Virus record (IMG/VR): IMGVR_UViG_2506381019_000003
Coordinates: 19,119 to 83,118 of that record
Direction: 5' to 3' (one strand)
Length of the DNA: 64,000 nucleotides
Source of the DNA: a virus
Lineage: Duplodnaviria; Heunggongvirae; Uroviricota; Caudoviricetes
The notes beneath the pieces are model-generated. The model saw nothing but the letters and a program-made list of their open reading frames with translations, had not been told where the DNA came from and did no database searches. Made by a program: the position numbers and the translations under genes. This document shows, piece after piece, positions 1 to 64,000 of the stretch (within the stretch, counting starts at the first letter, position 1; each line of letters opens with the position of its first letter).

Positions 1-87
1 AGAGATCCGCGGGTCGGTTCGAGCTCGTCACCGCCACGCGGCCAGTAGGACGTGAACGCGGCAAGGAACGGATCCACGGCAACCTCC

Positions 88-2394
88 TCAGATGCGGATC
101 GGCCCGCAGCTGGCCCCGACCGGGGTCAGCCCGTACGCCGACATGGGCCGGGCCGCGCCCGGGGATGACGGGGCGGTGCTGTCCGTTCCGGGCTGCATGA
201 CGCGCAGCGTGGTCGGCTGCGCATCAAGGTCGGCGAGCATGCAGACGACAAAGTTCTGCAGGTCCGGAACGGGGGTGGCGCCCGAGTTGAACACGTTGTT
301 GTACCAGCGACCCATACCAGCCCAGGGAAGCTGCCACGTTCCCGCGGCGAACACCTTCGCACCCGATTGCAGCTGTGCGAGCTGCATATGGTGTGTGCGA
401 CTCCCGGTGCTGGTGTACGGCGGGCCGTTGGGGCCGGCGCCGGTGGTGATACTGAACGTGGTGGCCGACAGTGCCACCCGGTTCACCGGCTCGGAAACGT
501 CGAACCCGTCGAAATCGGCCTCGTACCCGATACCGCTGGTGAAGGTGGAATCCCCGGCCGCACTGTTCCGCCAGCACGGCAGCGTCTTGTACGAGCTGGG
601 CACAACCAGGTTCTGGTTCAGCGGCCCGGACGCCCCGAAATAGCCGAGAATGTCGATCATTTCGGGCAGGCGGTATGGGTTGAACGGGCTGGCCAGTCTG
701 CGGGTATCCCGCCAGATCCCCGTGTACTCGACCGGGTCGACCAGGGTGGTTCCGTCGAAGCCCGCGCTGAGGTAGCTGTCCTTGTAGCAGTACATGATCC
801 GCGGGTTGGTGTCCGAGTCGAACCGCACCCGCCAGTGCATGATGTTCGCACCGAAGACGGCCAGGTTCACCCGGGCCGCGAGAGCATTGTTCAGGCAACG
901 CCGCATTGCCAACGAGTAATACTCCTGGTGTCCGGCCATGACGATGAGCCGGCTGCCATTGAGCAGATACGGATCCGTCCCCAGATCGGTGTCGGCGTAG
1001 TATTCGAGGTCATACCCCATCGCCTCAAGGAACTGGATCAGGCCGTAGAACGAATCCATGAACCAGGTCTGTTTGCGGCCGGTGAGCGTCCCGAAAGGCC
1101 GGTTGAACGACACCGCGTAGCAGCGATGCCCGATCTGATCGTCCTGGTTAGCGCCGTACAGGCTGCGACCCGTTCCGGTGGTGGTGTCGCTGGTCGCACC
1201 GAACGGGTTGTAGGCGTGAGCCGTGGCGGCAGGCCAGATGACGGTGACTTTGCCTCGCTGCCGTTTCGCAGGCTTGACCACGAAAGGCACCTGGAAGAAC
1301 GAGCTTCCGGTGTTGAACAGCGCGACGTAGAAACCGGACTGGGCGTAGCTGGGAACCGTCCATGCCACGTTGTTCGTCCACGCGCAGGACGTGGATCCCA
1401 GCGTGCTGTGCACCGTGGGTGCCGGCTGGCTCTGCGTGGTGCAGGTCGGGGAAGCGACCAGTCGGGCGCCCATCAGGTCGGATCCCTGATGGGCGAGCCG
1501 GTAGACGTTGCAGGTGAACGCGGCCCCGCCGCTGTCGACCGCGAAGTTGATCGTGGAGCCGGCGGCGACGGAGTGCCGATCCGAGTAGCCGGCGATCACC
1601 CCTGACAGGGCGGTGGATGAGACTGTCCAGGTGGTGTAGTAGTCGCCGGCCTCCCTGTTGGCGACCACCACCGGGTTGGGGGCTGCCTGGCCGGAGATGA
1701 CGGTCGGCTGGCCGCTGGTGTCCGTGTAGTACCAGCAGGCCATATAGATGCCCAGGCCGCTGTTACCGGTGGAGCTCTCCTGCCGGTAGGTTCCGGTCGT
1801 GCCCGACCATGGCCACGCTTCCGCAGCCTTGACGTCGGCGATTCCGTGGGCGGAGTAGAACTGCCGGCCGGCGCCGGTGGCGGTGCCGACGTGCACAAGC
1901 TCCGCATGGGGGCTCATCGCCAGGGGCCGGGCGCCGGCGGTGGTCGAGTTGTCGACGACAACCGAGCCGATCATCACCGCGTCGCCGGTGAGTACCGCGC
2001 TGGCGGCGGCGGACGCCCGGCGGGTGGCCACGGTCTGGGTGATGTACGAGTTCGAGGTGACCGCGGTGGCGAACGTGACCGCGGCGGCGAACTCCAGCAC
2101 GGTGATCCGCGCGGACTGGCTCGCGGCACTGAGATGAACATTGAGAGTCGTGGTGCCGGTCGGCACCGACCCGTCGTGGCAGGACTCCTCGACGTTGCCG
2201 AGCGAACGTTCCGTGCGCTTGGTGAGCGATGTGCCGCCCGAGCTGCCGATCTGCACCGTCGCGACCGCGCCGGCGTTGACCGCGACGACCACGAACGCCC
2301 CGGCCTGGGTGGCCTGCGGCAAGGTGACAGTGACGTCGGTGACGCCGGCAGTCCCCGCGTGATACTGCGTGTACGCCGGCTGGTTGAGGCGCAT
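88..2394 (-). CDS. Tail-associated structural protein, 768 aa. The N-terminal half is Gly/Thr/Ser-rich beta-type sequence. The C-terminal approx. 330 aa tentatively resembles a class-I glutamine-amidotransferase / N,N-dimethylformamidase-beta-like fold (AGHQEYYS motif).
   Basis: Long ORF starting immediately after the stop of the tail-fibre gene, in the late operon. The composition is typical of tail or receptor-binding proteins. The C-terminal domain call rests on remembered motifs only. Confidence 0.45.
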   Translation of the reverse strand: MRLNQPAYTQYHAGTAGVTDVTVTLPQATQAGAFVVVAVNAGAVATVQIGSSGGTSLTKRTERSLGNVEESCHDGSVPTGTTTLNVHLSAASQSARITVLEFAAAVTFATAVTSNSYITQTVATRRASAAASAVLTGDAVMIGSVVVDNSTTAGARPLAMSPHAELVHVGTATGAGRQFYSAHGIADVKAAEAWPWSGTTGTYRQESSTGNSGLGIYMACWYYTDTSGQPTVISGQAAPNPVVVANREAGDYYTTWTVSSTALSGVIAGYSDRHSVAAGSTINFAVDSGGAAFTCNVYRLAHQGSDLMGARLVASPTCTTQSQPAPTVHSTLGSTSCAWTNNVAWTVPSYAQSGFYVALFNTGSSFFQVPFVVKPAKRQRGKVTVIWPAATAHAYNPFGATSDTTTGTGRSLYGANQDDQIGHRCYAVSFNRPFGTLTGRKQTWFMDSFYGLIQFLEAMGYDLEYYADTDLGTDPYLLNGSRLIVMAGHQEYYSLAMRRCLNNALAARVNLAVFGANIMHWRVRFDSDTNPRIMYCYKDSYLSAGFDGTTLVDPVEYTGIWRDTRRLASPFNPYRLPEMIDILGYFGASGPLNQNLVVPSSYKTLPCWRNSAAGDSTFTSGIGYEADFDGFDVSEPVNRVALSATTFSITTGAGPNGPPYTSTGSRTHHMQLAQLQSGAKVFAAGTWQLPWAGMGRWYNNVFNSGATPVPDLQNFVVCMLADLDAQPTTLRVMQPGTDSTAPSSPGAARPMSAYGLTPVGASCGPIRI

Positions 2395-3420
2395 TTACAC
2401 CGCCGCGGACAGCAGCAGTGAGAAGCCGAGCTCTGCGGCCACGGCGTCGCTGTCGGCCTGCACGATCGCCGGGGCGACGATCTGGCCGGCGGTGAGGGTG
2501 ACGGAGCCGGCGGCCGGCGCACCGGACACGGCGGTGACCTGCCCGACGGTGATCGTCGGCCGGTTGGCGGTGACCCCGGTGAAGATGCTGGTGCCGTTGA
2601 CGGTGATGTCACCGATGACCGAGGTTCCGGTCGGCGCGGTGACCACCCAGATCCGAACCCCGACGATCGTCCACGTCCGGGACGCGATCCAGACCCCGCC
2701 ACCCGAGAAGATCGTGACCACACCGCTGCGGGAGAACGGCACCTCGTACGGGATGGTGTGGGTGTGCGAGGTCGACGCCTTGCCGTCGAGCGCGGCCTGA
2801 ACCGCCGTGCTGATCGGCTTGTTCGCGTCGGACGTGTTGTCAACGTTGCCCAGGCCAACATCCGACTTGGACACGGCAAGATCGGCTTTGACCTGCGCGA
2901 TGCTGCGGTTCACCCACAGGCCGCTCTTGCGCTGGACAAAGTCATCGTTGTTCGGGGTGAGGCTGGCGAACGCGGTCAGGTCGTCGTCGGCCGGCTGGTA
3001 CGGGTGGCTGTGAACATCCGCCTTGCCTGCCAGCGCGGCCGTGACCGCGCTCGACGTGGGCGCGCCGATCGACGCAGGGGTGACCGGGTCGGCCCCGTTC
3101 GCGGCGTGCTGCGCGGCGTGGGCGCCGGCGGCGACGTCACCGGCGCCGGTGCCCACGTCCAAGGTGGCCGCGTCTCCCAGCGTGGCGGCCAGGGCTGCCG
3201 TCGCCGCGGCGGCGGTTCCAGCAGCGTCGAACGCGCCGGCCGGCTGTGTCGCTGCGGATCCGAGACCGAGCGTGGCCCGGACGTCGGCCGCGCCGAGGCC
3301 GGGTTCCTCCTCGTCGACGAGCAGGGCCCGGTTGGCGACCCACGCCAGTGCCTCGTGATGGTCGTCATGGCCGGATGTGAGCCCTGAGACCTCCTCCTGC
3401 ACCGGACGTGGGTCAGCCAT
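2395..3420 (-). CDS. Tail fibre-like protein with a phage tail-fibre repeat motif.
   Basis: Contains 'VSKSDVGLGNVDNTSDANKPISTAVQAALDGKASTSH', which matches the lambda Stf / T-even gp34 phage tail-fibre repeat. Ala/Gly-rich N-terminus. Sits downstream of the capsid gene. Confidence 0.55.
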   Translation of the reverse strand: MADPRPVQEEVSGLTSGHDDHHEALAWVANRALLVDEEEPGLGAADVRATLGLGSAATQPAGAFDAAGTAAAATAALAATLGDAATLDVGTGAGDVAAGAHAAQHAANGADPVTPASIGAPTSSAVTAALAGKADVHSHPYQPADDDLTAFASLTPNNDDFVQRKSGLWVNRSIAQVKADLAVSKSDVGLGNVDNTSDANKPISTAVQAALDGKASTSHTHTIPYEVPFSRSGVVTIFSGGGVWIASRTWTIVGVRIWVVTAPTGTSVIGDITVNGTSIFTGVTANRPTITVGQVTAVSGAPAAGSVTLTAGQIVAPAIVQADSDAVAAELGFSLLLSAAV

Positions 3421-3423
3421 CGG

Positions 3424-3762
3424 TCAGCCCCCGAATCGCTCGATCAGGTCGGCCTTCGTCATCGCGTCGGCCTCGTCGACGGAGATGCCGGTCGTGCGCA
3501 CCGCGAACCCGACCCAGTCGGCCTTCGTGGCGTTGCGGTGCGGCGGGAGCTCCCGCGTCAGCGGCGCGGGTGGCCCCGGGGTCGCGTCCGCCTCGTCATC
3601 CGCCTCCGGCGGGCGGTACCAGGACGCCGGGCCCGGCTGGGATGCCTGCCGGACCAGGCCCTTCGCCATCTGGTAGGCGAGGACCTCGGTCAGCGGCCAG
3701 TCGTGCTCGTGCGTGCGCCCGCCGTACTCCAGGAAGACGGTCTGCGGTGTCCGGTCGGCCAT
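3424..3762 (-). CDS. Small structural-module protein, 112 aa, with a C-terminal HeH-like motif ('ISVDEADAMTKADLIERF').
   Basis: ORF in the late operon between the capsid and tail-fibre genes. Confidence 0.4.
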   Translation of the reverse strand: MADRTPQTVFLEYGGRTHEHDWPLTEVLAYQMAKGLVRQASQPGPASWYRPPEADDEADATPGPPAPLTRELPPHRNATKADWVGFAVRTTGISVDEADAMTKADLIERFGG

Positions 3763-3765
3763 GAG

Positions 3766-4134
3766 TCAGGCCGCCTTCGGGAGCCGGAACGCGGTGATGG
3801 TCCCGGCGTGGGACGTCTCCACGTCGATCCACATCGTTCCGTCGGACCGCAGGAATCGGCCGCTCTCGAACGGGCCAATGAACTGCACACCCGTGGTGGC
3901 CGCGATGGAGACGGTGAGGTCGCCGAGACCCTTCGCCCACGCGGGCGGGTAGGTCCCAGCCTTGATGGTGAGGGTGTGCGCGGACCCGTCCGTGTTCGTG
4001 ACCCGCAGGAGGGTGTATTCCGGATCCGCCGCGTTGATCACGTGGTCGTTCGTCGCGTCGAGCGCGGTGCCCGCGGGCTGCGCGAGGTTTCCGTTCGACA
4101 CAAGGTTGCTGTAGGCCACAGCAGTACGAGCCAT
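3766..4134 (-). CDS. Hypothetical virion protein, 122 aa; possibly a head-tail connector.
   Basis: GGAG ribosome-binding site about 10 nt upstream of the ATG. Directly follows the capsid terminator hairpin. Confidence 0.45.
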   Translation of the reverse strand: MARTAVAYSNLVSNGNLAQPAGTALDATNDHVINAADPEYTLLRVTNTDGSAHTLTIKAGTYPPAWAKGLGDLTVSIAATTGVQFIGPFESGRFLRSDGTMWIDVETSHAGTITAFRLPKAA

Positions 4135-4174
4135 GAAAAGCTCCAGGAGAGAAAGAGGCTGAAGAGCGGCAAGC

Positions 4175-4201
4175 GGGCCGGAGAAGCGACTCCTCCGGCC
4201 C
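4175..4201 (-). terminator. GC-rich hairpin (9-bp stem GGGCCGGAG / CTCCGGCCC) immediately downstream of the major capsid gene; attenuator or terminator.
   Basis: Inverted repeat in the 88-bp gap after the capsid stop codon. Capsid genes commonly end with a partial terminator. There is no U-tract, as is usual in actinobacteria. Confidence 0.4.
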
Positions 4202-4222
4202 GCCAGGGAATGCGGAGAGAAA

Positions 4223-5056
4223 TCAGGTCTGCGACGCGATTACCGTCGCGAGACCCTCCGGACGCAGCACCTTCGCGCCGTACACGGCGAGGCCACGCAT
4301 CCAGTCCCCGAAACGCTTCTCGGACCGCCCCGCCTCGGTCTTCATCATCTGCTGCGCGAACGTCATCGCCCGGTTCGTGCCGGCGATCACGGCGTAGTCG
4401 TCGCCCGTCACCAGCGGCACGTTGTTGCTCATCCGAATGTCGAATCCCAGCGCCCGCCCGACACGGCCGTTGTAAAGCGGCTCGGTCGAGTTCGAGTTCT
4501 GGTAGTTGACGAACTTCGAGTTTTCGAGAAGCAGGGAGTGGTACCACGGCGGGACAACCACCCACCGGCCCGCAGTGGGGATGTTCGCCTCGTCCAGCTT
4601 CAGGCTGAGCAGCCGCAGCTGGGTGTACGCCAGGTCGGCGGTGGTGACGGAGACCGTACCGAGCTGGTTGGCGGTGTTGACCTGCGTGTACAGCCCGGCG
4701 ACGAACTGGTCGACGGTGTCCGCGAGGGCGTAAGAAGCCTCCGCCATCGCCTCCGAAACCACGCTGGCGCGGGCCTGGGCCGCATCGACGTCGTCGATGG
4801 TGAAACCCCAGTACTTTTCCTGGTCGACCACCAGCGTCCTTTGCGCGTCGGTCAGCTCCTCGTAGCTGATATCCGTGTTGCGCGCGTAGGTGCTGATCGA
4901 CGGCCGGGAAATCGAGGTGATACGCACGGTGTCACCCGCGGCGCGAATCTCACCCTCGTAATCCCGGTTACACAGCTCGGCGTAGACCAGGTTCTTCTTG
5001 ATGGATTCGAGGAGAGCCGCAACCCAGATCTGCGGCTTGAAACGCACAATCGCCAT
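4223..5056 (-). CDS. Major capsid protein.
   Basis: 277 aa. Position right after the scaffold gene. Sequence character matches actinophage major capsid proteins ('IWVAALLESIKKNLVYAEL ... GRWVVVPPWYHSLL'). Confidence 0.7.
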   Translation of the reverse strand: MAIVRFKPQIWVAALLESIKKNLVYAELCNRDYEGEIRAAGDTVRITSISRPSISTYARNTDISYEELTDAQRTLVVDQEKYWGFTIDDVDAAQARASVVSEAMAEASYALADTVDQFVAGLYTQVNTANQLGTVSVTTADLAYTQLRLLSLKLDEANIPTAGRWVVVPPWYHSLLLENSKFVNYQNSNSTEPLYNGRVGRALGFDIRMSNNVPLVTGDDYAVIAGTNRAMTFAQQMMKTEAGRSEKRFGDWMRGLAVYGAKVLRPEGLATVIASQT

Positions 5057-5096
5057 TGGCGGTTTTCCATTTCAGGCGGGAAAGGCGCCCGGGGTG

Positions 5097-6044
5097 TTAC
5101 AGGAGATGGTCCAACTCGCCGTTCAGGCGAGCGGTGTTGATCTCCTCCGGGCTCATGTGGTCGAGATCCGCCTCAGTGATCAGCTGCGGGTTGCCGGCGC
5201 CGCCGGGCATATCCGCGCTGGACCGGGCGGGGACCGGAGCGGGCGCCTGGCCCTGTCCTGCCGGTGAGAGTGCGAAGCGCGGGTTCTCGTCGAGGAAGTC
5301 GGCGACCAGGTCGTTGACCTTCTCGGCGAAGTCCTCGCTGAACGGGTCGAGCTTGTCGAGCTTCGCGGTGAACTTGCCGCTGTCGAGCAGGCCGTCGACG
5401 TCCGCACCCGCGCGGAACGCGGCACGCCCTGCATGCCGCTCCAGGTGGGACTGCCGGGCCTCATCCGCCGCGGTACCGAGGATCTCGGTCACCGAGTCGG
5501 GGGTGATGTCGGTCGGGTCCAGGTCGAGCGCCTCGGCCATGGTGGAAACGAGGGCGTCGTACCGGTCGGATGCGTCGCGGGCGCGTACGCGATGGCCGGC
5601 GTTCTCGTCGCGGAGCCGACCGACCAGGTTCTGTACGGAGCGGGGTAGCGGCTCCCGGCCGCCGTCGTCGCCGTCGAGCCCGTCGGTGTCGTAGTCGTCG
5701 CGGGCCCGTCCGCGAGAGCGGGCACGCTGGCGCGGCGCGGGATCGCTGTCCCAGCCGTCGCCGTCGTCGTCCTGCGGCGCGGGCCTGCGTGCAGGCATGT
5801 CCGCCGGGCTCGGCCGGCGTGCCGGGGCAGGCTGGGTGAACTGGGGGGCGGCCGGCACCTGGCCGGCGTAGGGGTCCGCCCATCCGGCCGGCACCTGCGG
5901 TGCGGACGGAGCGGCGGGAATGTTCTGCGCGGGGGCAATCACCACCTGACCCGGCTGGTCAGCCGGGGCGGTCGGCGGGGTCGTGGGCGGGACGGGAGTG
6001 GTCACAAAGCCCTCCTGGGGCTGGACATGAGAAAAGCCCGGCAC
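5097..6044 (-). CDS. Scaffolding protein.
   Basis: Pro/Ala-rich low-complexity N-terminus, then an acidic helical C-terminal half. Lies immediately upstream of the capsid gene. Confidence 0.55.
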   Translation of the reverse strand: MPGFSHVQPQEGFVTTPVPPTTPPTAPADQPGQVVIAPAQNIPAAPSAPQVPAGWADPYAGQVPAAPQFTQPAPARRPSPADMPARRPAPQDDDGDGWDSDPAPRQRARSRGRARDDYDTDGLDGDDGGREPLPRSVQNLVGRLRDENAGHRVRARDASDRYDALVSTMAEALDLDPTDITPDSVTEILGTAADEARQSHLERHAGRAAFRAGADVDGLLDSGKFTAKLDKLDPFSEDFAEKVNDLVADFLDENPRFALSPAGQGQAPAPVPARSSADMPGGAGNPQLITEADLDHMSPEEINTARLNGELDHLL

Positions 6045-6091
6045 CAGGCCGGGCCTTGAAAGCGGATTGGAAAGTGACGGGCAGGCTTGAC

Positions 6092-6463
6092 TCAGCTCGC
6101 GGGGGCTGGGCGCCTGCGAGGCGGCGGGTTACGCCGCACCGGGGGCCGCGGTGGGCGGTTCTCTGCCCGGTCCTCCCGTTCCCGCCGGCGCAGCTCATCG
6201 ACGCGGGACTCGCGGAGCCGGGCCAGCTGGCCGGCACGGTGCACGACCCGGTCTGTGCGGGTGGTCCGGTTCCGCCGCTGCCCGCTGGGGCTGGTGGACT
6301 GTCGGGCCTCGCGTCGCTCCGCACCCCGGACTTCCTTGTAGGTGGTGCTGGCGCGGCGTACCGACGCGGCGCCAGCACCTTGCCGGCCGTGGGTGCGGTA
6401 ATACTCGGTCAGCCCGCGGGCGATCGCCGCGCGGGTAGCCGGGGAGATGAAACGACGGGCCAT
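6092..6463 (-). CDS. Arg-rich basic hypothetical protein, 123 aa.
   Basis: ORF in the head module. Highly basic, so possibly DNA-binding. Confidence 0.35.
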   Translation of the reverse strand: MARRFISPATRAAIARGLTEYYRTHGRQGAGAASVRRASTTYKEVRGAERREARQSTSPSGQRRNRTTRTDRVVHRAGQLARLRESRVDELRRREREDRAENRPPRPPVRRNPPPRRRPAPAS

Positions 6464-6476
6464 TGCTGGCGCCCTT

Positions 6477-6821
6477 TCAGTGAAATAGGCGGCGCAGCTC
6501 GCCAGCGATGATTGCCGTAAGGGTCATCGGCTCGGCGACGCTGGTGATGTATTTCGCGGTGCGGCCTGGCGCATGGTGGAAATCAAGCCGCTCGTGCTGC
6601 ACCATGCCGTACGGGGTGCCGTACACGATGGATGCGGAACCGCCGTCCAGCTCGACCTTCCCGGACCTTTGAAGGGTGCCCTCGTCGAGCGGGACCACGG
6701 CCTGTGTGCGTGCGAACCAGGAATAGGCGGCCCGTTTGACCGCCTGGCGGCGGACCATCGGCACCCGGCTGATGATCCGGTTTCCGGTCCACTCGGAACG
6801 GACCCTCACCCCGCCAGACAT
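6477..6821 (-). CDS. Small virion morphogenesis protein, 114 aa; possibly HK97 gp10-like.
   Basis: 'VPLDEGTLQRSGKVE ... GTPYGMVQHERLDFHHAPGRTAKYI' resembles the gp10 family. The location in the head module is atypical for that family, so the assignment is weak. Confidence 0.35.
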   Translation of the reverse strand: MSGGVRVRSEWTGNRIISRVPMVRRQAVKRAAYSWFARTQAVVPLDEGTLQRSGKVELDGGSASIVYGTPYGMVQHERLDFHHAPGRTAKYITSVAEPMTLTAIIAGELRRLFH

Positions 6822-6836
6822 CGGCTACCCCCCGGG

Positions 6837-9800
6837 TCAGCTGCGCGCGTCGGCGATGAGCCGGCCGATCAGATCCGCCTTCGACATGGCCGACCATGCG
6901 GGGACACCGCGGCGCATTCCGACCGCCCGAACCTGCGCGGTGGACATGCCGTTGAGGGTGCGACGGGCCTTCGCCCCGCCCTGGGCGAGTTCCCGGGTGG
7001 CGGAGATGACGGCCGGGGATGCGGCCTCCTGGTAGGCGGCCGACTCGGCCTTGCCGGACCAGCGGGCGCCCTGCTGCCTGCTGGCCATCTCTGCGACCAG
7101 CTCGCCGTGCCGCATCGTGTCCCAGCCGGTGATCCGCGGGTTCTCCATCCGGCCGGCGGCCACCCGAAGCCGGGCCGGGTCGCTGTCCGCAAGGGCGATG
7201 ACAGTGCTGTCCCGCCTGCCCTCGGCCGGCGTAGCCAGCATGCTGGTGATCCGGTCGACGTCCGCCCGCGCGTTGGGCCCGAACGCCGCGTAACGGCGGT
7301 CCGCGTCCTCACGTGACCCGGGTACCGCGGGCATCACATGCAAGTCTGGATGGTCTGCGGGCAGGGTGTCGCGGGTGATCGTGTCGACGATCTGCCTGCG
7401 GGTCGGGTTCTTCTCCGGGAGACCGTCACGGCCAGGAACCCGGATATTCTTGCGCCACACGAAATCCTTGAGTTCCCACTCGCTCAGTTCCCCGAGGGCT
7501 TTTTCGATGCCGGCACGGTCCGTCGCCGCGTCGATCCCGGCTTTCACCCGGGCCTGAGCCCGCATCTGCGCCTCATGGCGGACCATGCCCTCCCGGTGGG
7601 AGATCAGCGCGGCGGCGAGGTCCTCCCGAGGGCCCACGCGGAGCATCTTCGCCTTGGCAAGCTCCCGAAGATCCGCGTCGGAGACCCCTCGTAGAGCTTC
7701 CCGCATCTCGGGTGCGGTGCGGGCCCCGTCCAGCCGGGCACCGGCGTCCTTCGCGCGTGCGGCGCGTTTCTCGGCCGCCGCCGCTTCCTGCGCGGCCTTC
7801 TCCTTGCGCTTGGCTGCGAGTGGCCCGCCGTCGAAGCGGGTGTTCGACCCAGTGTCGATCTTGTACTTCTTCGCGACGATCTCGTGTGCCCGCTGGTTGA
7901 TGTAGGCGTCCCGCCCGCCGGCCGCGTCGATCGTCGCGGACTGCTCGGGAGTGAGGTCTTCCGCGTTGGCTATCTCCCGGGCGAGGCGGGCCCGGTTCTC
8001 CCGGTACTCCCTCTTTGCCGCGTCGGAGGGTTCCTTCGCCTTCTTCTGCCTGGCAAGGATCGGAAGGTTCGCGGCGATCGCACGGTCCTGCGCCCGCTGC
8101 CGGCTACCCGCGGTCTTCTCGTTCACGGCCAGGTCGGCGAACATGTCGGCCTGGCCGTCGATGTGATCGGAGGCCTCCCACAGGTCGCTGAGCTTGTACT
8201 GCTCGACAAGGAAGTCACGGGTGTTGCCGCCACGCTGGTAGATCCCGACGGTGACCCATCCGGCGTCCGGCGTCCCGAAGACTCGTCCGGGCCCGTCGGG
8301 GGTTTCGACCATGCCGGCACGGTCACTGATGCGCCGCAGGTCGGCGGCGGTCAATGTCGGTGTGCCGGATGGTCGGGTCTGCGGCTGCCGGGCCGGTAGC
8401 GCACCGGTCGGCGTGTCACCTGCTGGCGGGGCCGGGTCGACACGGACAGGCTTCTGCGGAGTGGGCCGGGTGACCTGGTTTCCGCCCGAGGTCTGGCGGC
8501 CGTCACGGCGGGTCGCGGACGGCGCGGCGTTCCGCGTCGGGGTCTTGCGTGGCGTCTCAGCGGCGAACGCCCGCCCGCGGGGGGTGAGCTGTCCCGCATC
8601 GTCGATCAGTCCGAGCTCACGCGCGCGGGTGAGCGTCGCCGGGCGTGCGGACACGGCCGGGTTCGCGCTCTTGCGCTTCAGGTACCCGGCGACGGTCTTT
8701 TCTGCCTGCCGGAACGCCCGAATCTCGTCCGCTGTCGGAGCCGGGGTGTCGGCATGGTTGTCCGTACCCGGGCCGACGACTGGGGTGGGGCGGGGCGGGG
8801 TCGGGTCGGAGACGTCCCGCTCGTGCCGGGTCGGCTTCGGCTCAGGCGTGGCGGTGCCGCGGCCGGCGAGCCTGGCGCGCTGCTTCCGCTCGGCATCCCG
8901 GTCGAATCCCAGATCGCCGTCGCCGACCTCGTGCATTGCGTCGCGGCGGAACCTCGGGCCCAGGGTGACGTTGACGAGCCCCTCGACCATCCGGGCCTTG
9001 TTGCCGGCGGGCAGCGAGATGTTGTGTTCCTTCGCGAACGCCCGCAGGTCTGCGACCTTGACGTCGCCGAGCATCTCCTCCGCAGCCTGCCGGTTGGAGG
9101 CTGCGTGCAGCTCGTCCATGGTCGGCATCGGCCGGGTACCCCGCGCGGTGCGGGCACGGGCGGGCTTGGGCGGGGTGGGCGGTTCGGGGCGGGCCGGGCC
9201 GGCACCGAGCTCCGTACCCTGGCGCAACGCCCGTTCCCGCTGTGCGCGGGCATGGTCGGCGTTGTACCCGAGATCGCCGTCGCCAGCTTCGGTCATCGCC
9301 CTGGTCCGAATCTGGGCGGCGAGTGCCTGACGGGCCAGACTCCCGGCCATCTCCGCCTTGGTGCCCCGGCCCGCGGTCAGTCCGTTGGCCTTCGCCCACT
9401 CGCGGAGCTCGCCGGCCTTCATGGTGGCGAGCAGCGCCGCGGCGGCGTCCGGGTCACCGGTCGCCTTCACCGCGTCGAGCGTCAGCGCCCCACCCGGCGC
9501 CGGCGTGGGCGTAGGGGTGGACTTTTCGGCGCCGGCGCGGGCGGCGGCACGCTTCGCCTGAGACCGCTCGTACGCGGCCCGGGTGTGCCGGCCACCGAGG
9601 TTTGTATCCGCGGTGATGTTGTTCTCGGCCGCGTAGTCGCCCGTGCGGATCTGCGCGGCGAGCTCGTCCCATGCCGCCCGGTCGTCCGGGTGCGCGTTGC
9701 TCTCGGCAATCGACGCTTCCATGCGGTCACGGGACGCGTGGTGATCCGCGGCGTTGGCGCGGGCGTTCGCCAGCTCGTGGGGGTCGGCGTCGGGCTGACG

Positions 9801-10367
9801 CTCCAACTGCGCGGCGTACTCCTCCGCACGGACGGTCCGGGCGTACTGCTGGGCGAGCTCGTCGGCGTCCTTGCGGCGGCTGGTGTCGCTGACCCGGGCC
9901 GGTGGCTGCGGGGTGGGCTCCGCCGCGTCGCCGCCGCGGGTGGCCCGCTGCTGCTGCCGCTGGTCACGTTCCAATGCGCGGCGGAGGTTGGCGACACCAC
10001 CGCGGCCCCGGACGGGTGCCGGGTCGAGCCCCATCCGGCGCAGTTCCGCCACCTGCTGGTCACGTTCCTGGGCCTGGTTGTAGCGGCCGACCGTGCGGCG
10101 CAGCGCATCGGCGGGGCCGCCCTGCCGGGTCTGCCTGCCGGCCGGGGGCTGCGGGGTGGGATCGGTGACGTCGTTGGCGCGCCCGCCGGTGGGGCCTGTG
10201 GTGCCGGGTCGGGTGCCGCCGATCTTCGCGTTCCGGTGCAGGTGGCAGCGCATCCCCGGTGCGGCAACCGGGTTCTGGCAGGGCATCCCGTTGTCCTTCG
10301 GGAAACCGCACTTCGCGCCGCTGCTGCGGGACATGCGGGTGAGCGCGGATGCGCGGCCACGGGACAC
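6837..10367 (-). CDS. Giant 1176-aa head-module protein. It has an N-terminal Cys/His zinc-ribbon-like motif and at least five Rho_N/HeH (SAP-like) repeats; probably a DNA-binding internal or ejected protein.
   Basis: N-terminus 'RGRASALTRMSRSSGAKCG...C...RCHLH'. Repeats include 'ADLRAFAKEHNISLPAGNKARMVEGLV', 'GELREWAKANGLTAGRGTKAEMAGSLAR', 'SDADLRELAKAKMLRVGPREDLAAALI', 'SEWELKDFVWRKNIRVPGRDGLPEKNPTRRQIVDTI' and the C-terminal 'SKADLIGRLIADA'. Confidence 0.6.
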   Translation of the reverse strand: MSRGRASALTRMSRSSGAKCGFPKDNGMPCQNPVAAPGMRCHLHRNAKIGGTRPGTTGPTGGRANDVTDPTPQPPAGRQTRQGGPADALRRTVGRYNQAQERDQQVAELRRMGLDPAPVRGRGGVANLRRALERDQRQQQRATRGGDAAEPTPQPPARVSDTSRRKDADELAQQYARTVRAEEYAAQLERQPDADPHELANARANAADHHASRDRMEASIAESNAHPDDRAAWDELAAQIRTGDYAAENNITADTNLGGRHTRAAYERSQAKRAAARAGAEKSTPTPTPAPGGALTLDAVKATGDPDAAAALLATMKAGELREWAKANGLTAGRGTKAEMAGSLARQALAAQIRTRAMTEAGDGDLGYNADHARAQRERALRQGTELGAGPARPEPPTPPKPARARTARGTRPMPTMDELHAASNRQAAEEMLGDVKVADLRAFAKEHNISLPAGNKARMVEGLVNVTLGPRFRRDAMHEVGDGDLGFDRDAERKQRARLAGRGTATPEPKPTRHERDVSDPTPPRPTPVVGPGTDNHADTPAPTADEIRAFRQAEKTVAGYLKRKSANPAVSARPATLTRARELGLIDDAGQLTPRGRAFAAETPRKTPTRNAAPSATRRDGRQTSGGNQVTRPTPQKPVRVDPAPPAGDTPTGALPARQPQTRPSGTPTLTAADLRRISDRAGMVETPDGPGRVFGTPDAGWVTVGIYQRGGNTRDFLVEQYKLSDLWEASDHIDGQADMFADLAVNEKTAGSRQRAQDRAIAANLPILARQKKAKEPSDAAKREYRENRARLAREIANAEDLTPEQSATIDAAGGRDAYINQRAHEIVAKKYKIDTGSNTRFDGGPLAAKRKEKAAQEAAAAEKRAARAKDAGARLDGARTAPEMREALRGVSDADLRELAKAKMLRVGPREDLAAALISHREGMVRHEAQMRAQARVKAGIDAATDRAGIEKALGELSEWELKDFVWRKNIRVPGRDGLPEKNPTRRQIVDTITRDTLPADHPDLHVMPAVPGSREDADRRYAAFGPNARADVDRITSMLATPAEGRRDSTVIALADSDPARLRVAAGRMENPRITGWDTMRHGELVAEMASRQQGARWSGKAESAAYQEAASPAVISATRELAQGGAKARRTLNGMSTAQVRAVGMRRGVPAWSAMSKADLIGRLIADARS

Positions 10368-10390
10368 GAGAACGCTCCAACCGGGGGTGT

Positions 10391-11560
10391 TCAGATGGCG
10401 CGGACATGCCTGCCGGACGGCAGGTCGTACACGCCGATGAGCTGCTCGCGGCGCGCCTGGCGCCTCTGTTCGGGATGGGTCGCGAGGAAGTCGCGGATGT
10501 CTTTCTGCCTGCGGCGGATGTCCTGCCTGGCTGCGGTGCGGGCCGTGTCGGTGACGGCGACGGCCTCGCGGAGTCTCGCGCGGCGTACCCGCCGCTCGAG
10601 CTCACGTTGCCGTTGCCGGTCCTTGTAGCCCTGCGGGTCGTAGTCGGCCCGGTCGATGTGCACCCCGCGGACCCAGGGGGCGAGATTGTGGCGACAGTTG
10701 GCGTGAAACAGACCTGCGGCCATGGCCTGGGTAACCGTTCCGGCGAGCGTCACCCCGCGCGGCGCCGGGACGCCGTCGCGTAGGGCGAGGATCCGGCCCT
10801 CGAACGGGGCACACACTGGGCAGCCGTGCGGGATACGCGGGACGAACGCCAGGTCGATCCCGTCTGCCCGGTACCGGTCCAAGGCTCCGGCGATGGCGGC
10901 GCGCTGGGTCGCGGTCCGCATCGCCATCTCGACGTACGTGGCCAAGTTCCAGTTGCGGCCTGCCCGGTCGACAAACCCGCTGACGCCCTGGGCGGCGAGC
11001 CGGTCGAGGGCATGCTGCGACGCCTGCAGCCGGGTCAGATCACCGGTCAGCACAGGCGTGTACGTCTCGGCGATCACCCGCCGGTACGCATCGTCAACGC
11101 TGCGGAGGACCTGCGGATGTACCTCGCCGTGCAGCCGCGCCAGCAGGTTCCGGACGAGCTCGTCGGGCGGGCCGGGAAGCGGCGACCGGTCGCGGCCGGG
11201 TGGTGTTGGCGGGCGGGTGGTGCCGGGCGGGGTGTCGGGCAGGCCGTAGTCGTCGCCCGGCTGCCCTTGGCGTTCACGGCGCCGTGCGGCGTCCGTCTCG
11301 CGTGCGGCCTGCTCGGCGCCGGCCTGGTAGGCCTCCACGATCAGCCGCGGTATCTCGTGCTTGTTCTCGGCTTCGAGCCGGGCGAGGAGTCGGCGGCCGA
11401 GTGCGCGCAGCGGGCCGAGGTGGGCCAGCGCGCGGGCTATGTCCCCACCGGCCGATGCGAGCGCGGAGGCGATCCGACGCAGCAGGCTTTCCTCTGCGCG
11501 GCGGTAGCGGCGCCCTACCGGGCCGGCGTGGGGTGTGCCGTCATCCGGGGAGGGAGGCAC
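10391..11560 (-). CDS. MuF-like minor head protein (SPP1 gp7 / Phage_Mu_F family).
   Basis: 'RNWNLATYVEMAMRTATQRAAIAGA ... GCPVCAPFEGRIL ... FHANCRHNL' is a MuF C-terminal signature. Position is downstream of the portal gene. Confidence 0.7.
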   Translation of the reverse strand: MPPSPDDGTPHAGPVGRRYRRAEESLLRRIASALASAGGDIARALAHLGPLRALGRRLLARLEAENKHEIPRLIVEAYQAGAEQAARETDAARRRERQGQPGDDYGLPDTPPGTTRPPTPPGRDRSPLPGPPDELVRNLLARLHGEVHPQVLRSVDDAYRRVIAETYTPVLTGDLTRLQASQHALDRLAAQGVSGFVDRAGRNWNLATYVEMAMRTATQRAAIAGALDRYRADGIDLAFVPRIPHGCPVCAPFEGRILALRDGVPAPRGVTLAGTVTQAMAAGLFHANCRHNLAPWVRGVHIDRADYDPQGYKDRQRQRELERRVRRARLREAVAVTDTARTAARQDIRRRQKDIRDFLATHPEQRRQARREQLIGVYDLPSGRHVRAI

Positions 11561-11742
11561 ACGGCCTCCCAGGTGCTGCTACTGGCCGCGGCCCTTCAGC
11601 CAGCGGTCGTACTGGTCATATCCCTCGTCGCCCGGGTACAGGACTGTGACACCGTCGCCGGTGAACCCGTCGCCCTGGACCGTGGCGGGGACTTCGATGC
11701 CACCGTCGGGCTTACGCTCAGCTACTGCCATAGCTGATGATG

Positions 11743-12564
11743 TTAGGCCAACGTGTCGAACCATTCACCGATGTCCCGTCCAAGATCCCAGGCGGCTGCC
11801 CGTTCCCGCGGTGTGCCGGTCGGGGCGCCGAGCTCGTCGGCGATGCGGAGTGCCCGGTCGGGGGCGTCGCGGTACAGCGCCCACTGGGCGTACGACTCGG
11901 CGAAGGTCTCTCGTGCCCCGCGCATGCGATCGCCGGGGGGTTCCTGCGCGAAGTAGGGCAGAAGCTGGCCGCGCCGTGCCGCCCGCCGGGCCATGTTCCG
12001 GAACGGGTGGCGGGGATGCTGCGACACCCAGTGCAGGCTGTCGTCGAACGCATGGCCGAACTCGTGGGCGGCCATCGAGCCGGACCGGGCCCGGTTCGCG
12101 GTCATCGAGATGACCCGCTCCACGTTGAAGTACATGCCGGCGGCGTCGTCGGTGCGGCCATCAGCGAACTTGCGGCGCATCTCGTCCCGGTCGAGCACGT
12201 CGAGCACATGGGGCCGGTCGGCCATGTAGATGCCGCCACCGTCGTACTCGGCGAACCATGCGGCGAGCCGGCGCAGATGCTGCGGCGGCAACCGGTCGAG
12301 GTCGACCAGATGCTGCCGGATCGCCGGATGGTCGCGGTCTTCGACGTGCAGCCGGTCCCCGAAGTAGCCGCGTAGCCGAGCCTCTGCGGCGTCGGCCTGC
12401 GCACGTGTCGGACCTGCCGTAGCTGGGCGGCCTGCCCGGTGGCGGCCGGCGGCGTTGGCCGCGCCACCAACGCCGTTCTGCCGCGCGAACCGGCCTCGCC
12501 GGTCCCGGCGGACCTGAGACTCACGGAAGACGCGGAGCGCGGACGCGCGACCCCGGGGCGGCAC
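11743..12564 (-). CDS. HExxH zinc-metallopeptidase-like protein, 273 aa, between the portal and MuF genes.
   Basis: 'SMAAHEFGHAFDDSLHW' is a zincin HExxH motif. The N-terminal 'RGRASALRV' resembles the N-termini of the 6837-10367 and 19458-21272 proteins. Confidence 0.55.
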   Translation of the reverse strand: MPPRGRASALRVFRESQVRRDRRGRFARQNGVGGAANAAGRHRAGRPATAGPTRAQADAAEARLRGYFGDRLHVEDRDHPAIRQHLVDLDRLPPQHLRRLAAWFAEYDGGGIYMADRPHVLDVLDRDEMRRKFADGRTDDAAGMYFNVERVISMTANRARSGSMAAHEFGHAFDDSLHWVSQHPRHPFRNMARRAARRGQLLPYFAQEPPGDRMRGARETFAESYAQWALYRDAPDRALRIADELGAPTGTPRERAAAWDLGRDIGEWFDTLA

Positions 12565-12584
12565 AGGGCCTCCCGTGGGTCAGA

Positions 12585-14300
12585 TCAGCGCGCCGGTGGT
12601 GCGGGTGGGCGTTTCTTCGCGAGGAACGCGGCAGGGGCCGGCTTGCCCCCGCCCGGCGGTGCGGGCGGGCCTGCGGAATCTTCGTCGGGCGGGGGCTCCT
12701 CTTCGCTGGGCTGGCCGGTGGGCCCTTCGTCGCCCATGCCGAACGGGTCGCCCATCCCCATGCCCATGCCGCCGCCGGTCTCCTCCTTGATCCGGTCGAC
12801 TTCCTCCTGTACGGCCTGGTCGTCCCACTCGGGGTTGACCATCCGGACGCGGGTCTCGATCGATGCGGACTGTGCGGCGAACAGCGCCTGGGCGGTTTGG
12901 GCCACCGTGAGCGGCGCTTCGGAGACCTCGTCTTCCCAGTCGATGGCCGGGGGTTCCTCCGGGTCGCCGACGCCCTTGGTGTTGAACACGGTGGCGTCGA
13001 TGACGAGCAGCGCGCGGACGAGCCTTCTCAGCTCCGGTGTCCAGTAGCGGATCTTCTTGTCTCGGGTGATCGCGGACCGGCGGTCCTTCGCGTTCACCTC
13101 GGTTGCCGTCGCTGCGGCGGCGGCACCGTCGGCGTCGGAGCCGAAAGTCTGCGCGGAGTACCCGGCCGCTCTCACGATCTGGTCGACCAGCTGCTGGGCG
13201 CTGCGCTGGTGCTCGTCCACCCGGATCGCGAACTGCGAGATGGTGATCTGCGCGCCGCCCTGCGTCTGGGGCGGCATGTTCAGCTGGGTGAAGATCTCCT
13301 GGTCGACGTCGAACACGGCGCCTTGGCCGCGGCCCTGCGTCTGCATGTACGCCTGCGGCACCACCAGCCGGCCCTTCGCCAGCCGGATGTCCCGCATCCA
13401 CGAGCTGTAGACCTCGTCCAATGCGTCCATGAGCGGCTCGACACCGGAGTAGTCCGACCGGCCGAGGTAGGCCAGCGCCGGCCGGTCCCGCCACAGCCGC
13501 GCGGGGCGCATGTTCGGCACGTAGACGGCGGAGAGCAGGCCGTCGGGCAGGCCGGTGGGGATCGCCCCGTCCTCGTTGACCTCCCCCGCGATCCCCTCCA
13601 GCGACTTCACTTCGGCGAGGGGTACGGGGCGGCCGAGGCTGTCACGGGTGCCGCGGTAGGTCCCGTGGAGGATCTTGCCGGGCTCGTGGCGTTCCAGGTG
13701 GCGGATCACGACCCCGCCGCCATCCGGGGTGAACGACTGCCAGAATGTGACCGCCTTCAGGGCCGGCCCGGCGAACTCCGGCACGGCACTGTCGGGGTGG
13801 ACGGCGTCGATCCACGGGTGTTCACGGAGTTCCTTGTCCCAGCGGATCCGCAGGAACACCCCGCCGAACGCCGCGGCAACCTCCGCGGCTTCAACCAACG
13901 CGGCGTCGAGGCCAGCGTCGTCCCGGATCGTGTCGAACCGGTCCTGTGCGCCGGCGGTAGGCAGGGTGATCGCCGGAGGCTCGGAGAACAGCAGGTCGGC
14001 GCTGGTGGTCGCGATGTCGCTGCCGATGGGGACGTGCAGCTTGTTCCGCAGGCTGCCCACGGACGGCGGCTGGCCCCAGAAGAAGCGGCTGACGGCACCG
14101 ATGACACCACCGGCGTACTGGGTCCGCCGCGGCGCGAAGTTCCGCTCGCTGGCCGAACCCTGCGCTTCCAGGTCGATGTACGCGCGGGCGAGCGCGTCAG
14201 GGTCGCCCGTCCACCAGGCGGACCAGACGTTGAACCGGTCGAAAGCGGCCTGGTGCTCTTTCGGCGGCCAGGGGTTGGAACCACCCTTCGGGAGAGGCAA
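12585..14300 (-). CDS. Portal protein.
   Basis: 571 aa, two genes downstream of the large terminase module. Apparent TTG start with a GGGAGG ribosome-binding site. Ends in an acidic, Gly/Met-rich C-terminal tail. Confidence 0.7.
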   Translation of the reverse strand: MPLPKGGSNPWPPKEHQAAFDRFNVWSAWWTGDPDALARAYIDLEAQGSASERNFAPRRTQYAGGVIGAVSRFFWGQPPSVGSLRNKLHVPIGSDIATTSADLLFSEPPAITLPTAGAQDRFDTIRDDAGLDAALVEAAEVAAAFGGVFLRIRWDKELREHPWIDAVHPDSAVPEFAGPALKAVTFWQSFTPDGGGVVIRHLERHEPGKILHGTYRGTRDSLGRPVPLAEVKSLEGIAGEVNEDGAIPTGLPDGLLSAVYVPNMRPARLWRDRPALAYLGRSDYSGVEPLMDALDEVYSSWMRDIRLAKGRLVVPQAYMQTQGRGQGAVFDVDQEIFTQLNMPPQTQGGAQITISQFAIRVDEHQRSAQQLVDQIVRAAGYSAQTFGSDADGAAAAATATEVNAKDRRSAITRDKKIRYWTPELRRLVRALLVIDATVFNTKGVGDPEEPPAIDWEDEVSEAPLTVAQTAQALFAAQSASIETRVRMVNPEWDDQAVQEEVDRIKEETGGGMGMGMGDPFGMGDEGPTGQPSEEEPPPDEDSAGPPAPPGGGKPAPAAFLAKKRPPAPPAR

Positions 14301-14393
14301 CAGGGCCTCCCAGGGATGTAGCAGTCAGTAGTCAGAACCAGCTCTTGATGATCTCCACGCGCGGGGCGGAGACCCGAAATCAGCTACGCAGCG

Positions 14394-14594
14394 TTATTCC
14401 GAGCAGGCGCAGTGCCCGAAGGTGTCCACCGGACGCGAGCACGACCCGCACATCCCCGCGGCAATCCGGATCGGGGCTCGGAAGAGGATCGGCCAGCGGG
14501 GGCACGAGACGTCATCGGGCACCAGGCCCGGGTTGGGGGTGCGGTCCTCACGGTCGTCGGAGGAGTGCGCCCCACGGATCATGACCATGGTCAC
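14394..14594 (-). CDS. Small Cys-rich hypothetical protein, 66 aa.
   Basis: Starts 3 nt after the upstream stop codon. Contains a 'CGSCS...HCAC' motif. Confidence 0.25.
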   Translation of the reverse strand: MTMVMIRGAHSSDDREDRTPNPGLVPDDVSCPRWPILFRAPIRIAAGMCGSCSRPVDTFGHCACSE

Positions 14595-14597
14595 CGG

Positions 14598-15371
14598 TCA
14601 GTCCAGGAGAACGAAACGCGTCGCCCCGGCATGGCCGTGGATCTGCTCGGCGTGCTCGGCGCGGTCCCAGTGCACGGCCGAGGGCCGGTCACCGCGCCAG
14701 CGAACATCCGCCGAGCCGTCCGGCCACACCACCCCATCCGCCACGATCCCCGTCCCGGACACCCCGGAGACGTCGACGTCGCGGTGGAGCTGGAACCGGC
14801 GCGGCTGTGGGTCGTCGGCCGGCACGCTCACCCGGCGCAGACACTCCCGCTCCCGCATCGCCCGTCCGGCCTGGGTCATCCGTTCGGCTTCGGCCGGGCC
14901 TTCCTCCATCGCGGCGGCGGCGATGTCGGCGGCCGAGTGAACGTCACGCCACAGCTCGTTTCGGCGCGGGCTACCCGGCGCGGTCTCCGCCCAGCCGGCG
15001 GCCATCCGGTCCGTAGCGCCGATGAGCCGCCAGACGTAGTGCTCGACCGTTCCCGGCGCGGCGCTGAACCGTCCGGACCGGCCAGCGGCGGCGAGGCCCA
15101 GCGCGCCGAGACGCTCGTACTTCTGTGCGGTCGTGTGCCCGTCCCAGTCGTTCGCCCGGGTCTCCAGGCCCGCGGGGAACAGAGGCACGTCGTCGGAGCC
15201 CACGTGCCAGCACATCTGACCGGCGGGGCTGTGCACGCAGATCACCGGCCAGCCGGGCGACTCCGGATCCTCCGCCCAATGGGACGGGTACACCCGGGTC
15301 AGGAACGCGACCAACCGGGCCCGTTCGCTGTATGCGGCGTCGAGCGGGGACGCCTCCGCGGGGGCGGTCAC
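14598..15371 (-). CDS. Hypothetical protein, about 258 aa.
   Basis: GTG start inside a GTGA overlap with the upstream stop codon. The region upstream of that start in the same ORF has junk-like Arg/Gly composition. Confidence 0.45.
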   Translation of the reverse strand: MTAPAEASPLDAAYSERARLVAFLTRVYPSHWAEDPESPGWPVICVHSPAGQMCWHVGSDDVPLFPAGLETRANDWDGHTTAQKYERLGALGLAAAGRSGRFSAAPGTVEHYVWRLIGATDRMAAGWAETAPGSPRRNELWRDVHSAADIAAAAMEEGPAEAERMTQAGRAMRERECLRRVSVPADDPQPRRFQLHRDVDVSGVSGTGIVADGVVWPDGSADVRWRGDRPSAVHWDRAEHAEQIHGHAGATRFVLLD

Positions 15372-15913
15372 GCCTGACCCCGTCGAGACGACATCTGCCG
15401 GGCCCACTGGGTCAGCTTCTCCGTGTCGACGGTGCCGCCTTCGGCGAGCCGCGGCGGCACCACGGTCACGGGCTCCTTGACCGGGTTGGCGTCGAGGAAC
15501 TCCCAGATGCGGGCCGCCTCGGCGAAGAGATGCGCAGCGTCCTCGCTCGCGGCGCGGTCCGCGCGGCGTTCCAGCTTCGCGGCCAGAGCGCGCAGCGACT
15601 CCCGGGGATCCACACGCTCCTCGGGAGAGGTCTCCAGGTAGGCGCCCTCGGGCCAGACCGCGACACGCTCCCATCCGTCCTCGGACGCCAGAGCCTCGCG
15701 GCCGGTGTCGTACACCCGCACGTCCTGGCGGAGTTCGATCCGGCCGTCGGGATGGAAGACCTGGACGGCGATCCGGGGCTCCGGGCTCATATACAGGTCG
15801 CCCGAGTCGACAATCAGGGCGAGGGCGGTGGAGATGGCTGTCCGCTCGTCGGGTTCACTGCCCGGGTCGCTGGTCAGCACCTGGACGAACCGTCCTGTTG
15901 ACGGGTATGGCAT
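15368..15913 (-). CDS. Hypothetical acidic protein, about 181 aa.
   Basis: Internal start at 'MPYPSTGRFVQV', right after the stop codon of the upstream gene. Confidence 0.45.
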   Translation of the reverse strand: MPYPSTGRFVQVLTSDPGSEPDERTAISTALALIVDSGDLYMSPEPRIAVQVFHPDGRIELRQDVRVYDTGREALASEDGWERVAVWPEGAYLETSPEERVDPRESLRALAAKLERRADRAASEDAAHLFAEAARIWEFLDANPVKEPVTVVPPRLAEGGTVDTEKLTQWARQMSSRRGQA

Positions 15914-15918
15914 CGAGG

Positions 15919-16575
15919 TCAGAGGCCTTTCTTCAGCGCTGACCACGACTTGCCGCGGCCGAGCTTCCATCGCTTCGAGGTCTTCATCGGGCCGGCGACC
16001 TTGACGTTGCCGATGCGGAGCTTCGCCAACTCCGGGGGCACGTCGATCGGCTTCGGCTTCTCCGGCTCCGGCCGGGACGGCTTCGGTGCGGCGGTCCACA
16101 CCCCGCCGGGTTTCGCCCGTGCGGCGAGCGCGGCCGACGACATCGGCCGGCGGATCGCCACGGTGGGGGTGTCTCGTGCCGGCCGGTGCAGGCGGACCGT
16201 TTCCGCTTCGCTGGCCGGTGTTCTGGCCGCGAGCTGGGCGGCGGTTGAGCGGGAGAGCCGCACTGTCGGGGCGTCAGCCCGCGTGTGCTCGACGGCCAGT
16301 GCCTGCCCGCCGTGGGCCTGTGCGAGCCGGCGGGTTCCGGGTCCTGGCTGTGCAGCCCGGCCGCGATGCGAGTTCAGCCCACCCCTGCGGCGGCCCAACC
16401 AGATCAGGAAACCCTCGGGGTTGTGGATGGTGGGGTCGGCGTACACCTTCGCCCGGAGCGGGTCCGCGCGGATCTTGCGCCGTTCCTCCGCCAGCTCGGC
16501 GAGGCTCGCCCCACGGCGTGACGGCCGCCCCCCGAAATCACCGGAGCCGTGGACAACCCGCGAGGTGGTGACCAC
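15919..16575 (-). CDS. Basic hypothetical protein. N-terminal 'RRGASLAELAEERRK' is similar to the shared RGRASAL motif; the C-terminus is Lys-rich.
   Basis: ORF in the late operon downstream of the terminase genes. Confidence 0.4.
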   Translation of the reverse strand: MVTTSRVVHGSGDFGGRPSRRGASLAELAEERRKIRADPLRAKVYADPTIHNPEGFLIWLGRRRGGLNSHRGRAAQPGPGTRRLAQAHGGQALAVEHTRADAPTVRLSRSTAAQLAARTPASEAETVRLHRPARDTPTVAIRRPMSSAALAARAKPGGVWTAAPKPSRPEPEKPKPIDVPPELAKLRIGNVKVAGPMKTSKRWKLGRGKSWSALKKGL

Positions 16576-16583
16576 CAGTCACC

Positions 16584-16808
16584 TCACAGCCGTGCGGGTG
16601 GTGTCGTCTCGCTGGCGGGTTCCGGTGTCCACTCGTCCCACGAGTCGCGCTGCTCGGAGCGCCAGCGGATGAACCGCCAGCGCCGGCCGCAGGCGTCGCA
16701 CTGCCATACGGAGCCGGGGCCGAAGGCCGCACCGCGGTTGCTGTCGGGCTTTGAGCAGATGCGGCCGTAGCCGTGGGGATCGGCGGGCACCTGGTGAACC
16801 CACGGCAT
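16584..16808 (-). CDS. Small zinc-ribbon protein, 74 aa.
   Basis: 'VWQCDACGRRW' CxxC motif. Confidence 0.35.
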   Translation of the reverse strand: MPWVHQVPADPHGYGRICSKPDSNRGAAFGPGSVWQCDACGRRWRFIRWRSEQRDSWDEWTPEPASETTPPARL

Positions 16809-16810
16809 CG

Positions 16811-17218
16811 TCAGATCCCTTCGGGGTGGGCGGACATCAGCCGGGACAGCCGGCCGAGCTCGGCGCGGCGCTGGTCGACCAGCCGGCCGAGCTCGGCGCG
16901 GCGCTGGGCGACCAGCCGGCCGAGCTCGGCGCGGCGCTGGTCGACCAGCCGGCCGAGCTCGGCGCGGCGCTGGTCGACCAGCCGGGCGAGGTCGGCGCGT
17001 TCCCTGGCGTGGAGGTGCTCGGCGGTGCGGGCCCGCGTGCGTGCCTCCTGCGTGTGGCTACGGCCGGCGGCGCGGCGGCGAGCGTCCCGCTTCCGCCGCT
17101 TCCGATCCCGCCCTTCGGCGCGGGCGGCCTGCTCGCGTTCGTGACGCCGGTCGGCAGCGTGGTCGGGTCTCACCGACGCCCCTTGATTTTTTCCCAGGCG
17201 GCGCGGGCCACAGGTCAC
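16811..17218 (-). CDS. Small basic protein with four 11-residue repeats ('RLVDQRRAELG'), encoded by a 33-bp tandem DNA repeat.
   Basis: The ORF lies directly downstream of the large terminase gene. The tandem repeat at 16849-17000 is in frame with it. Confidence 0.4.
   Translation of the reverse strand: MTCGPRRLGKNQGASVRPDHAADRRHEREQAARAEGRDRKRRKRDARRRAAGRSHTQEARTRARTAEHLHARERADLARLVDQRRAELGRLVDQRRAELGRLVAQRRAELGRLVDQRRAELGRLSRLMSAHPEGI
16849..17000. repeat. 33-bp tandem repeat, about 4.5 copies (GCCGGCCGAGCTCGGCGCGGCGCTGGTCGACCA).
   Basis: Direct repeats are visible in the sequence; one copy carries a GGGC variant. Confidence 0.8.
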
Positions 17219-17263
17219 AGCCCTTCGATTGCGTCAGGCCCGGTCAGGAGCCGGCGGGGCCGG

Positions 17264-18595
17264 TCATGCTGCGTGCCTCTCCATGTCCGGGAGCTCGATG
17301 CCCAGGTGGGGTTCCCAGGTGAACCGGGTTGTGGCGCAGGCGTACCGGCCGGCGTCGAGCGAGTGGTCGGCGACTTTGATGGGCCGGTCCTCGCCACGCT
17401 CGGCCCAGTCGTCATCCCAGGCGTAGCCGGTGACCTCGTCGATCCAGCCCTGACAGCGCCGGTGCACCCGCAGCCGGTCGTTCCCGAGCAGGCTCGCGAC
17501 GGTCCGGATCCCGGACACCACGTCGTTGTCGCCGCCCATCACGTTCGCGACGCCGTCCGAGAACAGCTGGGTCTTGAAGGAGGCCGCGGACGGGTCGACG
17601 ATGAACCACTCGGGATCCACCCGGGCGGGGGCGTTCATCCCCAGGTCCAGGGCGGTCAGCCACTCGCGGACCCTCGTGGAGTACTGCGAGTCAGTCAGGC
17701 TGCGCCGCTCGAGCTTCGAGTCCCAGCGCCACTCGTGCGTCAGGTACAGCCGCCGGTCGTTCCCCAGCCCCAGCAGCAGGCCGGAGAACGGGTTCACCGT
17801 GCCGTAGTCCACGCCCAGGGCGAGCCAACGTTCGATGCTCGGCAGACGGTCGACCAGGTGGGTGTCCTCGTCCCACATATCGTAAATCGCACCCTCGGCC
17901 ATCACCCATTGGCCGAGAATGAACCTCTTATACCAGAGGCCGACGTATTCCTTTTTCAGGTTCTCGACGTAGGTCGGATCCAAAGCGGGATTGTCGTCGA
18001 GCGTGAAATGCCAGGTGGCCAGGTCGAGGTCACCTACGCGCAGCAAGAATTTCTTCCGGAGCCAGTGTTGCGGCCCGTCGGGGTTTGTCGTCCCGAAAAT
18101 CTTGGCACCCGGGACACTGCACCGTGCCAACAGCTGCTGGAAGAACTCTTCGGGGAGAAGCGTCAGCTCGTCCGCGTAGGCGCCTGCGCAGGTCAGACCA
18201 CGGAGGCGACCTTCCGCGCGGGCATCGTTCGCTGTGATGATCTCGATGGGGCGACCGAGGATCGTCGCCGTGCTCGCCCCGCGGGTGTATTTGACCAGGC
18301 GGGCGATCGGACCGAACAGGCTCGGGTCCTGCAGCGGGCCGAAACAGTTCCGGTAAACGGTGTCGAGGGTCTTCCCGACGACCACCAGGGCGCCGCCGCG
18401 GGGCGGGTTCGCCACGTAGATCAGCCATCGCAACAGCGAACTGATCGTTTTGCCGGATCGCACGGACCCGGTCCATATGTTCAGGCGGGCCTGCGACTCG
18501 GCGACGGATCGGATTTGTTTCGGGGACAGGGGCAGGGGCAGGTCAGCCGTCGGGCTCATCGTCCGGCCCGACCACCGGGTTCTGCGCCCGCGCAA
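17264..18595 (-). CDS. terL: Terminase large subunit.
   Basis: Walker A 'GSVRSGKT'. C-terminal nuclease-like region. Classic position in the late operon. Confidence 0.85.
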   Translation of the reverse strand: MRGRRTRWSGRTMSPTADLPLPLSPKQIRSVAESQARLNIWTGSVRSGKTISSLLRWLIYVANPPRGGALVVVGKTLDTVYRNCFGPLQDPSLFGPIARLVKYTRGASTATILGRPIEIITANDARAEGRLRGLTCAGAYADELTLLPEEFFQQLLARCSVPGAKIFGTTNPDGPQHWLRKKFLLRVGDLDLATWHFTLDDNPALDPTYVENLKKEYVGLWYKRFILGQWVMAEGAIYDMWDEDTHLVDRLPSIERWLALGVDYGTVNPFSGLLLGLGNDRRLYLTHEWRWDSKLERRSLTDSQYSTRVREWLTALDLGMNAPARVDPEWFIVDPSAASFKTQLFSDGVANVMGGDNDVVSGIRTVASLLGNDRLRVHRRCQGWIDEVTGYAWDDDWAERGEDRPIKVADHSLDAGRYACATTRFTWEPHLGIELPDMERHAA

Positions 18596-27786: not shown

Positions 27787-28215
27787 TCAGCGGCTGCGGC
27801 GGAGGGGGGCTTCGTGGTCCCACAGGGCGAGAGTGGACAGGCGCCACCGGCTGGTGCGGCCGGATCCTTCGTCGGGTTCGGGGAGGGTGCCCCGCTCCCC
27901 CGACCGTCGGGCGGAGTCCGGGGTCATGCCGTACCGTTCGGCGACCTCGTCGAGGTCGAGGAGCCGGTCGGGGCCGTCGAGCGGCGGCGGGGGCTGTGTG
28001 GCCGCGTGGTCGCGCTGGTCCGCGCGGGCCTGGCGGACGGTGAGCGCGGCGGACAGCTGCAACGCGCCGGGGGGTACCTCGTCGACAACGTCGCCGACGG
28101 TGGCGGCGTAGCGGGTGACCTCCGCTTCTGCCCAGGCGCGCGCCGCGGCCTCGTCTGCGAACTTGCCGCCCGCGGCGACCTCGCGCCCCGTTGCCGTCGT
28201 GATGAGAATCCGCAT
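27787..28215 (-). CDS. HTH DNA-binding protein (MerR/Xis-like).
   Basis: 'LLDLDEVAERYGMTPDSARR'. The likely start is the internal 'MRILITT'. Confidence 0.4.
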   Translation of the reverse strand: MRILITTATGREVAAGGKFADEAAARAWAEAEVTRYAATVGDVVDEVPPGALQLSAALTVRQARADQRDHAATQPPPPLDGPDRLLDLDEVAERYGMTPDSARRSGERGTLPEPDEGSGRTSRWRLSTLALWDHEAPLRRSR

Positions 28216-28280
28216 CGGCCGATTGTCCCGGCACATGGCTGTGCGGCCCGCGGGGATGGTCCTTCGCGGGCCGCACAGGG

Positions 28281-28547
28281 TCAGGGCCATGTGAGGCCGA
28301 TCAGGTCGGCCCCCTGGTCGGTGAGGCTCACCGGCGCGATGCCGGTGTCGGGGTCGCGGCGGCCGAGGACCAGGGCGCCGGCCGCGAGCAGGTTGCGGAA
28401 CACGCCTGCGTACGGCGCGGGGTCGTGGTTGCGGATGGTGATGCCGCCGTCGGGAAGCGAGTTGACGGCGCAGTCACCGGCCAGATGGAGCAGACGGTCA
28501 CGGGCGCAGGGCGGGCAGACGCAGGCGTGCCGGGGGGTGGCGTGCAT
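28281..28547 (-). CDS. Hypothetical protein, about 88 aa.
   Basis: ATG start with a GAGAGGA ribosome-binding site. The sequence upstream of it in the ORF is junk-like. Confidence 0.4.
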   Translation of the reverse strand: MHATPRHACVCPPCARDRLLHLAGDCAVNSLPDGGITIRNHDPAPYAGVFRNLLAAGALVLGRRDPDTGIAPVSLTDQGADLIGLTWP

Positions 28548-28609
28548 GGCAGGGGTCCTCTCATGGTGGGCGTGCTGGCCGCCCCGGGGTGGGGCGGCCA
28601 GCGGGGTGG

Positions 28610-29266
28610 CTACTTGCTGGCGATGGCGACGAGGCGGCGGGCGTCGAACAGGGCCCGCATCCACCCGCCGTCGTGCGCGGCCTGCTCGATACGGACCATC
28701 TCCCGGTACGCCTGCGGGTCGTTGTGGTCGGCCCACAGAGCCCGGTAGCGGGCGATCTGCTGGGCACGGTCGTCAACGCCGTTGTCGAGCACAACCAGGT
28801 TGGCGCTGTAACCGCCGTCGGTGCGGGCGGCGTAGCGGCGGACGGTGGTGATGTGACTGCCGCCCATTTCGGCCTTCGCGGGGGCGAGTACTCGGCCGAC
28901 GTAGAACCCTTTCTTCGCGTCGTTGGCGCGGCGCCGCTCGACGTTTTCGGCCTGGGAGGGGTTGAACCAGCCAGCGCACCGGCCCTTGTCGTTGAGGAGC
29001 ATCCACACGCGGCGGGTGCCGCCACGGGGAAGGTCTTTGGTGACGAGCTTCGCGGGCACCGGGTTGCCGTTGAGGTCGAACAGTGCGGCGAATTCCCATA
29101 CGCCGCCACGGTCGAGGATCTCGGCCTGGAGGCCGTACTGGCCTGCCAGCGCGCGGCTTGCCACCTGGGTGAGGGCGCCGTCTGTGCCGCAGCGTGCGTG
29201 GGAGGCGGTGGCGTCGGCCTGCATGCGGGCGGCGGCGGTGCGGAGCTGGGTGGCGGTGGCGGCCAT
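28610..29266 (-). CDS. Hypothetical protein, about 218 aa.
   Basis: Globular-looking ORF. The first gene transcribed leftward from the 29298-29398 inverted repeat. Confidence 0.45.
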   Translation of the reverse strand: MAATATQLRTAAARMQADATASHARCGTDGALTQVASRALAGQYGLQAEILDRGGVWEFAALFDLNGNPVPAKLVTKDLPRGGTRRVWMLLNDKGRCAGWFNPSQAENVERRRANDAKKGFYVGRVLAPAKAEMGGSHITTVRRYAARTDGGYSANLVVLDNGVDDRAQQIARYRALWADHNDPQAYREMVRIEQAAHDGGWMRALFDARRLVAIASK

Positions 29267-29297
29267 GTGGTCCTCCTCGTGTTCGGGCGTGAGCCCA

Positions 29298-29398
29298 CCA
29301 TACACACACTCACCGTTCAGTCGTGTCCGGCAATGCCGATGTGACGCCCTTCACATCCGCCCATTCTCGGACACGACTGAACGGTGAGTGTGTATGGT
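29298..29398. promoter_or_regulatory. Large imperfect inverted repeat (arms of about 30 bp, CCATACACACACTCACCGTTCAGTCGTGTCCG / CGGACACGACTGAACGGTGAGTGTGTATGG, separated by about 39 bp) at a divergent promoter junction.
   Basis: Visible in the sequence. The arms overlap the ribosome-binding and start regions of both divergent genes. Confidence 0.5.
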
Positions 29399-29404
29399 TG
29401 GCGC

Positions 29405-29740
29405 ATGCCGACGAACACCCCCTCCCCCACCCACACCGCCCGCTGCATCCGCTGCAACCGGACGCTTCGCGGCGCTAAGAGCGTGGCAGCGGGAATCGGC
29501 CCCACCTGCGCAAAGAAGGTTGCCGCCGAGACGGCGGACTACAGCCCCGAGCAGGCCGCGAAGGCCGTCCGCCTCGTCGCCGCCGGCGAGGTCGTCAAGG
29601 CCCCCTCCAAGGCCTTCCACGGCCTCCACCTGGTTCGCGGCACCTACTACGCGACCACGACCGACTGCAGCTGTGAGGGCGCCCAGGCGCACATGGCCTG
29701 CTACCACACGCTCGCCGTCCGGCTGACCGTCGCGGCCTGA
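29405..29740 (+). CDS. Zinc-finger protein ('RCIRCNR...GIGPTCAKK...CSCEGAQAHMACYH').
   Basis: ATG at 29405 preceded by GGTGAGTG. Cys/His motifs are present. Confidence 0.5.
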   Translation: MPTNTPSPTHTARCIRCNRTLRGAKSVAAGIGPTCAKKVAAETADYSPEQAAKAVRLVAAGEVVKAPSKAFHGLHLVRGTYYATTTDCSCEGAQAHMACYHTLAVRLTVAA

Positions 29741-29776
29741 CTCCCACCCGCCTGACCTGCCCGGAGGAACCCCGCC

Positions 29777-30070
29777 ATGCGCACCCTGATCACCCCCGTT
29801 CCCCTGCCCGCGTTCCGTTCCGGCCGCACCCGCCGGGGGTCCGGCTCCCTCACCGGCGCGCCGGTGGCGCTCACCGCGCGGGAGCTGCTCGACGCGGTGC
29901 TCGTCACCGTGACCGACAGCCCAACCCCCCACGCCTGGGATCAGATCGCGGTCGCGCAGGAGCTCGGCTGCACCGTCCGGCAGGCCTGGCTGGCGCTGGG
30001 TCTCCTGACCGCCGAGGGGTTCCTACGGCAGGTCTGCGGCGGCTACGCGGCGAACCTGCGGGCGGCCTGA
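29777..30070 (+). CDS. Small winged-helix-like protein, 97 aa.
   Basis: ORF with 'IAVAQELGCTVRQAWLALGLL'. Confidence 0.4.
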   Translation: MRTLITPVPLPAFRSGRTRRGSGSLTGAPVALTARELLDAVLVTVTDSPTPHAWDQIAVAQELGCTVRQAWLALGLLTAEGFLRQVCGGYAANLRAA

Positions 30071-30153
30071 CCCCTCACCCGGGACCGGCCGGACCCGTCA
30101 CCCGGCCGGGCCACCCACACCCCACAGCCACCCGCTACCGCGAGGAGAACCCG

Positions 30154-30372
30154 ATGCTCAACAGGTACCGCCAGTACATCCGCCAGCAGTGCGTCATCAC
30201 GCCGGCCGGCACCACGATCGTCGTCACTGACGTCGAGGAGTTGCCGACCACGCGCATCGTGACGGGGCTCCCGGTCAACACCCCGTACACCGTCGGCCGG
30301 GGCAGCGGCGCCCGCGAGATCCGGGTCGAGGTCGAGGCCGGCTACCAGTTCGCGCCCGACCTGCCTTTCTGA
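30154..30372 (+). CDS. Hypothetical protein, 72 aa.
   Basis: ORF preceded by a GAGGAG ribosome-binding site. Confidence 0.4.
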   Translation: MLNRYRQYIRQQCVITPAGTTIVVTDVEELPTTRIVTGLPVNTPYTVGRGSGAREIRVEVEAGYQFAPDLPF

Positions 30373-30445
30373 CCCGCAGCACACTCCCCGCCGTCCCGCC
30401 AGCGTGCGGGACGGCACCCCCAACCCCCTGAGAGGACCAGGAGAG

Positions 30446-30718
30446 ATGATCACGACCAACGCCGGCGAGAGCAAGGACACAATCTTTCGGGACACTCCGG
30501 CTGACAACATCAACGAGCTTTCCCTGTCGGGCGCGCGGATGACCTACCGCGAGTTCCGGAAGTCGTTCATTGACCTCGGATACAGCCCGAAGGATGCCCG
30601 CAGGAAGGCTCTGGAGGCATGCGGAGACCTTGGCGTCACGGCGGTCAACAGGGGTCAGCCGAACCGGGGATTCGCGCTGGTGATGCTCTATCAGGGTCGC
30701 GTGAAGCTACGTGGCTAG
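30446..30718 (+). CDS. Hypothetical protein, about 90 aa.
   Basis: Internal ATG 'MITTNAGESK' preceded by GGAGAG. Confidence 0.4.
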   Translation: MITTNAGESKDTIFRDTPADNINELSLSGARMTYREFRKSFIDLGYSPKDARRKALEACGDLGVTAVNRGQPNRGFALVMLYQGRVKLRG

Positions 30719-30950
30719 ATCACAGAAGCCGCCGGATGAGCTGGAACTCCTCGGCCGGTTCTCCATCGGCCTCATCTGCGCAGACGACGTCATCCGCGAC
30801 TCCGAGACCGGCCGGTACTACCAGCACATCGACAGGGATGACGACGGCGGTCGACTGCTCGCGCTGAAAGGCAAGTGGCTGGACTCCGGCGAGCCCGCGT
30901 TCCTCGTGGTCCGCAAGACGTGCCGGTTCAACATCTACATCCCGACCTGA
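30711..30950 (+). CDS. Hypothetical protein, 79 aa.
   Basis: ORF present in the ORF track. Confidence 0.35.
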   Translation: MARSQKPPDELELLGRFSIGLICADDVIRDSETGRYYQHIDRDDDGGRLLALKGKWLDSGEPAFLVVRKTCRFNIYIPT

Positions 30951-31025
30951 ACCCCTCTCAGCCCCCGGTGTCTGTGTCAGGCCCGGGGGCCCGACACACT
31001 CACCACACCCGCTGAAAGGCCAGCC

Positions 31026-31394
31026 ATGACGCGCTACCCGGCCACAAAGCCCTGTGGCACCTGCCCCTGGCGACGCTCCGCCGACCCCACCGGTGCGGCG
31101 ATCCCTGGTTACAGCCTGGAGCTGATGCGCGGGCTGGAGCGCACCGTCGGACCCGACGATGCTTTCCGCGACGTGATGGCCTGCCACGGCGACCAGATCG
31201 GCGGCGAAACCCCGTGCCGTGGCTATCTCGCCGTCGAGGGCTTCTCCAACCTCCGGGTGCGCGTGCTCGCGATGCTCGGTGACGTTCCGCTGGGCGCCGT
31301 GCGGCGGGCCTGCGTCGACATCGACATGTACCCGTCTTACGCCGAGATGCGCGCGGCACACGAGGCCGCCGCGGACAAGGAGCCCCTGAGATGA
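31026..31394 (+). CDS. Four-Cys hypothetical protein, 122 aa.
   Basis: 'CGTCPW ... CHGDQIGGETPC'. Confidence 0.4.
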   Translation: MTRYPATKPCGTCPWRRSADPTGAAIPGYSLELMRGLERTVGPDDAFRDVMACHGDQIGGETPCRGYLAVEGFSNLRVRVLAMLGDVPLGAVRRACVDIDMYPSYAEMRAAHEAAADKEPLR

Positions 31395-31648
31395 CCCTCA
31401 AGCCGGCCATGAACGAGTCGATGCGCCGCCAGGACCGGTCCGACCTGCTCGGCCTGTTCCACAACGGCCGTCGCGTGGGCGCGATGGCCGACAGCATGTC
31501 CGCCGAGGGCGTGGCCGCCGCGCGGGACCTGGCCGCCGCACAGCTCGGTGTCGAGCCGTACGCCGTCGAGGTGCTCAAGGTCTGCCCGGACCACCCGGGC
31601 GCCTCCGCGGTCGACTGCACCGCCCACGACGACGAGGAGACGGTCTGA
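31391..31648 (+). CDS. Hypothetical protein, 85 aa.
   Basis: ATGA overlap with the upstream gene. Confidence 0.4.
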   Translation: MTLKPAMNESMRRQDRSDLLGLFHNGRRVGAMADSMSAEGVAAARDLAAAQLGVEPYAVEVLKVCPDHPGASAVDCTAHDDEETV

Positions 31649-31842
31649 TGCCCCGCTACGGAGTGGTGTTCACCACCACCGCCAGCGCTCTTGTCAAGGT
31701 CGAGGCCGACAGCCCCGAAGAGGCCCGAGAGAAGGCGCCTGCCGAGCTCGACACGGGCCTGTGCCACCACTGCGCCCGTCGGATCGAGCTCGGCGACTTC
31801 GAGTACGACGAAGACGACGCCGACGCCGTGATCGAGCTGTAG
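31648..31842 (+). CDS. Hypothetical protein, 64 aa.
   Basis: Overlapping start and stop codons with its neighbour. Confidence 0.35.
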   Translation: MPRYGVVFTTTASALVKVEADSPEEAREKAPAELDTGLCHHCARRIELGDFEYDEDDADAVIEL

Positions 31843-31853
31843 GAGCTTCCGAG

Positions 31854-32051
31854 ATGACCCTGTACGGCGTGTACACGATCCCGGAGGCCGAGGTGGTCTC
31901 CAGCGGCCACCACAGCGAGGAAGACGCTGAGGCCGCCCTCCTGGACCTGGCTGCGGAGGGGCCCCGCGACGCCGCGGCGCTGATCGTCGAAGAGGAGTGT
32001 GACGACCATCCGGGCGAGCACGCGGCGTACCTCTGCCCGGACCGGTACTGA
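31854..32051 (+). CDS. Acidic hypothetical protein, about 66 aa.
   Basis: Start at 'MTLYGVY' preceded by GGAG. Confidence 0.35.
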   Translation: MTLYGVYTIPEAEVVSSGHHSEEDAEAALLDLAAEGPRDAAALIVEEECDDHPGEHAAYLCPDRY

Positions 32052-32230
32052 CCCCGTTCCTGCCTGCGAGCCCCCGCGCCCACCCCGGGCCGGGGGCACC
32101 ATACTGGACTCCGGCCTTCCGGCCAGTCTGTGACGCTGGGCCGCTGACACCAGTAGGCGGCCCCCACTGCGGAGCAGGCCCCTGCGGGGAAGCAGGGCCG
32201 GAGGGCACTGGCGCTGACCGAGGAGACGCG

Positions 32231-32518
32231 ATGCCCAGCGAACCGGACGACGCCGAACGCCTCGCCCTCCTGTGGGCCGACCGGTGGGACGTCGACCCGC
32301 ACGACGCGGGCCCACTGCCGGGCGCCCCGACCCCGGACGTCTGCGACCACATGTGGTACCCGGTCATCCGGGCCCCGCGTAGCCCGCTGGTCTGCTACCG
32401 GGGGTGCGGCGCCCGGCAGCCGGCCGGATTCGTGCCGGACGCGCAGAGTGCGGCGAGGTTGGACGCCTACGCCCCCGCACTGGACCGGGTCACGCTGGCA
32501 CGGTTCACCAGCGGCTGA
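32231..32518 (+). CDS. Hypothetical protein, 95 aa.
   Basis: ORF present in the ORF track. Confidence 0.35.
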   Translation: MPSEPDDAERLALLWADRWDVDPHDAGPLPGAPTPDVCDHMWYPVIRAPRSPLVCYRGCGARQPAGFVPDAQSAARLDAYAPALDRVTLARFTSG

Positions 32519-32535
32519 CACGCCTCCAGCACGAC

Positions 32536-32568
32536 GAAGCCCCCGGCCCGGATGGGTTCGGGGGCTTC
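32536..32568. terminator. Bidirectional terminator hairpin (GAAGCCCCCG / CGGGGGCTTC) between convergent genes.
   Basis: 10-bp perfect stem visible in the sequence. Confidence 0.55.
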
Positions 32569-32662
32569 GCCGCGTCCGATGTGACTCTCTGTGGATAGTT
32601 ACCGGCGAGTGCGGGGCTCTGGCCCGCGAATCGGGGTCTCGGCCCGGTGGATCGGCTGACCT

Positions 32663-34570
32663 CTACTCGCCAGTAACAGGGTTTTGGCTACCGACCGTCA
32701 CATCCGCCGGGGCGTGCTCCACCAGATACCAGCGGCGCCGGACGTTCACCACCTGCGCGGCCCGCCCCTCCACCTCATCCCCACGGAGCGGGGCCAGGTG
32801 CTCGTACATCGTCGACGTCGCCGACCAGCCCCCCGCCCGCATCAGCTCCGACCTGGACATCCCCGCACCTGCAGCCCACGCCAGGAGCCGCCGCGCCAGG
32901 TCCGTCGATGGCACCCCCGTCGGCATCGCCGGCGCATCCGCAGCCACGGGAACCGGCCCCGCAGGCCCCTGGGCGCCCTCGTGCGCGCGCGAAGCCCCGA
33001 CCGAACGTTCGCTCTTCTCCTGCGTCCCGGTGGTGGTGTCGGGGGTTGTGGCGGTCTCGGGGGGTTCGTACTGGGCGCGGAGGGCTGCGATCTGGTCGGG
33101 TGTGGGGTTCCAGATGCGTCCTGGGCGTGGGCGGGTCTGACCGTCGAGGTAGATGAGGGCCTTCCCTGGGCGGTCGAGGGACTCCAGGGGGAAGTCGGCG
33201 AGGTTGGGGATGGCTCTGCGGATGTCGGCGGGGTTGTCCTGGATGCCGAGGAGGACGCGGGTGCGGATGTTGGTGAGGAGGCGGGTGTTGCGGATGACGT
33301 CGCGGGTGACCTTCTTGACCATCATGACCAGGGTGATGCACTCGGAGCGGGCGACGTCGGTGAGCTGGAGGACCAGGTCGAGGCACACCGGGTCGTCGAG
33401 GAGCCGTTCGACTTCGTCCATCACGTAGAGGATGTGCGGGTCGTCGTCGGTGACCTGGTGGCCGTCGAGGCCGGTGTGGGCGCCGGCGGCGGCGCGGCGG
33501 TCGACCTCGTCGAGTGCGTCGGCGAGCTGCTGGCGGGCGGCGAGGATGCCCGCGTCGAGGCCTTCCGCGTTGGTGACGGCGCGGCGGATGCAGCGGCCCC
33601 ACCGTGCGACCAGCCGGCCACCCTTGAAATCGATCGCCCACACGACGACACAGCGGCGGGCCACGGCCTGGGCGATCAGGTTGGACGCGAACACGCCCTT
33701 TCCTCCGCCGGTGCCGGCGATGACGAGGATGTGCTGGCCCAGGTGCAGCTCGATCAGCGGGCCGTCTTCGTACGGGCCGACAGGCCACGGGTCGACGGGC
33801 AGCAGGTCGGGGTCAGGGTCCGGCATGGGGATGCCGTCGTCCTGGCCCTGGGCGTCGACCTCGGGTGGGGTAAGCGGGTCGACCGCGACGACGTGCAGCA
33901 CCGCGCGGGAAGCGTCAGCGTGGACGGGTTCGACACGCAGCGCCCCGCGGCGAAGGCCGAGCTTCGCTTCGAGGTCGGGCAGGGCCGAGATCAGCTTGTC
34001 GATCCTGTGGCCGGCGAGGTCGACCCGGTGGGACCACTGTCCCTCCACCTCCCCGGGTTCGGTGGTGAGCAGCGCGACACCGGCAAGGCGCAGCTGCGCG
34101 ACCGCGTACGGCCATGCGCGCGCGAACCTGCCAGCCGCGCGGGATGCGCGTGCGCGATGGTTGCGCCACCACCACGGCCAGGCCGCCAGCGTGCCGACAG
34201 CCAGCATCCCCGAGGCCGTGCCGGTGTCCGGAGCCCAGCAGATGACCCAGACGGCCCAGGCTGCGCAGGCGTGCCCGACAGTGGCGAGTGCGCGGCGGGT
34301 GGACAGCGCGCGCGACTCGGGCGCTGGGCGCAGGCCGGCGGCGAACCACAGCACGAGCACCGCGCACACGGCGAGCACGCGCGGCAGGGTGTCGCGCAGC
34401 AGCACGGTGACGAGCGCGACGGCCAGCGCGCACCACAGCGGGGCGAGCGGGTAGCGCGTGCGGAACAGGAAACGGCGCGCGCGGCGCAGCGGACCACCCG
34501 CGCGCGTGCGCGGCTCCTGCGCGTGCGGAAGCGGCGCGACGTCCGCGCGCAAGTCGCGTGCGCGTGGCAT
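32663..34570 (-). CDS. FtsK/SpoIIIE-family DNA translocase; membrane-anchored, TraB/TraSA-like.
   Basis: N-terminal transmembrane helices. Walker A 'VIAGTGGGKGVFASN' and Walker B 'ILYVMDEVERLLDD'. The start could be further upstream; the ORF track extends to 34879. Confidence 0.7.
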   Translation of the reverse strand: MPRARDLRADVAPLPHAQEPRTRAGGPLRRARRFLFRTRYPLAPLWCALAVALVTVLLRDTLPRVLAVCAVLVLWFAAGLRPAPESRALSTRRALATVGHACAAWAVWVICWAPDTGTASGMLAVGTLAAWPWWWRNHRARASRAAGRFARAWPYAVAQLRLAGVALLTTEPGEVEGQWSHRVDLAGHRIDKLISALPDLEAKLGLRRGALRVEPVHADASRAVLHVVAVDPLTPPEVDAQGQDDGIPMPDPDPDLLPVDPWPVGPYEDGPLIELHLGQHILVIAGTGGGKGVFASNLIAQAVARRCVVVWAIDFKGGRLVARWGRCIRRAVTNAEGLDAGILAARQQLADALDEVDRRAAAGAHTGLDGHQVTDDDPHILYVMDEVERLLDDPVCLDLVLQLTDVARSECITLVMMVKKVTRDVIRNTRLLTNIRTRVLLGIQDNPADIRRAIPNLADFPLESLDRPGKALIYLDGQTRPRPGRIWNPTPDQIAALRAQYEPPETATTPDTTTGTQEKSERSVGASRAHEGAQGPAGPVPVAADAPAMPTGVPSTDLARRLLAWAAGAGMSRSELMRAGGWSATSTMYEHLAPLRGDEVEGRAAQVVNVRRRWYLVEHAPADVTVGSQNPVTGE

Positions 34571-34716
34571 GTCCGCGCGGGAGGTGTGCGCGACGGCGCG
34601 CGGACGGGTCAGCCACCCGCCCTCCGCGTGTGCCGTGCGGCGCGCACGCGGCAGCGGAGGATCCGCGCGCGGCTGTGGTTCGCGGTCGCGCGCGCCAGGG
34701 CCGAACCAGGGGCCGC

Positions 34717-35490
34717 TCACCGGCGCGCACCCGCGGCTGGCTGGGGCAGGGCGAAGTCTGGTCGCACACGCAGGCCCGTCTCGGCTGCGCCGATGTGCGG
34801 GTCGTACACCAGGTCGGCCTTCTTCGCGGCCTTGGCGATGAGCTCGGGCGCGAAGGACAGGCCGTCGAGGGCCTCCCACAGGGGGCCCATCGCCTCCATG
34901 TCGATCTGCGCGTCGCCGTCGAGGGTGTCAAGCCAGGCGCCGAGGCCTTCGCGCACGTGCGCGAAGGCGACCGCGACCGCGTGGATCTGCGCGGGCAGCC
35001 CGGGGAGTCCTTCCTCGGGGAGCGGCATGCCGGCGAGGCCGTCACCGGACTGGGCGAGGCGTAGCGCCTCCATGTGACCTCCAAACGCTGCGGTGCTCAG
35101 GGTGCGCGCGCCGACCTGCGCGCTGGGCGGGATGGTGCGCGCGGGTGCGGGCCGCGCGGCAGAGGCGTGCGCGCGCGGCGGCTTGCGCGGGTCCGCGCGC
35201 GCGGCGGCGGGTGGCGCCGGGGTCGCGCGCTCAGCGGGCCAGAGCACGCCGCGCAGCACGCCGACCGTGGCGGTGCGCGCCTGCCTGCGACGGTCCTCGC
35301 GCGTGGCCGTCCGCCACGCGCGCGCACCGGTACGCGCGCGTGACGCTCCCGCGCGCGCGGCTGCGCGGCTCGCCGGAAGACGGGAACGCCCCGCTGCGCG
35401 TCGCGCGCCGCGGGGCGTGTCCGGGTCGTTCGCCAGTCCCGCCAGCAGCCCGAGCAACAGCAGGAAACCGGCGACGGTGGCAAGGCTCAT
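34717..35490 (-). CDS. Membrane-anchored hypothetical protein. N-terminal TM 'LATVAGFLLLLGLLAGL', an Arg/Ala-rich linker and a C-terminal domain.
   Basis: ORF with an ATGA-type overlap with the upstream stop codon. The linker is low-complexity. Confidence 0.35.
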   Translation of the reverse strand: MSLATVAGFLLLLGLLAGLANDPDTPRGARRAAGRSRLPASRAAARAGASRARTGARAWRTATREDRRRQARTATVGVLRGVLWPAERATPAPPAAARADPRKPPRAHASAARPAPARTIPPSAQVGARTLSTAAFGGHMEALRLAQSGDGLAGMPLPEEGLPGLPAQIHAVAVAFAHVREGLGAWLDTLDGDAQIDMEAMGPLWEALDGLSFAPELIAKAAKKADLVYDPHIGAAETGLRVRPDFALPQPAAGARR

Positions 35491-36353
35491 CCCCCTGTTC
35501 CCGTCCGCTCCCGGGGAATGCCGGTGATGAGCGCGCCCTCCGGGGTGACCGCCCACTCGCCGCTCGCGAGCTTGCTGATCCACGGGCGGAGCGTGGACTC
35601 GCCGATGCCGAACTCGCGGCCGAGCGCTCGGGACGAGATGTGCGCGTCGGGTGTGGCGAGAAGTTGGGCGATGTGGGCGCAGGCCTTCGCGCGCTGCGTG
35701 GCAGCGTCATCGAGGGTGCGCACCTGCGCGGCCCTGCGCGCGGTCGGCTCGACGCGCGGGATCGGCGCCGTGTGCGGGTCGTCGGCCACCTGCTCGGCCG
35801 GCTCGTCGCACGCGACGGCCGCGGGCTCGGGTGTGCGCGCGTCGACGTGCGCGGGCTGCGCGGCGGGGGCCTGCTCGTGCGCGGGCTCCTCGGTGGCCAC
35901 GTCCGGCGCGGACGCCGGGGTTTCCTGCGCGGCCGGCTGGTGGTGCAGCAGCATCGCGTCAGCCACCGCGTACACCGTTGTCACATCCACGATCAGCGGG
36001 CCGAGCGGGGCGAGCACCGGGTTGATACCCACAGCGATCGCGAGCGCGTGGAGCCCGGCGAACGACAGGACGAAGGCCATCGCGAACACGAGCACAACCA
36101 GCGCCATGACAGTGGTTCGGGGCCACCCAGGCGGGGTGCGGCGAAGCACGCGGAGAAGTCCGTGGAGCGCGACGGCGGCGAGGGCTGGCGGGACGAGGGC
36201 GGCAACGGCAGCTGTGCGGTCGGAAACGTCGGGACCGTGAGCCGCGATCGCGTGGACCGCGTTCCCGGCCATGGAGAGCGCAAGGGTGCCGGTCACGACA
36301 GCCCACGGGTACGCCTGCTCCCGCCTCCGGACCGGGGCCAGGATGGCGCTCAC
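35487..36353 (-). CDS. Polytopic membrane protein with a C-terminal HTH; DUF2637-like.
   Basis: Transmembrane segments ('VMALVVLVFAMAFVLSFAGLHALAIAV'). C-terminal 'RALGREFGIGESTLRPWISKL' HTH. GTGA overlap at the start. Confidence 0.5.
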   Translation of the reverse strand: MSAILAPVRRREQAYPWAVVTGTLALSMAGNAVHAIAAHGPDVSDRTAAVAALVPPALAAVALHGLLRVLRRTPPGWPRTTVMALVVLVFAMAFVLSFAGLHALAIAVGINPVLAPLGPLIVDVTTVYAVADAMLLHHQPAAQETPASAPDVATEEPAHEQAPAAQPAHVDARTPEPAAVACDEPAEQVADDPHTAPIPRVEPTARRAAQVRTLDDAATQRAKACAHIAQLLATPDAHISSRALGREFGIGESTLRPWISKLASGEWAVTPEGALITGIPRERTGTGG

Positions 36354-36670
36354 GAGCTGATCCGGTGATTGGCGAGGAAGTCCCACGCTGGCTCGCCGAT
36401 AGGAAGACCCAGCTCGACAAACGTGACGATCACGACGATGACGATCACGGACATGGCCGTCCGGAAATGGGTCATGCCGCCGCTGACCACACCCCAGACG
36501 AGAGTGAAGCCGCCAACGCCAACGATGACGCCGACCCAGTCGAGGCCGGTCACGGGGCACCCACTGGGCGGGAAACGGCAGCTCGCAGCACACCCAACCG
36601 GGCATGTTGAGCCGAGAAAACGGCATGATTGCGCATGGCGCGAGGTCCCTCCTTGTAGGGCTCTCCGCAA
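36350..36670 (-). CDS. Small membrane protein ('GVIVGVGGFTLVWGVVSGG ... VIVIVVIVTFV').
   Basis: Hydrophobic ORF. Confidence 0.35.
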   Translation of the reverse strand: MRRALQGGTSRHAQSCRFLGSTCPVGCAASCRFPPSGCPVTGLDWVGVIVGVGGFTLVWGVVSGGMTHFRTAMSVIVIVVIVTFVELGLPIGEPAWDFLANHRISS

Positions 36671-36737
36671 GTCGCCCGGGGAGGTGCTCGAACACCGACC
36701 CGGGCGGCGCCATTTCGGGCGCCTGCGGGCATAGTAA

Positions 36738-36806
36738 CCCGGACGAATCCGGGGTCCGTACTTTCTGCGATCCGGCGCCCGCTGGAAACCAATCCGGGCG
36801 GGCGCC
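36738..36806 (-). terminator. Tandem GC hairpins (GGCGCCCGC...GCGGGCGCC and CCCGGAcgaaTCCGGG) just downstream of lsr2.
   Basis: Inverted repeats starting 8 nt after the stop codon. Confidence 0.45.
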
Positions 36807-36814
36807 AGGGCAGG

Positions 36815-37168
36815 TTAGAGCGACGCCGCGCCCCGCTGGGCCTTGTTGTAGGCCTCGACGACGTCCTTGGACATCCTGCCCCGGTCGCTGACCTGGTAGC
36901 CGTTGGCTCGGGCCCAGTTGCGAATCCGGGTGATGTGCTCGTCGGCCCTGCGGGAAATCCCGCTGGCGGCAGGCTTGCCGTTGGCGGGCTTGCTGGTGGC
37001 GCGCCGGGCCTTCGAGACGAACGGGGCCAGCGCCTCGCGGAGCTTGGCGGCGTTCGCCGCGGTGACATCGATCTCGTACTGGGCGCCGTCCAGGCCGAAC
37101 CGGACGGTTTCGTCGGCCGCCTCGCCGGTGATGTCGTCGATCAGCGAGATGACGGTCTTCTGGGCCAC
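36815..37168 (-). CDS. lsr2: Lsr2-family nucleoid-associated protein.
   Basis: 'VAQKTVISLIDDITGEAADETVRFGLDGAQYEIDVTAANAAKLREALAPFVSKARR...' with a C-terminal DNA-binding region. GTG start with a GGAGGA ribosome-binding site. Confidence 0.8.
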   Translation of the reverse strand: MAQKTVISLIDDITGEAADETVRFGLDGAQYEIDVTAANAAKLREALAPFVSKARRATSKPANGKPAASGISRRADEHITRIRNWARANGYQVSDRGRMSKDVVEAYNKAQRGAASL

Positions 37169-37224
37169 GGGTCCTCCGGGGATTGTCGGGCCGGCTCCTG
37201 GCCGGGTGAGCGACACCGTACACC

Positions 37225-37256
37225 GCAATTCGTGAAAGGTACTAATAACGAATTGC
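37225..37256. promoter_or_regulatory. 32-bp palindrome GCAATTCGTGAAAGGTACTAATAACGAATTGC in the lsr2 promoter region. It contains the recurring ATTCGTG-N4-GTACT motif.
   Basis: Visible in the sequence, about 60 bp upstream of the lsr2 start. Confidence 0.5.
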
Positions 37257-37645
37257 ACCGCCACTCCCCCGCCCGGATGCGGGTGACGGTGGGTGATGTC
37301 CGCCGGATGTCCGGGCGGACATCCGAAGCGCTGGTAGCTCGCGTGCGCCTGCGCGATAGGCGGGTGGACGTCCGGATGTCCGGAGTCGGACATGGTGACC
37401 GTAAGTGATCGTCGGGAGGGGTTCGACGCGAGCGCAGATCGCAACGATCAGTGGGAGCGGGGCGTTCGGAAATAGCGCTGACGCTCGATTCCAGGGTGGC
37501 GGCCCGGCCCCCGCCAGAGCGGGCCGCCACGAAGAACGGTACGGCCGGCGGGGCGGGGACAGTGTGGTCTCACAGCCGCCTGTGGATAACGTGAAGCGGG
37601 CCCCTACCCGGTGTGGGTAGAGGCCCGCTTCGGCGTTTCCGGGGG

Positions 37646-38602
37646 CTACCGGGTGACGGCGAACTCCGCGCCGGCGCCCGGCCAGCAGGAGAACCCGGCG
37701 GGGAGCTGCTGGCCCTTGTCGACCGCGGCGCGGAGCAGGGTCATGCACTGGGAAACCAGGACGTTCGGGTCCTGCGACACGGAGGCCGAGAGCGTTTCGT
37801 TCGCCTTCGCCTCGGCCGCCGCGGTGGCCTCCCGCTGGGTGGCGATGCGGGTCTGGGCGACCTCACCCTGAAGGGCGTTGATGCGGTCCTGCGTCGTCTT
37901 GTCGAACGCGACGTGGGAGATCACGACAGACTGGACCTCGACTGGGGCACCGACCCGGGCGGAGAGGGCCTTGGTGACCTGCTTGGACAGGTTGTCGTAG
38001 CTGGGGACCGCGTCGCCGCCGAGCGGGTTGTAGGTGCTGAACACGTCGTTCATGGCGGCGCGGAGATCCCTCGTCACCAGGCTGGCACGGACGTTGTCGA
38101 AGCCGCGGTAGTCGACGAACAGGTCGTCGGCGCTGCCGGGGTTGATCCTCCAGCGGGCGGAGGCGGACACGTAGGCCGTGGACTGGCTCGCGGTGCGGAC
38201 GACGATCTCGTTGCCCTCCCGGTCGCTGCCAGACGGCTCCGGGGCGTAGCTGTCAGTCTGGATCGCAGCGTCGAACGGGGTGACCTTCTGCCACGGCAGC
38301 TTGCCGTGGAGACCGTTGGAGAGCACGGTGCCGGTCGGTCGACCGAACGAGGTGACGATGCCGACCTTCTTCGTGCTCACCGACGTGACCGAGGACAGGA
38401 CGGTGAACAGGACGGCGAGGCCTGCGAAGAGGACAGCGACGCCGAGGGCGGCGCGGGCACCCTCGCGGCGGAGGGTCTGCAGGTCGGTGTCAGTGGTGCT
38501 GGCCGCAGCCTTCCGGGTCAGGATGCTGGCGGTGAGGGGCAGGAGGGTGAGCACGGCGAAGACGATCGCCGTGACGAACAGCTTGGGCAACGATGCTCCC
38601 AT
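37646..38602 (-). CDS. SPFH/Band-7 (prohibitin/HflC-like) membrane protein.
   Basis: N-terminal transmembrane segment, then an SPFH-like core ('KKVGIVTSFGRPTGTVLSNGLHGKLPWQKVTPFDAAIQTDSY ... VAFDKTTQDRINALQGE') and a coiled-coil tail. Confidence 0.6.
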   Translation of the reverse strand: MGASLPKLFVTAIVFAVLTLLPLTASILTRKAAASTTDTDLQTLRREGARAALGVAVLFAGLAVLFTVLSSVTSVSTKKVGIVTSFGRPTGTVLSNGLHGKLPWQKVTPFDAAIQTDSYAPEPSGSDREGNEIVVRTASQSTAYVSASARWRINPGSADDLFVDYRGFDNVRASLVTRDLRAAMNDVFSTYNPLGGDAVPSYDNLSKQVTKALSARVGAPVEVQSVVISHVAFDKTTQDRINALQGEVAQTRIATQREATAAAEAKANETLSASVSQDPNVLVSQCMTLLRAAVDKGQQLPAGFSCWPGAGAEFAVTR

Positions 38603-38619
38603 TGAATCGAACGTGTGTT

Positions 38620-39030
38620 CTACTTGCGGGTTGTGACTCTCCTGCTGGACGGCGAGCTCCGTCTTTCGCTCGCCCGGTCCGCCCCGCCGGCCGTGGTGCT
38701 GCGGCGGGTAGCGGAGCTGATGGGCCGCTGCGAGGCGGTCTGGGTGGACCTCGCGGACGGCAGCCGTGGGCTGGTCGTCTGGGGTCGGGTCAAGACGTGT
38801 GAGGTCCTGCCGTGACGGCGGTCGTCTTCGTCGTCGATCCCGTTCCGCGGGTTCACGTCGGGCTCGCACTCCCACCCGTCGTCGTCCCACTCGGCGACCT
38901 GGCCGGCCAGGCACAGCGGCGGGGCCGGACGGGGAGACGGACGAGACGGGGTGGAGCCGCACCCTGCCGCCGCAACCACCAGGGCCACGGCAGCAGCAGA
39001 GGTCAGCCGTAGGTGGTAGCGAGCACCCAT
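38620..39030 (-). CDS. Putative lipoprotein.
   Basis: Signal peptide with lipobox 'LVVAAAGCGS'. Confidence 0.45.
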   Translation of the reverse strand: MGARYHLRLTSAAAVALVVAAAGCGSTPSRPSPRPAPPLCLAGQVAEWDDDGWECEPDVNPRNGIDDEDDRRHGRTSHVLTRPQTTSPRLPSARSTQTASQRPISSATRRSTTAGGADRASERRSSPSSRRVTTRK

Positions 39031-39425
39031 CCCGGGGCCTCCTTCGCGGTGAGGCCGAGCGTTGCCAGAGCGGCGATGACCGGGGCTGCGAGGTCGGCGG
39101 CCGGGCGGGCGAGCAGTTCGGCCGAGACGACGCTGTCTCCCCAGTCGATGGCGCTCACGAGGGTGCCGCGGGTATGGAGCAGCAGCGCCGTGAACTCGTA
39201 GCCGTAGGTGGTCAGTTCGACGGGGGCGGCGTCCGGGGTGTCGACGTCGTAGGCGGGCAGCAGCCGGTCCCAGATGGCTGCTTCGTCGCCGGCGGGCGCG
39301 TCATGGAGCCACTCCGGGAGAAGCCGCATCCCGTACTCACCCTCGGGGAGCACGAGCCCGTCAAAGCCGTCGTCGCCGCCGCCGAGAGCGACACCGAAGG
39401 CGAGGTACGCCGTTGGGCTGGCCAT
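39003..39425 (-). CDS. Hypothetical protein, about 140 aa.
   Basis: Start 'MASPTAY' overlaps the upstream stop codon. Confidence 0.4.
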   Translation of the reverse strand: MASPTAYLAFGVALGGGDDGFDGLVLPEGEYGMRLLPEWLHDAPAGDEAAIWDRLLPAYDVDTPDAAPVELTTYGYEFTALLLHTRGTLVSAIDWGDSVVSAELLARPAADLAAPVIAALATLGLTAKEAPGWVLATTYG

Positions 39426-39843
39426 CAAACCTCTTCCGTGGTGGTGGGGTGGAGCGGGCTGGAGGAGACGAGCTGCACGGGCACCTCGTCTTCGTGGGGG
39501 CACGCGGCGCAGCCGGACGGGATGCCGTGCGCGCCGTTCTCGTGCATGCGGCAGACGTTGATCCGCCGGTCGTGGTCGTGGGTGCAGCGGAAATGAGCGG
39601 CGTGGGTCGCGCCCATCGCGCACTGGACTGGTTCGGGGCCAGCGAGGAGACCGGTGGCGAGCACGTCGCAGCGGGTCGCGCCGTCTTCCCGGCCGGAGCA
39701 CCAGTGGCACAGCCGCGGGGAGCCCTGCGGGTCCGGGACGGGCAGACAGGACACGTCCGACTGCCGGCCGGTCGGGCACGGGTCGTCGGCGGTGCAGCCG
39801 CACACCCGGCAGGAGGGCGAGGCGGGGGCCGGGGCGGTCATGC
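39425..39843 (-). CDS. Cys-rich metal-binding-like protein, about 139 aa.
   Basis: Roughly 16 Cys in CxxC / CxC patterns. Confidence 0.4.
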
Positions 39844-40356
39844 GGAACCGAAGTCGAAGGACATGAAGCCGTCGTCGTCCTCGTTGTGGAAGAACCCGAG
39901 GGCGTCGAGCCGCTTCTTGTCTTCGTCGCTCACCGTGGAGTAAGCGACGCAGACATACAGCGTGTCGTGCGCGCAGAAGGTCGGCGAGGACGGGTTGCCG
40001 TACCGGCGGAAGATCGTCAGTGCTTCGATCAGCGCGTCGAGGCCGGTCGGCTCGGCGGCGGTACCGGGCTCCGGGACGACGTCGTAGGTGCTGGCCCACA
40101 CACCGGACTCGATCGGGTAGTTCTCGCCCTGTACGCCTTCGGCGATGTACGAACCCAACGGGACGTTGATCCACGAGTCGTGCAGGTAGTCGTACACCTG
40201 CGCCAGGCCCTCGGAGCCGTGGCCGACGAACCCGAGGCCGGCTCCCGAGGGGACCGGGCCGCAGAACTCGGCGATCTCCCGGGCGCGTCCCGGGGTGCCG
40301 TCCCAGAGGATCATCCGGATCGGGATGGGCTTCTTCACTGCGGTGATCACGGTCAT
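39838..40356 (-). CDS. Hypothetical protein, about 172 aa.
   Basis: Start 'MTVITAVKKPIPIRMILWDG'. Confidence 0.4.
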   Translation of the reverse strand: MTVITAVKKPIPIRMILWDGTPGRAREIAEFCGPVPSGAGLGFVGHGSEGLAQVYDYLHDSWINVPLGSYIAEGVQGENYPIESGVWASTYDVVPEPGTAAEPTGLDALIEALTIFRRYGNPSSPTFCAHDTLYVCVAYSTVSDEDKKRLDALGFFHNEDDDGFMSFDFGSA

Positions 40357-41702
40357 GGGGTGGGCTGGTCCTTCGCGGGGGTGATGGTGAGGGTGGGCCG
40401 GTCCAGCCACAGGTCGTCATGCAGCTCCGGCTGCGAAGCGGAGATGTAGACCTGGGAGCCATCCATCCGGCCCGGGTCGACAGTGCCGGTCACGGTGACC
40501 GTGACCCGGGTGCCGAGAGCGGGCCGTCCGTGCTCGTCCCGCTCGACGGCGGGGGGCCGGGCGACAACTCTCAGGTCCAGCTCGGCGGTGAGCCGTTCGA
40601 GCTCGGCCGTCGTCTCGGCCCACCGCGCGGCGGCTTCCGGTCCGACCAGCGCCTCGGCTGTGATCGACCCGGGCGCCGGCGTGCCGGCGTCGCCGAGGGC
40701 GCGGCGAAGGAGGAACGCTGCGCGCCGCAGGCCGGCGGCCGAACCGCGGCGCCCTGCGGCCTTACGGAGCCCGGCCGGGGTGGTGTTCGTGTCGCCGAGT
40801 GCCAGCTGGTCGGCCTCGGTGTCGAGTCGGGCGGCAAGGTCCCGCGCGGCGGCCAGCAGCCCCTCGGCCGCCAGGGCGCGCTCCTCCATCACGAGGAGGC
40901 CGGCGGTCACCCGGTCCAGCTCGGCTCCGAGACGGATAGCGGGGGATGTCTCGTCCGGGCCCCATGCCTCCAGCCGGTTCGCGCGGGCCGTGGCGTCGCG
41001 CCGCTGGCAGACGAGATCGCGGATCCGGGCACGGAGCCGGCCGCGGGCATCCTCAGCGGCGTCGGCGCGGCGTTCTGCGGCTTCCCGTGCCTGGTGCGGG
41101 GTGAGCCGGCCGGCGCGCTGCAGCCGGAAGATGAACTCGTCCATCTCGCCCGCGCGGCTGACGGTCATCTCGATGCCACGGCCGTCCGCCCGGCCTTCGT
41201 CGACATCGGCCGGCATCGAGATCGGTGTCTCGGCGTAGTTCGGGGCGTCGCCGAGCATGCCGCGGGCGGCTGCCGCCCACAGGGCGACGACTTCCCGGGC
41301 CGGTTGGAGGGAGAGGTGGACGCCGTCCGGGCCGGTGGTCATCTCCCGGAAGAGACTGGTTCGCTCGATGTGGCCTTCGACCGCGTGCTGGAGCTGCTCG
41401 GCGAGGTCGGCGATGGTCTGTTCGGCGCGGCGTTCGTACTCCATCCGGTCGACCGACCAGTTCATGCCGTCGACGGACAGGTGGTAGCCGAGGTGGTCCG
41501 GGGGGCCGATGCACACCCCGTGGTGCCACGGGTTCGGGTCCGAGTTGGGGCGGTTGGTGCCGGTGGAGATGTGGGCGCAGCCGCCTGCGGCGCGAACCTC
41601 CCGGGCCAGGGCGATCGTGGTGTCGTCCGGGCGGCTGCTCGGGTAGTAGACCGCAGCGGCAGCCGTCAGGCGGGCGCCCAGGTCGTCAGGCAGGTCAGAC
41701 AT
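40353..41702 (-). CDS. Hypothetical coiled-coil protein, 449 aa.
   Basis: ORF present in the ORF track. Confidence 0.45.
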   Translation of the reverse strand: MSDLPDDLGARLTAAAAVYYPSSRPDDTTIALAREVRAAGGCAHISTGTNRPNSDPNPWHHGVCIGPPDHLGYHLSVDGMNWSVDRMEYERRAEQTIADLAEQLQHAVEGHIERTSLFREMTTGPDGVHLSLQPAREVVALWAAAARGMLGDAPNYAETPISMPADVDEGRADGRGIEMTVSRAGEMDEFIFRLQRAGRLTPHQAREAAERRADAAEDARGRLRARIRDLVCQRRDATARANRLEAWGPDETSPAIRLGAELDRVTAGLLVMEERALAAEGLLAAARDLAARLDTEADQLALGDTNTTPAGLRKAAGRRGSAAGLRRAAFLLRRALGDAGTPAPGSITAEALVGPEAAARWAETTAELERLTAELDLRVVARPPAVERDEHGRPALGTRVTVTVTGTVDPGRMDGSQVYISASQPELHDDLWLDRPTLTITPAKDQPTP

Positions 41703-42390
41703 CGGGTGTTCCTTCGGCTCTGCTGGTGGCCTTGCGGGCGGCTTCGAGTGCGGCCGTCATCGCCCGTTCGACCCGGCCGCCGGGCCGGAAAGCGCGCTGG
41801 GGCATGCCGATCGCTGCCCGGTAGGCGGCGAGGGCGGCGGACAGCTCCCGGGTTTCCGGGGCGAGGTCGGGGGCCGGTTCGACGTCGAGGTCGTAAAGCC
41901 GGCGGAGAACGTCGCCGACCGCGCTCTCGTAGGCGATGGCGTACACCTCGGGCTCGCCGACAGACGGGGTGAAGCCACGGAGCCGGGCGAGACGCTCCCG
42001 CCGATCGGCCAGCTCGGCGCGGAGCTGGTCGCGCTCCTGCTCGGCTGTCTTGGCACGCTGACGTGCGTCGTCGCGTTCGATGCGGACTAGGCGGCCGGCG
42101 GAGATCGCGAGCCGCTTCGCCATCTCCAGCCGGCGCCGCCCATCGGGTTCGACGGCCATCTTCAGCTCGGCGGCCTCGGCCTCGGCCGCCGCGGCGGTGT
42201 GCTGCAGGGCGGAGACCTCTTGCACGGCGTTGTGCAGGACGTCGGCATCCACCCGGTCAGGTGGGCCAGCGGGGAACACGGCGGTGAGGAGGGCGCGGAG
42301 CTCGCGGACGAACCGGCCCTCGGAGTCGTCGATGGGTGTGATGAACAGGCAGGTGTGCTTGACGTCGCCGCTCATCCGGCCAACTCCCAC
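41695..42390 (-). CDS. Hypothetical coiled-coil protein, 231 aa.
   Basis: ORF present in the ORF track. Confidence 0.4.
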   Translation of the reverse strand: MGVGRMSGDVKHTCLFITPIDDSEGRFVRELRALLTAVFPAGPPDRVDADVLHNAVQEVSALQHTAAAAEAEAAELKMAVEPDGRRRLEMAKRLAISAGRLVRIERDDARQRAKTAEQERDQLRAELADRRERLARLRGFTPSVGEPEVYAIAYESAVGDVLRRLYDLDVEPAPDLAPETRELSAALAAYRAAIGMPQRAFRPGGRVERAMTAALEAARKATSRAEGTPDV

Positions 42391-42712
42391 GGGGCCAGCA
42401 CGTCGAGCGTGAGCACCTCGGCGTCGGGCCCGAGCCGGCCGGCGGCTTCCCGCGCGGCCGGCTCCTGCAGGTGCGCGCCGCCGAACGGGCGGATCCCGTT
42501 CGTGTCGGGCGCACCGACGGCGAGGAACACCCGGGTGGGCGGGGGCTGGTCGTCGGTGAAGGCGGTCTCGGCGTCTTCCAGGGCCCGGCGGGCCTGGGCG
42601 ATGTGGCGTCGGGCGGACTCCGGCCGGCCAGTCTGGGCGCAGGCACGCGCATGGCTGGCGTGGGCGGTGGCGGCGACTAGCAGGTCGACTGCAGCGGTAC
42701 TGGCCACGGGCT
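42372..42712 (-). CDS. Hypothetical protein, about 110 aa. The 5' part of the ORF-track ORF is junk.
   Basis: Only the C-terminal part is protein-like. Confidence 0.25.
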
Positions 42713-43950
42713 CACACCTCCTGGTCTGTGCGGAACGGGAGGGAGTGCTCGGGGCGCAGGGAGCGCCAGAGCGCGGGCAGGGAGGAGTAGCCGTCGAGCT
42801 CGCGGAGGACCGCGCCGCGTACCAGCGGGGTGAGGCTCTGCAGGGAGGCGAAGAACTGCTTCCGGTCATCGCGGAGGCGGTCGCGGGCGCCGAACTCGAT
42901 CTGCACGGTGTCGTGGAGGCTGGCGAGATCGGCTTCCAGGCCGTTGCGGACGCCGCGGGCCCAGTCGTCGAACTCGTCCGGGACCTGCGCGAGGAGCTCC
43001 GCGAACGGGCCGCCTTCGACAGCGCGGAGGCGGGTGATGTCGGCGGCCGGGCAGCCCAGGGTCTGGGCGAGTTCTTTGTCGGTGAGCGTCGCGGCGAAAA
43101 GCTCGACGCCGGTGTATCGCCAGACGTCGCGGGCGCTGGTTCCCGTAAGGGCCCTATGCAACCGGACATAATCGGCCATCTTGATCTTTACGCGAGTACC
43201 GGAGGCGAACCGAACGACGTAACCTTCTTCCTCCGTTCCGGAGACGGTCCGGCCTCGGTGCGTGCGGCTCTCGGTCGCCAACGCAGCGATTTCCCCGAGC
43301 GGGGGCAGGTCGACGTCGCGCCAGTGGGATGCGGACAGACCCCACGGCCAGCGGGTGGCGGTGTCCTCGTAGTCGAGTTCGGCGCCGTCGGACTGGATGG
43401 CTGCGAGGAATGTGAGCCCTTCTCCGTCGAGCCCGTAGTCGACGACGATCCTGTTCTCGGCGTAGATCATCTCGGCGAGATAGGTGACCTCGGGATTCAG
43501 GTCAGCTGTGTTCGCGAGGTCGAGCTGCCGTTGAGCCCAGAGCGCCTGTTCGCTGGCGAACGATCCCTTAGAAGCGGCGTGCCACTTCCCATCGAAGTGA
43601 AAGATGATTGCGAGTGAGCCATCTATTTTGCCGAACAGCTCGAATGGCTCGTGTAGCGGGAGCGGCGGCGCGTACGGCCTCCCCGCTAGGTGCTCCCCGT
43701 AGTTGAAGAACTTCTCGAAGGGCCGGGCGATGACACGGCCGCTGGCGCGGTGGACGACCAGGCCGCGGCACCGTGTGGTGATCGCGTCCCACTCGGCCTT
43801 GTACTGGCAGGTCCGGGTGTAGGTGAGGATGTCGAGCGGCAGGTCGGGGTGGGGCTTGCGGGTGACCAGCCCGGCCGTGATGTGCCGGTCGAGCTGGTCG
43901 AGGTCGAACAGGTCGTAGATGTGGACCGGCGCGGGGGCGGTGGTGGTCAT
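42712..43950 (-). CDS. ATP-dependent RNA ligase, nucleotidyltransferase superfamily.
   Basis: Motif I 'ELFGKIDGSLAII' (KxDG lysine). 412 aa. Adjacent to the pnkp gene. Confidence 0.6.
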   Translation of the reverse strand: MTTTAPAPVHIYDLFDLDQLDRHITAGLVTRKPHPDLPLDILTYTRTCQYKAEWDAITTRCRGLVVHRASGRVIARPFEKFFNYGEHLAGRPYAPPLPLHEPFELFGKIDGSLAIIFHFDGKWHAASKGSFASEQALWAQRQLDLANTADLNPEVTYLAEMIYAENRIVVDYGLDGEGLTFLAAIQSDGAELDYEDTATRWPWGLSASHWRDVDLPPLGEIAALATESRTHRGRTVSGTEEEGYVVRFASGTRVKIKMADYVRLHRALTGTSARDVWRYTGVELFAATLTDKELAQTLGCPAADITRLRAVEGGPFAELLAQVPDEFDDWARGVRNGLEADLASLHDTVQIEFGARDRLRDDRKQFFASLQSLTPLVRGAVLRELDGYSSLPALWRSLRPEHSLPFRTDQEV

Positions 43951-44894
43951 CAGAAATTGCCTTCTGCGACTTGGAAAACGGTCAGGCCGATCTGGCGCCA
44001 GCCCGCAACAACGGAAGCCCGGTCGTCGAAAACCCCGGTAACCCGGTAGTTGTGGCGGATCTCCCGATCGAAGATCTCCATCTTCACGATGAGGTCTTTG
44101 CGGGAGTCGCCAATGGCGCGCATGAACAGGCCCTCGTGCGGGCGGCGGACGTAGGAGGAGAGCCAGGCGTGGGTGTCCGCGCGGCAGCCGGCGGAGCGGC
44201 CGGACAGGTAGATGATGCGGTGGCCGGCGGACTGCATTGCCTTGACGGCGATGATGACCGGCCAGTTCGGCAGGTCCTCAGAGACGCGGTTTTCGTCGTA
44301 CGGGTCGCGTCCGTTGTGGAGGCACAGGGTGCCGTCCAGGTCGACCAGAATGGCGTCCGGCTTGCCCTCGGGCAGGGTGTAGGGCAGGAACACCGGCGTG
44401 GGATGGATCTTGGGGAGTTCGAGGGGCAGCTTCTTCCCTGCCAGGAAACGGCGGTGCTGGTTGCGGATCGCCTGCTCGCCCACCCGGGCGCCCGTGACCG
44501 CGCCGGGCATGGGCTCCGGGCGGAGCGTGTCACGGCGGACGCACAGCTCCACGTCGACGTCGGTCAGGTCGAGTACGGAGAACAGGGCGCCGGCCCGGAG
44601 CGCGGTCTCCATCCAGTGACGTACGTACTGGGCGGCCAGGTTCATCTCGTCGACGATCACGTTCACGCCGGCGCGGAGCAGGGTGTTGACCTGGGCGTCG
44701 CGGACGGCGGTCACGTGCTTCTCGCCTGCGGTGTCGCCGTAGGTGAGGCCGAGCTGGTCGCGGAGCGGGTCGCGGCTCACCACCACGGCGCGGTGGCCGG
44801 CGGCGCGGAGCTGGTCACGGCGGCGGCGGGCCGCGGTGCTCTTCCCGGAGCCGGGCAGGCCGCGGGTGATGGTCAGGGTGGGACGGTCGGTCAC
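43950..44894 (-). CDS. pnkp: Polynucleotide kinase-phosphatase: P-loop kinase domain plus HAD-type 3'-phosphatase domain.
   Basis: 'TITRGLPGSGKST' Walker A and 'AILVDLDGTLCLH' DxDGT motif. GTGA-overlap start. Confidence 0.7.
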   Translation of the reverse strand: MTDRPTLTITRGLPGSGKSTAARRRRDQLRAAGHRAVVVSRDPLRDQLGLTYGDTAGEKHVTAVRDAQVNTLLRAGVNVIVDEMNLAAQYVRHWMETALRAGALFSVLDLTDVDVELCVRRDTLRPEPMPGAVTGARVGEQAIRNQHRRFLAGKKLPLELPKIHPTPVFLPYTLPEGKPDAILVDLDGTLCLHNGRDPYDENRVSEDLPNWPVIIAVKAMQSAGHRIIYLSGRSAGCRADTHAWLSSYVRRPHEGLFMRAIGDSRKDLIVKMEIFDREIRHNYRVTGVFDDRASVVAGWRQIGLTVFQVAEGNF

Positions 44895-45826
44895 AGCCTC
44901 CGCTCCCTGATCGGCCCGCCGGCCTGCGGTTCGACGTAGCCGGTGCCCGCGCAGTGCCCGCACGGCGTCTCGGCTACGGCCTCCGCAACATCGGCACACA
45001 CCTCCGCGGTGAATTCCTCCAACGTCGCGAGAGCGGCAACGACGTTCTCCCCGCGGATCTCACGCCCGAGATGGACGGTGAAGTACAACGTTCGCCGGTC
45101 GGGCTTGTTCTCGAAGCGGGGTCGACGTGCCCGGGGCCCGGACACGTCCACCCGGATCGTTCGTCCCGGCTGGTAGGCCCGGCGGACCGTGAGGTTGAAC
45201 TCGTGCGGGTTGCTGTGATCCCACCAGTCGATATCCGCAGTTGGAACCGCGCGCCGGACAGCGTCTACCAATCCCCGCTGATAGCCGGTCAGCTTGCCGG
45301 GGAACAGCCGGCCATATTCCGGCCAGTTACCCAGCACGTAGGGAAGATCCGGTGTCCAACTGCAGCCGGAAGGAAGAACCGGGAGGTCTCCATCCAGGAG
45401 GATGGCGTCGGAGATCTCCAGGGTGACAATGTCGCCGGGAACATCCTCACGGATCGTCCGGTACAGGAGCCCGAAGGTCTCCCAATCCTGATCCAGCCTT
45501 TTCCTGCCCTCCTCCACGGTGAGGGTGAGCGGGTACTTCGCCGACTCGGTTTCCGGGTCCTCAAGCTGGTAACCGGTCACGCGGGTGCTACCAGGAAGGT
45601 GTGCGTGGAGCGGGCCCGCTGTGCCGGTGGGGACGATCCACCAGTTCTCGACCGGCAGCGCCTGAAGGCGTGTTCCGTCGGCGGTGGTCCATCGGTCGAT
45701 GGAGGTCCAACTTCCCTGGGGCTTCGCGGGGACGTCGGCACCGCGGTCGTTAAGGCCCTCCGTGGTGCTGGGCAGATGGTAGGCGGTGCGCCCATCGGGC
45801 AGCCGGATGGCGAAGCGGTCAGGCAT
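44891..45826 (-). CDS. Hypothetical protein, 311 aa.
   Basis: ORF present in the ORF track. Confidence 0.4.
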   Translation of the reverse strand: MPDRFAIRLPDGRTAYHLPSTTEGLNDRGADVPAKPQGSWTSIDRWTTADGTRLQALPVENWWIVPTGTAGPLHAHLPGSTRVTGYQLEDPETESAKYPLTLTVEEGRKRLDQDWETFGLLYRTIREDVPGDIVTLEISDAILLDGDLPVLPSGCSWTPDLPYVLGNWPEYGRLFPGKLTGYQRGLVDAVRRAVPTADIDWWDHSNPHEFNLTVRRAYQPGRTIRVDVSGPRARRPRFENKPDRRTLYFTVHLGREIRGENVVAALATLEEFTAEVCADVAEAVAETPCGHCAGTGYVEPQAGGPIRERRL

Positions 45827-46256
45827 CGGAGGTCACCGGCTTCCCGCCACGGAGAACCAGCGTCAGGCCGGCGGGGAGGTCCTCCGGGCCGATGAAGACG
45901 CCGTCCGAGCGGACCCATGGGTGGTAGTCCCGGGGGGCGTCGGGTGCGTAGAAGAACGTCCGCTCGTCGTCTTCGGCGGTGACGACGTCGCCGGGCTCGG
46001 CCATGGCCGGGTCGTACGGCGGCGGCGGGGTGACCAGCCGGCCGTCGCGGAGCAGGAGCCGGGTGTCCTCGGGGAAGGCACTGGCTCCGTACCAGTCCCA
46101 GTCCCTGCCGCTTTGCATCGTGCCGGCCCAGGGCTCGTTGTCGTCAGCGATCAGCGTCCACACACGCCCCGTTGAGGGCGAGAAGGCGACGTCGCCCTGC
46201 TGGTAGGGCGCCCCGTCTTTGAAAGGGATGCCGGGCAGGTCGTCCTGAACAGTCAT
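45819..46256 (-). CDS. Hypothetical protein, 145 aa.
   Basis: ORF present in the ORF track. Confidence 0.4.
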   Translation of the reverse strand: MTVQDDLPGIPFKDGAPYQQGDVAFSPSTGRVWTLIADDNEPWAGTMQSGRDWDWYGASAFPEDTRLLLRDGRLVTPPPPYDPAMAEPGDVVTAEDDERTFFYAPDAPRDYHPWVRSDGVFIGPEDLPAGLTLVLRGGKPVTSDA

Positions 46257-46293
46257 GGTCGTTTCCGTTTCTGCTGGTGTCCGGGCCTGTACC

Positions 46294-46336
46294 GGCGCTG
46301 TCCCGACCCGATCGGGGGGGAAGGTCGGGACAGCGC
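46294..46336. terminator. Hairpin with a 13-bp perfect stem (GGCGCTGTCCCGACC...GGTCGGGACAGCGC).
   Basis: Inverted repeat in a 185-bp gap. Confidence 0.45.
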
Positions 46337-46441
46337 TGGAACCGGTCCGGGGGTGGGGGCTGGTGTCGACCGGCTATGCCCCCGTGCGGGTGCTGCGGTG
46401 AGTCCCGCAGCAGACGGCCATCCGCCAGCCCCGGACCGGTC

Positions 46442-46705
46442 TCAGTAGGCGCAGGTGTGCTTGATGTAGACGGCCGGCACCTGCACGGCCTCGGCGCCCG
46501 GCCACAGATCCGCCGTCAGCCGCCGGACGGTCTCCTCGTCCCGGTTGCACTGCGGGGAGCCGCGGTAGAACAGCAGCAGGAGCTCGCCGGCTTCGTCGCG
46601 GACGGTGGACCACCAGTAGTCGGCGTAGATCTTGTAGATGCCCGTTTGGGGTGTCGTGAGGTCTGCCGCGGGGATCGTTCGTGCGTGGGACAGGCCGATG
46701 CTCAT
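46442..46705 (-). CDS. Hypothetical protein, about 87 aa.
   Basis: Start 'MSIGLSH'. Upstream sequence in the ORF is junk. Confidence 0.4.
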   Translation of the reverse strand: MSIGLSHARTIPAADLTTPQTGIYKIYADYWWSTVRDEAGELLLLFYRGSPQCNRDEETVRRLTADLWPGAEAVQVPAVYIKHTCAY

Positions 46706-46788
46706 CGCGGTCTCCTCTCTCTCGCTGGTGCTGGTGGGCGGTCTGGTGGGCGGGGCGGTCTCGGGGAGTGACACGCCCCGCCCGGGTC

Positions 46789-47107
46789 TCAGCGGCCGGC
46801 TTGGGTCCGCCAGTACCGGGCTGTCAGCCGTGGGTTTGTGGACCGGATGAGATGCGGATTGCGCGCGCGGAACTGGGCGGCGGCCCGGCGGGCGTTGCGG
46901 AGCAGGTGGTCGACGGGGACGGTTAGGCCGGATCCGCTCCACGGGTCCTGGGCGCTGCACGGCCCGCCGTGGCCGGCCGACCCGACGAACGCGACCGGTT
47001 TTGCCAGGTCGGCCAGGCAGGGCTCGCAGGGCGCCAGGGCCGGGCTGTTCTGCCGGGCGAACGCGGCGAACCACTCCTTGCGCCGGACGTCCACGACGGA
47101 CATGTGG
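46789..47107 (-). CDS. Hypothetical protein, about 105 aa.
   Basis: Start 'MSVVDVRRKEWF'. Confidence 0.35.
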
Positions 47108-47187
47108 ACTGGGCTCCTCTCGGCTGGTGATGGTCTGGGCGGGTGGGGCGCCCCGTTCACGCGCCCCACCCGGGTCTCAGGGGAAGG

Positions 47188-47670
47188 TCAGAACGGGGAT
47201 TCGCCCGTCACGGGGACATCGGCGGGAAGCTCCGGAGTGCAGTCCGGGCACGCCTGGCCGTCCTCCGGCCCATCCGCGATGGAGCCGTAGCCGCCGCAGG
47301 TCTTGCACGGGAGCTGGGCGCGGACCAGGTCCGGGTCGTGCATCTCGCCGCGCTTGGCTGCGATGCGGAGCAGCTCGCGGCCGAGTTCCTCCATGCCCCG
47401 GAAGTCGAAGAACTTCAGGACCGCGCCAACCTTGTCGCCGTCCGGGTCGGGCAGGACGATCTGGACGTAGCCGCCCGAGCGGTAGCGGGCCATCACGCCG
47501 GCTTCCAGGTCCGTGCCGTACGGGTAGCTGTCGGCGTCCCCAATGTCCACCAGGGGGAGACGGACGTAGGCGGGCGGGTACTGGGCGACAGCCCCGATGT
47601 CGATCACGTTCTTTCCGCTGCGCCGAGCGACGAGGGCGGCGCCGAGGGGCTCGCAGTCTTCGCGGGTCAT
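47188..47670 (-). CDS. Hypothetical protein, 160 aa, with a C-terminal Cys cluster.
   Basis: ORF present in the ORF track. Confidence 0.4.
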   Translation of the reverse strand: MTREDCEPLGAALVARRSGKNVIDIGAVAQYPPAYVRLPLVDIGDADSYPYGTDLEAGVMARYRSGGYVQIVLPDPDGDKVGAVLKFFDFRGMEELGRELLRIAAKRGEMHDPDLVRAQLPCKTCGGYGSIADGPEDGQACPDCTPELPADVPVTGESPF

Positions 47671-47870
47671 GTCGTCCCTTCCGGGGCAGGTGGGGCGGGA
47701 AGCCCCGGGTTGAAGATCGGTTCGGTGGTCTCGCCTTTGCAGCGGACGCAGGTGACGCCGTGCTGGTCGACGCCGTCACCGACGCAGAGGGCGCAGGTCA
47801 CCGGATCGGCTTCTGCTGCTGCCGTGCGTTCTCGCGGCGGGCGAGGGCCTCGCAGCCGGCGGCTGACCAC
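47667..47870 (-). CDS. Small zinc-ribbon protein, 67 aa.
   Basis: 'CALCVGDG...CVRCKG'. Confidence 0.35.
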   Translation of the reverse strand: MVSRRLRGPRPPRERTAAAEADPVTCALCVGDGVDQHGVTCVRCKGETTEPIFNPGLPAPPAPEGTT

Positions 47871-47976
47871 TCGTCATCGGCCGCGCGGTACCTCTGCGCG
47901 TCGCGGAGATACCGGCCGATCCGGGCGGCGCGGATCTCCTCCGGGGTGCGGGGCAAGTGGGGGCCGTGGAGGTCCA

Positions 47977-48474
47977 TCAGCCGACCGCCCGCAGGTGCGA
48001 CCGGTACGGGTAGCCACCCCAGACGACTCCCGGGGAATCGAACGGGTCCTCGGTGTCTTTGGGGATGTGCCAGGCCTCGGCGGCGATGCGGCGGGCGGAC
48101 AGCCATTCCCCCGTCCACGCACCGTCGGAGGTGATTGCCGATGCCTGCTTGGCGAGGAGCCGTACGCGGAGGAGGAATGCGCAGAGGTAGCGGTCCCATG
48201 GCAGGTCGCGGCCAGACGGGACTGATTCGATGTCCTCCCCGTCCACCGGGACTGCGGGGCTTTCCGGGGCGTACAAGGTGAGGATGGGTACGCGCAGGTG
48301 GGGGACGTTGAACGTCACACCGCTGGTGCCGGCCTGAGTAGTCAGGTCGACGCCGTTCCGCGCAGCCCCCACCGTGATCGTGATGGCGGAGGCTCGGATC
48401 TGCCCCCAGACCTCCGCCCATTCCGGGTGGTGGGGGGCGTAGGCGATGGTGTGGATGTACGGGCCGCCCGTCAT
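47977..48474 (-). CDS. Hypothetical protein, about 165 aa.
   Basis: Start 'MTGGPYIHTIAY'. Confidence 0.4.
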   Translation of the reverse strand: MTGGPYIHTIAYAPHHPEWAEVWGQIRASAITITVGAARNGVDLTTQAGTSGVTFNVPHLRVPILTLYAPESPAVPVDGEDIESVPSGRDLPWDRYLCAFLLRVRLLAKQASAITSDGAWTGEWLSARRIAAEAWHIPKDTEDPFDSPGVVWGGYPYRSHLRAVG

Positions 48475-48998
48475 GACCCGGCCTCTGCCGTCTTTCCCAG
48501 GGAGAGGCGGACGACCCGCTCCTCGTAGGCCGTGGCGTGGGCGATGCCCTGGCGGGAGAGCCGGTTCGCTTCCCGCCAGTTCCCGCTTCTGCTGGCCTTG
48601 CACCAATCCAGCCAGGTCGCGACCAGCCGTTCGGCGGCCTGGGCGCGGGCCTCGGGGATTGTTTGCCCGCGGTAGCGGCGTCGCGCGGCGCTCAGTTCCT
48701 CGCAGGTCGGGGTGTCCGGGCCGGCGCCGGCGGCGTCGGCGAGCCAGCGAGGCCAGGTCCCCGGCACGACATGGTCCTTGTCGATGCCGAGGGCTGCGGC
48801 GAGCGCGAGCTGGGACGCCGAGTCCGGTGTGACGCCACCGTGCTCCCAGCGCCAGACCTTCTGACGGTTCGCGGCCATGGGAGTACCGGCCGCTCCCGCT
48901 ATGCGGGCGATGCGCTGGGCTGTCTGCTCGTAGGTCCAGCCCTTCCGCTCACGGATGACCGTGAGCGGGTGGGGGGCTGCCTGCTCGGCGGCGGTCAC
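48471..48998 (-). CDS. XRE-family HTH transcriptional regulator.
   Basis: 'GWTYEQTAQRIARIAGAAGTPMAANRQKVWRWEHG'. Confidence 0.5.
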   Translation of the reverse strand: MTAAEQAAPHPLTVIRERKGWTYEQTAQRIARIAGAAGTPMAANRQKVWRWEHGGVTPDSASQLALAAALGIDKDHVVPGTWPRWLADAAGAGPDTPTCEELSAARRRYRGQTIPEARAQAAERLVATWLDWCKASRSGNWREANRLSRQGIAHATAYEERVVRLSLGKTAEAGS

Positions 48999-49276
48999 CC
49001 GGCACCACCCGTCTGACCGGGGACGGCGGCCTCCAGCTCGGCGATGCGGGCCGCGGCGGCACGCTCGTGCGCTACAAGGAGCCGCACGTCGACAGCGGCC
49101 ATGAACAGCTCGCCGGCCGTGACATCCTGGTTGAGCTGGGCGGCGGTCTTGACTTGGTGCTCAGCGAGGCGTGCGCGGACAGCGGCGACGGTTTGCAGGT
49201 CTCGGTACCGGCCAGATGCGGAGGCGAGGGTGTGCGGTCCGGGGGTGACAGCGCCGACGTCGATCGTGAAGGTCAC
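48995..49276 (-). CDS. Hypothetical protein, 93 aa.
   Basis: ORF present in the ORF track. Confidence 0.35.
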   Translation of the reverse strand: MTFTIDVGAVTPGPHTLASASGRYRDLQTVAAVRARLAEHQVKTAAQLNQDVTAGELFMAAVDVRLLVAHERAAAARIAELEAAVPGQTGGAG

Positions 49277-49992
49277 CGGCCTACCGCCCGTCGCCCGGAT
49301 CCGCCGACACGGCGACTACCGAGGTCCGCGCGGGCACCGGCAGCGGAACCGGCGCGCCAGCCGGAGCCGGAGTAGCTGTGCCGAAGCGTCACCGTCTTCG
49401 GGTAGGCGGTGGTGTACGCCGCCTTGACCAGGGTGGAGCGGTCCGCGAGCACGAGCGCGACGCTCGTGCCGGCGGGGGCGATGTCCTCTGCCTGCTGCTG
49501 CGCCGACCTTTCGGTCGCCTTCAGCCGCGCGACGATCTCGGAGCGGAAGCCGTTCATCCAGCTCCGCCGGTACGCGCGGACGTTCTCCCGCGGGTTGACG
49601 GGCCGGGCGGTGGCCAGGCCGTGTGCCTGCTGGACGAGAAGCGACGTGAACAGCAGCTCGGCGCGTTCGACGTCCTCCGCCATCCCGAAGACGTGGACGC
49701 TGAAGCGGCCTTTGCTGCCGGGGATAAGGATCCCCTTGCAGCGCAGCGCCTCGGCCACTCCGTAGAGGAGTCGGGCTTTCTCTTTCGCGTATGGCGCTTC
49801 GCAGGCGACCATGCGGTCGATCGGCTTGGACTCGACTGGGGCGTGTGCGGCGAGGAGCGCCTGGTCGATGCCGTACTGGGCGATCAGCTCGGCGGCCTTC
49901 GCGTTGTACGACTCCCGGGCGGCGTCGGTGAGGTCTTCGGCCTCCGCCATCGCCAGCAGCTTGCGAACCTTCTCCAGCTTGTCGACGGCCAT
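49273..49992 (-). CDS. DUF2786-like protein.
   Basis: N-terminal 'MAVDKLEKVRKLLAMAEAEDLTDAARESYNAKAAELIAQYGI'. Confidence 0.4.
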   Translation of the reverse strand: MAVDKLEKVRKLLAMAEAEDLTDAARESYNAKAAELIAQYGIDQALLAAHAPVESKPIDRMVACEAPYAKEKARLLYGVAEALRCKGILIPGSKGRFSVHVFGMAEDVERAELLFTSLLVQQAHGLATARPVNPRENVRAYRRSWMNGFRSEIVARLKATERSAQQQAEDIAPAGTSVALVLADRSTLVKAAYTTAYPKTVTLRHSYSGSGWRAGSAAGARADLGSRRVGGSGRRAVGR

Positions 49993-50432
49993 CAGGCGGC
50001 AATCAGCTCGGGCGCCGGGGTTGGGGCGATGGCGGCGGCGAACTCGTCGACGGTCACGGTCGTCGCGATCCTGATCTCCGTCCGGGCGAGGATCGACCGG
50101 ACGGAGATGTGCACCTTGACGTCGTTGATCACGTGGAAGCGGACTTCAGTGTCCGGACGGATCGCGGCGAGCGCGGTCGTCACGCGGAGGTCGGCGTCCC
50201 CAGCCGGGCGGAAGCAGATCTCCGCCTCCGCGCCGATGTAGTCGGCATACTGGGCGGAACGTGGGGTGAAGGTCACGTCATCGACCGGGCCGATTTCCGC
50301 CACTACGGCTGCGGCGACCTTGGCCATGCGGTCGAGAAGCTCACCGCTGATGATCTCCATGTACGCTGCTCCTGTCTGTGGGGCCGTCGTCCGTGATCTC
50401 TGCCAGGGGATCGGGTGGCGGCCCTTCGTCAT
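49992..50432 (-). CDS. Hypothetical protein, 146 aa.
   Basis: ORF present in the ORF track. Confidence 0.4.
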   Translation of the reverse strand: MTKGRHPIPWQRSRTTAPQTGAAYMEIISGELLDRMAKVAAAVVAEIGPVDDVTFTPRSAQYADYIGAEAEICFRPAGDADLRVTTALAAIRPDTEVRFHVINDVKVHISVRSILARTEIRIATTVTVDEFAAAIAPTPAPELIAA

Positions 50433-50827
50433 GTCCGGGCTGTGGCCCCACAGTAGTCCTGAAAAGTACTAATCGCAAATCGTGAGACACAAGATTTGCC
50501 CACCAGGCGGCGGGTCCGGTCAGGACCCGCCAGCCAGCAGGACCGCCTCCCGGCACCGCGGGCACGGCCTCAACGCCCCGGCTGGCAGCGGGTTCCCCCG
50601 CGGGCTCAACGCCCCCGGCGGAGCGGGCGCCATCCCTCTGTCGCAGGCAGGAGCCTCGGGAAACAGGGGATCGGGGGCGAGATGAGTACAGGTGCAGCCC
50701 TTCGTCCCGCAATGCCCTTCACGCTCGAAGTCCTCCCGGGTCCGCCGGGCAGGTGCTGCTGCGACCATCTCAAACCCCCAATCCCTTGACTTTACTAATC
50801 AAGAATAGTACTGAAGTGTGGGCACGG

Positions 50828-51187
50828 CTAGACGCTGGTCGGGTTCTCGCGGCGCCACGCTTCGGCGCAGATTTCAACCAGGGCCCGACGCTGCGGGGAG
50901 GTGTTCAACGCCCCGCCCCACTGCCGGGGAGGCACGTAGCCGTTCCACAGTGCCGGAGAGGTGAAGCTGAGCGGGCCCGCAGTGAGCTTCTCGGCCAGGT
51001 CCGGATGACGGGAAACCAGGGCGGCGGCGCGGGCTTTCGCCTCCAGTCCCTGAGTCCACATCGCTGCCTGCCGTTCCGTTTCGGACGGGATCGCGATGCC
51101 TGCTTCGCGGCGCTCCCGATAGTCGGCGAGGTCGGTCGGCGACGTCATCAGGACCCCGCCGCCTCGTAGCCGTTCTGCGCGGCCCAC
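50828..51187 (-). CDS. Hypothetical protein, 119 aa.
   Basis: ORF present in the ORF track. Confidence 0.4.
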   Translation of the reverse strand: MGRAERLRGGGVLMTSPTDLADYRERREAGIAIPSETERQAAMWTQGLEAKARAAALVSRHPDLAEKLTAGPLSFTSPALWNGYVPPRQWGGALNTSPQRRALVEICAEAWRRENPTSV

Positions 51188-51888
51188 GCGCGAAGCGCGT
51201 CGGCGGCCTGCGTTTTCTGGATGTCGGTTGCCGGGCCGTAGTCAGCGCGGGCGGGGATCGTCCGGCCGAACCCGGATCGGCGGATCTGCACTTTCACGGC
51301 TTCGGCCCGCGGCCGGTCGGCATGTACGGCGGCCTGGGCCTCACGTTCGGCGGCTTCCACACCCGAACCTCCTTCGAGGGCCTTCGGTGTCCGCTTGGCC
51401 GCTTCGAGCGCGGCCAGCGGGGTCATAAGCGCGGCCTCAGTCTCCCGGACGGACACGGGCGTGTAGGCGTCAACGAAGCGTCGGTGGGCGTAGCCGTCCC
51501 GCCCGTCAATCGCCTCCCAGCCGATCCCGTTCTCGTGTGGCGACATCGTCTTGTACACAGCGGGATGGATCGAGGGCTCCGGACCGGTGCGCCGGTTCAG
51601 CCAGCGGTTCATCTCCCGGGCTTGCGCGTAGGCGGCTTCGGTGTCGGGTGGGAGGAGTCCGCGGGCCGCGATGACGCGGCGGCGGATGTCCCCAACCTCG
51701 ATCCAGGGGCCGCCGATCACAAAATGGGCCCGGACGGCCTGCGCGGCGTCGATGAAGGGGACGTCGGCCAGCAGGTCATGCCAGGCATCGCCGGTGCCCG
51801 GGGTGTCGTCGGTGCTGGGGACGATAGTGAACTTCGGCGACAAAGCGCGGATCAAGTGGAGCAGCTTCGAGACTTCAGCGCGGGTCAT
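51148..51888 (-). CDS. Hypothetical replication-module protein, 246 aa, immediately downstream of the rep gene.
   Basis: Assigned from its position next to the iteron-containing initiator. Confidence 0.4.
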   Translation of the reverse strand: MTRAEVSKLLHLIRALSPKFTIVPSTDDTPGTGDAWHDLLADVPFIDAAQAVRAHFVIGGPWIEVGDIRRRVIAARGLLPPDTEAAYAQAREMNRWLNRRTGPEPSIHPAVYKTMSPHENGIGWEAIDGRDGYAHRRFVDAYTPVSVRETEAALMTPLAALEAAKRTPKALEGGSGVEAAEREAQAAVHADRPRAEAVKVQIRRSGFGRTIPARADYGPATDIQKTQAADALRAWAAQNGYEAAGS

Positions 51889-52889
51889 CCTGTCCCCTCG
51901 TTCACAACCTGGCCGTCGATGACCTCGTGGTTGGCGCTGCCGAAGAAGCCGCCGCTGGCGAATGGGTCACGGATAGCGGATCCGGCCGCGATGGCGGCTT
52001 CTTGCGCGAATGCTTCATCGGAGCGGGCGCGGCGGTTCATGGGCAGGACGTTCCCGGCCTCGGATTCGGCTATGGCCTGCTGGACGAACGTGGGAAGCAT
52101 TCCCGGCCCGCAGCGGGCCCGGTTGCGCCACAGGAGCCGCAGGCCGTCCAAGATCTGCTCCTTGGTGAAGCCGTCGTCGAGCAGCTCGTCCGTGATCGTC
52201 AGCAGCTTCGACCGGTCGCGGCGTGGCAGCGGATGCGAGAGTGCGCCGGCGTACTGGTCGATGAGCTCGTCGGCGACTCCCGTAAGCACGGCGGCTCGGG
52301 TGTCGCCGGAGCGTGCCTCCCGTTGCTTCGACGCCCGCATGTCGGTCGGGCCGCCCTCGCGCGCCTGCGCGCGGGTCGTGCCCTTGGTTGGTGGTTGGTA
52401 GGTCTCTTGGTCTAGTACTTGGTCTTCCTTATAGGGCATTGAGCCAACTTCCGGTTGAGACTGTTGGATCTTCCGGTTGAGACCGGTCGATCTTCCGGTT
52501 GAGACCTCGTGATCTTCCGGTTGAGCCCGGTCGTTCTTCTGGTTGAGGTCCGCATCCGCGGCCGGCGGATCGGCATCGACCGGCACTGAAACGGGGACCA
52601 GCGCCGCGTACGTGCTCGCCGCGACCGTCCCGTCTCCGCGCCGGTGGCCGCGGGCTGTGCGGGTGAGGTAGCCGTTTTCCTGAGCCCATGCCAGGTGGCC
52701 CGAGACCGCCCGGGTACTGATCCCGACGGCGGCGGCAATCGTCGACTCCAACACCCGCGCGTTGGACCCGTCAGAGTCCATGTAGGTGCCAAGGGTGAGC
52801 AGGACAGAGAGGCGGTACTTCACAACGTCCGGGTCGGAGCGGAGTCGGATTCCCCAGACCCGGGTGGAAACACGGCCGGACTCGCTCAC
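51885..52889 (-). CDS. Replication initiator protein (winged-helix N-terminus). The iteron origin is embedded in the gene.
   Basis: HTH 'VLESTIAAAVGISTRAVSGHLAWAQENGYLTR'. The peptide repeats 'STGxxxLNRKI' are encoded by the five 22-bp DNA iterons. Confidence 0.55.
   Translation of the reverse strand: MSESGRVSTRVWGIRLRSDPDVVKYRLSVLLTLGTYMDSDGSNARVLESTIAAAVGISTRAVSGHLAWAQENGYLTRTARGHRRGDGTVAASTYAALVPVSVPVDADPPAADADLNQKNDRAQPEDHEVSTGRSTGLNRKIQQSQPEVGSMPYKEDQVLDQETYQPPTKGTTRAQAREGGPTDMRASKQREARSGDTRAAVLTGVADELIDQYAGALSHPLPRRDRSKLLTITDELLDDGFTKEQILDGLRLLWRNRARCGPGMLPTFVQQAIAESEAGNVLPMNRRARSDEAFAQEAAIAAGSAIRDPFASGGFFGSANHEVIDGQVVNEGTG
52447..52550. repeat. Iteron array: five tandem 22-bp repeats with core CTTCCGGTTGAGAC. 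Candidate replication origin.
   Basis: Direct repeats with 21-22 bp periodicity are visible in the sequence. Confidence 0.7.
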
Positions 52890-52924
52890 CAGGCGCCACC
52901 GGCGGCGTGGGCGCTAACACAGAC

Positions 52925-53150
52925 GGCCGGAATCTCGCAAAGTACCTTCGGGCGTGGCAGAATCATCGCCAGATACGCCCCTCTCTGTTCTGTTCCAACA
53001 GGGGGTGGTGCGTTGCGCGGCCAACCGGCTGGTAACCGGCCCGCGTGTCGTCCGGAAGGGGCGACCCCGGACGGGTGGCTGATAACCCCCGTCCGGGCCC
53101 TCCCGGCAGCGTTCACAGTACTCTCCACGAATCGCGTTTGGTACTTGCTG
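52925..53150. promoter_or_regulatory. rep upstream region carrying two copies of the recurring motif (GAATCTCGCAAAGTACC at about 52931; CGAATCGCGTTTGGTACTTGC at about 53127).
   Basis: Motif copies lie in a 265-bp intergenic region. Confidence 0.35.
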
Positions 53151-53154
53151 TCGG

Positions 53155-53540
53155 TCAGGACCAGCCCAAGGTGAGCTGCCCCTGGCTGCGCCACACCTCC
53201 GTCGGGTCCAGCTCGGCGCGGAACCGGTCACCGCGGAACAACTCGGCCACGACCACCAGCCGGCAGGCCAGGCAGCCGTCAGCCCCGTACCGGACCATCA
53301 GCGCCCCGGGACGGCCCCACGGCGCGACAGCACGGCCGGTGGCCTGGGCCTGGTCGGCAACGTCGGCGCCACACCCCTCACAGCTCTGATCGAAACCGTG
53401 ATCGCCCAGGATGCGTAGCTGCGGCCCCCACGGCCCCCAGCGGATCGGCTGATCGGCGAGGCTCCCTGGGAGTTCCAGCCCTGCGACCCGCCCGGCCCAC
53501 ACCTGCTCAGGCGTGGGCGCGAGCGTGAGACGCCGGCTCA
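53155..53540 (-). CDS. Hypothetical protein, about 128 aa.
   Basis: Start 'MSRRLTLAPT'. Confidence 0.35.
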
Positions 53541-54221
53541 TGCCTGCTCGTCGCCGAACAGGTCCGGCGCGGCCACCTTGCCCTGCTCCGACGCCTGCCA
53601 CCGCTTCTCGTATTCGGCAGCCGCGTCCCGACATCCACCCGTACGACGCAGATGGAACGACGGCGACGGCGCCCCGGGCAGGAGCAGGTTCTCGCCGGGG
53701 AACGTCTGGGAGGCCTGTCGGTGGCTGATCGGCTCCTGGCAGTGCCAGCAGCACCCCGGCCGCACCGACATCAGCTCGTCGACACGCTGCATCTCGCGGG
53801 CAGCCTGCCGGGCGGCGTCAACCTCCCGGCATGGGTAGAGCTCGCCGCAGCGTGCGCACACCGGGTGGTGCTCGTCGACGGGATACCAGGCAGCCCAGCC
53901 TCGGTGCGGCCAGGGCAGATGCCTGCGCCGGCCGCCAGCGGCCGGGCAGACCTCCACCGTGCGAGGACGGTTCGGCCAGGTTTCCGCCTGGCCGTCCCAG
54001 TCGACGAGCGCCGCGAATATCTCCCGGTACCGGCTGCCGATCGGCTTGCGGCGAGCCCAGTCACGGCTACGCAGGTCCTTCTGCATCCCCGATGCGTGCT
54101 TCGGATCCCAGTTCGCCGTGTGCTTCTCATGGACGGCGACGACACGCCACAGGATGCGGTCGTTCGCGAGGAGGATTCCGGGCTCAGGCGGAATGATGTC
54201 GAGCCCGGAGAAGATCACCAT
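53538..54221 (-). CDS. Hypothetical Cys/His-containing protein, about 228 aa.
   Basis: Start 'MVIFSGLDIIPP'. The upstream part of the ORF is junk-like. Confidence 0.4.
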   Translation of the reverse strand: MVIFSGLDIIPPEPGILLANDRILWRVVAVHEKHTANWDPKHASGMQKDLRSRDWARRKPIGSRYREIFAALVDWDGQAETWPNRPRTVEVCPAAGGRRRHLPWPHRGWAAWYPVDEHHPVCARCGELYPCREVDAARQAAREMQRVDELMSVRPGCCWHCQEPISHRQASQTFPGENLLLPGAPSPSFHLRRTGGCRDAAAEYEKRWQASEQGKVAAPDLFGDEQA

Positions 54222-54241
54222 CCCCGCGGGTACCCAGTGCT

Positions 54242-54610
54242 TCACTGTGTCGGCTCCTTCCGGGCTTCGAACTGGGAGCACGCCGGCCACCGGCGGCTGA
54301 TGTCCGTAGCCCCTCCCCGTGTGGCGTTCAGGTCGCATTTCCAGTAGTCGCGGGCGGCCCGGTCGTGCCGGAACAGGTGGTCGCAGTCCCGGCACCGCTT
54401 GCCCTCGTTCACGGGCAGCAGGCGGGCGCCGGTGACCGGGTGCACCCCGCGGGCGAGGTCTGCGCGCCGCCGGGCGGCGAGCTTCTGCTCACGGGACGGC
54501 GCGGGAACCTCCGGCCCAGCGTCGGCCTCGTCGAACAGTCCGACCTGCCCGATCACGCCGCACCCGACAGCGCGGCGAGCAACTCGCGCGGGGCAGCCCA
54601 CGACGTGCCC
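54242..54610 (-). CDS. Zinc-ribbon hypothetical protein.
   Basis: 'KRCRDCDHLF ... WKCDLN'. Confidence 0.35.
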   Translation of the reverse strand, partial: GHVVGCPARVARRAVGCGVIGQVGLFDEADAGPEVPAPSREQKLAARRRADLARGVHPVTGARLLPVNEGKRCRDCDHLFRHDRAARDYWKCDLNATRGGATDISRRWPACSQFEARKEPTQ

Positions 54611-55290
54611 CATCGGGACGGCTGCGCCGGCGGGACAGGCCCGGGGACGTAGCGGAGACAGGCGCAGTCCCGGCTGTAGGTCTCGCCGCAGCGGGCCGGG
54701 CCGACCAGCCAGGCCGTGGGGTTGTTCTCGCGGTCGTGCCAGCCCCACGGATGCCCGCACACACAGTCCGCGTGGTGGGCCCGGTCATGTCGCGCGGCGA
54801 GCCAGGCCGCACGGTCGATGTCGGGGAGGCGCCGGCTGTCGGGGTGCAGCAGCAGCCACACAGCTGGCCCGGTCTCCTCGGGGCCGATCGCGCGGGCGCG
54901 GGCGGCGTAGTCGTCGGGCATGCAGCCGTCCCAACCGGCGTCGTGGCCGGAGACGTAGGTGGGTCCGTCGGTGCAGGGCCTGGCGCAGCGCCCGCATTTC
55001 ACGCGGGTCCAGTCAGGCTGCCCGCTGGCGGTGAGCCCGCCGTCCGGGAATCGGCCGCGGGGAACGGGAAGGCCAGTGCAGCAGTCGAGGCGCCAGTTGG
55101 CGGCACGGTCGGCGCGGAGCTGGGTGTAGATCACGGCCCGGTCGAGGTCGGCAGCGATGTCGCCCGCCAGGTCGAGCTGCGCGGTCACCACGGCCGAGGT
55201 GTCGGCTGTCTGGCGCCGGCGGGCCCCAGGTCGGCGCGGCCGGGGCGCGGCAGCGGCGAGGTCACCGAACAGGTCGGTCTGCACGCTCAC
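54553..55290 (-). CDS. Hypothetical Cys/His-rich protein, about 245 aa.
   Basis: GTG start in a GTGA overlap. The N-terminal part of the ORF-track ORF is junk. Confidence 0.4.
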   Translation of the reverse strand: MSVQTDLFGDLAAAAPRPRRPGARRRQTADTSAVVTAQLDLAGDIAADLDRAVIYTQLRADRAANWRLDCCTGLPVPRGRFPDGGLTASGQPDWTRVKCGRCARPCTDGPTYVSGHDAGWDGCMPDDYAARARAIGPEETGPAVWLLLHPDSRRLPDIDRAAWLAARHDRAHHADCVCGHPWGWHDRENNPTAWLVGPARCGETYSRDCACLRYVPGPVPPAQPSRWGTSWAAPRELLAALSGAA

Positions 55291-55779
55291 CGCCTGACCC
55301 CGACCGGTCGAACTCGATGGGTGAGGTGCCAGCCGGCGCAGTGCTCGCACTCGTACACCCGCAGCGGCCCGGCCGCGCGGGAGCGGCGCATCGCCGCGGC
55401 GATGGCGGTCTGATACGCCAGATAGATCACTTTCCCCGGGCGGCCAGGCGTCTTGGTCGCCACGCACCGCGGGTGCTTCCGCTGCCTCATGCGCCACCGG
55501 CCGGGGCCAGGACCAGACGGCGGCGCGGCGGGCGGGGCGGGCGGGAGTTCCACCAGACACAGAGCCACGCCGCAGCGACGACCGAGTCGAGCACCGCCCA
55601 GGCATGGTCGTGCCGCGTCCAGTCGACCAGCGCATCAGCTGCGAGGAGACACCCCGCCCACAGCCCGTACGTCCGGTTCAACACCGCACGGGGGATGCCG
55701 CGCAGCAGCGCCCGGCAGAACAGGGCGCACCACCCGATCTCCGCGAGGTTGAGCAGCTGATTCGCGATGCCGAGCCCGG

Positions 55780-55977
55780 TCACCGCCCTGGCCCCTGCGG
55801 GTCGGGGAGCAGGCCCTGAGCGCGCGCCATCGCCCGGTAGCGGACAACAGCCCTGGTGGACACACCCAATTCGTCGGCGATCTGACCCGCGGTCCGGTGG
55901 GCACGGGTGAGCTCGGCGGCTACCCGTATCCGCCGCACGACGGACACCGAGTCGGTGTCCACGCTGCAGGCGCTCAC
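55780..55977 (-). CDS. Small HTH protein, 65 aa.
   Basis: 'AGQIADELGVSTRAVVRYRAMARAQG'. Confidence 0.45.
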   Translation of the reverse strand: MSACSVDTDSVSVVRRIRVAAELTRAHRTAGQIADELGVSTRAVVRYRAMARAQGLLPDPQGPGR

Positions 55978-56462
55978 ATCCTCTCCTCGGAGGCCGGGTG
56001 GATGCCGCCCTGGTCGTCGAGGAGAACCCGGGCACCCCGGTAGAGCACCGGGGCCGCGGCCGGGTCGTCGCCGCGGTGGACCTGCCAGCCGTTGTCGTAC
56101 CGGTCGGACGCTCCGTCAGCCAGCGCGTGACATCCGGCGGAGGCGTCCGGGCCGCACACGGCGAGCAGGTTGGACAGCCGGTGTGTGCCCGGGTCGCTGG
56201 TACCTCCGGTGCCACGCCGGGCCCGGTGCTGGATCGACCGCCAGCCGGGCCGGAGCGGCTCGCCGCCAATCTCGCACCGGCCGTCGGCGCGCTCATACAC
56301 GGCGGCCCGGGTCTCTGCGGGCAGCCGGTTCGCCGGCGTCTTCGCGCACGTACGGGACGCGGCGCGCGGCTGGTTCGTACGGGGCGACCCGCCGCGGGCA
56401 AGTCCGGTCCGCCGCTGTGGTCCCGAGCCGCGCGGGAGCGGGGTATGACGATGGAGAGTCAA
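55974..56462 (-). CDS. HNH endonuclease.
   Basis: 'AVYERADGRCEIGGEPL ... IQHRARRG ... NLLAVCGPDASAGCHALA' is an HNH motif. The true start is probably internal. Confidence 0.6.
   Translation of the reverse strand: MTLHRHTPLPRGSGPQRRTGLARGGSPRTNQPRAASRTCAKTPANRLPAETRAAVYERADGRCEIGGEPLRPGWRSIQHRARRGTGGTSDPGTHRLSNLLAVCGPDASAGCHALADGASDRYDNGWQVHRGDDPAAAPVLYRGARVLLDDQGGIHPASEERM

Positions 56463-64000: not shown

What the first reader, a model, noticed from the sequence alone, without database searches (positions are those of the whole stretch)
32597..36670. Streptomyces-conjugation-like module (FtsK/SpoIIIE TraB-type translocase plus membrane/HTH proteins) inside a phage early operon.
The FtsK-like gene (32663-34570) has N-terminal transmembrane helices like plasmid TraB/TraSA. 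It is preceded by a DUF2637-like polytopic membrane protein with a C-terminal HTH (35487-36353) and two small membrane proteins. The arrangement is reminiscent of tra/spd loci of actinomycete integrative/conjugative elements (established). In a phage it could mediate DNA translocation, spread, or exclusion. A 13-bp inverted repeat, GTTACCGGCGAGT ... ACTCGCCAGTAAC (one mismatch), brackets the gene end at 32597-32675 and could be a cis-acting, clt-like site.
Basis: partly seen in the sequence, partly recalled or inferred. Interest (0 to 1): 0.65.

Follow-up and report, generated by a model that had tools for sequence, protein, structure and literature searches.

The report
Plasmid-type DNA pump in Frankia prophage
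A prophage of the filamentous bacterium Parafrankia carries a very divergent copy of the membrane DNA pump that Streptomyces plasmids use for conjugation, with membrane partner genes; such pumps are already common in phages of related bacteria, so this is a new member of a known but functionally unexplained class.

Summary
On the minus strand, 32663-36636 is a chain of five translationally coupled ORFs, each joined to the next by a 4-bp overlap. They are a 28-aa uORF, a 67-aa 2-TM protein, a DUF2637 membrane protein with a C-terminal HTH, a 257-aa TM-anchored protein, and a 685-aa FtsK/TraB-type protein. An lsr2 gene precedes the chain. The cassette lies inside a prophage that has an integrase, terminase, portal and capsid genes. 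The large protein misses Pfam FtsK_SpoIIIE (E=0.049). It is still a TraB-family homologue on four lines of evidence:
- NCBIfam plasmid_TraB is its only significant hit.
- hhalign against pIJ101 Tra gives 95.5% probability.
- 73 of its 75 nearest relatives hit the TraB model.
- The AlphaFold model matches the FtsK motor at E=1e-17.

The accessory proteins show no homology to pIJ101 SpdB or KilB. The 13-bp inverted repeat is real, but 46 comparable repeats occur in the window against about 13 expected. It is absent from related loci and sits beside a terminator hairpin, so a clt role is unsupported. A better cis-site candidate is a non-coding array of CGGAC(A/G)TCCG palindromes at 37290-37405, the most conserved stretch of the cassette. 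FtsK-like translocases are annotated in hundreds of actinophages, and the plasmid-phage pZL12 conjugates with one. Verdict: new, divergent member of a known kind.

The parts
32663..34720 (-). TraB/FtsK-type membrane DNA translocase homologue, 685 aa (alternative ATG start at 34570 gives 635 aa).
   Evidence: Sequence: NCBIfam plasmid_TraB is the only significant hit, E=5e-11. hhalign against pIJ101 Tra gives 95.5% probability. Structure: AlphaFold pLDDT 83; Foldseek matches the FtsK motor at E=1e-17. Start: GC3 frame and the identical public protein P0001.
34163..34444 (-). N-terminal membrane domain of the translocase, about four TM helices (aa 93-186).
   Evidence: Hydropathy. AlphaFold helices H93-111, H114-129, H139-162 and H166-186.
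33068..34075 (-). FtsK-like alpha/beta motor domain (aa 216-551). Walker A GTGGGKG is at 33695-33718 and Walker B VMDE at 33413-33433. Two unusual substitutions: Walker A has Gly where Ser/Thr is expected, and the TQRP glutamine is replaced by Lys.
   Evidence: Foldseek aligns about 395 columns to FtsK motors with TM-score 0.65-0.68 normalised to the target. Column counts among 75 relatives: S62/T8/G5 at the Walker A position and Q68/K4 at the TQRP position.
32720..32905 (-). C-terminal winged-helix (H-H-H-beta-beta) putative DNA-recognition domain (aa 606-667), after a disordered linker.
   Evidence: AlphaFold model, pLDDT about 75-95 in this segment. Relatives and pIJ101 Tra carry wHTH Pfam hits (HTH_IclR, MarR_2) at the same position.
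34717..35490 (-). 257-aa protein with an N-terminal TM anchor, an Arg/Ala-rich linker and a conserved C-terminal domain of about 110 aa. No family match. ATGA overlaps at both ends.
   Evidence: Frame plot. Orthologue alignment A3. No Pfam, PHROG, NCBIfam, PADLOC or PDB hit.
35487..36353 (-). DUF2637 polytopic membrane protein (about four TM helices) with an acidic/Pro-rich linker and a C-terminal HTH (about 35568-35648).
   Evidence: Pfam DUF2637 at E=1.6e-8. phrog_2342 at 3.8e-17 and phrog_733 at 4.4e-13. Alignment A2. Hydropathy.
36350..36553 (-). 67-aa protein with two TM helices. Its GTG start overlaps the uORF stop, and its stop overlaps the DUF2637 gene start.
   Evidence: Orthologues of 62-65 aa in L001, L004 and L140.
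36550..36636 (-). 28-aa upstream ORF with a strong Shine-Dalgarno sequence (AAGGAGGG), conserved in related loci and translationally coupled to the 2-TM gene.
36815..37168 (-). lsr2 (117 aa), first gene of the cassette, encoding a nucleoid-associated xenogeneic-silencer homologue.
   Evidence: Pfam Lsr2 at 7e-26 and Lsr2_DNA-bd at 4.5e-15. Synteny with the translocase cassette in L001, L004, L005 and L140.
37290..37405 (-). Conserved non-coding array of CGGAC(A/G)TCCG 10-bp palindromes, two of them in tandem at an 8-bp period, flanking a GC-rich dyad. It lies about 120-240 nt upstream of lsr2. Candidate operator or cis-acting (clt-like) site.
   Evidence: It is the most conserved stretch of the 5-kb cassette among four loci: 70-72% four-way invariant columns, against at most 67% in any coding window. 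Frame-breaking indels show it is not coding. The motif is clustered here only. No Rfam hit and no covariation.
37593..37631 (-). GC-rich hairpin (GAAGCGGGCC...GGCCCGCTTC) after the Band7/SPFH gene. Probable terminator marking the upstream boundary of the cassette.
   Evidence: Read directly from the sequence.
32598..32677 (.).
   Evidence: It folds as a 13-bp stem with one G-U pair in the minus-strand RNA. Not conserved. Not unusual in frequency.
32532..32572 (.). Strong GC hairpin between the convergent genes. Probable bidirectional terminator ending the cassette.
   Evidence: fold z-score -4.7 for 32515-32690. Its arm CGGCGAAGCCCCCG recurs downstream of the orthologue in L004.

Best explanation
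The region is a self-contained, terminator-bracketed cassette in the early/middle region of a Parafrankia prophage. It consists of lsr2 followed by five translationally coupled ORFs, the last of which encodes a very divergent member of the TraB/FtsK family of membrane-anchored double-stranded-DNA translocases.

Shown: homology and fold of the translocase; its TM, motor and winged-helix architecture; conserved linkage with a DUF2637 membrane-HTH protein and a third protein in at least six independent loci; location inside a phage genome that has its own terminase.

Inferred: the translocase assembles as a ring in the membrane. Together with the polytopic DUF2637-HTH protein and the TM-anchored 257-aa protein it forms an envelope or septum DNA-transfer complex. 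This complex would move the phage's double-stranded genome between hyphal compartments or between contacting hyphae without virions. TraB and the Spd proteins do this for Streptomyces plasmids, and the plasmid-phage pZL12 is reported to transfer with its tra gene and two neighbouring genes. The winged helix would select the DNA through a repeated cis site. The best candidate for that site is the conserved palindrome array at 37290-37405, not the 3' inverted repeat.
For: Homology:
- NCBIfam plasmid_TraB is the only significant family hit, covering aa 138-494.
- 73 of the 75 nearest relatives from a profile search of 1.8 billion proteins hit plasmid_TraB, the best at 1e-58. 63 of 75 hit Pfam FtsK_SpoIIIE.
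- hhalign against pIJ101 Tra gives 95.5% probability, E=1.4e-8, 307 columns. Against pZL12 gp071 it gives 91.5%.

Structure:
- AlphaFold with a 75-sequence alignment gives pLDDT 83.
- Foldseek's top hits are FtsK motors (E=1e-17, about 395 columns), then the conjugation coupling protein TcpA, then EccC.

Architecture: TM helices, motor domain, disordered linker and winged helix.

Synteny: a DUF2637 or membrane-HTH protein, then a middle protein X, then the translocase, is conserved in L001, L004, L005, L006 and L008, with 4-bp overlaps in L001, L005 and L008 (gene coordinates); in L139 the genes are only close together and hhalign found no similarity between its 661-aa middle protein and the translocase profile. 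A membrane-HTH protein also sits immediately upstream of the TraB-like gene in Streptomyces phage YDN12.

Precedent: pZL12 transfer needs tra plus two adjacent genes (PMC3583192). Thoma et al. [quoted passage not shown]

Cis site: clt loci are arrays of short direct or inverted repeats (PMC3583192, PMC4447253). The 37290-37405 array is the most conserved part of the cassette.
Against: - No functional data exist for any phage FtsK-like gene.
- The Frankia clade has Gly in place of the Walker A Ser/Thr and Lys in place of the TQRP Gln. These positions are nearly invariant in 75 relatives, so motor activity may be altered or lost.
- The protein is far below the curated thresholds: 41 bits against the 800-bit TraB cut-off, and 13.5 bits against the 24-bit Pfam cut-off.
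- The accessory proteins show no homology to pIJ101 SpdB or KilB, or to pZL12 gp73.
- The palindrome array lies upstream of a promoter-like region. It could equally be a repressor operator. The palindromic symmetry fits a dimeric regulator better than the asymmetric 8-bp TRS bound by TraB.
- No plasmid-type rep or par genes were identified in the part of the window that was scanned.
Confidence: 0.42

Rival explanations
1. Host-takeover or developmental manipulation. The membrane FtsK-like protein, together with Lsr2, interferes with host septation, chromosome segregation or sporulation during infection or lysogeny, rather than moving phage DNA between cells.
For: The actinophage literature groups phage ftsK with whiB, parB and ssgA as candidate manipulators of host development (PMC10117723, PMC13587820). 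PHROG files the matching families under 'moron, auxiliary metabolic gene and host takeover'. An FtsK-domain gene of mycobacteriophage Babsiella is listed with a toxicity score of 4 (PMC7474061). The cassette is co-transcribed with lsr2, which encodes a global DNA-binding protein.
Against: The closest characterised relatives are plasmid transfer proteins, not chromosomal FtsK: TraB is the top family for 73 of 75 relatives, against 30 for FtsK. Conserved coupling to two membrane proteins and a sequence-specific-looking winged helix points to a dedicated DNA-transfer complex.
Confidence: 0.2
2. Exclusion or defence function. The membrane ATPase complex, expressed from the prophage, blocks or expels incoming DNA (superinfecting phage or conjugative elements), or acts as an abortive-infection module.
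For: The cassette has its own promoter-like region and terminators, as prophage morons do. There is a weak PADLOC hit to mad8, E=3e-6. In relative L008 the module lies next to SocA_Panacea and GmrSD_C genes, which are typical of defence islands.
Against: The PADLOC hit is a generic P-loop match of 25 bits. No known defence system has this gene set. The module is also present in lytic-type Streptomyces phages.
Confidence: 0.13
3. Degenerate motor used as a membrane tether. With Walker A GKG and TQRP changed to VKK, the protein no longer pumps DNA. It anchors phage DNA at the membrane or septum through its winged helix, for replication, partition or packaging-site organisation. The DUF2637-HTH protein would be a second membrane-DNA tether.
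For: Two near-invariant catalytic positions are substituted, and the substitutions are conserved within the clade. Both membrane proteins carry DNA-binding domains.
Against: The Walker A Lys, the Walker B Asp-Glu and the overall motor fold are retained with high model confidence. Conservation of the whole motor at 40-56% identity across the clade argues for retained enzymatic constraint.
Confidence: 0.15
4. One reading: the 13-bp inverted repeat at 32598-32677 is the clt-like recognition site of the translocase.
For: Several plasmid clt loci overlap or adjoin the 3' end of tra and contain inverted repeats (PMC3583192). The repeat is real.
Against: It is absent downstream of the orthologues in L001 and L004. 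It is a single pair rather than an array. There are 46 comparable repeats in the window against about 13 expected. It stacks with the terminator hairpin in the RNA fold.
Confidence: 0.05

Closest known systems
TraB/Tra (KilA) DNA translocases of Streptomyces conjugative plasmids and AICEs (pSVH1 TraB, pIJ101 Tra, pSAM2 TraSA)
   Same: Homologous: hhalign 95.5% to pIJ101 Tra, and NCBIfam plasmid_TraB is the best family. Collinear architecture of N-terminal membrane region, FtsK alpha/beta motor and C-terminal winged helix. Encoded in an operon with translationally coupled membrane-protein genes. In relative L001 a GntR/UTRA regulator sits next to the gene, as TraR/KorA does.
   Different: About 20-25% identity, far below the equivalog cut-off. 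Walker A has Gly instead of Ser/Thr, and the TQRP Gln is Lys. It lies in a tailed-phage genome, not a plasmid or AICE. No recognisable Spd, Rep (RepSA/RepAM/Prim-Pol) or Pra/Kor genes were found. No array of direct 8-bp repeats at the gene's 3' end.
Streptomyces plasmid-phage pZL12 / phage ZL12 (Zhong et al. 2010, as cited in PMC3583192 and PMC4487206)
   Same: A tailed-phage genome carrying a TraB-family gene (gp071; hhalign 91.5% to this family). That gene is preceded by a large protein (gp072) and a polytopic membrane protein (gp073), the same order as here. Transfer is reported to need tra plus two adjacent genes.
   Different: pZL12 is maintained as a plasmid with ParA/ParB (PMC4487206). 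The element here has an integrase at its end, and no par genes were found among the ORFs scanned. The accessory proteins are not detectably homologous. The host is Streptomyces, not Frankia.
'FtsK-like DNA translocase' genes of sequenced actinophages (for example Streptomyces phages YDN12, TP1604, Hiyaa, Spocter; Saccharomonospora phage PIS 136; Thermobifida phage P1312; PHROGs 12531 and 31069)
   Same: Same protein superfamily in the same kind of genome: 279 and 260 phage records hit, and BFVD structural hits up to E=5e-24. YDN12 gp69, just upstream of its translocase, has 3-4 TM helices, a Pro/Ala linker and a C-terminal HTH, like the DUF2637-HTH protein here.
   Different: The window's protein is so divergent that tblastn finds no phage at E<1e-3. 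Only six close homologues exist among 5.8 billion proteins, from Frankia genomes and metagenomes. The function of all these phage genes is untested.
FtsK/SpoIIIE chromosomal translocases and TcpA of pCW3
   Same: Best solved-structure matches for the motor domain.
   Different: No FtsK gamma-domain or KOPS-type signature was identified. The membrane domain and genomic context differ.

Membership tests
FtsK/SpoIIIE superfamily (Pfam PF01580) | Sequence match to PF01580 at or above the gathering score (24 bits) | tested here: not met
   13.5 bits, E=0.049. 63 of 75 nearest relatives do match.
FtsK/SpoIIIE superfamily (Pfam PF01580) | FtsK-type alpha/beta (RecA-like) motor fold | tested here: met
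   AlphaFold pLDDT 83. Foldseek against FtsK motor domains gives E=1e-17, target-normalised TM-score 0.65-0.68 and about 395 aligned columns.
FtsK/SpoIIIE superfamily (Pfam PF01580) | Canonical catalytic motifs: Walker A GK[ST], Walker B hhhhDE, TQRP | tested here: inconclusive
   The Walker A Lys and the Walker B DE are present. Ser/Thr is replaced by Gly, and the TQRP Gln by Lys.
Streptomyces-type plasmid transfer protein TraB (NCBIfam NF041214) | Equivalog-level sequence score (cut-off 800 bits) | tested here: not met
   41.8 bits, E=5e-11. It is the only significant NCBIfam hit but far below the cut-off.
Streptomyces-type plasmid transfer protein TraB (NCBIfam NF041214) | Domain order: N-terminal membrane association, translocase domain, C-terminal winged helix | tested here: met
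   TM helices aa 93-186, motor aa 216-551, wHTH aa 606-667. Collinear hhalign to pIJ101 Tra, 200-541 of 648.
Streptomyces-type plasmid transfer protein TraB (NCBIfam NF041214) | Cognate clt: an array of short (7-9 bp) repeats bound by the winged helix, usually near tra | tested here: inconclusive
   No repeat array at the 3' end of the gene. A conserved palindrome array lies 2.6 kb upstream, at 37290-37405. Binding is not testable here.
Streptomyces-type plasmid transfer protein TraB (NCBIfam NF041214) | Mediates conjugal transfer of double-stranded DNA | not testable with these tools
   Requires mating or spread assays.
Actinomycete integrative and conjugative element (AICE) | Int + Rep (RepSA/RepAM/Prim-Pol) + Tra within about 10-60 kb, without virion genes (Ghinet et al. 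2011, PMC3218068) | tested here: not met
   The integrase and the Tra-like gene are present. The element encodes capsid, portal, minor capsid and terminase, and only a weak phage O-like initiator. No AICE Rep family was found among the ORFs scanned.
Spd (spread) proteins of Streptomyces plasmids | Homology to SpdB/SpdB2/KilB | tested here: not met
   hhalign probability is 0.2% or less against pIJ101 SpdB and KilB. Spd proteins are known to be highly diverse (PMC4447253), so this does not exclude an analogous role.
DUF2637 (PF10935) | Match at or above the gathering score (22.8 bits) | tested here: met
   35.1 bits, E=1.6e-8, for 35487-36353. Public annotation 'DUF2637 domain-containing protein [Parafrankia sp. 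EUN1f]'.
Phage packaging ATPase (terminase) | Serves as the packaging motor of the phage | tested here: not met
   A separate large terminase lies at 17264-18601 (Terminase_6N/Terminase_3). The FtsK-like gene lies in the early region and is membrane-anchored.

The most novel reading that the evidence does not exclude
This Frankia prophage is a phage-conjugative hybrid. It can spread its double-stranded genome from hyphal compartment to compartment, or between hyphae, without making virions. It would do so with the TraB-like ring plus the DUF2637-HTH channel/tether, and the ultra-conserved CGGAC(A/G)TCCG array would act as its clt. The modified catalytic site (GKG, VKK) would mark a mechanistically distinct sub-branch of FtsK motors.
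Probability: 0.2. Interest if true: 0.75.

Novelty: new member of a known kind. Interest (0 to 1): 0.4.

Why it matters
FtsK/TraB-like genes occur in hundreds of actinophage genomes, but none has a demonstrated role. The only functional precedent found here is the plasmid-phage pZL12. To my knowledge no Frankia phage has been isolated, and genetic exchange in Frankia is poorly understood.

This prophage family offers a compact, conserved test case with three parts: a membrane-HTH protein, an unknown partner protein, and a TraB-like motor. It also has an unusually conserved candidate cis site. Showing virion-independent spread of a phage genome in a mycelial bacterium would change how phage propagation, plaque containment and horizontal transfer in actinomycetes are understood. 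If the cassette instead manipulates host development or excludes incoming DNA, that would explain a widespread actinophage gene class.

The case also shows that HMM-threshold surveys of AICEs, such as the PF01580-based survey of Frankia genomes in PMC3218068, would miss this divergent clade.

Tried and rejected
- Megablast of 35 kb of the window against 50,697 phages found only two short (~70-nt, 88%) matches at 2776-2851, overlapping the ORFs at 2363-2800 and 2801-3013 (+) and 2395-3423 (-), none of them identified, to a Gordonia-phage gene annotated minor tail protein and a mycobacteriophage hypothetical gene.
- tblastn of the translocase and of the DUF2637 protein against phages and plasmids gave no match or one weak hit. 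The plasmid hit's neighbourhood was uninformative.
- The second homologous-protein run, with a 75-sequence profile, was swamped by EccC proteins.
- The search for related loci with that alignment failed because it had no sufficiently conserved stretch.
Only loci already known, plus the IMG/VR contig L138, carried the extended element.
- Rfam searches of the cassette and of the whole window found nothing. RNAalifold on the conserved non-coding element showed no covariation.
- PDB sequence searches with the winged helix, the 257-aa family and the DUF2637-HTH family found nothing significant.
- hhalign of the accessory proteins against pIJ101 SpdB and KilB, the L008 middle protein, pZL12 gp73 and YDN12 gp69 found no significant similarity.
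- The first AlphaFold model, from 6 sequences, was poor (pLDDT 57) and was replaced.
- The afdb50 fold library was unavailable.
- A scan for 8-mer repeat arrays near the 3' end of the gene found none.
- Rejected: the idea that the FtsK-like gene is the packaging ATPase, because a terminase is present.
- Rejected: the idea that the cassette is an AICE inserted in or beside the prophage, because phage genes flank it on both sides and the same linkage recurs in other phage contigs.

Full report
**Context.** The window is about 70% GC and most genes run on the minus strand. It is a prophage.
- Right end: a tyrosine integrase at 62420-64000 (+).
- Leftward early region: an AAA_24 protein, a weak O-like replication initiator at 51885-52913, a DUF2786 protein, polynucleotide kinase-phosphatase at 43950-45059, and a Band7/SPFH protein at 37646-38962.
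- A short plus-strand block at 29.4-32.5 kb whose products have PHROG hits.
- Late genes on the minus strand: a TROVE protein, large terminase at 17264-18601, SPP1-type portal, minor capsid protein 2 and major capsid.

No tRNA gene and no Rfam family are present. Two proteins of the finding are 100% identical to proteins annotated in Parafrankia sp. EUN1f. One relative, identical to L001 in this region, is catalogued as an 80.9-kb viral genome in IMG/VR (L138).

**The observation.** GC3 frame analysis resolves the region into a chain of minus-strand genes joined by 4-bp start/stop overlaps:
- a 28-aa uORF with a strong Shine-Dalgarno sequence (36550-36636);
- a 67-aa protein with two TM helices (36350-36553);
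- a 288-aa DUF2637 protein (35487-36353; Pfam E=1.6e-8) with about four TM helices, an acidic/Pro-rich linker and a C-terminal HTH;
- a 257-aa protein (34717-35490) with one TM anchor, an Arg/Ala-rich linker and a conserved C-terminal domain that has no family match;
- the FtsK-like gene (32663-34720, 685 aa).

The upstream start fits the GC3 signal, the 4-bp coupling and the public annotation. An lsr2 gene (36815-37168) heads the unit. A GC hairpin at 37593-37631 follows the preceding Band7 gene. A strong hairpin at 32532-32572 lies between the translocase gene and a convergent plus-strand ORF. The cassette therefore looks like its own transcription unit.

**What the large protein is.** It fails Pfam FtsK_SpoIIIE (E=0.049) and has no tblastn match in 50,697 phage records. 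Only six close homologues were found among 5.8 billion proteins, from Frankia genomes and metagenomes. Its placement is nevertheless clear:
- NCBIfam plasmid_TraB is its only significant family, E=5e-11.
- A profile of the six sequences finds 2,195 proteins at E<1e-3 in 1.8 billion representatives.
- Of the 75 nearest, 73 hit plasmid_TraB (best 1e-58), 63 hit FtsK_SpoIIIE, and several have wHTH Pfam hits.
- hhalign against the pIJ101 transfer protein Tra gives 95.5% probability over 307 collinear columns.
- With the 75-sequence alignment, AlphaFold gives pLDDT 83 and pTM 0.71. The model has four TM helices (aa 93-186), an alpha/beta domain and RecA-like core (aa 216-551), a disordered linker, and a three-helix, two-strand winged helix (aa 606-667).
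- Foldseek's best solved matches are FtsK motor domains (E=1e-17, about 395 columns, target-normalised TM-score 0.66). The conjugation coupling protein TcpA comes next, then EccC/EssC.

This is the TraB architecture. One deviation matters. In this clade the Walker A Ser/Thr is Gly, and the Gln of the TQRP motif is Lys. Among 75 relatives those positions read S62/T8/G5 and Q68/K4. The Walker A Lys and the Walker B Asp-Glu are kept.

**The module.** The order 'membrane DUF2637(-HTH) protein, middle protein, translocase' recurs in relatives at 28-56% identity: L001, L004, L005, L006 and L008, with 4-bp overlaps in L001, L005 and L008 (gene coordinates). In L139 the genes are near one another. In L001, L004, L005 and L140, lsr2 and the small TM gene are also conserved. 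L008 carries an endolysin and a Dit-like tail gene nearby. The accessory proteins show no similarity to pIJ101 SpdB or KilB. The likeness to a tra/spd locus is therefore one of architecture: translationally coupled membrane proteins next to tra, as described for pSVH1 in PMC4447253. It is not one of homology.

**Cis elements.** However, the window contains 46 such repeats against about 13 expected. The repeat is missing downstream of the orthologues, whereas the neighbouring terminator arm is shared with L004. It folds as a stem stacked on the terminator hairpin. No 8-mer array lies near the 3' end of the gene.

A different element stands out. Upstream of lsr2, 37290-37405 holds four to five copies of the palindrome CGGAC(A/G)TCCG. 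Two are in tandem at an 8-bp period, and they flank a GC-rich dyad. Across four loci whose proteins are only 36-56% identical, this non-coding stretch is the most conserved part of the whole 5-kb cassette: 70-72% four-way invariant columns. Frame-breaking indels exclude coding. The motif is clustered only here. There is no Rfam hit and no covariation. It is either an operator array or the cognate cis site of one of the two DNA-binding membrane proteins. Published clt loci are arrays of short direct and inverted repeats (PMC3583192). Short conserved palindromes bound by SpdA occur on Streptomyces plasmids (PMC4170104).

**Comparison with what is known.** FtsK-like translocases are routine in sequenced actinophages.
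- The relative P0155 hits 279 phage records, including 96 Streptomyces and 51 Mycobacterium phages, mostly annotated 'FtsK-like DNA translocase'. One of them is the plasmid-phage ZL12/pZL12.
- pIJ101 Tra hits 260 records, with up to 46% identity over 83% of its length in phages such as YDN12, TP1604 and Geonosis.
- BFVD holds full-length structural matches, for example an 853-aa protein at E=5e-24.
- In YDN12 the gene immediately upstream encodes 3-4 TM helices, a Pro/Ala linker and a C-terminal HTH, the same design as the DUF2637-HTH protein.
- In pZL12 the order is membrane protein gp073, gp072, then tra gp071. gp071 is homologous to this family (91.5%).

[quoted passage not shown] Thoma et al. 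(PMC4447253) had already suggested that Spd-like proteins of actinophages may help spread phage DNA. Other authors list phage ftsK among candidate manipulators of host development (PMC10117723, PMC13587820). The Pfam-based AICE survey of Frankia genomes, which included EUN1f (PMC3218068), would not have detected this protein.

**Mechanism.** The best-supported reading, at about 0.4, is a membrane DNA-transfer complex that moves the phage's double-stranded genome between hyphal compartments or hyphae, by analogy with TraB/Spd and pZL12. The steps shown are homology, fold, architecture, conserved linkage and phage context. Ring assembly, pumping, site recognition and the biological outcome are inferred. 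Four rivals remain:
- host-development takeover;
- DNA exclusion or defence (the only support is a weak PADLOC mad8 hit);
- a catalytically altered membrane tether, suggested by the Walker A and TQRP changes;

**Verdict.** This is a new and unusually divergent member of a known, functionally uncharacterised class of actinophage genes. It sits in what appears to be a Frankia prophage lineage and has an interesting conserved candidate cis site. Interest is moderate.

Noticed in passing
window 37290-37405 (minus strand), also L001 6853-6960, L004 6583-6690, L005 6811-6920: A non-coding array of CGGAC(A/G)TCCG palindromes upstream of lsr2. It is more conserved than any coding part of the cassette across four divergent phages. 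It has no Rfam match and no covariation. Its function (operator or clt-like site) is unknown.
   Followed up: partly
window 36550-36636 (-): A conserved 28-aa upstream ORF (MRNHAVFSAQHARLGVLRAAVSRPVGAP) with a strong Shine-Dalgarno sequence. It is translationally coupled (GTGA) to the 67-aa 2-TM gene. Equivalent uORFs occur in L001, L004 and L140.
   Followed up: partly
window 33695-33718 and about 33314-33316 (codons 342 and 469 of the translocase): The Frankia-phage clade has Walker A GK-G instead of GK-S/T, and VK(K/R) instead of TQRP. These positions are nearly invariant in 75 relatives.
   Followed up: partly
window 52448-52547: 4.5 copies of a 22-bp repeat (CTTCCGGTTGAGACCGGTCGAT) inside the O-like replication-initiator gene 51885-52913. 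These are probably iterons marking the phage origin.
   Followed up: no
window 16847-16999: 4.6 near-perfect copies of a 33-bp in-frame tandem repeat (CAGCCGGCCGAGCTCGGCGCGGCGCTGGTCGAC) in a small ORF just downstream of the terminase gene. Each unit contains the palindrome GCCGAGCTCGGC.
   Followed up: no
window 25903-27681 (-): A TROVE-domain (Ro60-like) protein is encoded at the head of the late region. No Y-RNA or other Rfam family was detected anywhere in the window.
   Followed up: partly
window 43950-45059 (-): A polynucleotide kinase-phosphatase (AAA_33 + HAD_PNKP; phrog_505 at E=3e-79), an RNA/DNA end-repair enzyme, in the early region.
   Followed up: no
window 88-2394 (-): A 768-aa protein with an N,N-dimethylformamidase beta-subunit-like C-terminal domain (DMFA2_C, E=1e-59) at the far end of the structural gene block. 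It may be a tail-associated enzyme.
   Followed up: no
L001 12028-12823: In the metagenomic relative, a GntR/UTRA regulator gene follows the translocase gene directly. The perfect palindrome GCTAGCCGGCTAGC lies in the 22-nt gap. This recalls the TraR/KorA kil-kor regulators of Streptomyces plasmids.
   Followed up: no
L143 (Streptomyces phage YDN12) 1235-1648 and 3540-6965: The isolated phage YDN12 carries a MutT/NUDIX hydrolase a few genes upstream of its membrane-HTH and TraB-like gene pair. From my own knowledge, NUDIX (Pif) is a conjugal-immunity factor of the AICE pSAM2.
   Followed up: no
window 37646-38962 (-): A Band7/SPFH membrane protein (phrog_200, E=1e-48) lies immediately upstream of the cassette. 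In the relatives this position is taken by an oppositely oriented UvrD-like helicase.
   Followed up: no

Follow-up and report, generated by a model that had tools for sequence, protein, structure and literature searches.

In bacteriophage lambda, the middle of the initiator gene O contains the replication origin, which consists of four 18-bp iterons and an AT-rich tract of 38 bp (PMC7466680, PMC3349717). The iteron copies nearest to the AT-rich tract matter most (PMC7466680), and ITN3-4, together with oop transcription, silence replication in trans (PMC3349717). In lambda genome coordinates, gene O begins at 38686 and its iterons at 39034, 39054, 39078 and 39101; these iterons correspond to nt 349-433 of O and are spaced by 20, 24 and 23 bp. 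In phage SPP1, oriL is made up of direct repeats, together with an AT-rich unwinding element, inside gene 38 (PMC6316719).

Here, we describe a locus of this known kind within a 64-kb window (64,000 nucleotides, the whole stretch of DNA analysed). It is best filed with systems in which the origin lies inside the initiator gene and replication relies on an initiator and a helicase loader. The original prediction for this DNA had likened it to lambda O-type origins, and that organisation was recovered in our analysis, with iterons followed by a low-GC tract inside the initiator gene and a loader-like gene after it, as P follows O. As a candidate origin, the locus is of an ordinary kind, in an undescribed protein family; in the literature searched, we found no prior description of the motif or of such actinophage origins.

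Prophage context and the initiator gene

The source of the window is Parafrankia sp. EUN1f, a nitrogen-fixing actinobacterium; the C-terminal 233 aa of the Rep ORF are 100% identical to a 'hypothetical protein' of this strain in NCBI. A prophage is present within the window. Its integrase is followed by a long leftward gene train that includes the Rep ORF, and the main genes outside the rep locus are as follows.

62504 to the window end, plus strand: tyrosine integrase
59108-60247, in the leftward train: AAA_24 protein
55974-56462, in the leftward train: HNH endonuclease
55780-55977, in the leftward train: HTH protein
49992-50432, 49273-49992 (with DUF2786/DUF7168) and others: genes beyond the loader-like gene, with no helicase family among them
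42712-44999, further left than Rep: polynucleotide kinase and RNA ligase
Further left, before the terminase: Lsr2-like protein, FtsK-like protein and TROVE/Ro-like protein
17264-18595, leftward beyond the TROVE/Ro-like gene: large terminase
12585-14300: portal; also a minor head protein

The rep gene is in the early region, ~34 kb from the large terminase (17264-18595). No phage helicase (DnaB) or primase was found among the early-region ORFs scanned, a set to which ORFs 56540-58666 do not belong. Furthermore, the window holds no Rfam family or tRNA, a sigma-70 promoter scan found nothing, and one terminator-like match is within chance expectation. When the phage collection was searched at the nucleotide and protein levels, neither the region nor Rep nor the loader-like protein had a match. 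An NCBIfam search returned nothing. The features of the rep locus itself are listed below.

51885-52889, minus strand: initiator (Rep) gene, 334 aa, recognised from the ORF, N-terminal homology to P0003/P0004/P0005 and PHROG matches
52593-52880, minus strand: coding region of the winged-helix domain, residues 4-99 (AlphaFold2)
52448-52549, minus strand: five iterons with a spacing of exactly 22 bp (repeat searches, motif count, homologue conservation)
52380-52447, minus strand: low-GC stretch directly 3' of the iterons in the gene sense, candidate DNA-unwinding element
52404-52435, minus strand: 32-nt block of the low-GC stretch that is conserved in the alignment of the window, L130 and L001; gene strand CCTATAAGGAAGACCAAGTACTAGACCAAGAG
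51903-51968, minus strand: DPFASGGFFGSANHEVIDGQVV, the tail motif at the C-terminus of Rep, where the downstream loader-like protein may dock
51148-51888, minus strand: gene for a helicase-loader-like protein of 246 aa, with a 4-bp overlap with the rep stop

In the NCBI record, Rep begins at residue 102, so that only its last 233 aa are annotated. We accepted the full-length 334-aa ORF because of its N-terminal homology to P0003-P0005. The PHROG matches of the window Rep are weak (E 1.7e-5 to 3e-4) and comprise phrog_391 'replication initiation O-like' (E 1.7e-5), phrog_270 'replication initiation protein' (3e-4) and also phrog_27344; the 'O-like' label of phrog_391 is a family name and no test of homology to O itself. 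The window Rep has no Pfam match even at E<=5 and falls below the threshold of HTH_36 (PF13730). Among the 58 relatives scanned, phrog_270 was matched by 50, and phrog_391 and Pfam HTH_36 by 48 each (best HTH_36 match 3.7e-14). Any membership of Rep among the HTH_36 / PHROG 270-391 initiators would therefore be by transitive homology.

Rep is laid out as an N-terminal winged helix, a disordered linker whose coding part holds the candidate origin DNA, and a helical C-terminal domain. In the AlphaFold2 model, the winged helix is well defined (pLDDT 80-93, topology H-H-E-H-H-E-E), residues 100-196 have no predicted structure (pLDDT ~30) and the C-terminal part (residues 191-301) is helical with low confidence. 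The iterons and the following tract fall wholly inside the coding part of the unstructured segment, and the winged helix is presumed to be the reader of the iterons. Foldseek matched this domain to the winged-helix domains of MarR, ArsR, CodY, DnaD-N, TubR and centromere binders, and a sequence search of solved structures with Rep gave generic HTH matches only. The predicted fold is thus generic, and the fold alone does not identify an initiator.

Five phased iterons beside a low-GC tract

The original prediction described five 22-bp iterons at 52447-52550 in the rep gene, with a periodicity of 21-22 bp. The array and its location inside ORF 51885-52889(-) were confirmed. Tandem Repeats Finder, the check that had been proposed, reported a 22-bp array at 52448-52547 (4.5 copies, score 135; as a 44-bp unit, score 149), and a second repeat search gave start-to-start distances of exactly 22, 22 and 22. 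As for the periodicity, the value of 22 bp stands and is exact, with no 21-bp step in the array. On the plus strand, the iterons start at 52448, 52470, 52492, 52514 and 52536, and they occupy nt 341-442 of the gene. The plus-strand 14-mer CTTCCGGTTGAGAC is exact in copies 1-3, which are those closest to the low-GC stretch, and has one mismatch in copy 4 and three in copy 5. On the gene strand, the unit reads (G)TCTCAACCGGAAGA(TC), and the symmetry of TCTCAACCGGAAGA is limited to a CCGG centre and outer TCT/AGA. The 12-mer core CTCAACCGGAAG occurs five times in the 64-kb window at <=1 mismatch, always within the array (0.26 expected; none of 100 shuffles reached five), and at <=3 mismatches the rest of the window shows only chance-level matches to the iteron motif. 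No DnaA-box-like sites were found within 300 bp of the array, and the single-stranded DNA fold of the region is not unusual (z -1.27).

Directly after the iterons, at about gene nt 443-510, GC content drops to 0.44-0.50 from ~0.70 around it. When duplex stability was computed from nearest-neighbour energies, no 80-bp stretch of the 64-kb window was less stable than 52393-52473 (z 4.0), and with windows of 60 or 40 bp the tract ranked 4-5. Other low-stability segments near it are at 50457-50497, 50779-50819 and 56464-56504. These other top unstable segments appear intergenic (between GC3-supported ORFs), and no multi-copy repeats were found in their regions. The locus therefore has an iteron-type layout, with multiple phased repeats beside the least stable 80-bp duplex. 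The 32-nt block within the tract contains GACCAAG twice, 12 nt apart, and its peptide trace YKEDQVLDQE also appears in P0006 (KEDQVLLQE in P0008); beyond mere easy melting, the block may be a specific loading site.

GC skew, another check named in the original prediction, gave no support for an origin. Its cumulative maximum is at 53078 and its best change-point near 50.3 kb (p ~0.04), and it was rejected as origin evidence because the polarity is wrong for an origin and p is only ~0.04.

These features, together with the comparative evidence below, which strongly supports the lambda-like reading, make it likely that the array and the tract form the replication origin of the prophage, bound by its own Rep. 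It would very probably be a vegetative (theta-type) origin embedded in the linker-coding part of the initiator gene.

Conservation of the array and its imprint across the family

A word-based protein search found few Rep relatives, and their contigs were then examined. By the original prediction, absence of the repeats in homologues would refute it, and the comparison did not show this, as seven independent homologous genes carry arrays at the same gene position (L001, L002, L003, L040, L008 and L130, and L006 with a different motif). In the first six, these are CTCAACCGG cores, in both direct and inverted orientation. Four CTCAACCGGAAGAT cores at 22 bp are found in L001, which also has an inverted pair just upstream of them and the low-GC sequence of the window. 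In L002, directly repeated cores at 22 bp are combined with inverted pairs, and in L003 CTCAACCGGCCA occurs both as inverted pairs and as direct copies. L130, found via the downstream gene, carries five to six cores, and its GC content falls to a minimum of 0.40. L040 (Nocardioides) and L008/L106 (an 84-kb viral contig) came from a DNA-pattern scan; in each, a homologous winged helix is followed by three to four cores. The winged helices of the relatives are 45-66% identical to that of the window (alignment A2), with ~30% in L006. L006, L131 and L132, whose N-terminal domains are divergent, carry other repeats in this position, namely GGAATAGCCGGCAA three times, ACCCCTGACGTCCACG six times and another set, respectively. 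Across these comparisons, a different DNA-binding domain thus goes with a different repeat sequence. A low-GC minimum follows the repeats in L001, L130, L131 and L132.

Peptide-pattern scans of viral and genome contigs for further relatives yielded no confirmed loci. A genome scan for CTCAACCGG-N13-CTCAACCGG returned at least 119 loci, and a homologous winged-helix protein is encoded at L040 and L008/L106 alone. Elsewhere, the long 22-bp arrays built on this 9-nt core sit in intergenic DNA between housekeeping genes, and because they occur in such unrelated regions, the DNA pattern alone was rejected as an origin marker. Several of the Rep relatives adjoin integrase and excisionase-type genes.

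We then aligned the genes of the window, L130 and L001 at the nucleotide level. Invariant columns make up 53/54 of the iteron cores, 5/24 of the spacers and 29/32 of the low-GC block (52404-52435), compared with 137/258 (53%) of the winged-helix coding region. The best-conserved nucleotides of the gene are therefore those that code for the disordered linker. Third-codon positions are invariant at 26 of 29 sites in the cores and block versus 31 of 86 in the winged-helix region (Fisher p = 3e-7). The alignment thus indicates that selection in the linker-coding part acts on DNA, not on protein.

A profile search with the winged helix recovered 3220 cluster representatives when the cut-off was E<=1e-3 and 244 when it was E<=1e-10; most have 180-400 aa. 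As imprints of the core in protein sequences, we used LNR, xQP and STG for the three forward frames and PVE for the reverse complement, and compared their rates in the 90 aa after the winged helix with those in the rest of the protein for 147 representatives. Per 1000 aa, the rates were 4.05 versus 0.07 for LNR, 9.16 versus 0.29 for STG, 11.7 versus 1.8 for xQP and 2.8 versus 0.37 for PVE. The three-frame imprint is thus enriched up to ~58-fold in the linker, and 62 of the 147 proteins have at least three forward imprints. Core spacings, obtained by converting imprint positions to nucleotides (n=214), included 22 nt (71 cases), 21 nt (26), 33-34 nt (35) and 44 nt (5), and 22 inverted core pairs were predicted family-wide. 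Spacings derived in this way track the helical repeat, not the codon. Furthermore, the forward core is stop-free in all three frames and the reverse core has TGA in one, which fits the orientation of the array relative to the gene; location inside coding DNA may have shaped the core sequence through this stop-free orientation.

Members with and without the imprint are told apart best by alignment columns in the predicted recognition helix (residues 59-67), an indirect sign that Rep may bind the repeats, but one that is confounded by phylogeny. At the top column, the window Rep is atypical, with Ser versus Arg in 94% of the relatives with a core imprint. We put at slightly below an even chance the broader proposal that the 9-bp core CTCAACCGG and its phasing of about two helical turns are common to winged-helix initiators that form a large, divergent family in actinobacterial prophages and integrative elements, with origins that all lie in the linker-coding part.

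The array could be read in ways other than as an origin. The repeats might be Rep sites for control (autoregulation, handcuffing, incompatibility), with initiation elsewhere, for example at 50.4-51.1 kb, where the segments 50457-50497 and 50779-50819 match the tract by the iterons in instability. In plasmids as in lambda, iterons take part in inhibition as well as in initiation, and the inverted core pairs of L001, L002 and L003, together with the 22 predicted across the family, are like dimer/operator sites. However, the 50.4-51.1 kb region has neither multi-copy repeats nor iteron copies, whereas a low-GC tract adjoins the iterons in the window, L001, L130, L131 and L132. This adjacency and the block with 29/32 invariant columns are what would be expected of a coupled iteron-plus-unwinding unit. 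Control and initiation roles are also compatible with each other. We regard a control role with initiation elsewhere as improbable.

It is still less probable, indeed very unlikely, that the repeats exist for the sake of the protein, as a peptide module recurring in a flexible linker, and have no DNA function. The repeats do lie in a coding region, and in L131 a 24-bp period gives an in-frame repeated peptide, TPDVHV. For the window, the original prediction had likewise described repeats in frame that encode a repeated peptide, a description that does not hold. Because 22 is not a multiple of 3, a single DNA motif is read in three frames (LNxK, QPE, STGR), with a shift of one base per copy (frames 1, 2, 0, 1, 2). 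In successive copies the iteron word is translated as LNQK, AQPED, VSTGR, LNRK and SQPEV, so that the peptides differ from copy to copy and recur only every 66 bp (22 aa), and loosely. Moreover, conservation is at the nucleotide level and includes third positions while the spacers drift, the family spacings of 22, 33 and 44 nt do not keep to multiples of 3, and the segment is predicted to be disordered.

The downstream gene and a model for initiation

Homologues of the loader-like gene always come after a Rep-like gene, with the same overlap. The tail FF..VIDG[EQ] is present in five of the five Reps that precede this gene family (window, L006, L130, L131 and L132), of which L131 and L132 keep it although their N- and C-terminal parts differ in all other respects. 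Within the winged-helix family as a whole, few members have the tail (3/152 representatives), and Reps with other C-termini are followed by other downstream genes. We infer that the tail docks the downstream loader-like protein. The AlphaFold2 model of this protein is confident (pLDDT 83); Foldseek with the model returned nothing significant, and a sequence search of solved structures returned nothing. The protein has a predicted G39P / lambda-P-like fold, to which the sequence lends weak support, as hhalign matched the loader-like family from end to end to G39P residues 1-74 at E 0.0018.

Regarding mechanism, we infer Rep binding to the iterons, unwinding, Rep-loader and loader-DnaB contacts and origin activity, which may proceed as follows. 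After induction, the early leftward operon would express Rep, and its N-terminal winged helix would bind the five CTCAACCGG-core iterons. With a period of 22 bp, or about two helical turns, all sites would face the same side of the DNA and could form an O-some-like nucleoprotein complex, which would destabilise the low-GC stretch 52380-52447. The C-terminal part of Rep, probably via its FF..VIDGQ tail, would recruit the product of the overlapping downstream gene, and this product would act as a G39P / lambda-P-like helicase loader that places the replicative helicase on the melted DNA. Since no phage helicase was found, the helicase is presumably host DnaB.

The identity of the neighbouring gene also bears on whether the array is instead a centromere-like partition site or a packaging (pac) site bound by the winged-helix protein. 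Phased direct repeats are typical of such sites, and Foldseek returned the centromere binders TubR (3m8f) and pNOB8 AspA (4rs8, 5k5q) among many other matches. However, the neighbour is a helicase-loader-like protein and no adjacent partner of the ParA/TubZ type is present, the family matches PHROG replication-initiator families, the gene is in the early region and far (~34 kb) from the large terminase, and the element is an integrating prophage with an integrase, all of which make a partition or packaging site highly doubtful. Finally, a recent neutral tandem duplication by replication slippage, with no function, is scarcely credible even though three copies are identical over 14 nt, because the spacers between identical cores are unlike one another (TGTTGGAT, CGGTCGAT and CTCGTGAT), the opposite of a young duplication, and the position and core of the array are conserved among genes whose winged helices share 45-66% identity (~30% in L006).

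Comparison with lambda, SPP1 and iteron plasmids

As a candidate replication origin, the locus shares several points of organisation with lambda. In both, the origin lies between the DNA-binding and C-terminal coding parts of the initiator gene (here residues 4-99 and 191-301), and the iterons take up similar positions, nt 349-433 of O versus nt 341-442 here, where the spacing is 22 bp. In neither phage does the spacing keep to a multiple of 3. Of the copies, those closest to the tract, which matter most in lambda, are the best conserved here. A helicase-loader-like gene lies directly downstream of the initiator gene, as P does, and host DnaB would serve, no phage helicase having been found. 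On the other hand, Rep has no detectable homology to O (hhalign with a 58-member profile, probability 0.2%, E 0.26), Pfam Phage_rep_O matched neither the window Rep nor its relatives, and the loader-like family has no detectable sequence relationship to P, with which hhalign did not align it. There are five iterons here versus four in lambda. The lambda iterons are palindromic (TCCCTC...GAGGGA, ATCCCTCAAAACGAGGGA), whereas the window iteron has only the CCGG centre and the outer TCT/AGA, and some relatives instead pair two cores in inverted orientation. Against a background of 70% GC, the tract here is 'AT-rich' only in a relative sense, being still 44-50% GC. As far as these comparisons go, the resemblance to lambda is one of organisation, not of shown descent.

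SPP1 likewise has repeats and an unwinding element inside the gene for its origin binder. Its loader gene 39 overlaps the end of gene 38 by 4 bp, as here, and a loader-like gene with a predicted G39P-like fold is next to the origin-binder gene in the window too. Nevertheless, Rep and G38P are not detectably related (hhalign with the family profile, probability 0.3%, E 0.24), and the loader-like protein is longer here (246 versus 126 aa, with extra helical parts). In SPP1 the loader gene is followed by helicase gene 40 (G40P, DnaB-type), and none was found here; nor does the window have a second origin copy like oriR.

With iteron plasmids (the pPS10 RepA, R6K pi and RK2 TrfA class), the locus shares direct repeats ~22 bp apart beside an unwinding element. 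In plasmid Reps such as pPS10 RepA, the monomer binds the iterons and the dimer binds the operator, and the direct and inverted half-site arrangements of the relatives recall these two modes of binding. The differences are that Rep has a single winged helix rather than the tandem WH1-WH2 of Rep_3, to which it has no match, that the origin is inside the gene, that no DnaA boxes are near the array, and that the element is an integrating prophage.

Implications

Our analysis assigns a probable function to two genes that are publicly listed as hypothetical, the initiator among them being represented there only by a truncated 233-aa version. The rep gene with its embedded candidate origin and the loader-like gene together make a likely minimal replicon of ~1.75 kb (51148-52889). 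Genetic tools for Frankia are scarce, and a native Parafrankia replicon module could therefore help vector building.

The locus also illustrates neatly how selection at the DNA level can hide in a 'disordered linker'. The signature is simple and can be read from sequence only, as a three-frame peptide imprint, spaced at 22 nt, that follows directly on an HTH_36-type domain. With it, origins embedded in initiator genes could be flagged in many mobile elements of actinobacteria. If the core is indeed shared across this family, cross-recognition of origins, as incompatibility or parasitism, would be predicted among co-resident elements.

Annotation and neighbourhood of the rep gene

The public annotation of the rep gene (51885-52889, minus strand; P0001, the NCBI protein of this ORF) is a 233-aa product that begins at residue 102 and thereby leaves out the whole winged-helix domain. 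Homologous sequences support the 334-aa reading of the predicted initiator. In two loci that carry Rep genes with divergent N-terminal domains, L006 and L132, an HNH endonuclease gene is located directly upstream of rep (229-852 and 103-636, respectively). The prophage also has an HNH endonuclease gene, at 55974-56462, approximately 3 kb upstream of rep.

Arrays with the iteron core outside rep genes

The 9-nt core CTCAACCGG, with differing flanks, was also found elsewhere, inside long near-perfect tandem arrays with a 22-bp period and 4-8 copies. The loci were as follows.

Loci with tandem arrays containing CTCAACCGG
Uncultured Actinomycetota: L020, L024, L092, L121
Spirochaetes: L049, L094
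Pirellula: L052
Polyangia: L025
Gordonia asplenii: L089
Further loci: L093 (period of 31 bp instead of 22 bp), L124, L050, L063

In all nine loci whose flanking genes were scanned, the arrays were intergenic and lay between housekeeping genes (flanking genes included those for GlmS, citrate synthase, TetR, GNAT, a DEAD helicase, and a solute-binding protein), and no Rep homologue was found beside them. The search pattern that retrieved these arrays fixed the core and the period alike, and the core they have in common may therefore reflect ascertainment.

Apparently non-coding stretches and a repeat near the terminase

Directly beyond the helicase-loader-like gene, approximately 0.7 kb of the window (50433-51147) holds no open reading frame backed by third-position GC content. 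This stretch includes two segments, 50457-50497 and 50779-50819, whose duplex stability ranks among the lowest in the window, and the word TACTAATC...T is present in it twice, 326 bp apart. Neither an Rfam family nor an iteron copy was detected in 50433-51147. Elsewhere, an exact, partly palindromic 14-mer, CGATACATGAATCG, occurs at 60950-60963 and 61035-61048 (85 bp apart). Both copies are located in low-GC intergenic DNA, with the early operon on one side and integrase-side genes on the other, and may represent operator sites of the immunity region.

Further, a 33-bp tandem repeat at 16847-16999 (4.6 copies, 96% identity, TRF score of 285) sits in an ORF (16811-17218, minus strand) directly downstream of the large terminase gene, transcription being leftward. 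As its period is a multiple of 3, it encodes an in-frame 11-aa protein repeat. This ORF had no match in PHROG.

Other prophage genes

The prophage has an RNA-repair set: a gene for a TROVE/Ro-like RNA-binding protein (25903-27495) and, at 42712-44999, genes for a polynucleotide kinase and for an RNA ligase of the T4 Rnl-like type. Even with the threshold set permissively, the surroundings of the Ro-like gene yielded neither a Y-RNA nor any other Rfam family. Genes for Lsr2-like nucleoid (36815-37444), FtsK/SpoIIIE-like (32663-34879), and SPFH/band-7 (37646-38962) proteins are present as well. The leftward gene train is broken at 29384-32518 by a block of small plus-strand ORFs that may represent a moron or an accessory cassette.
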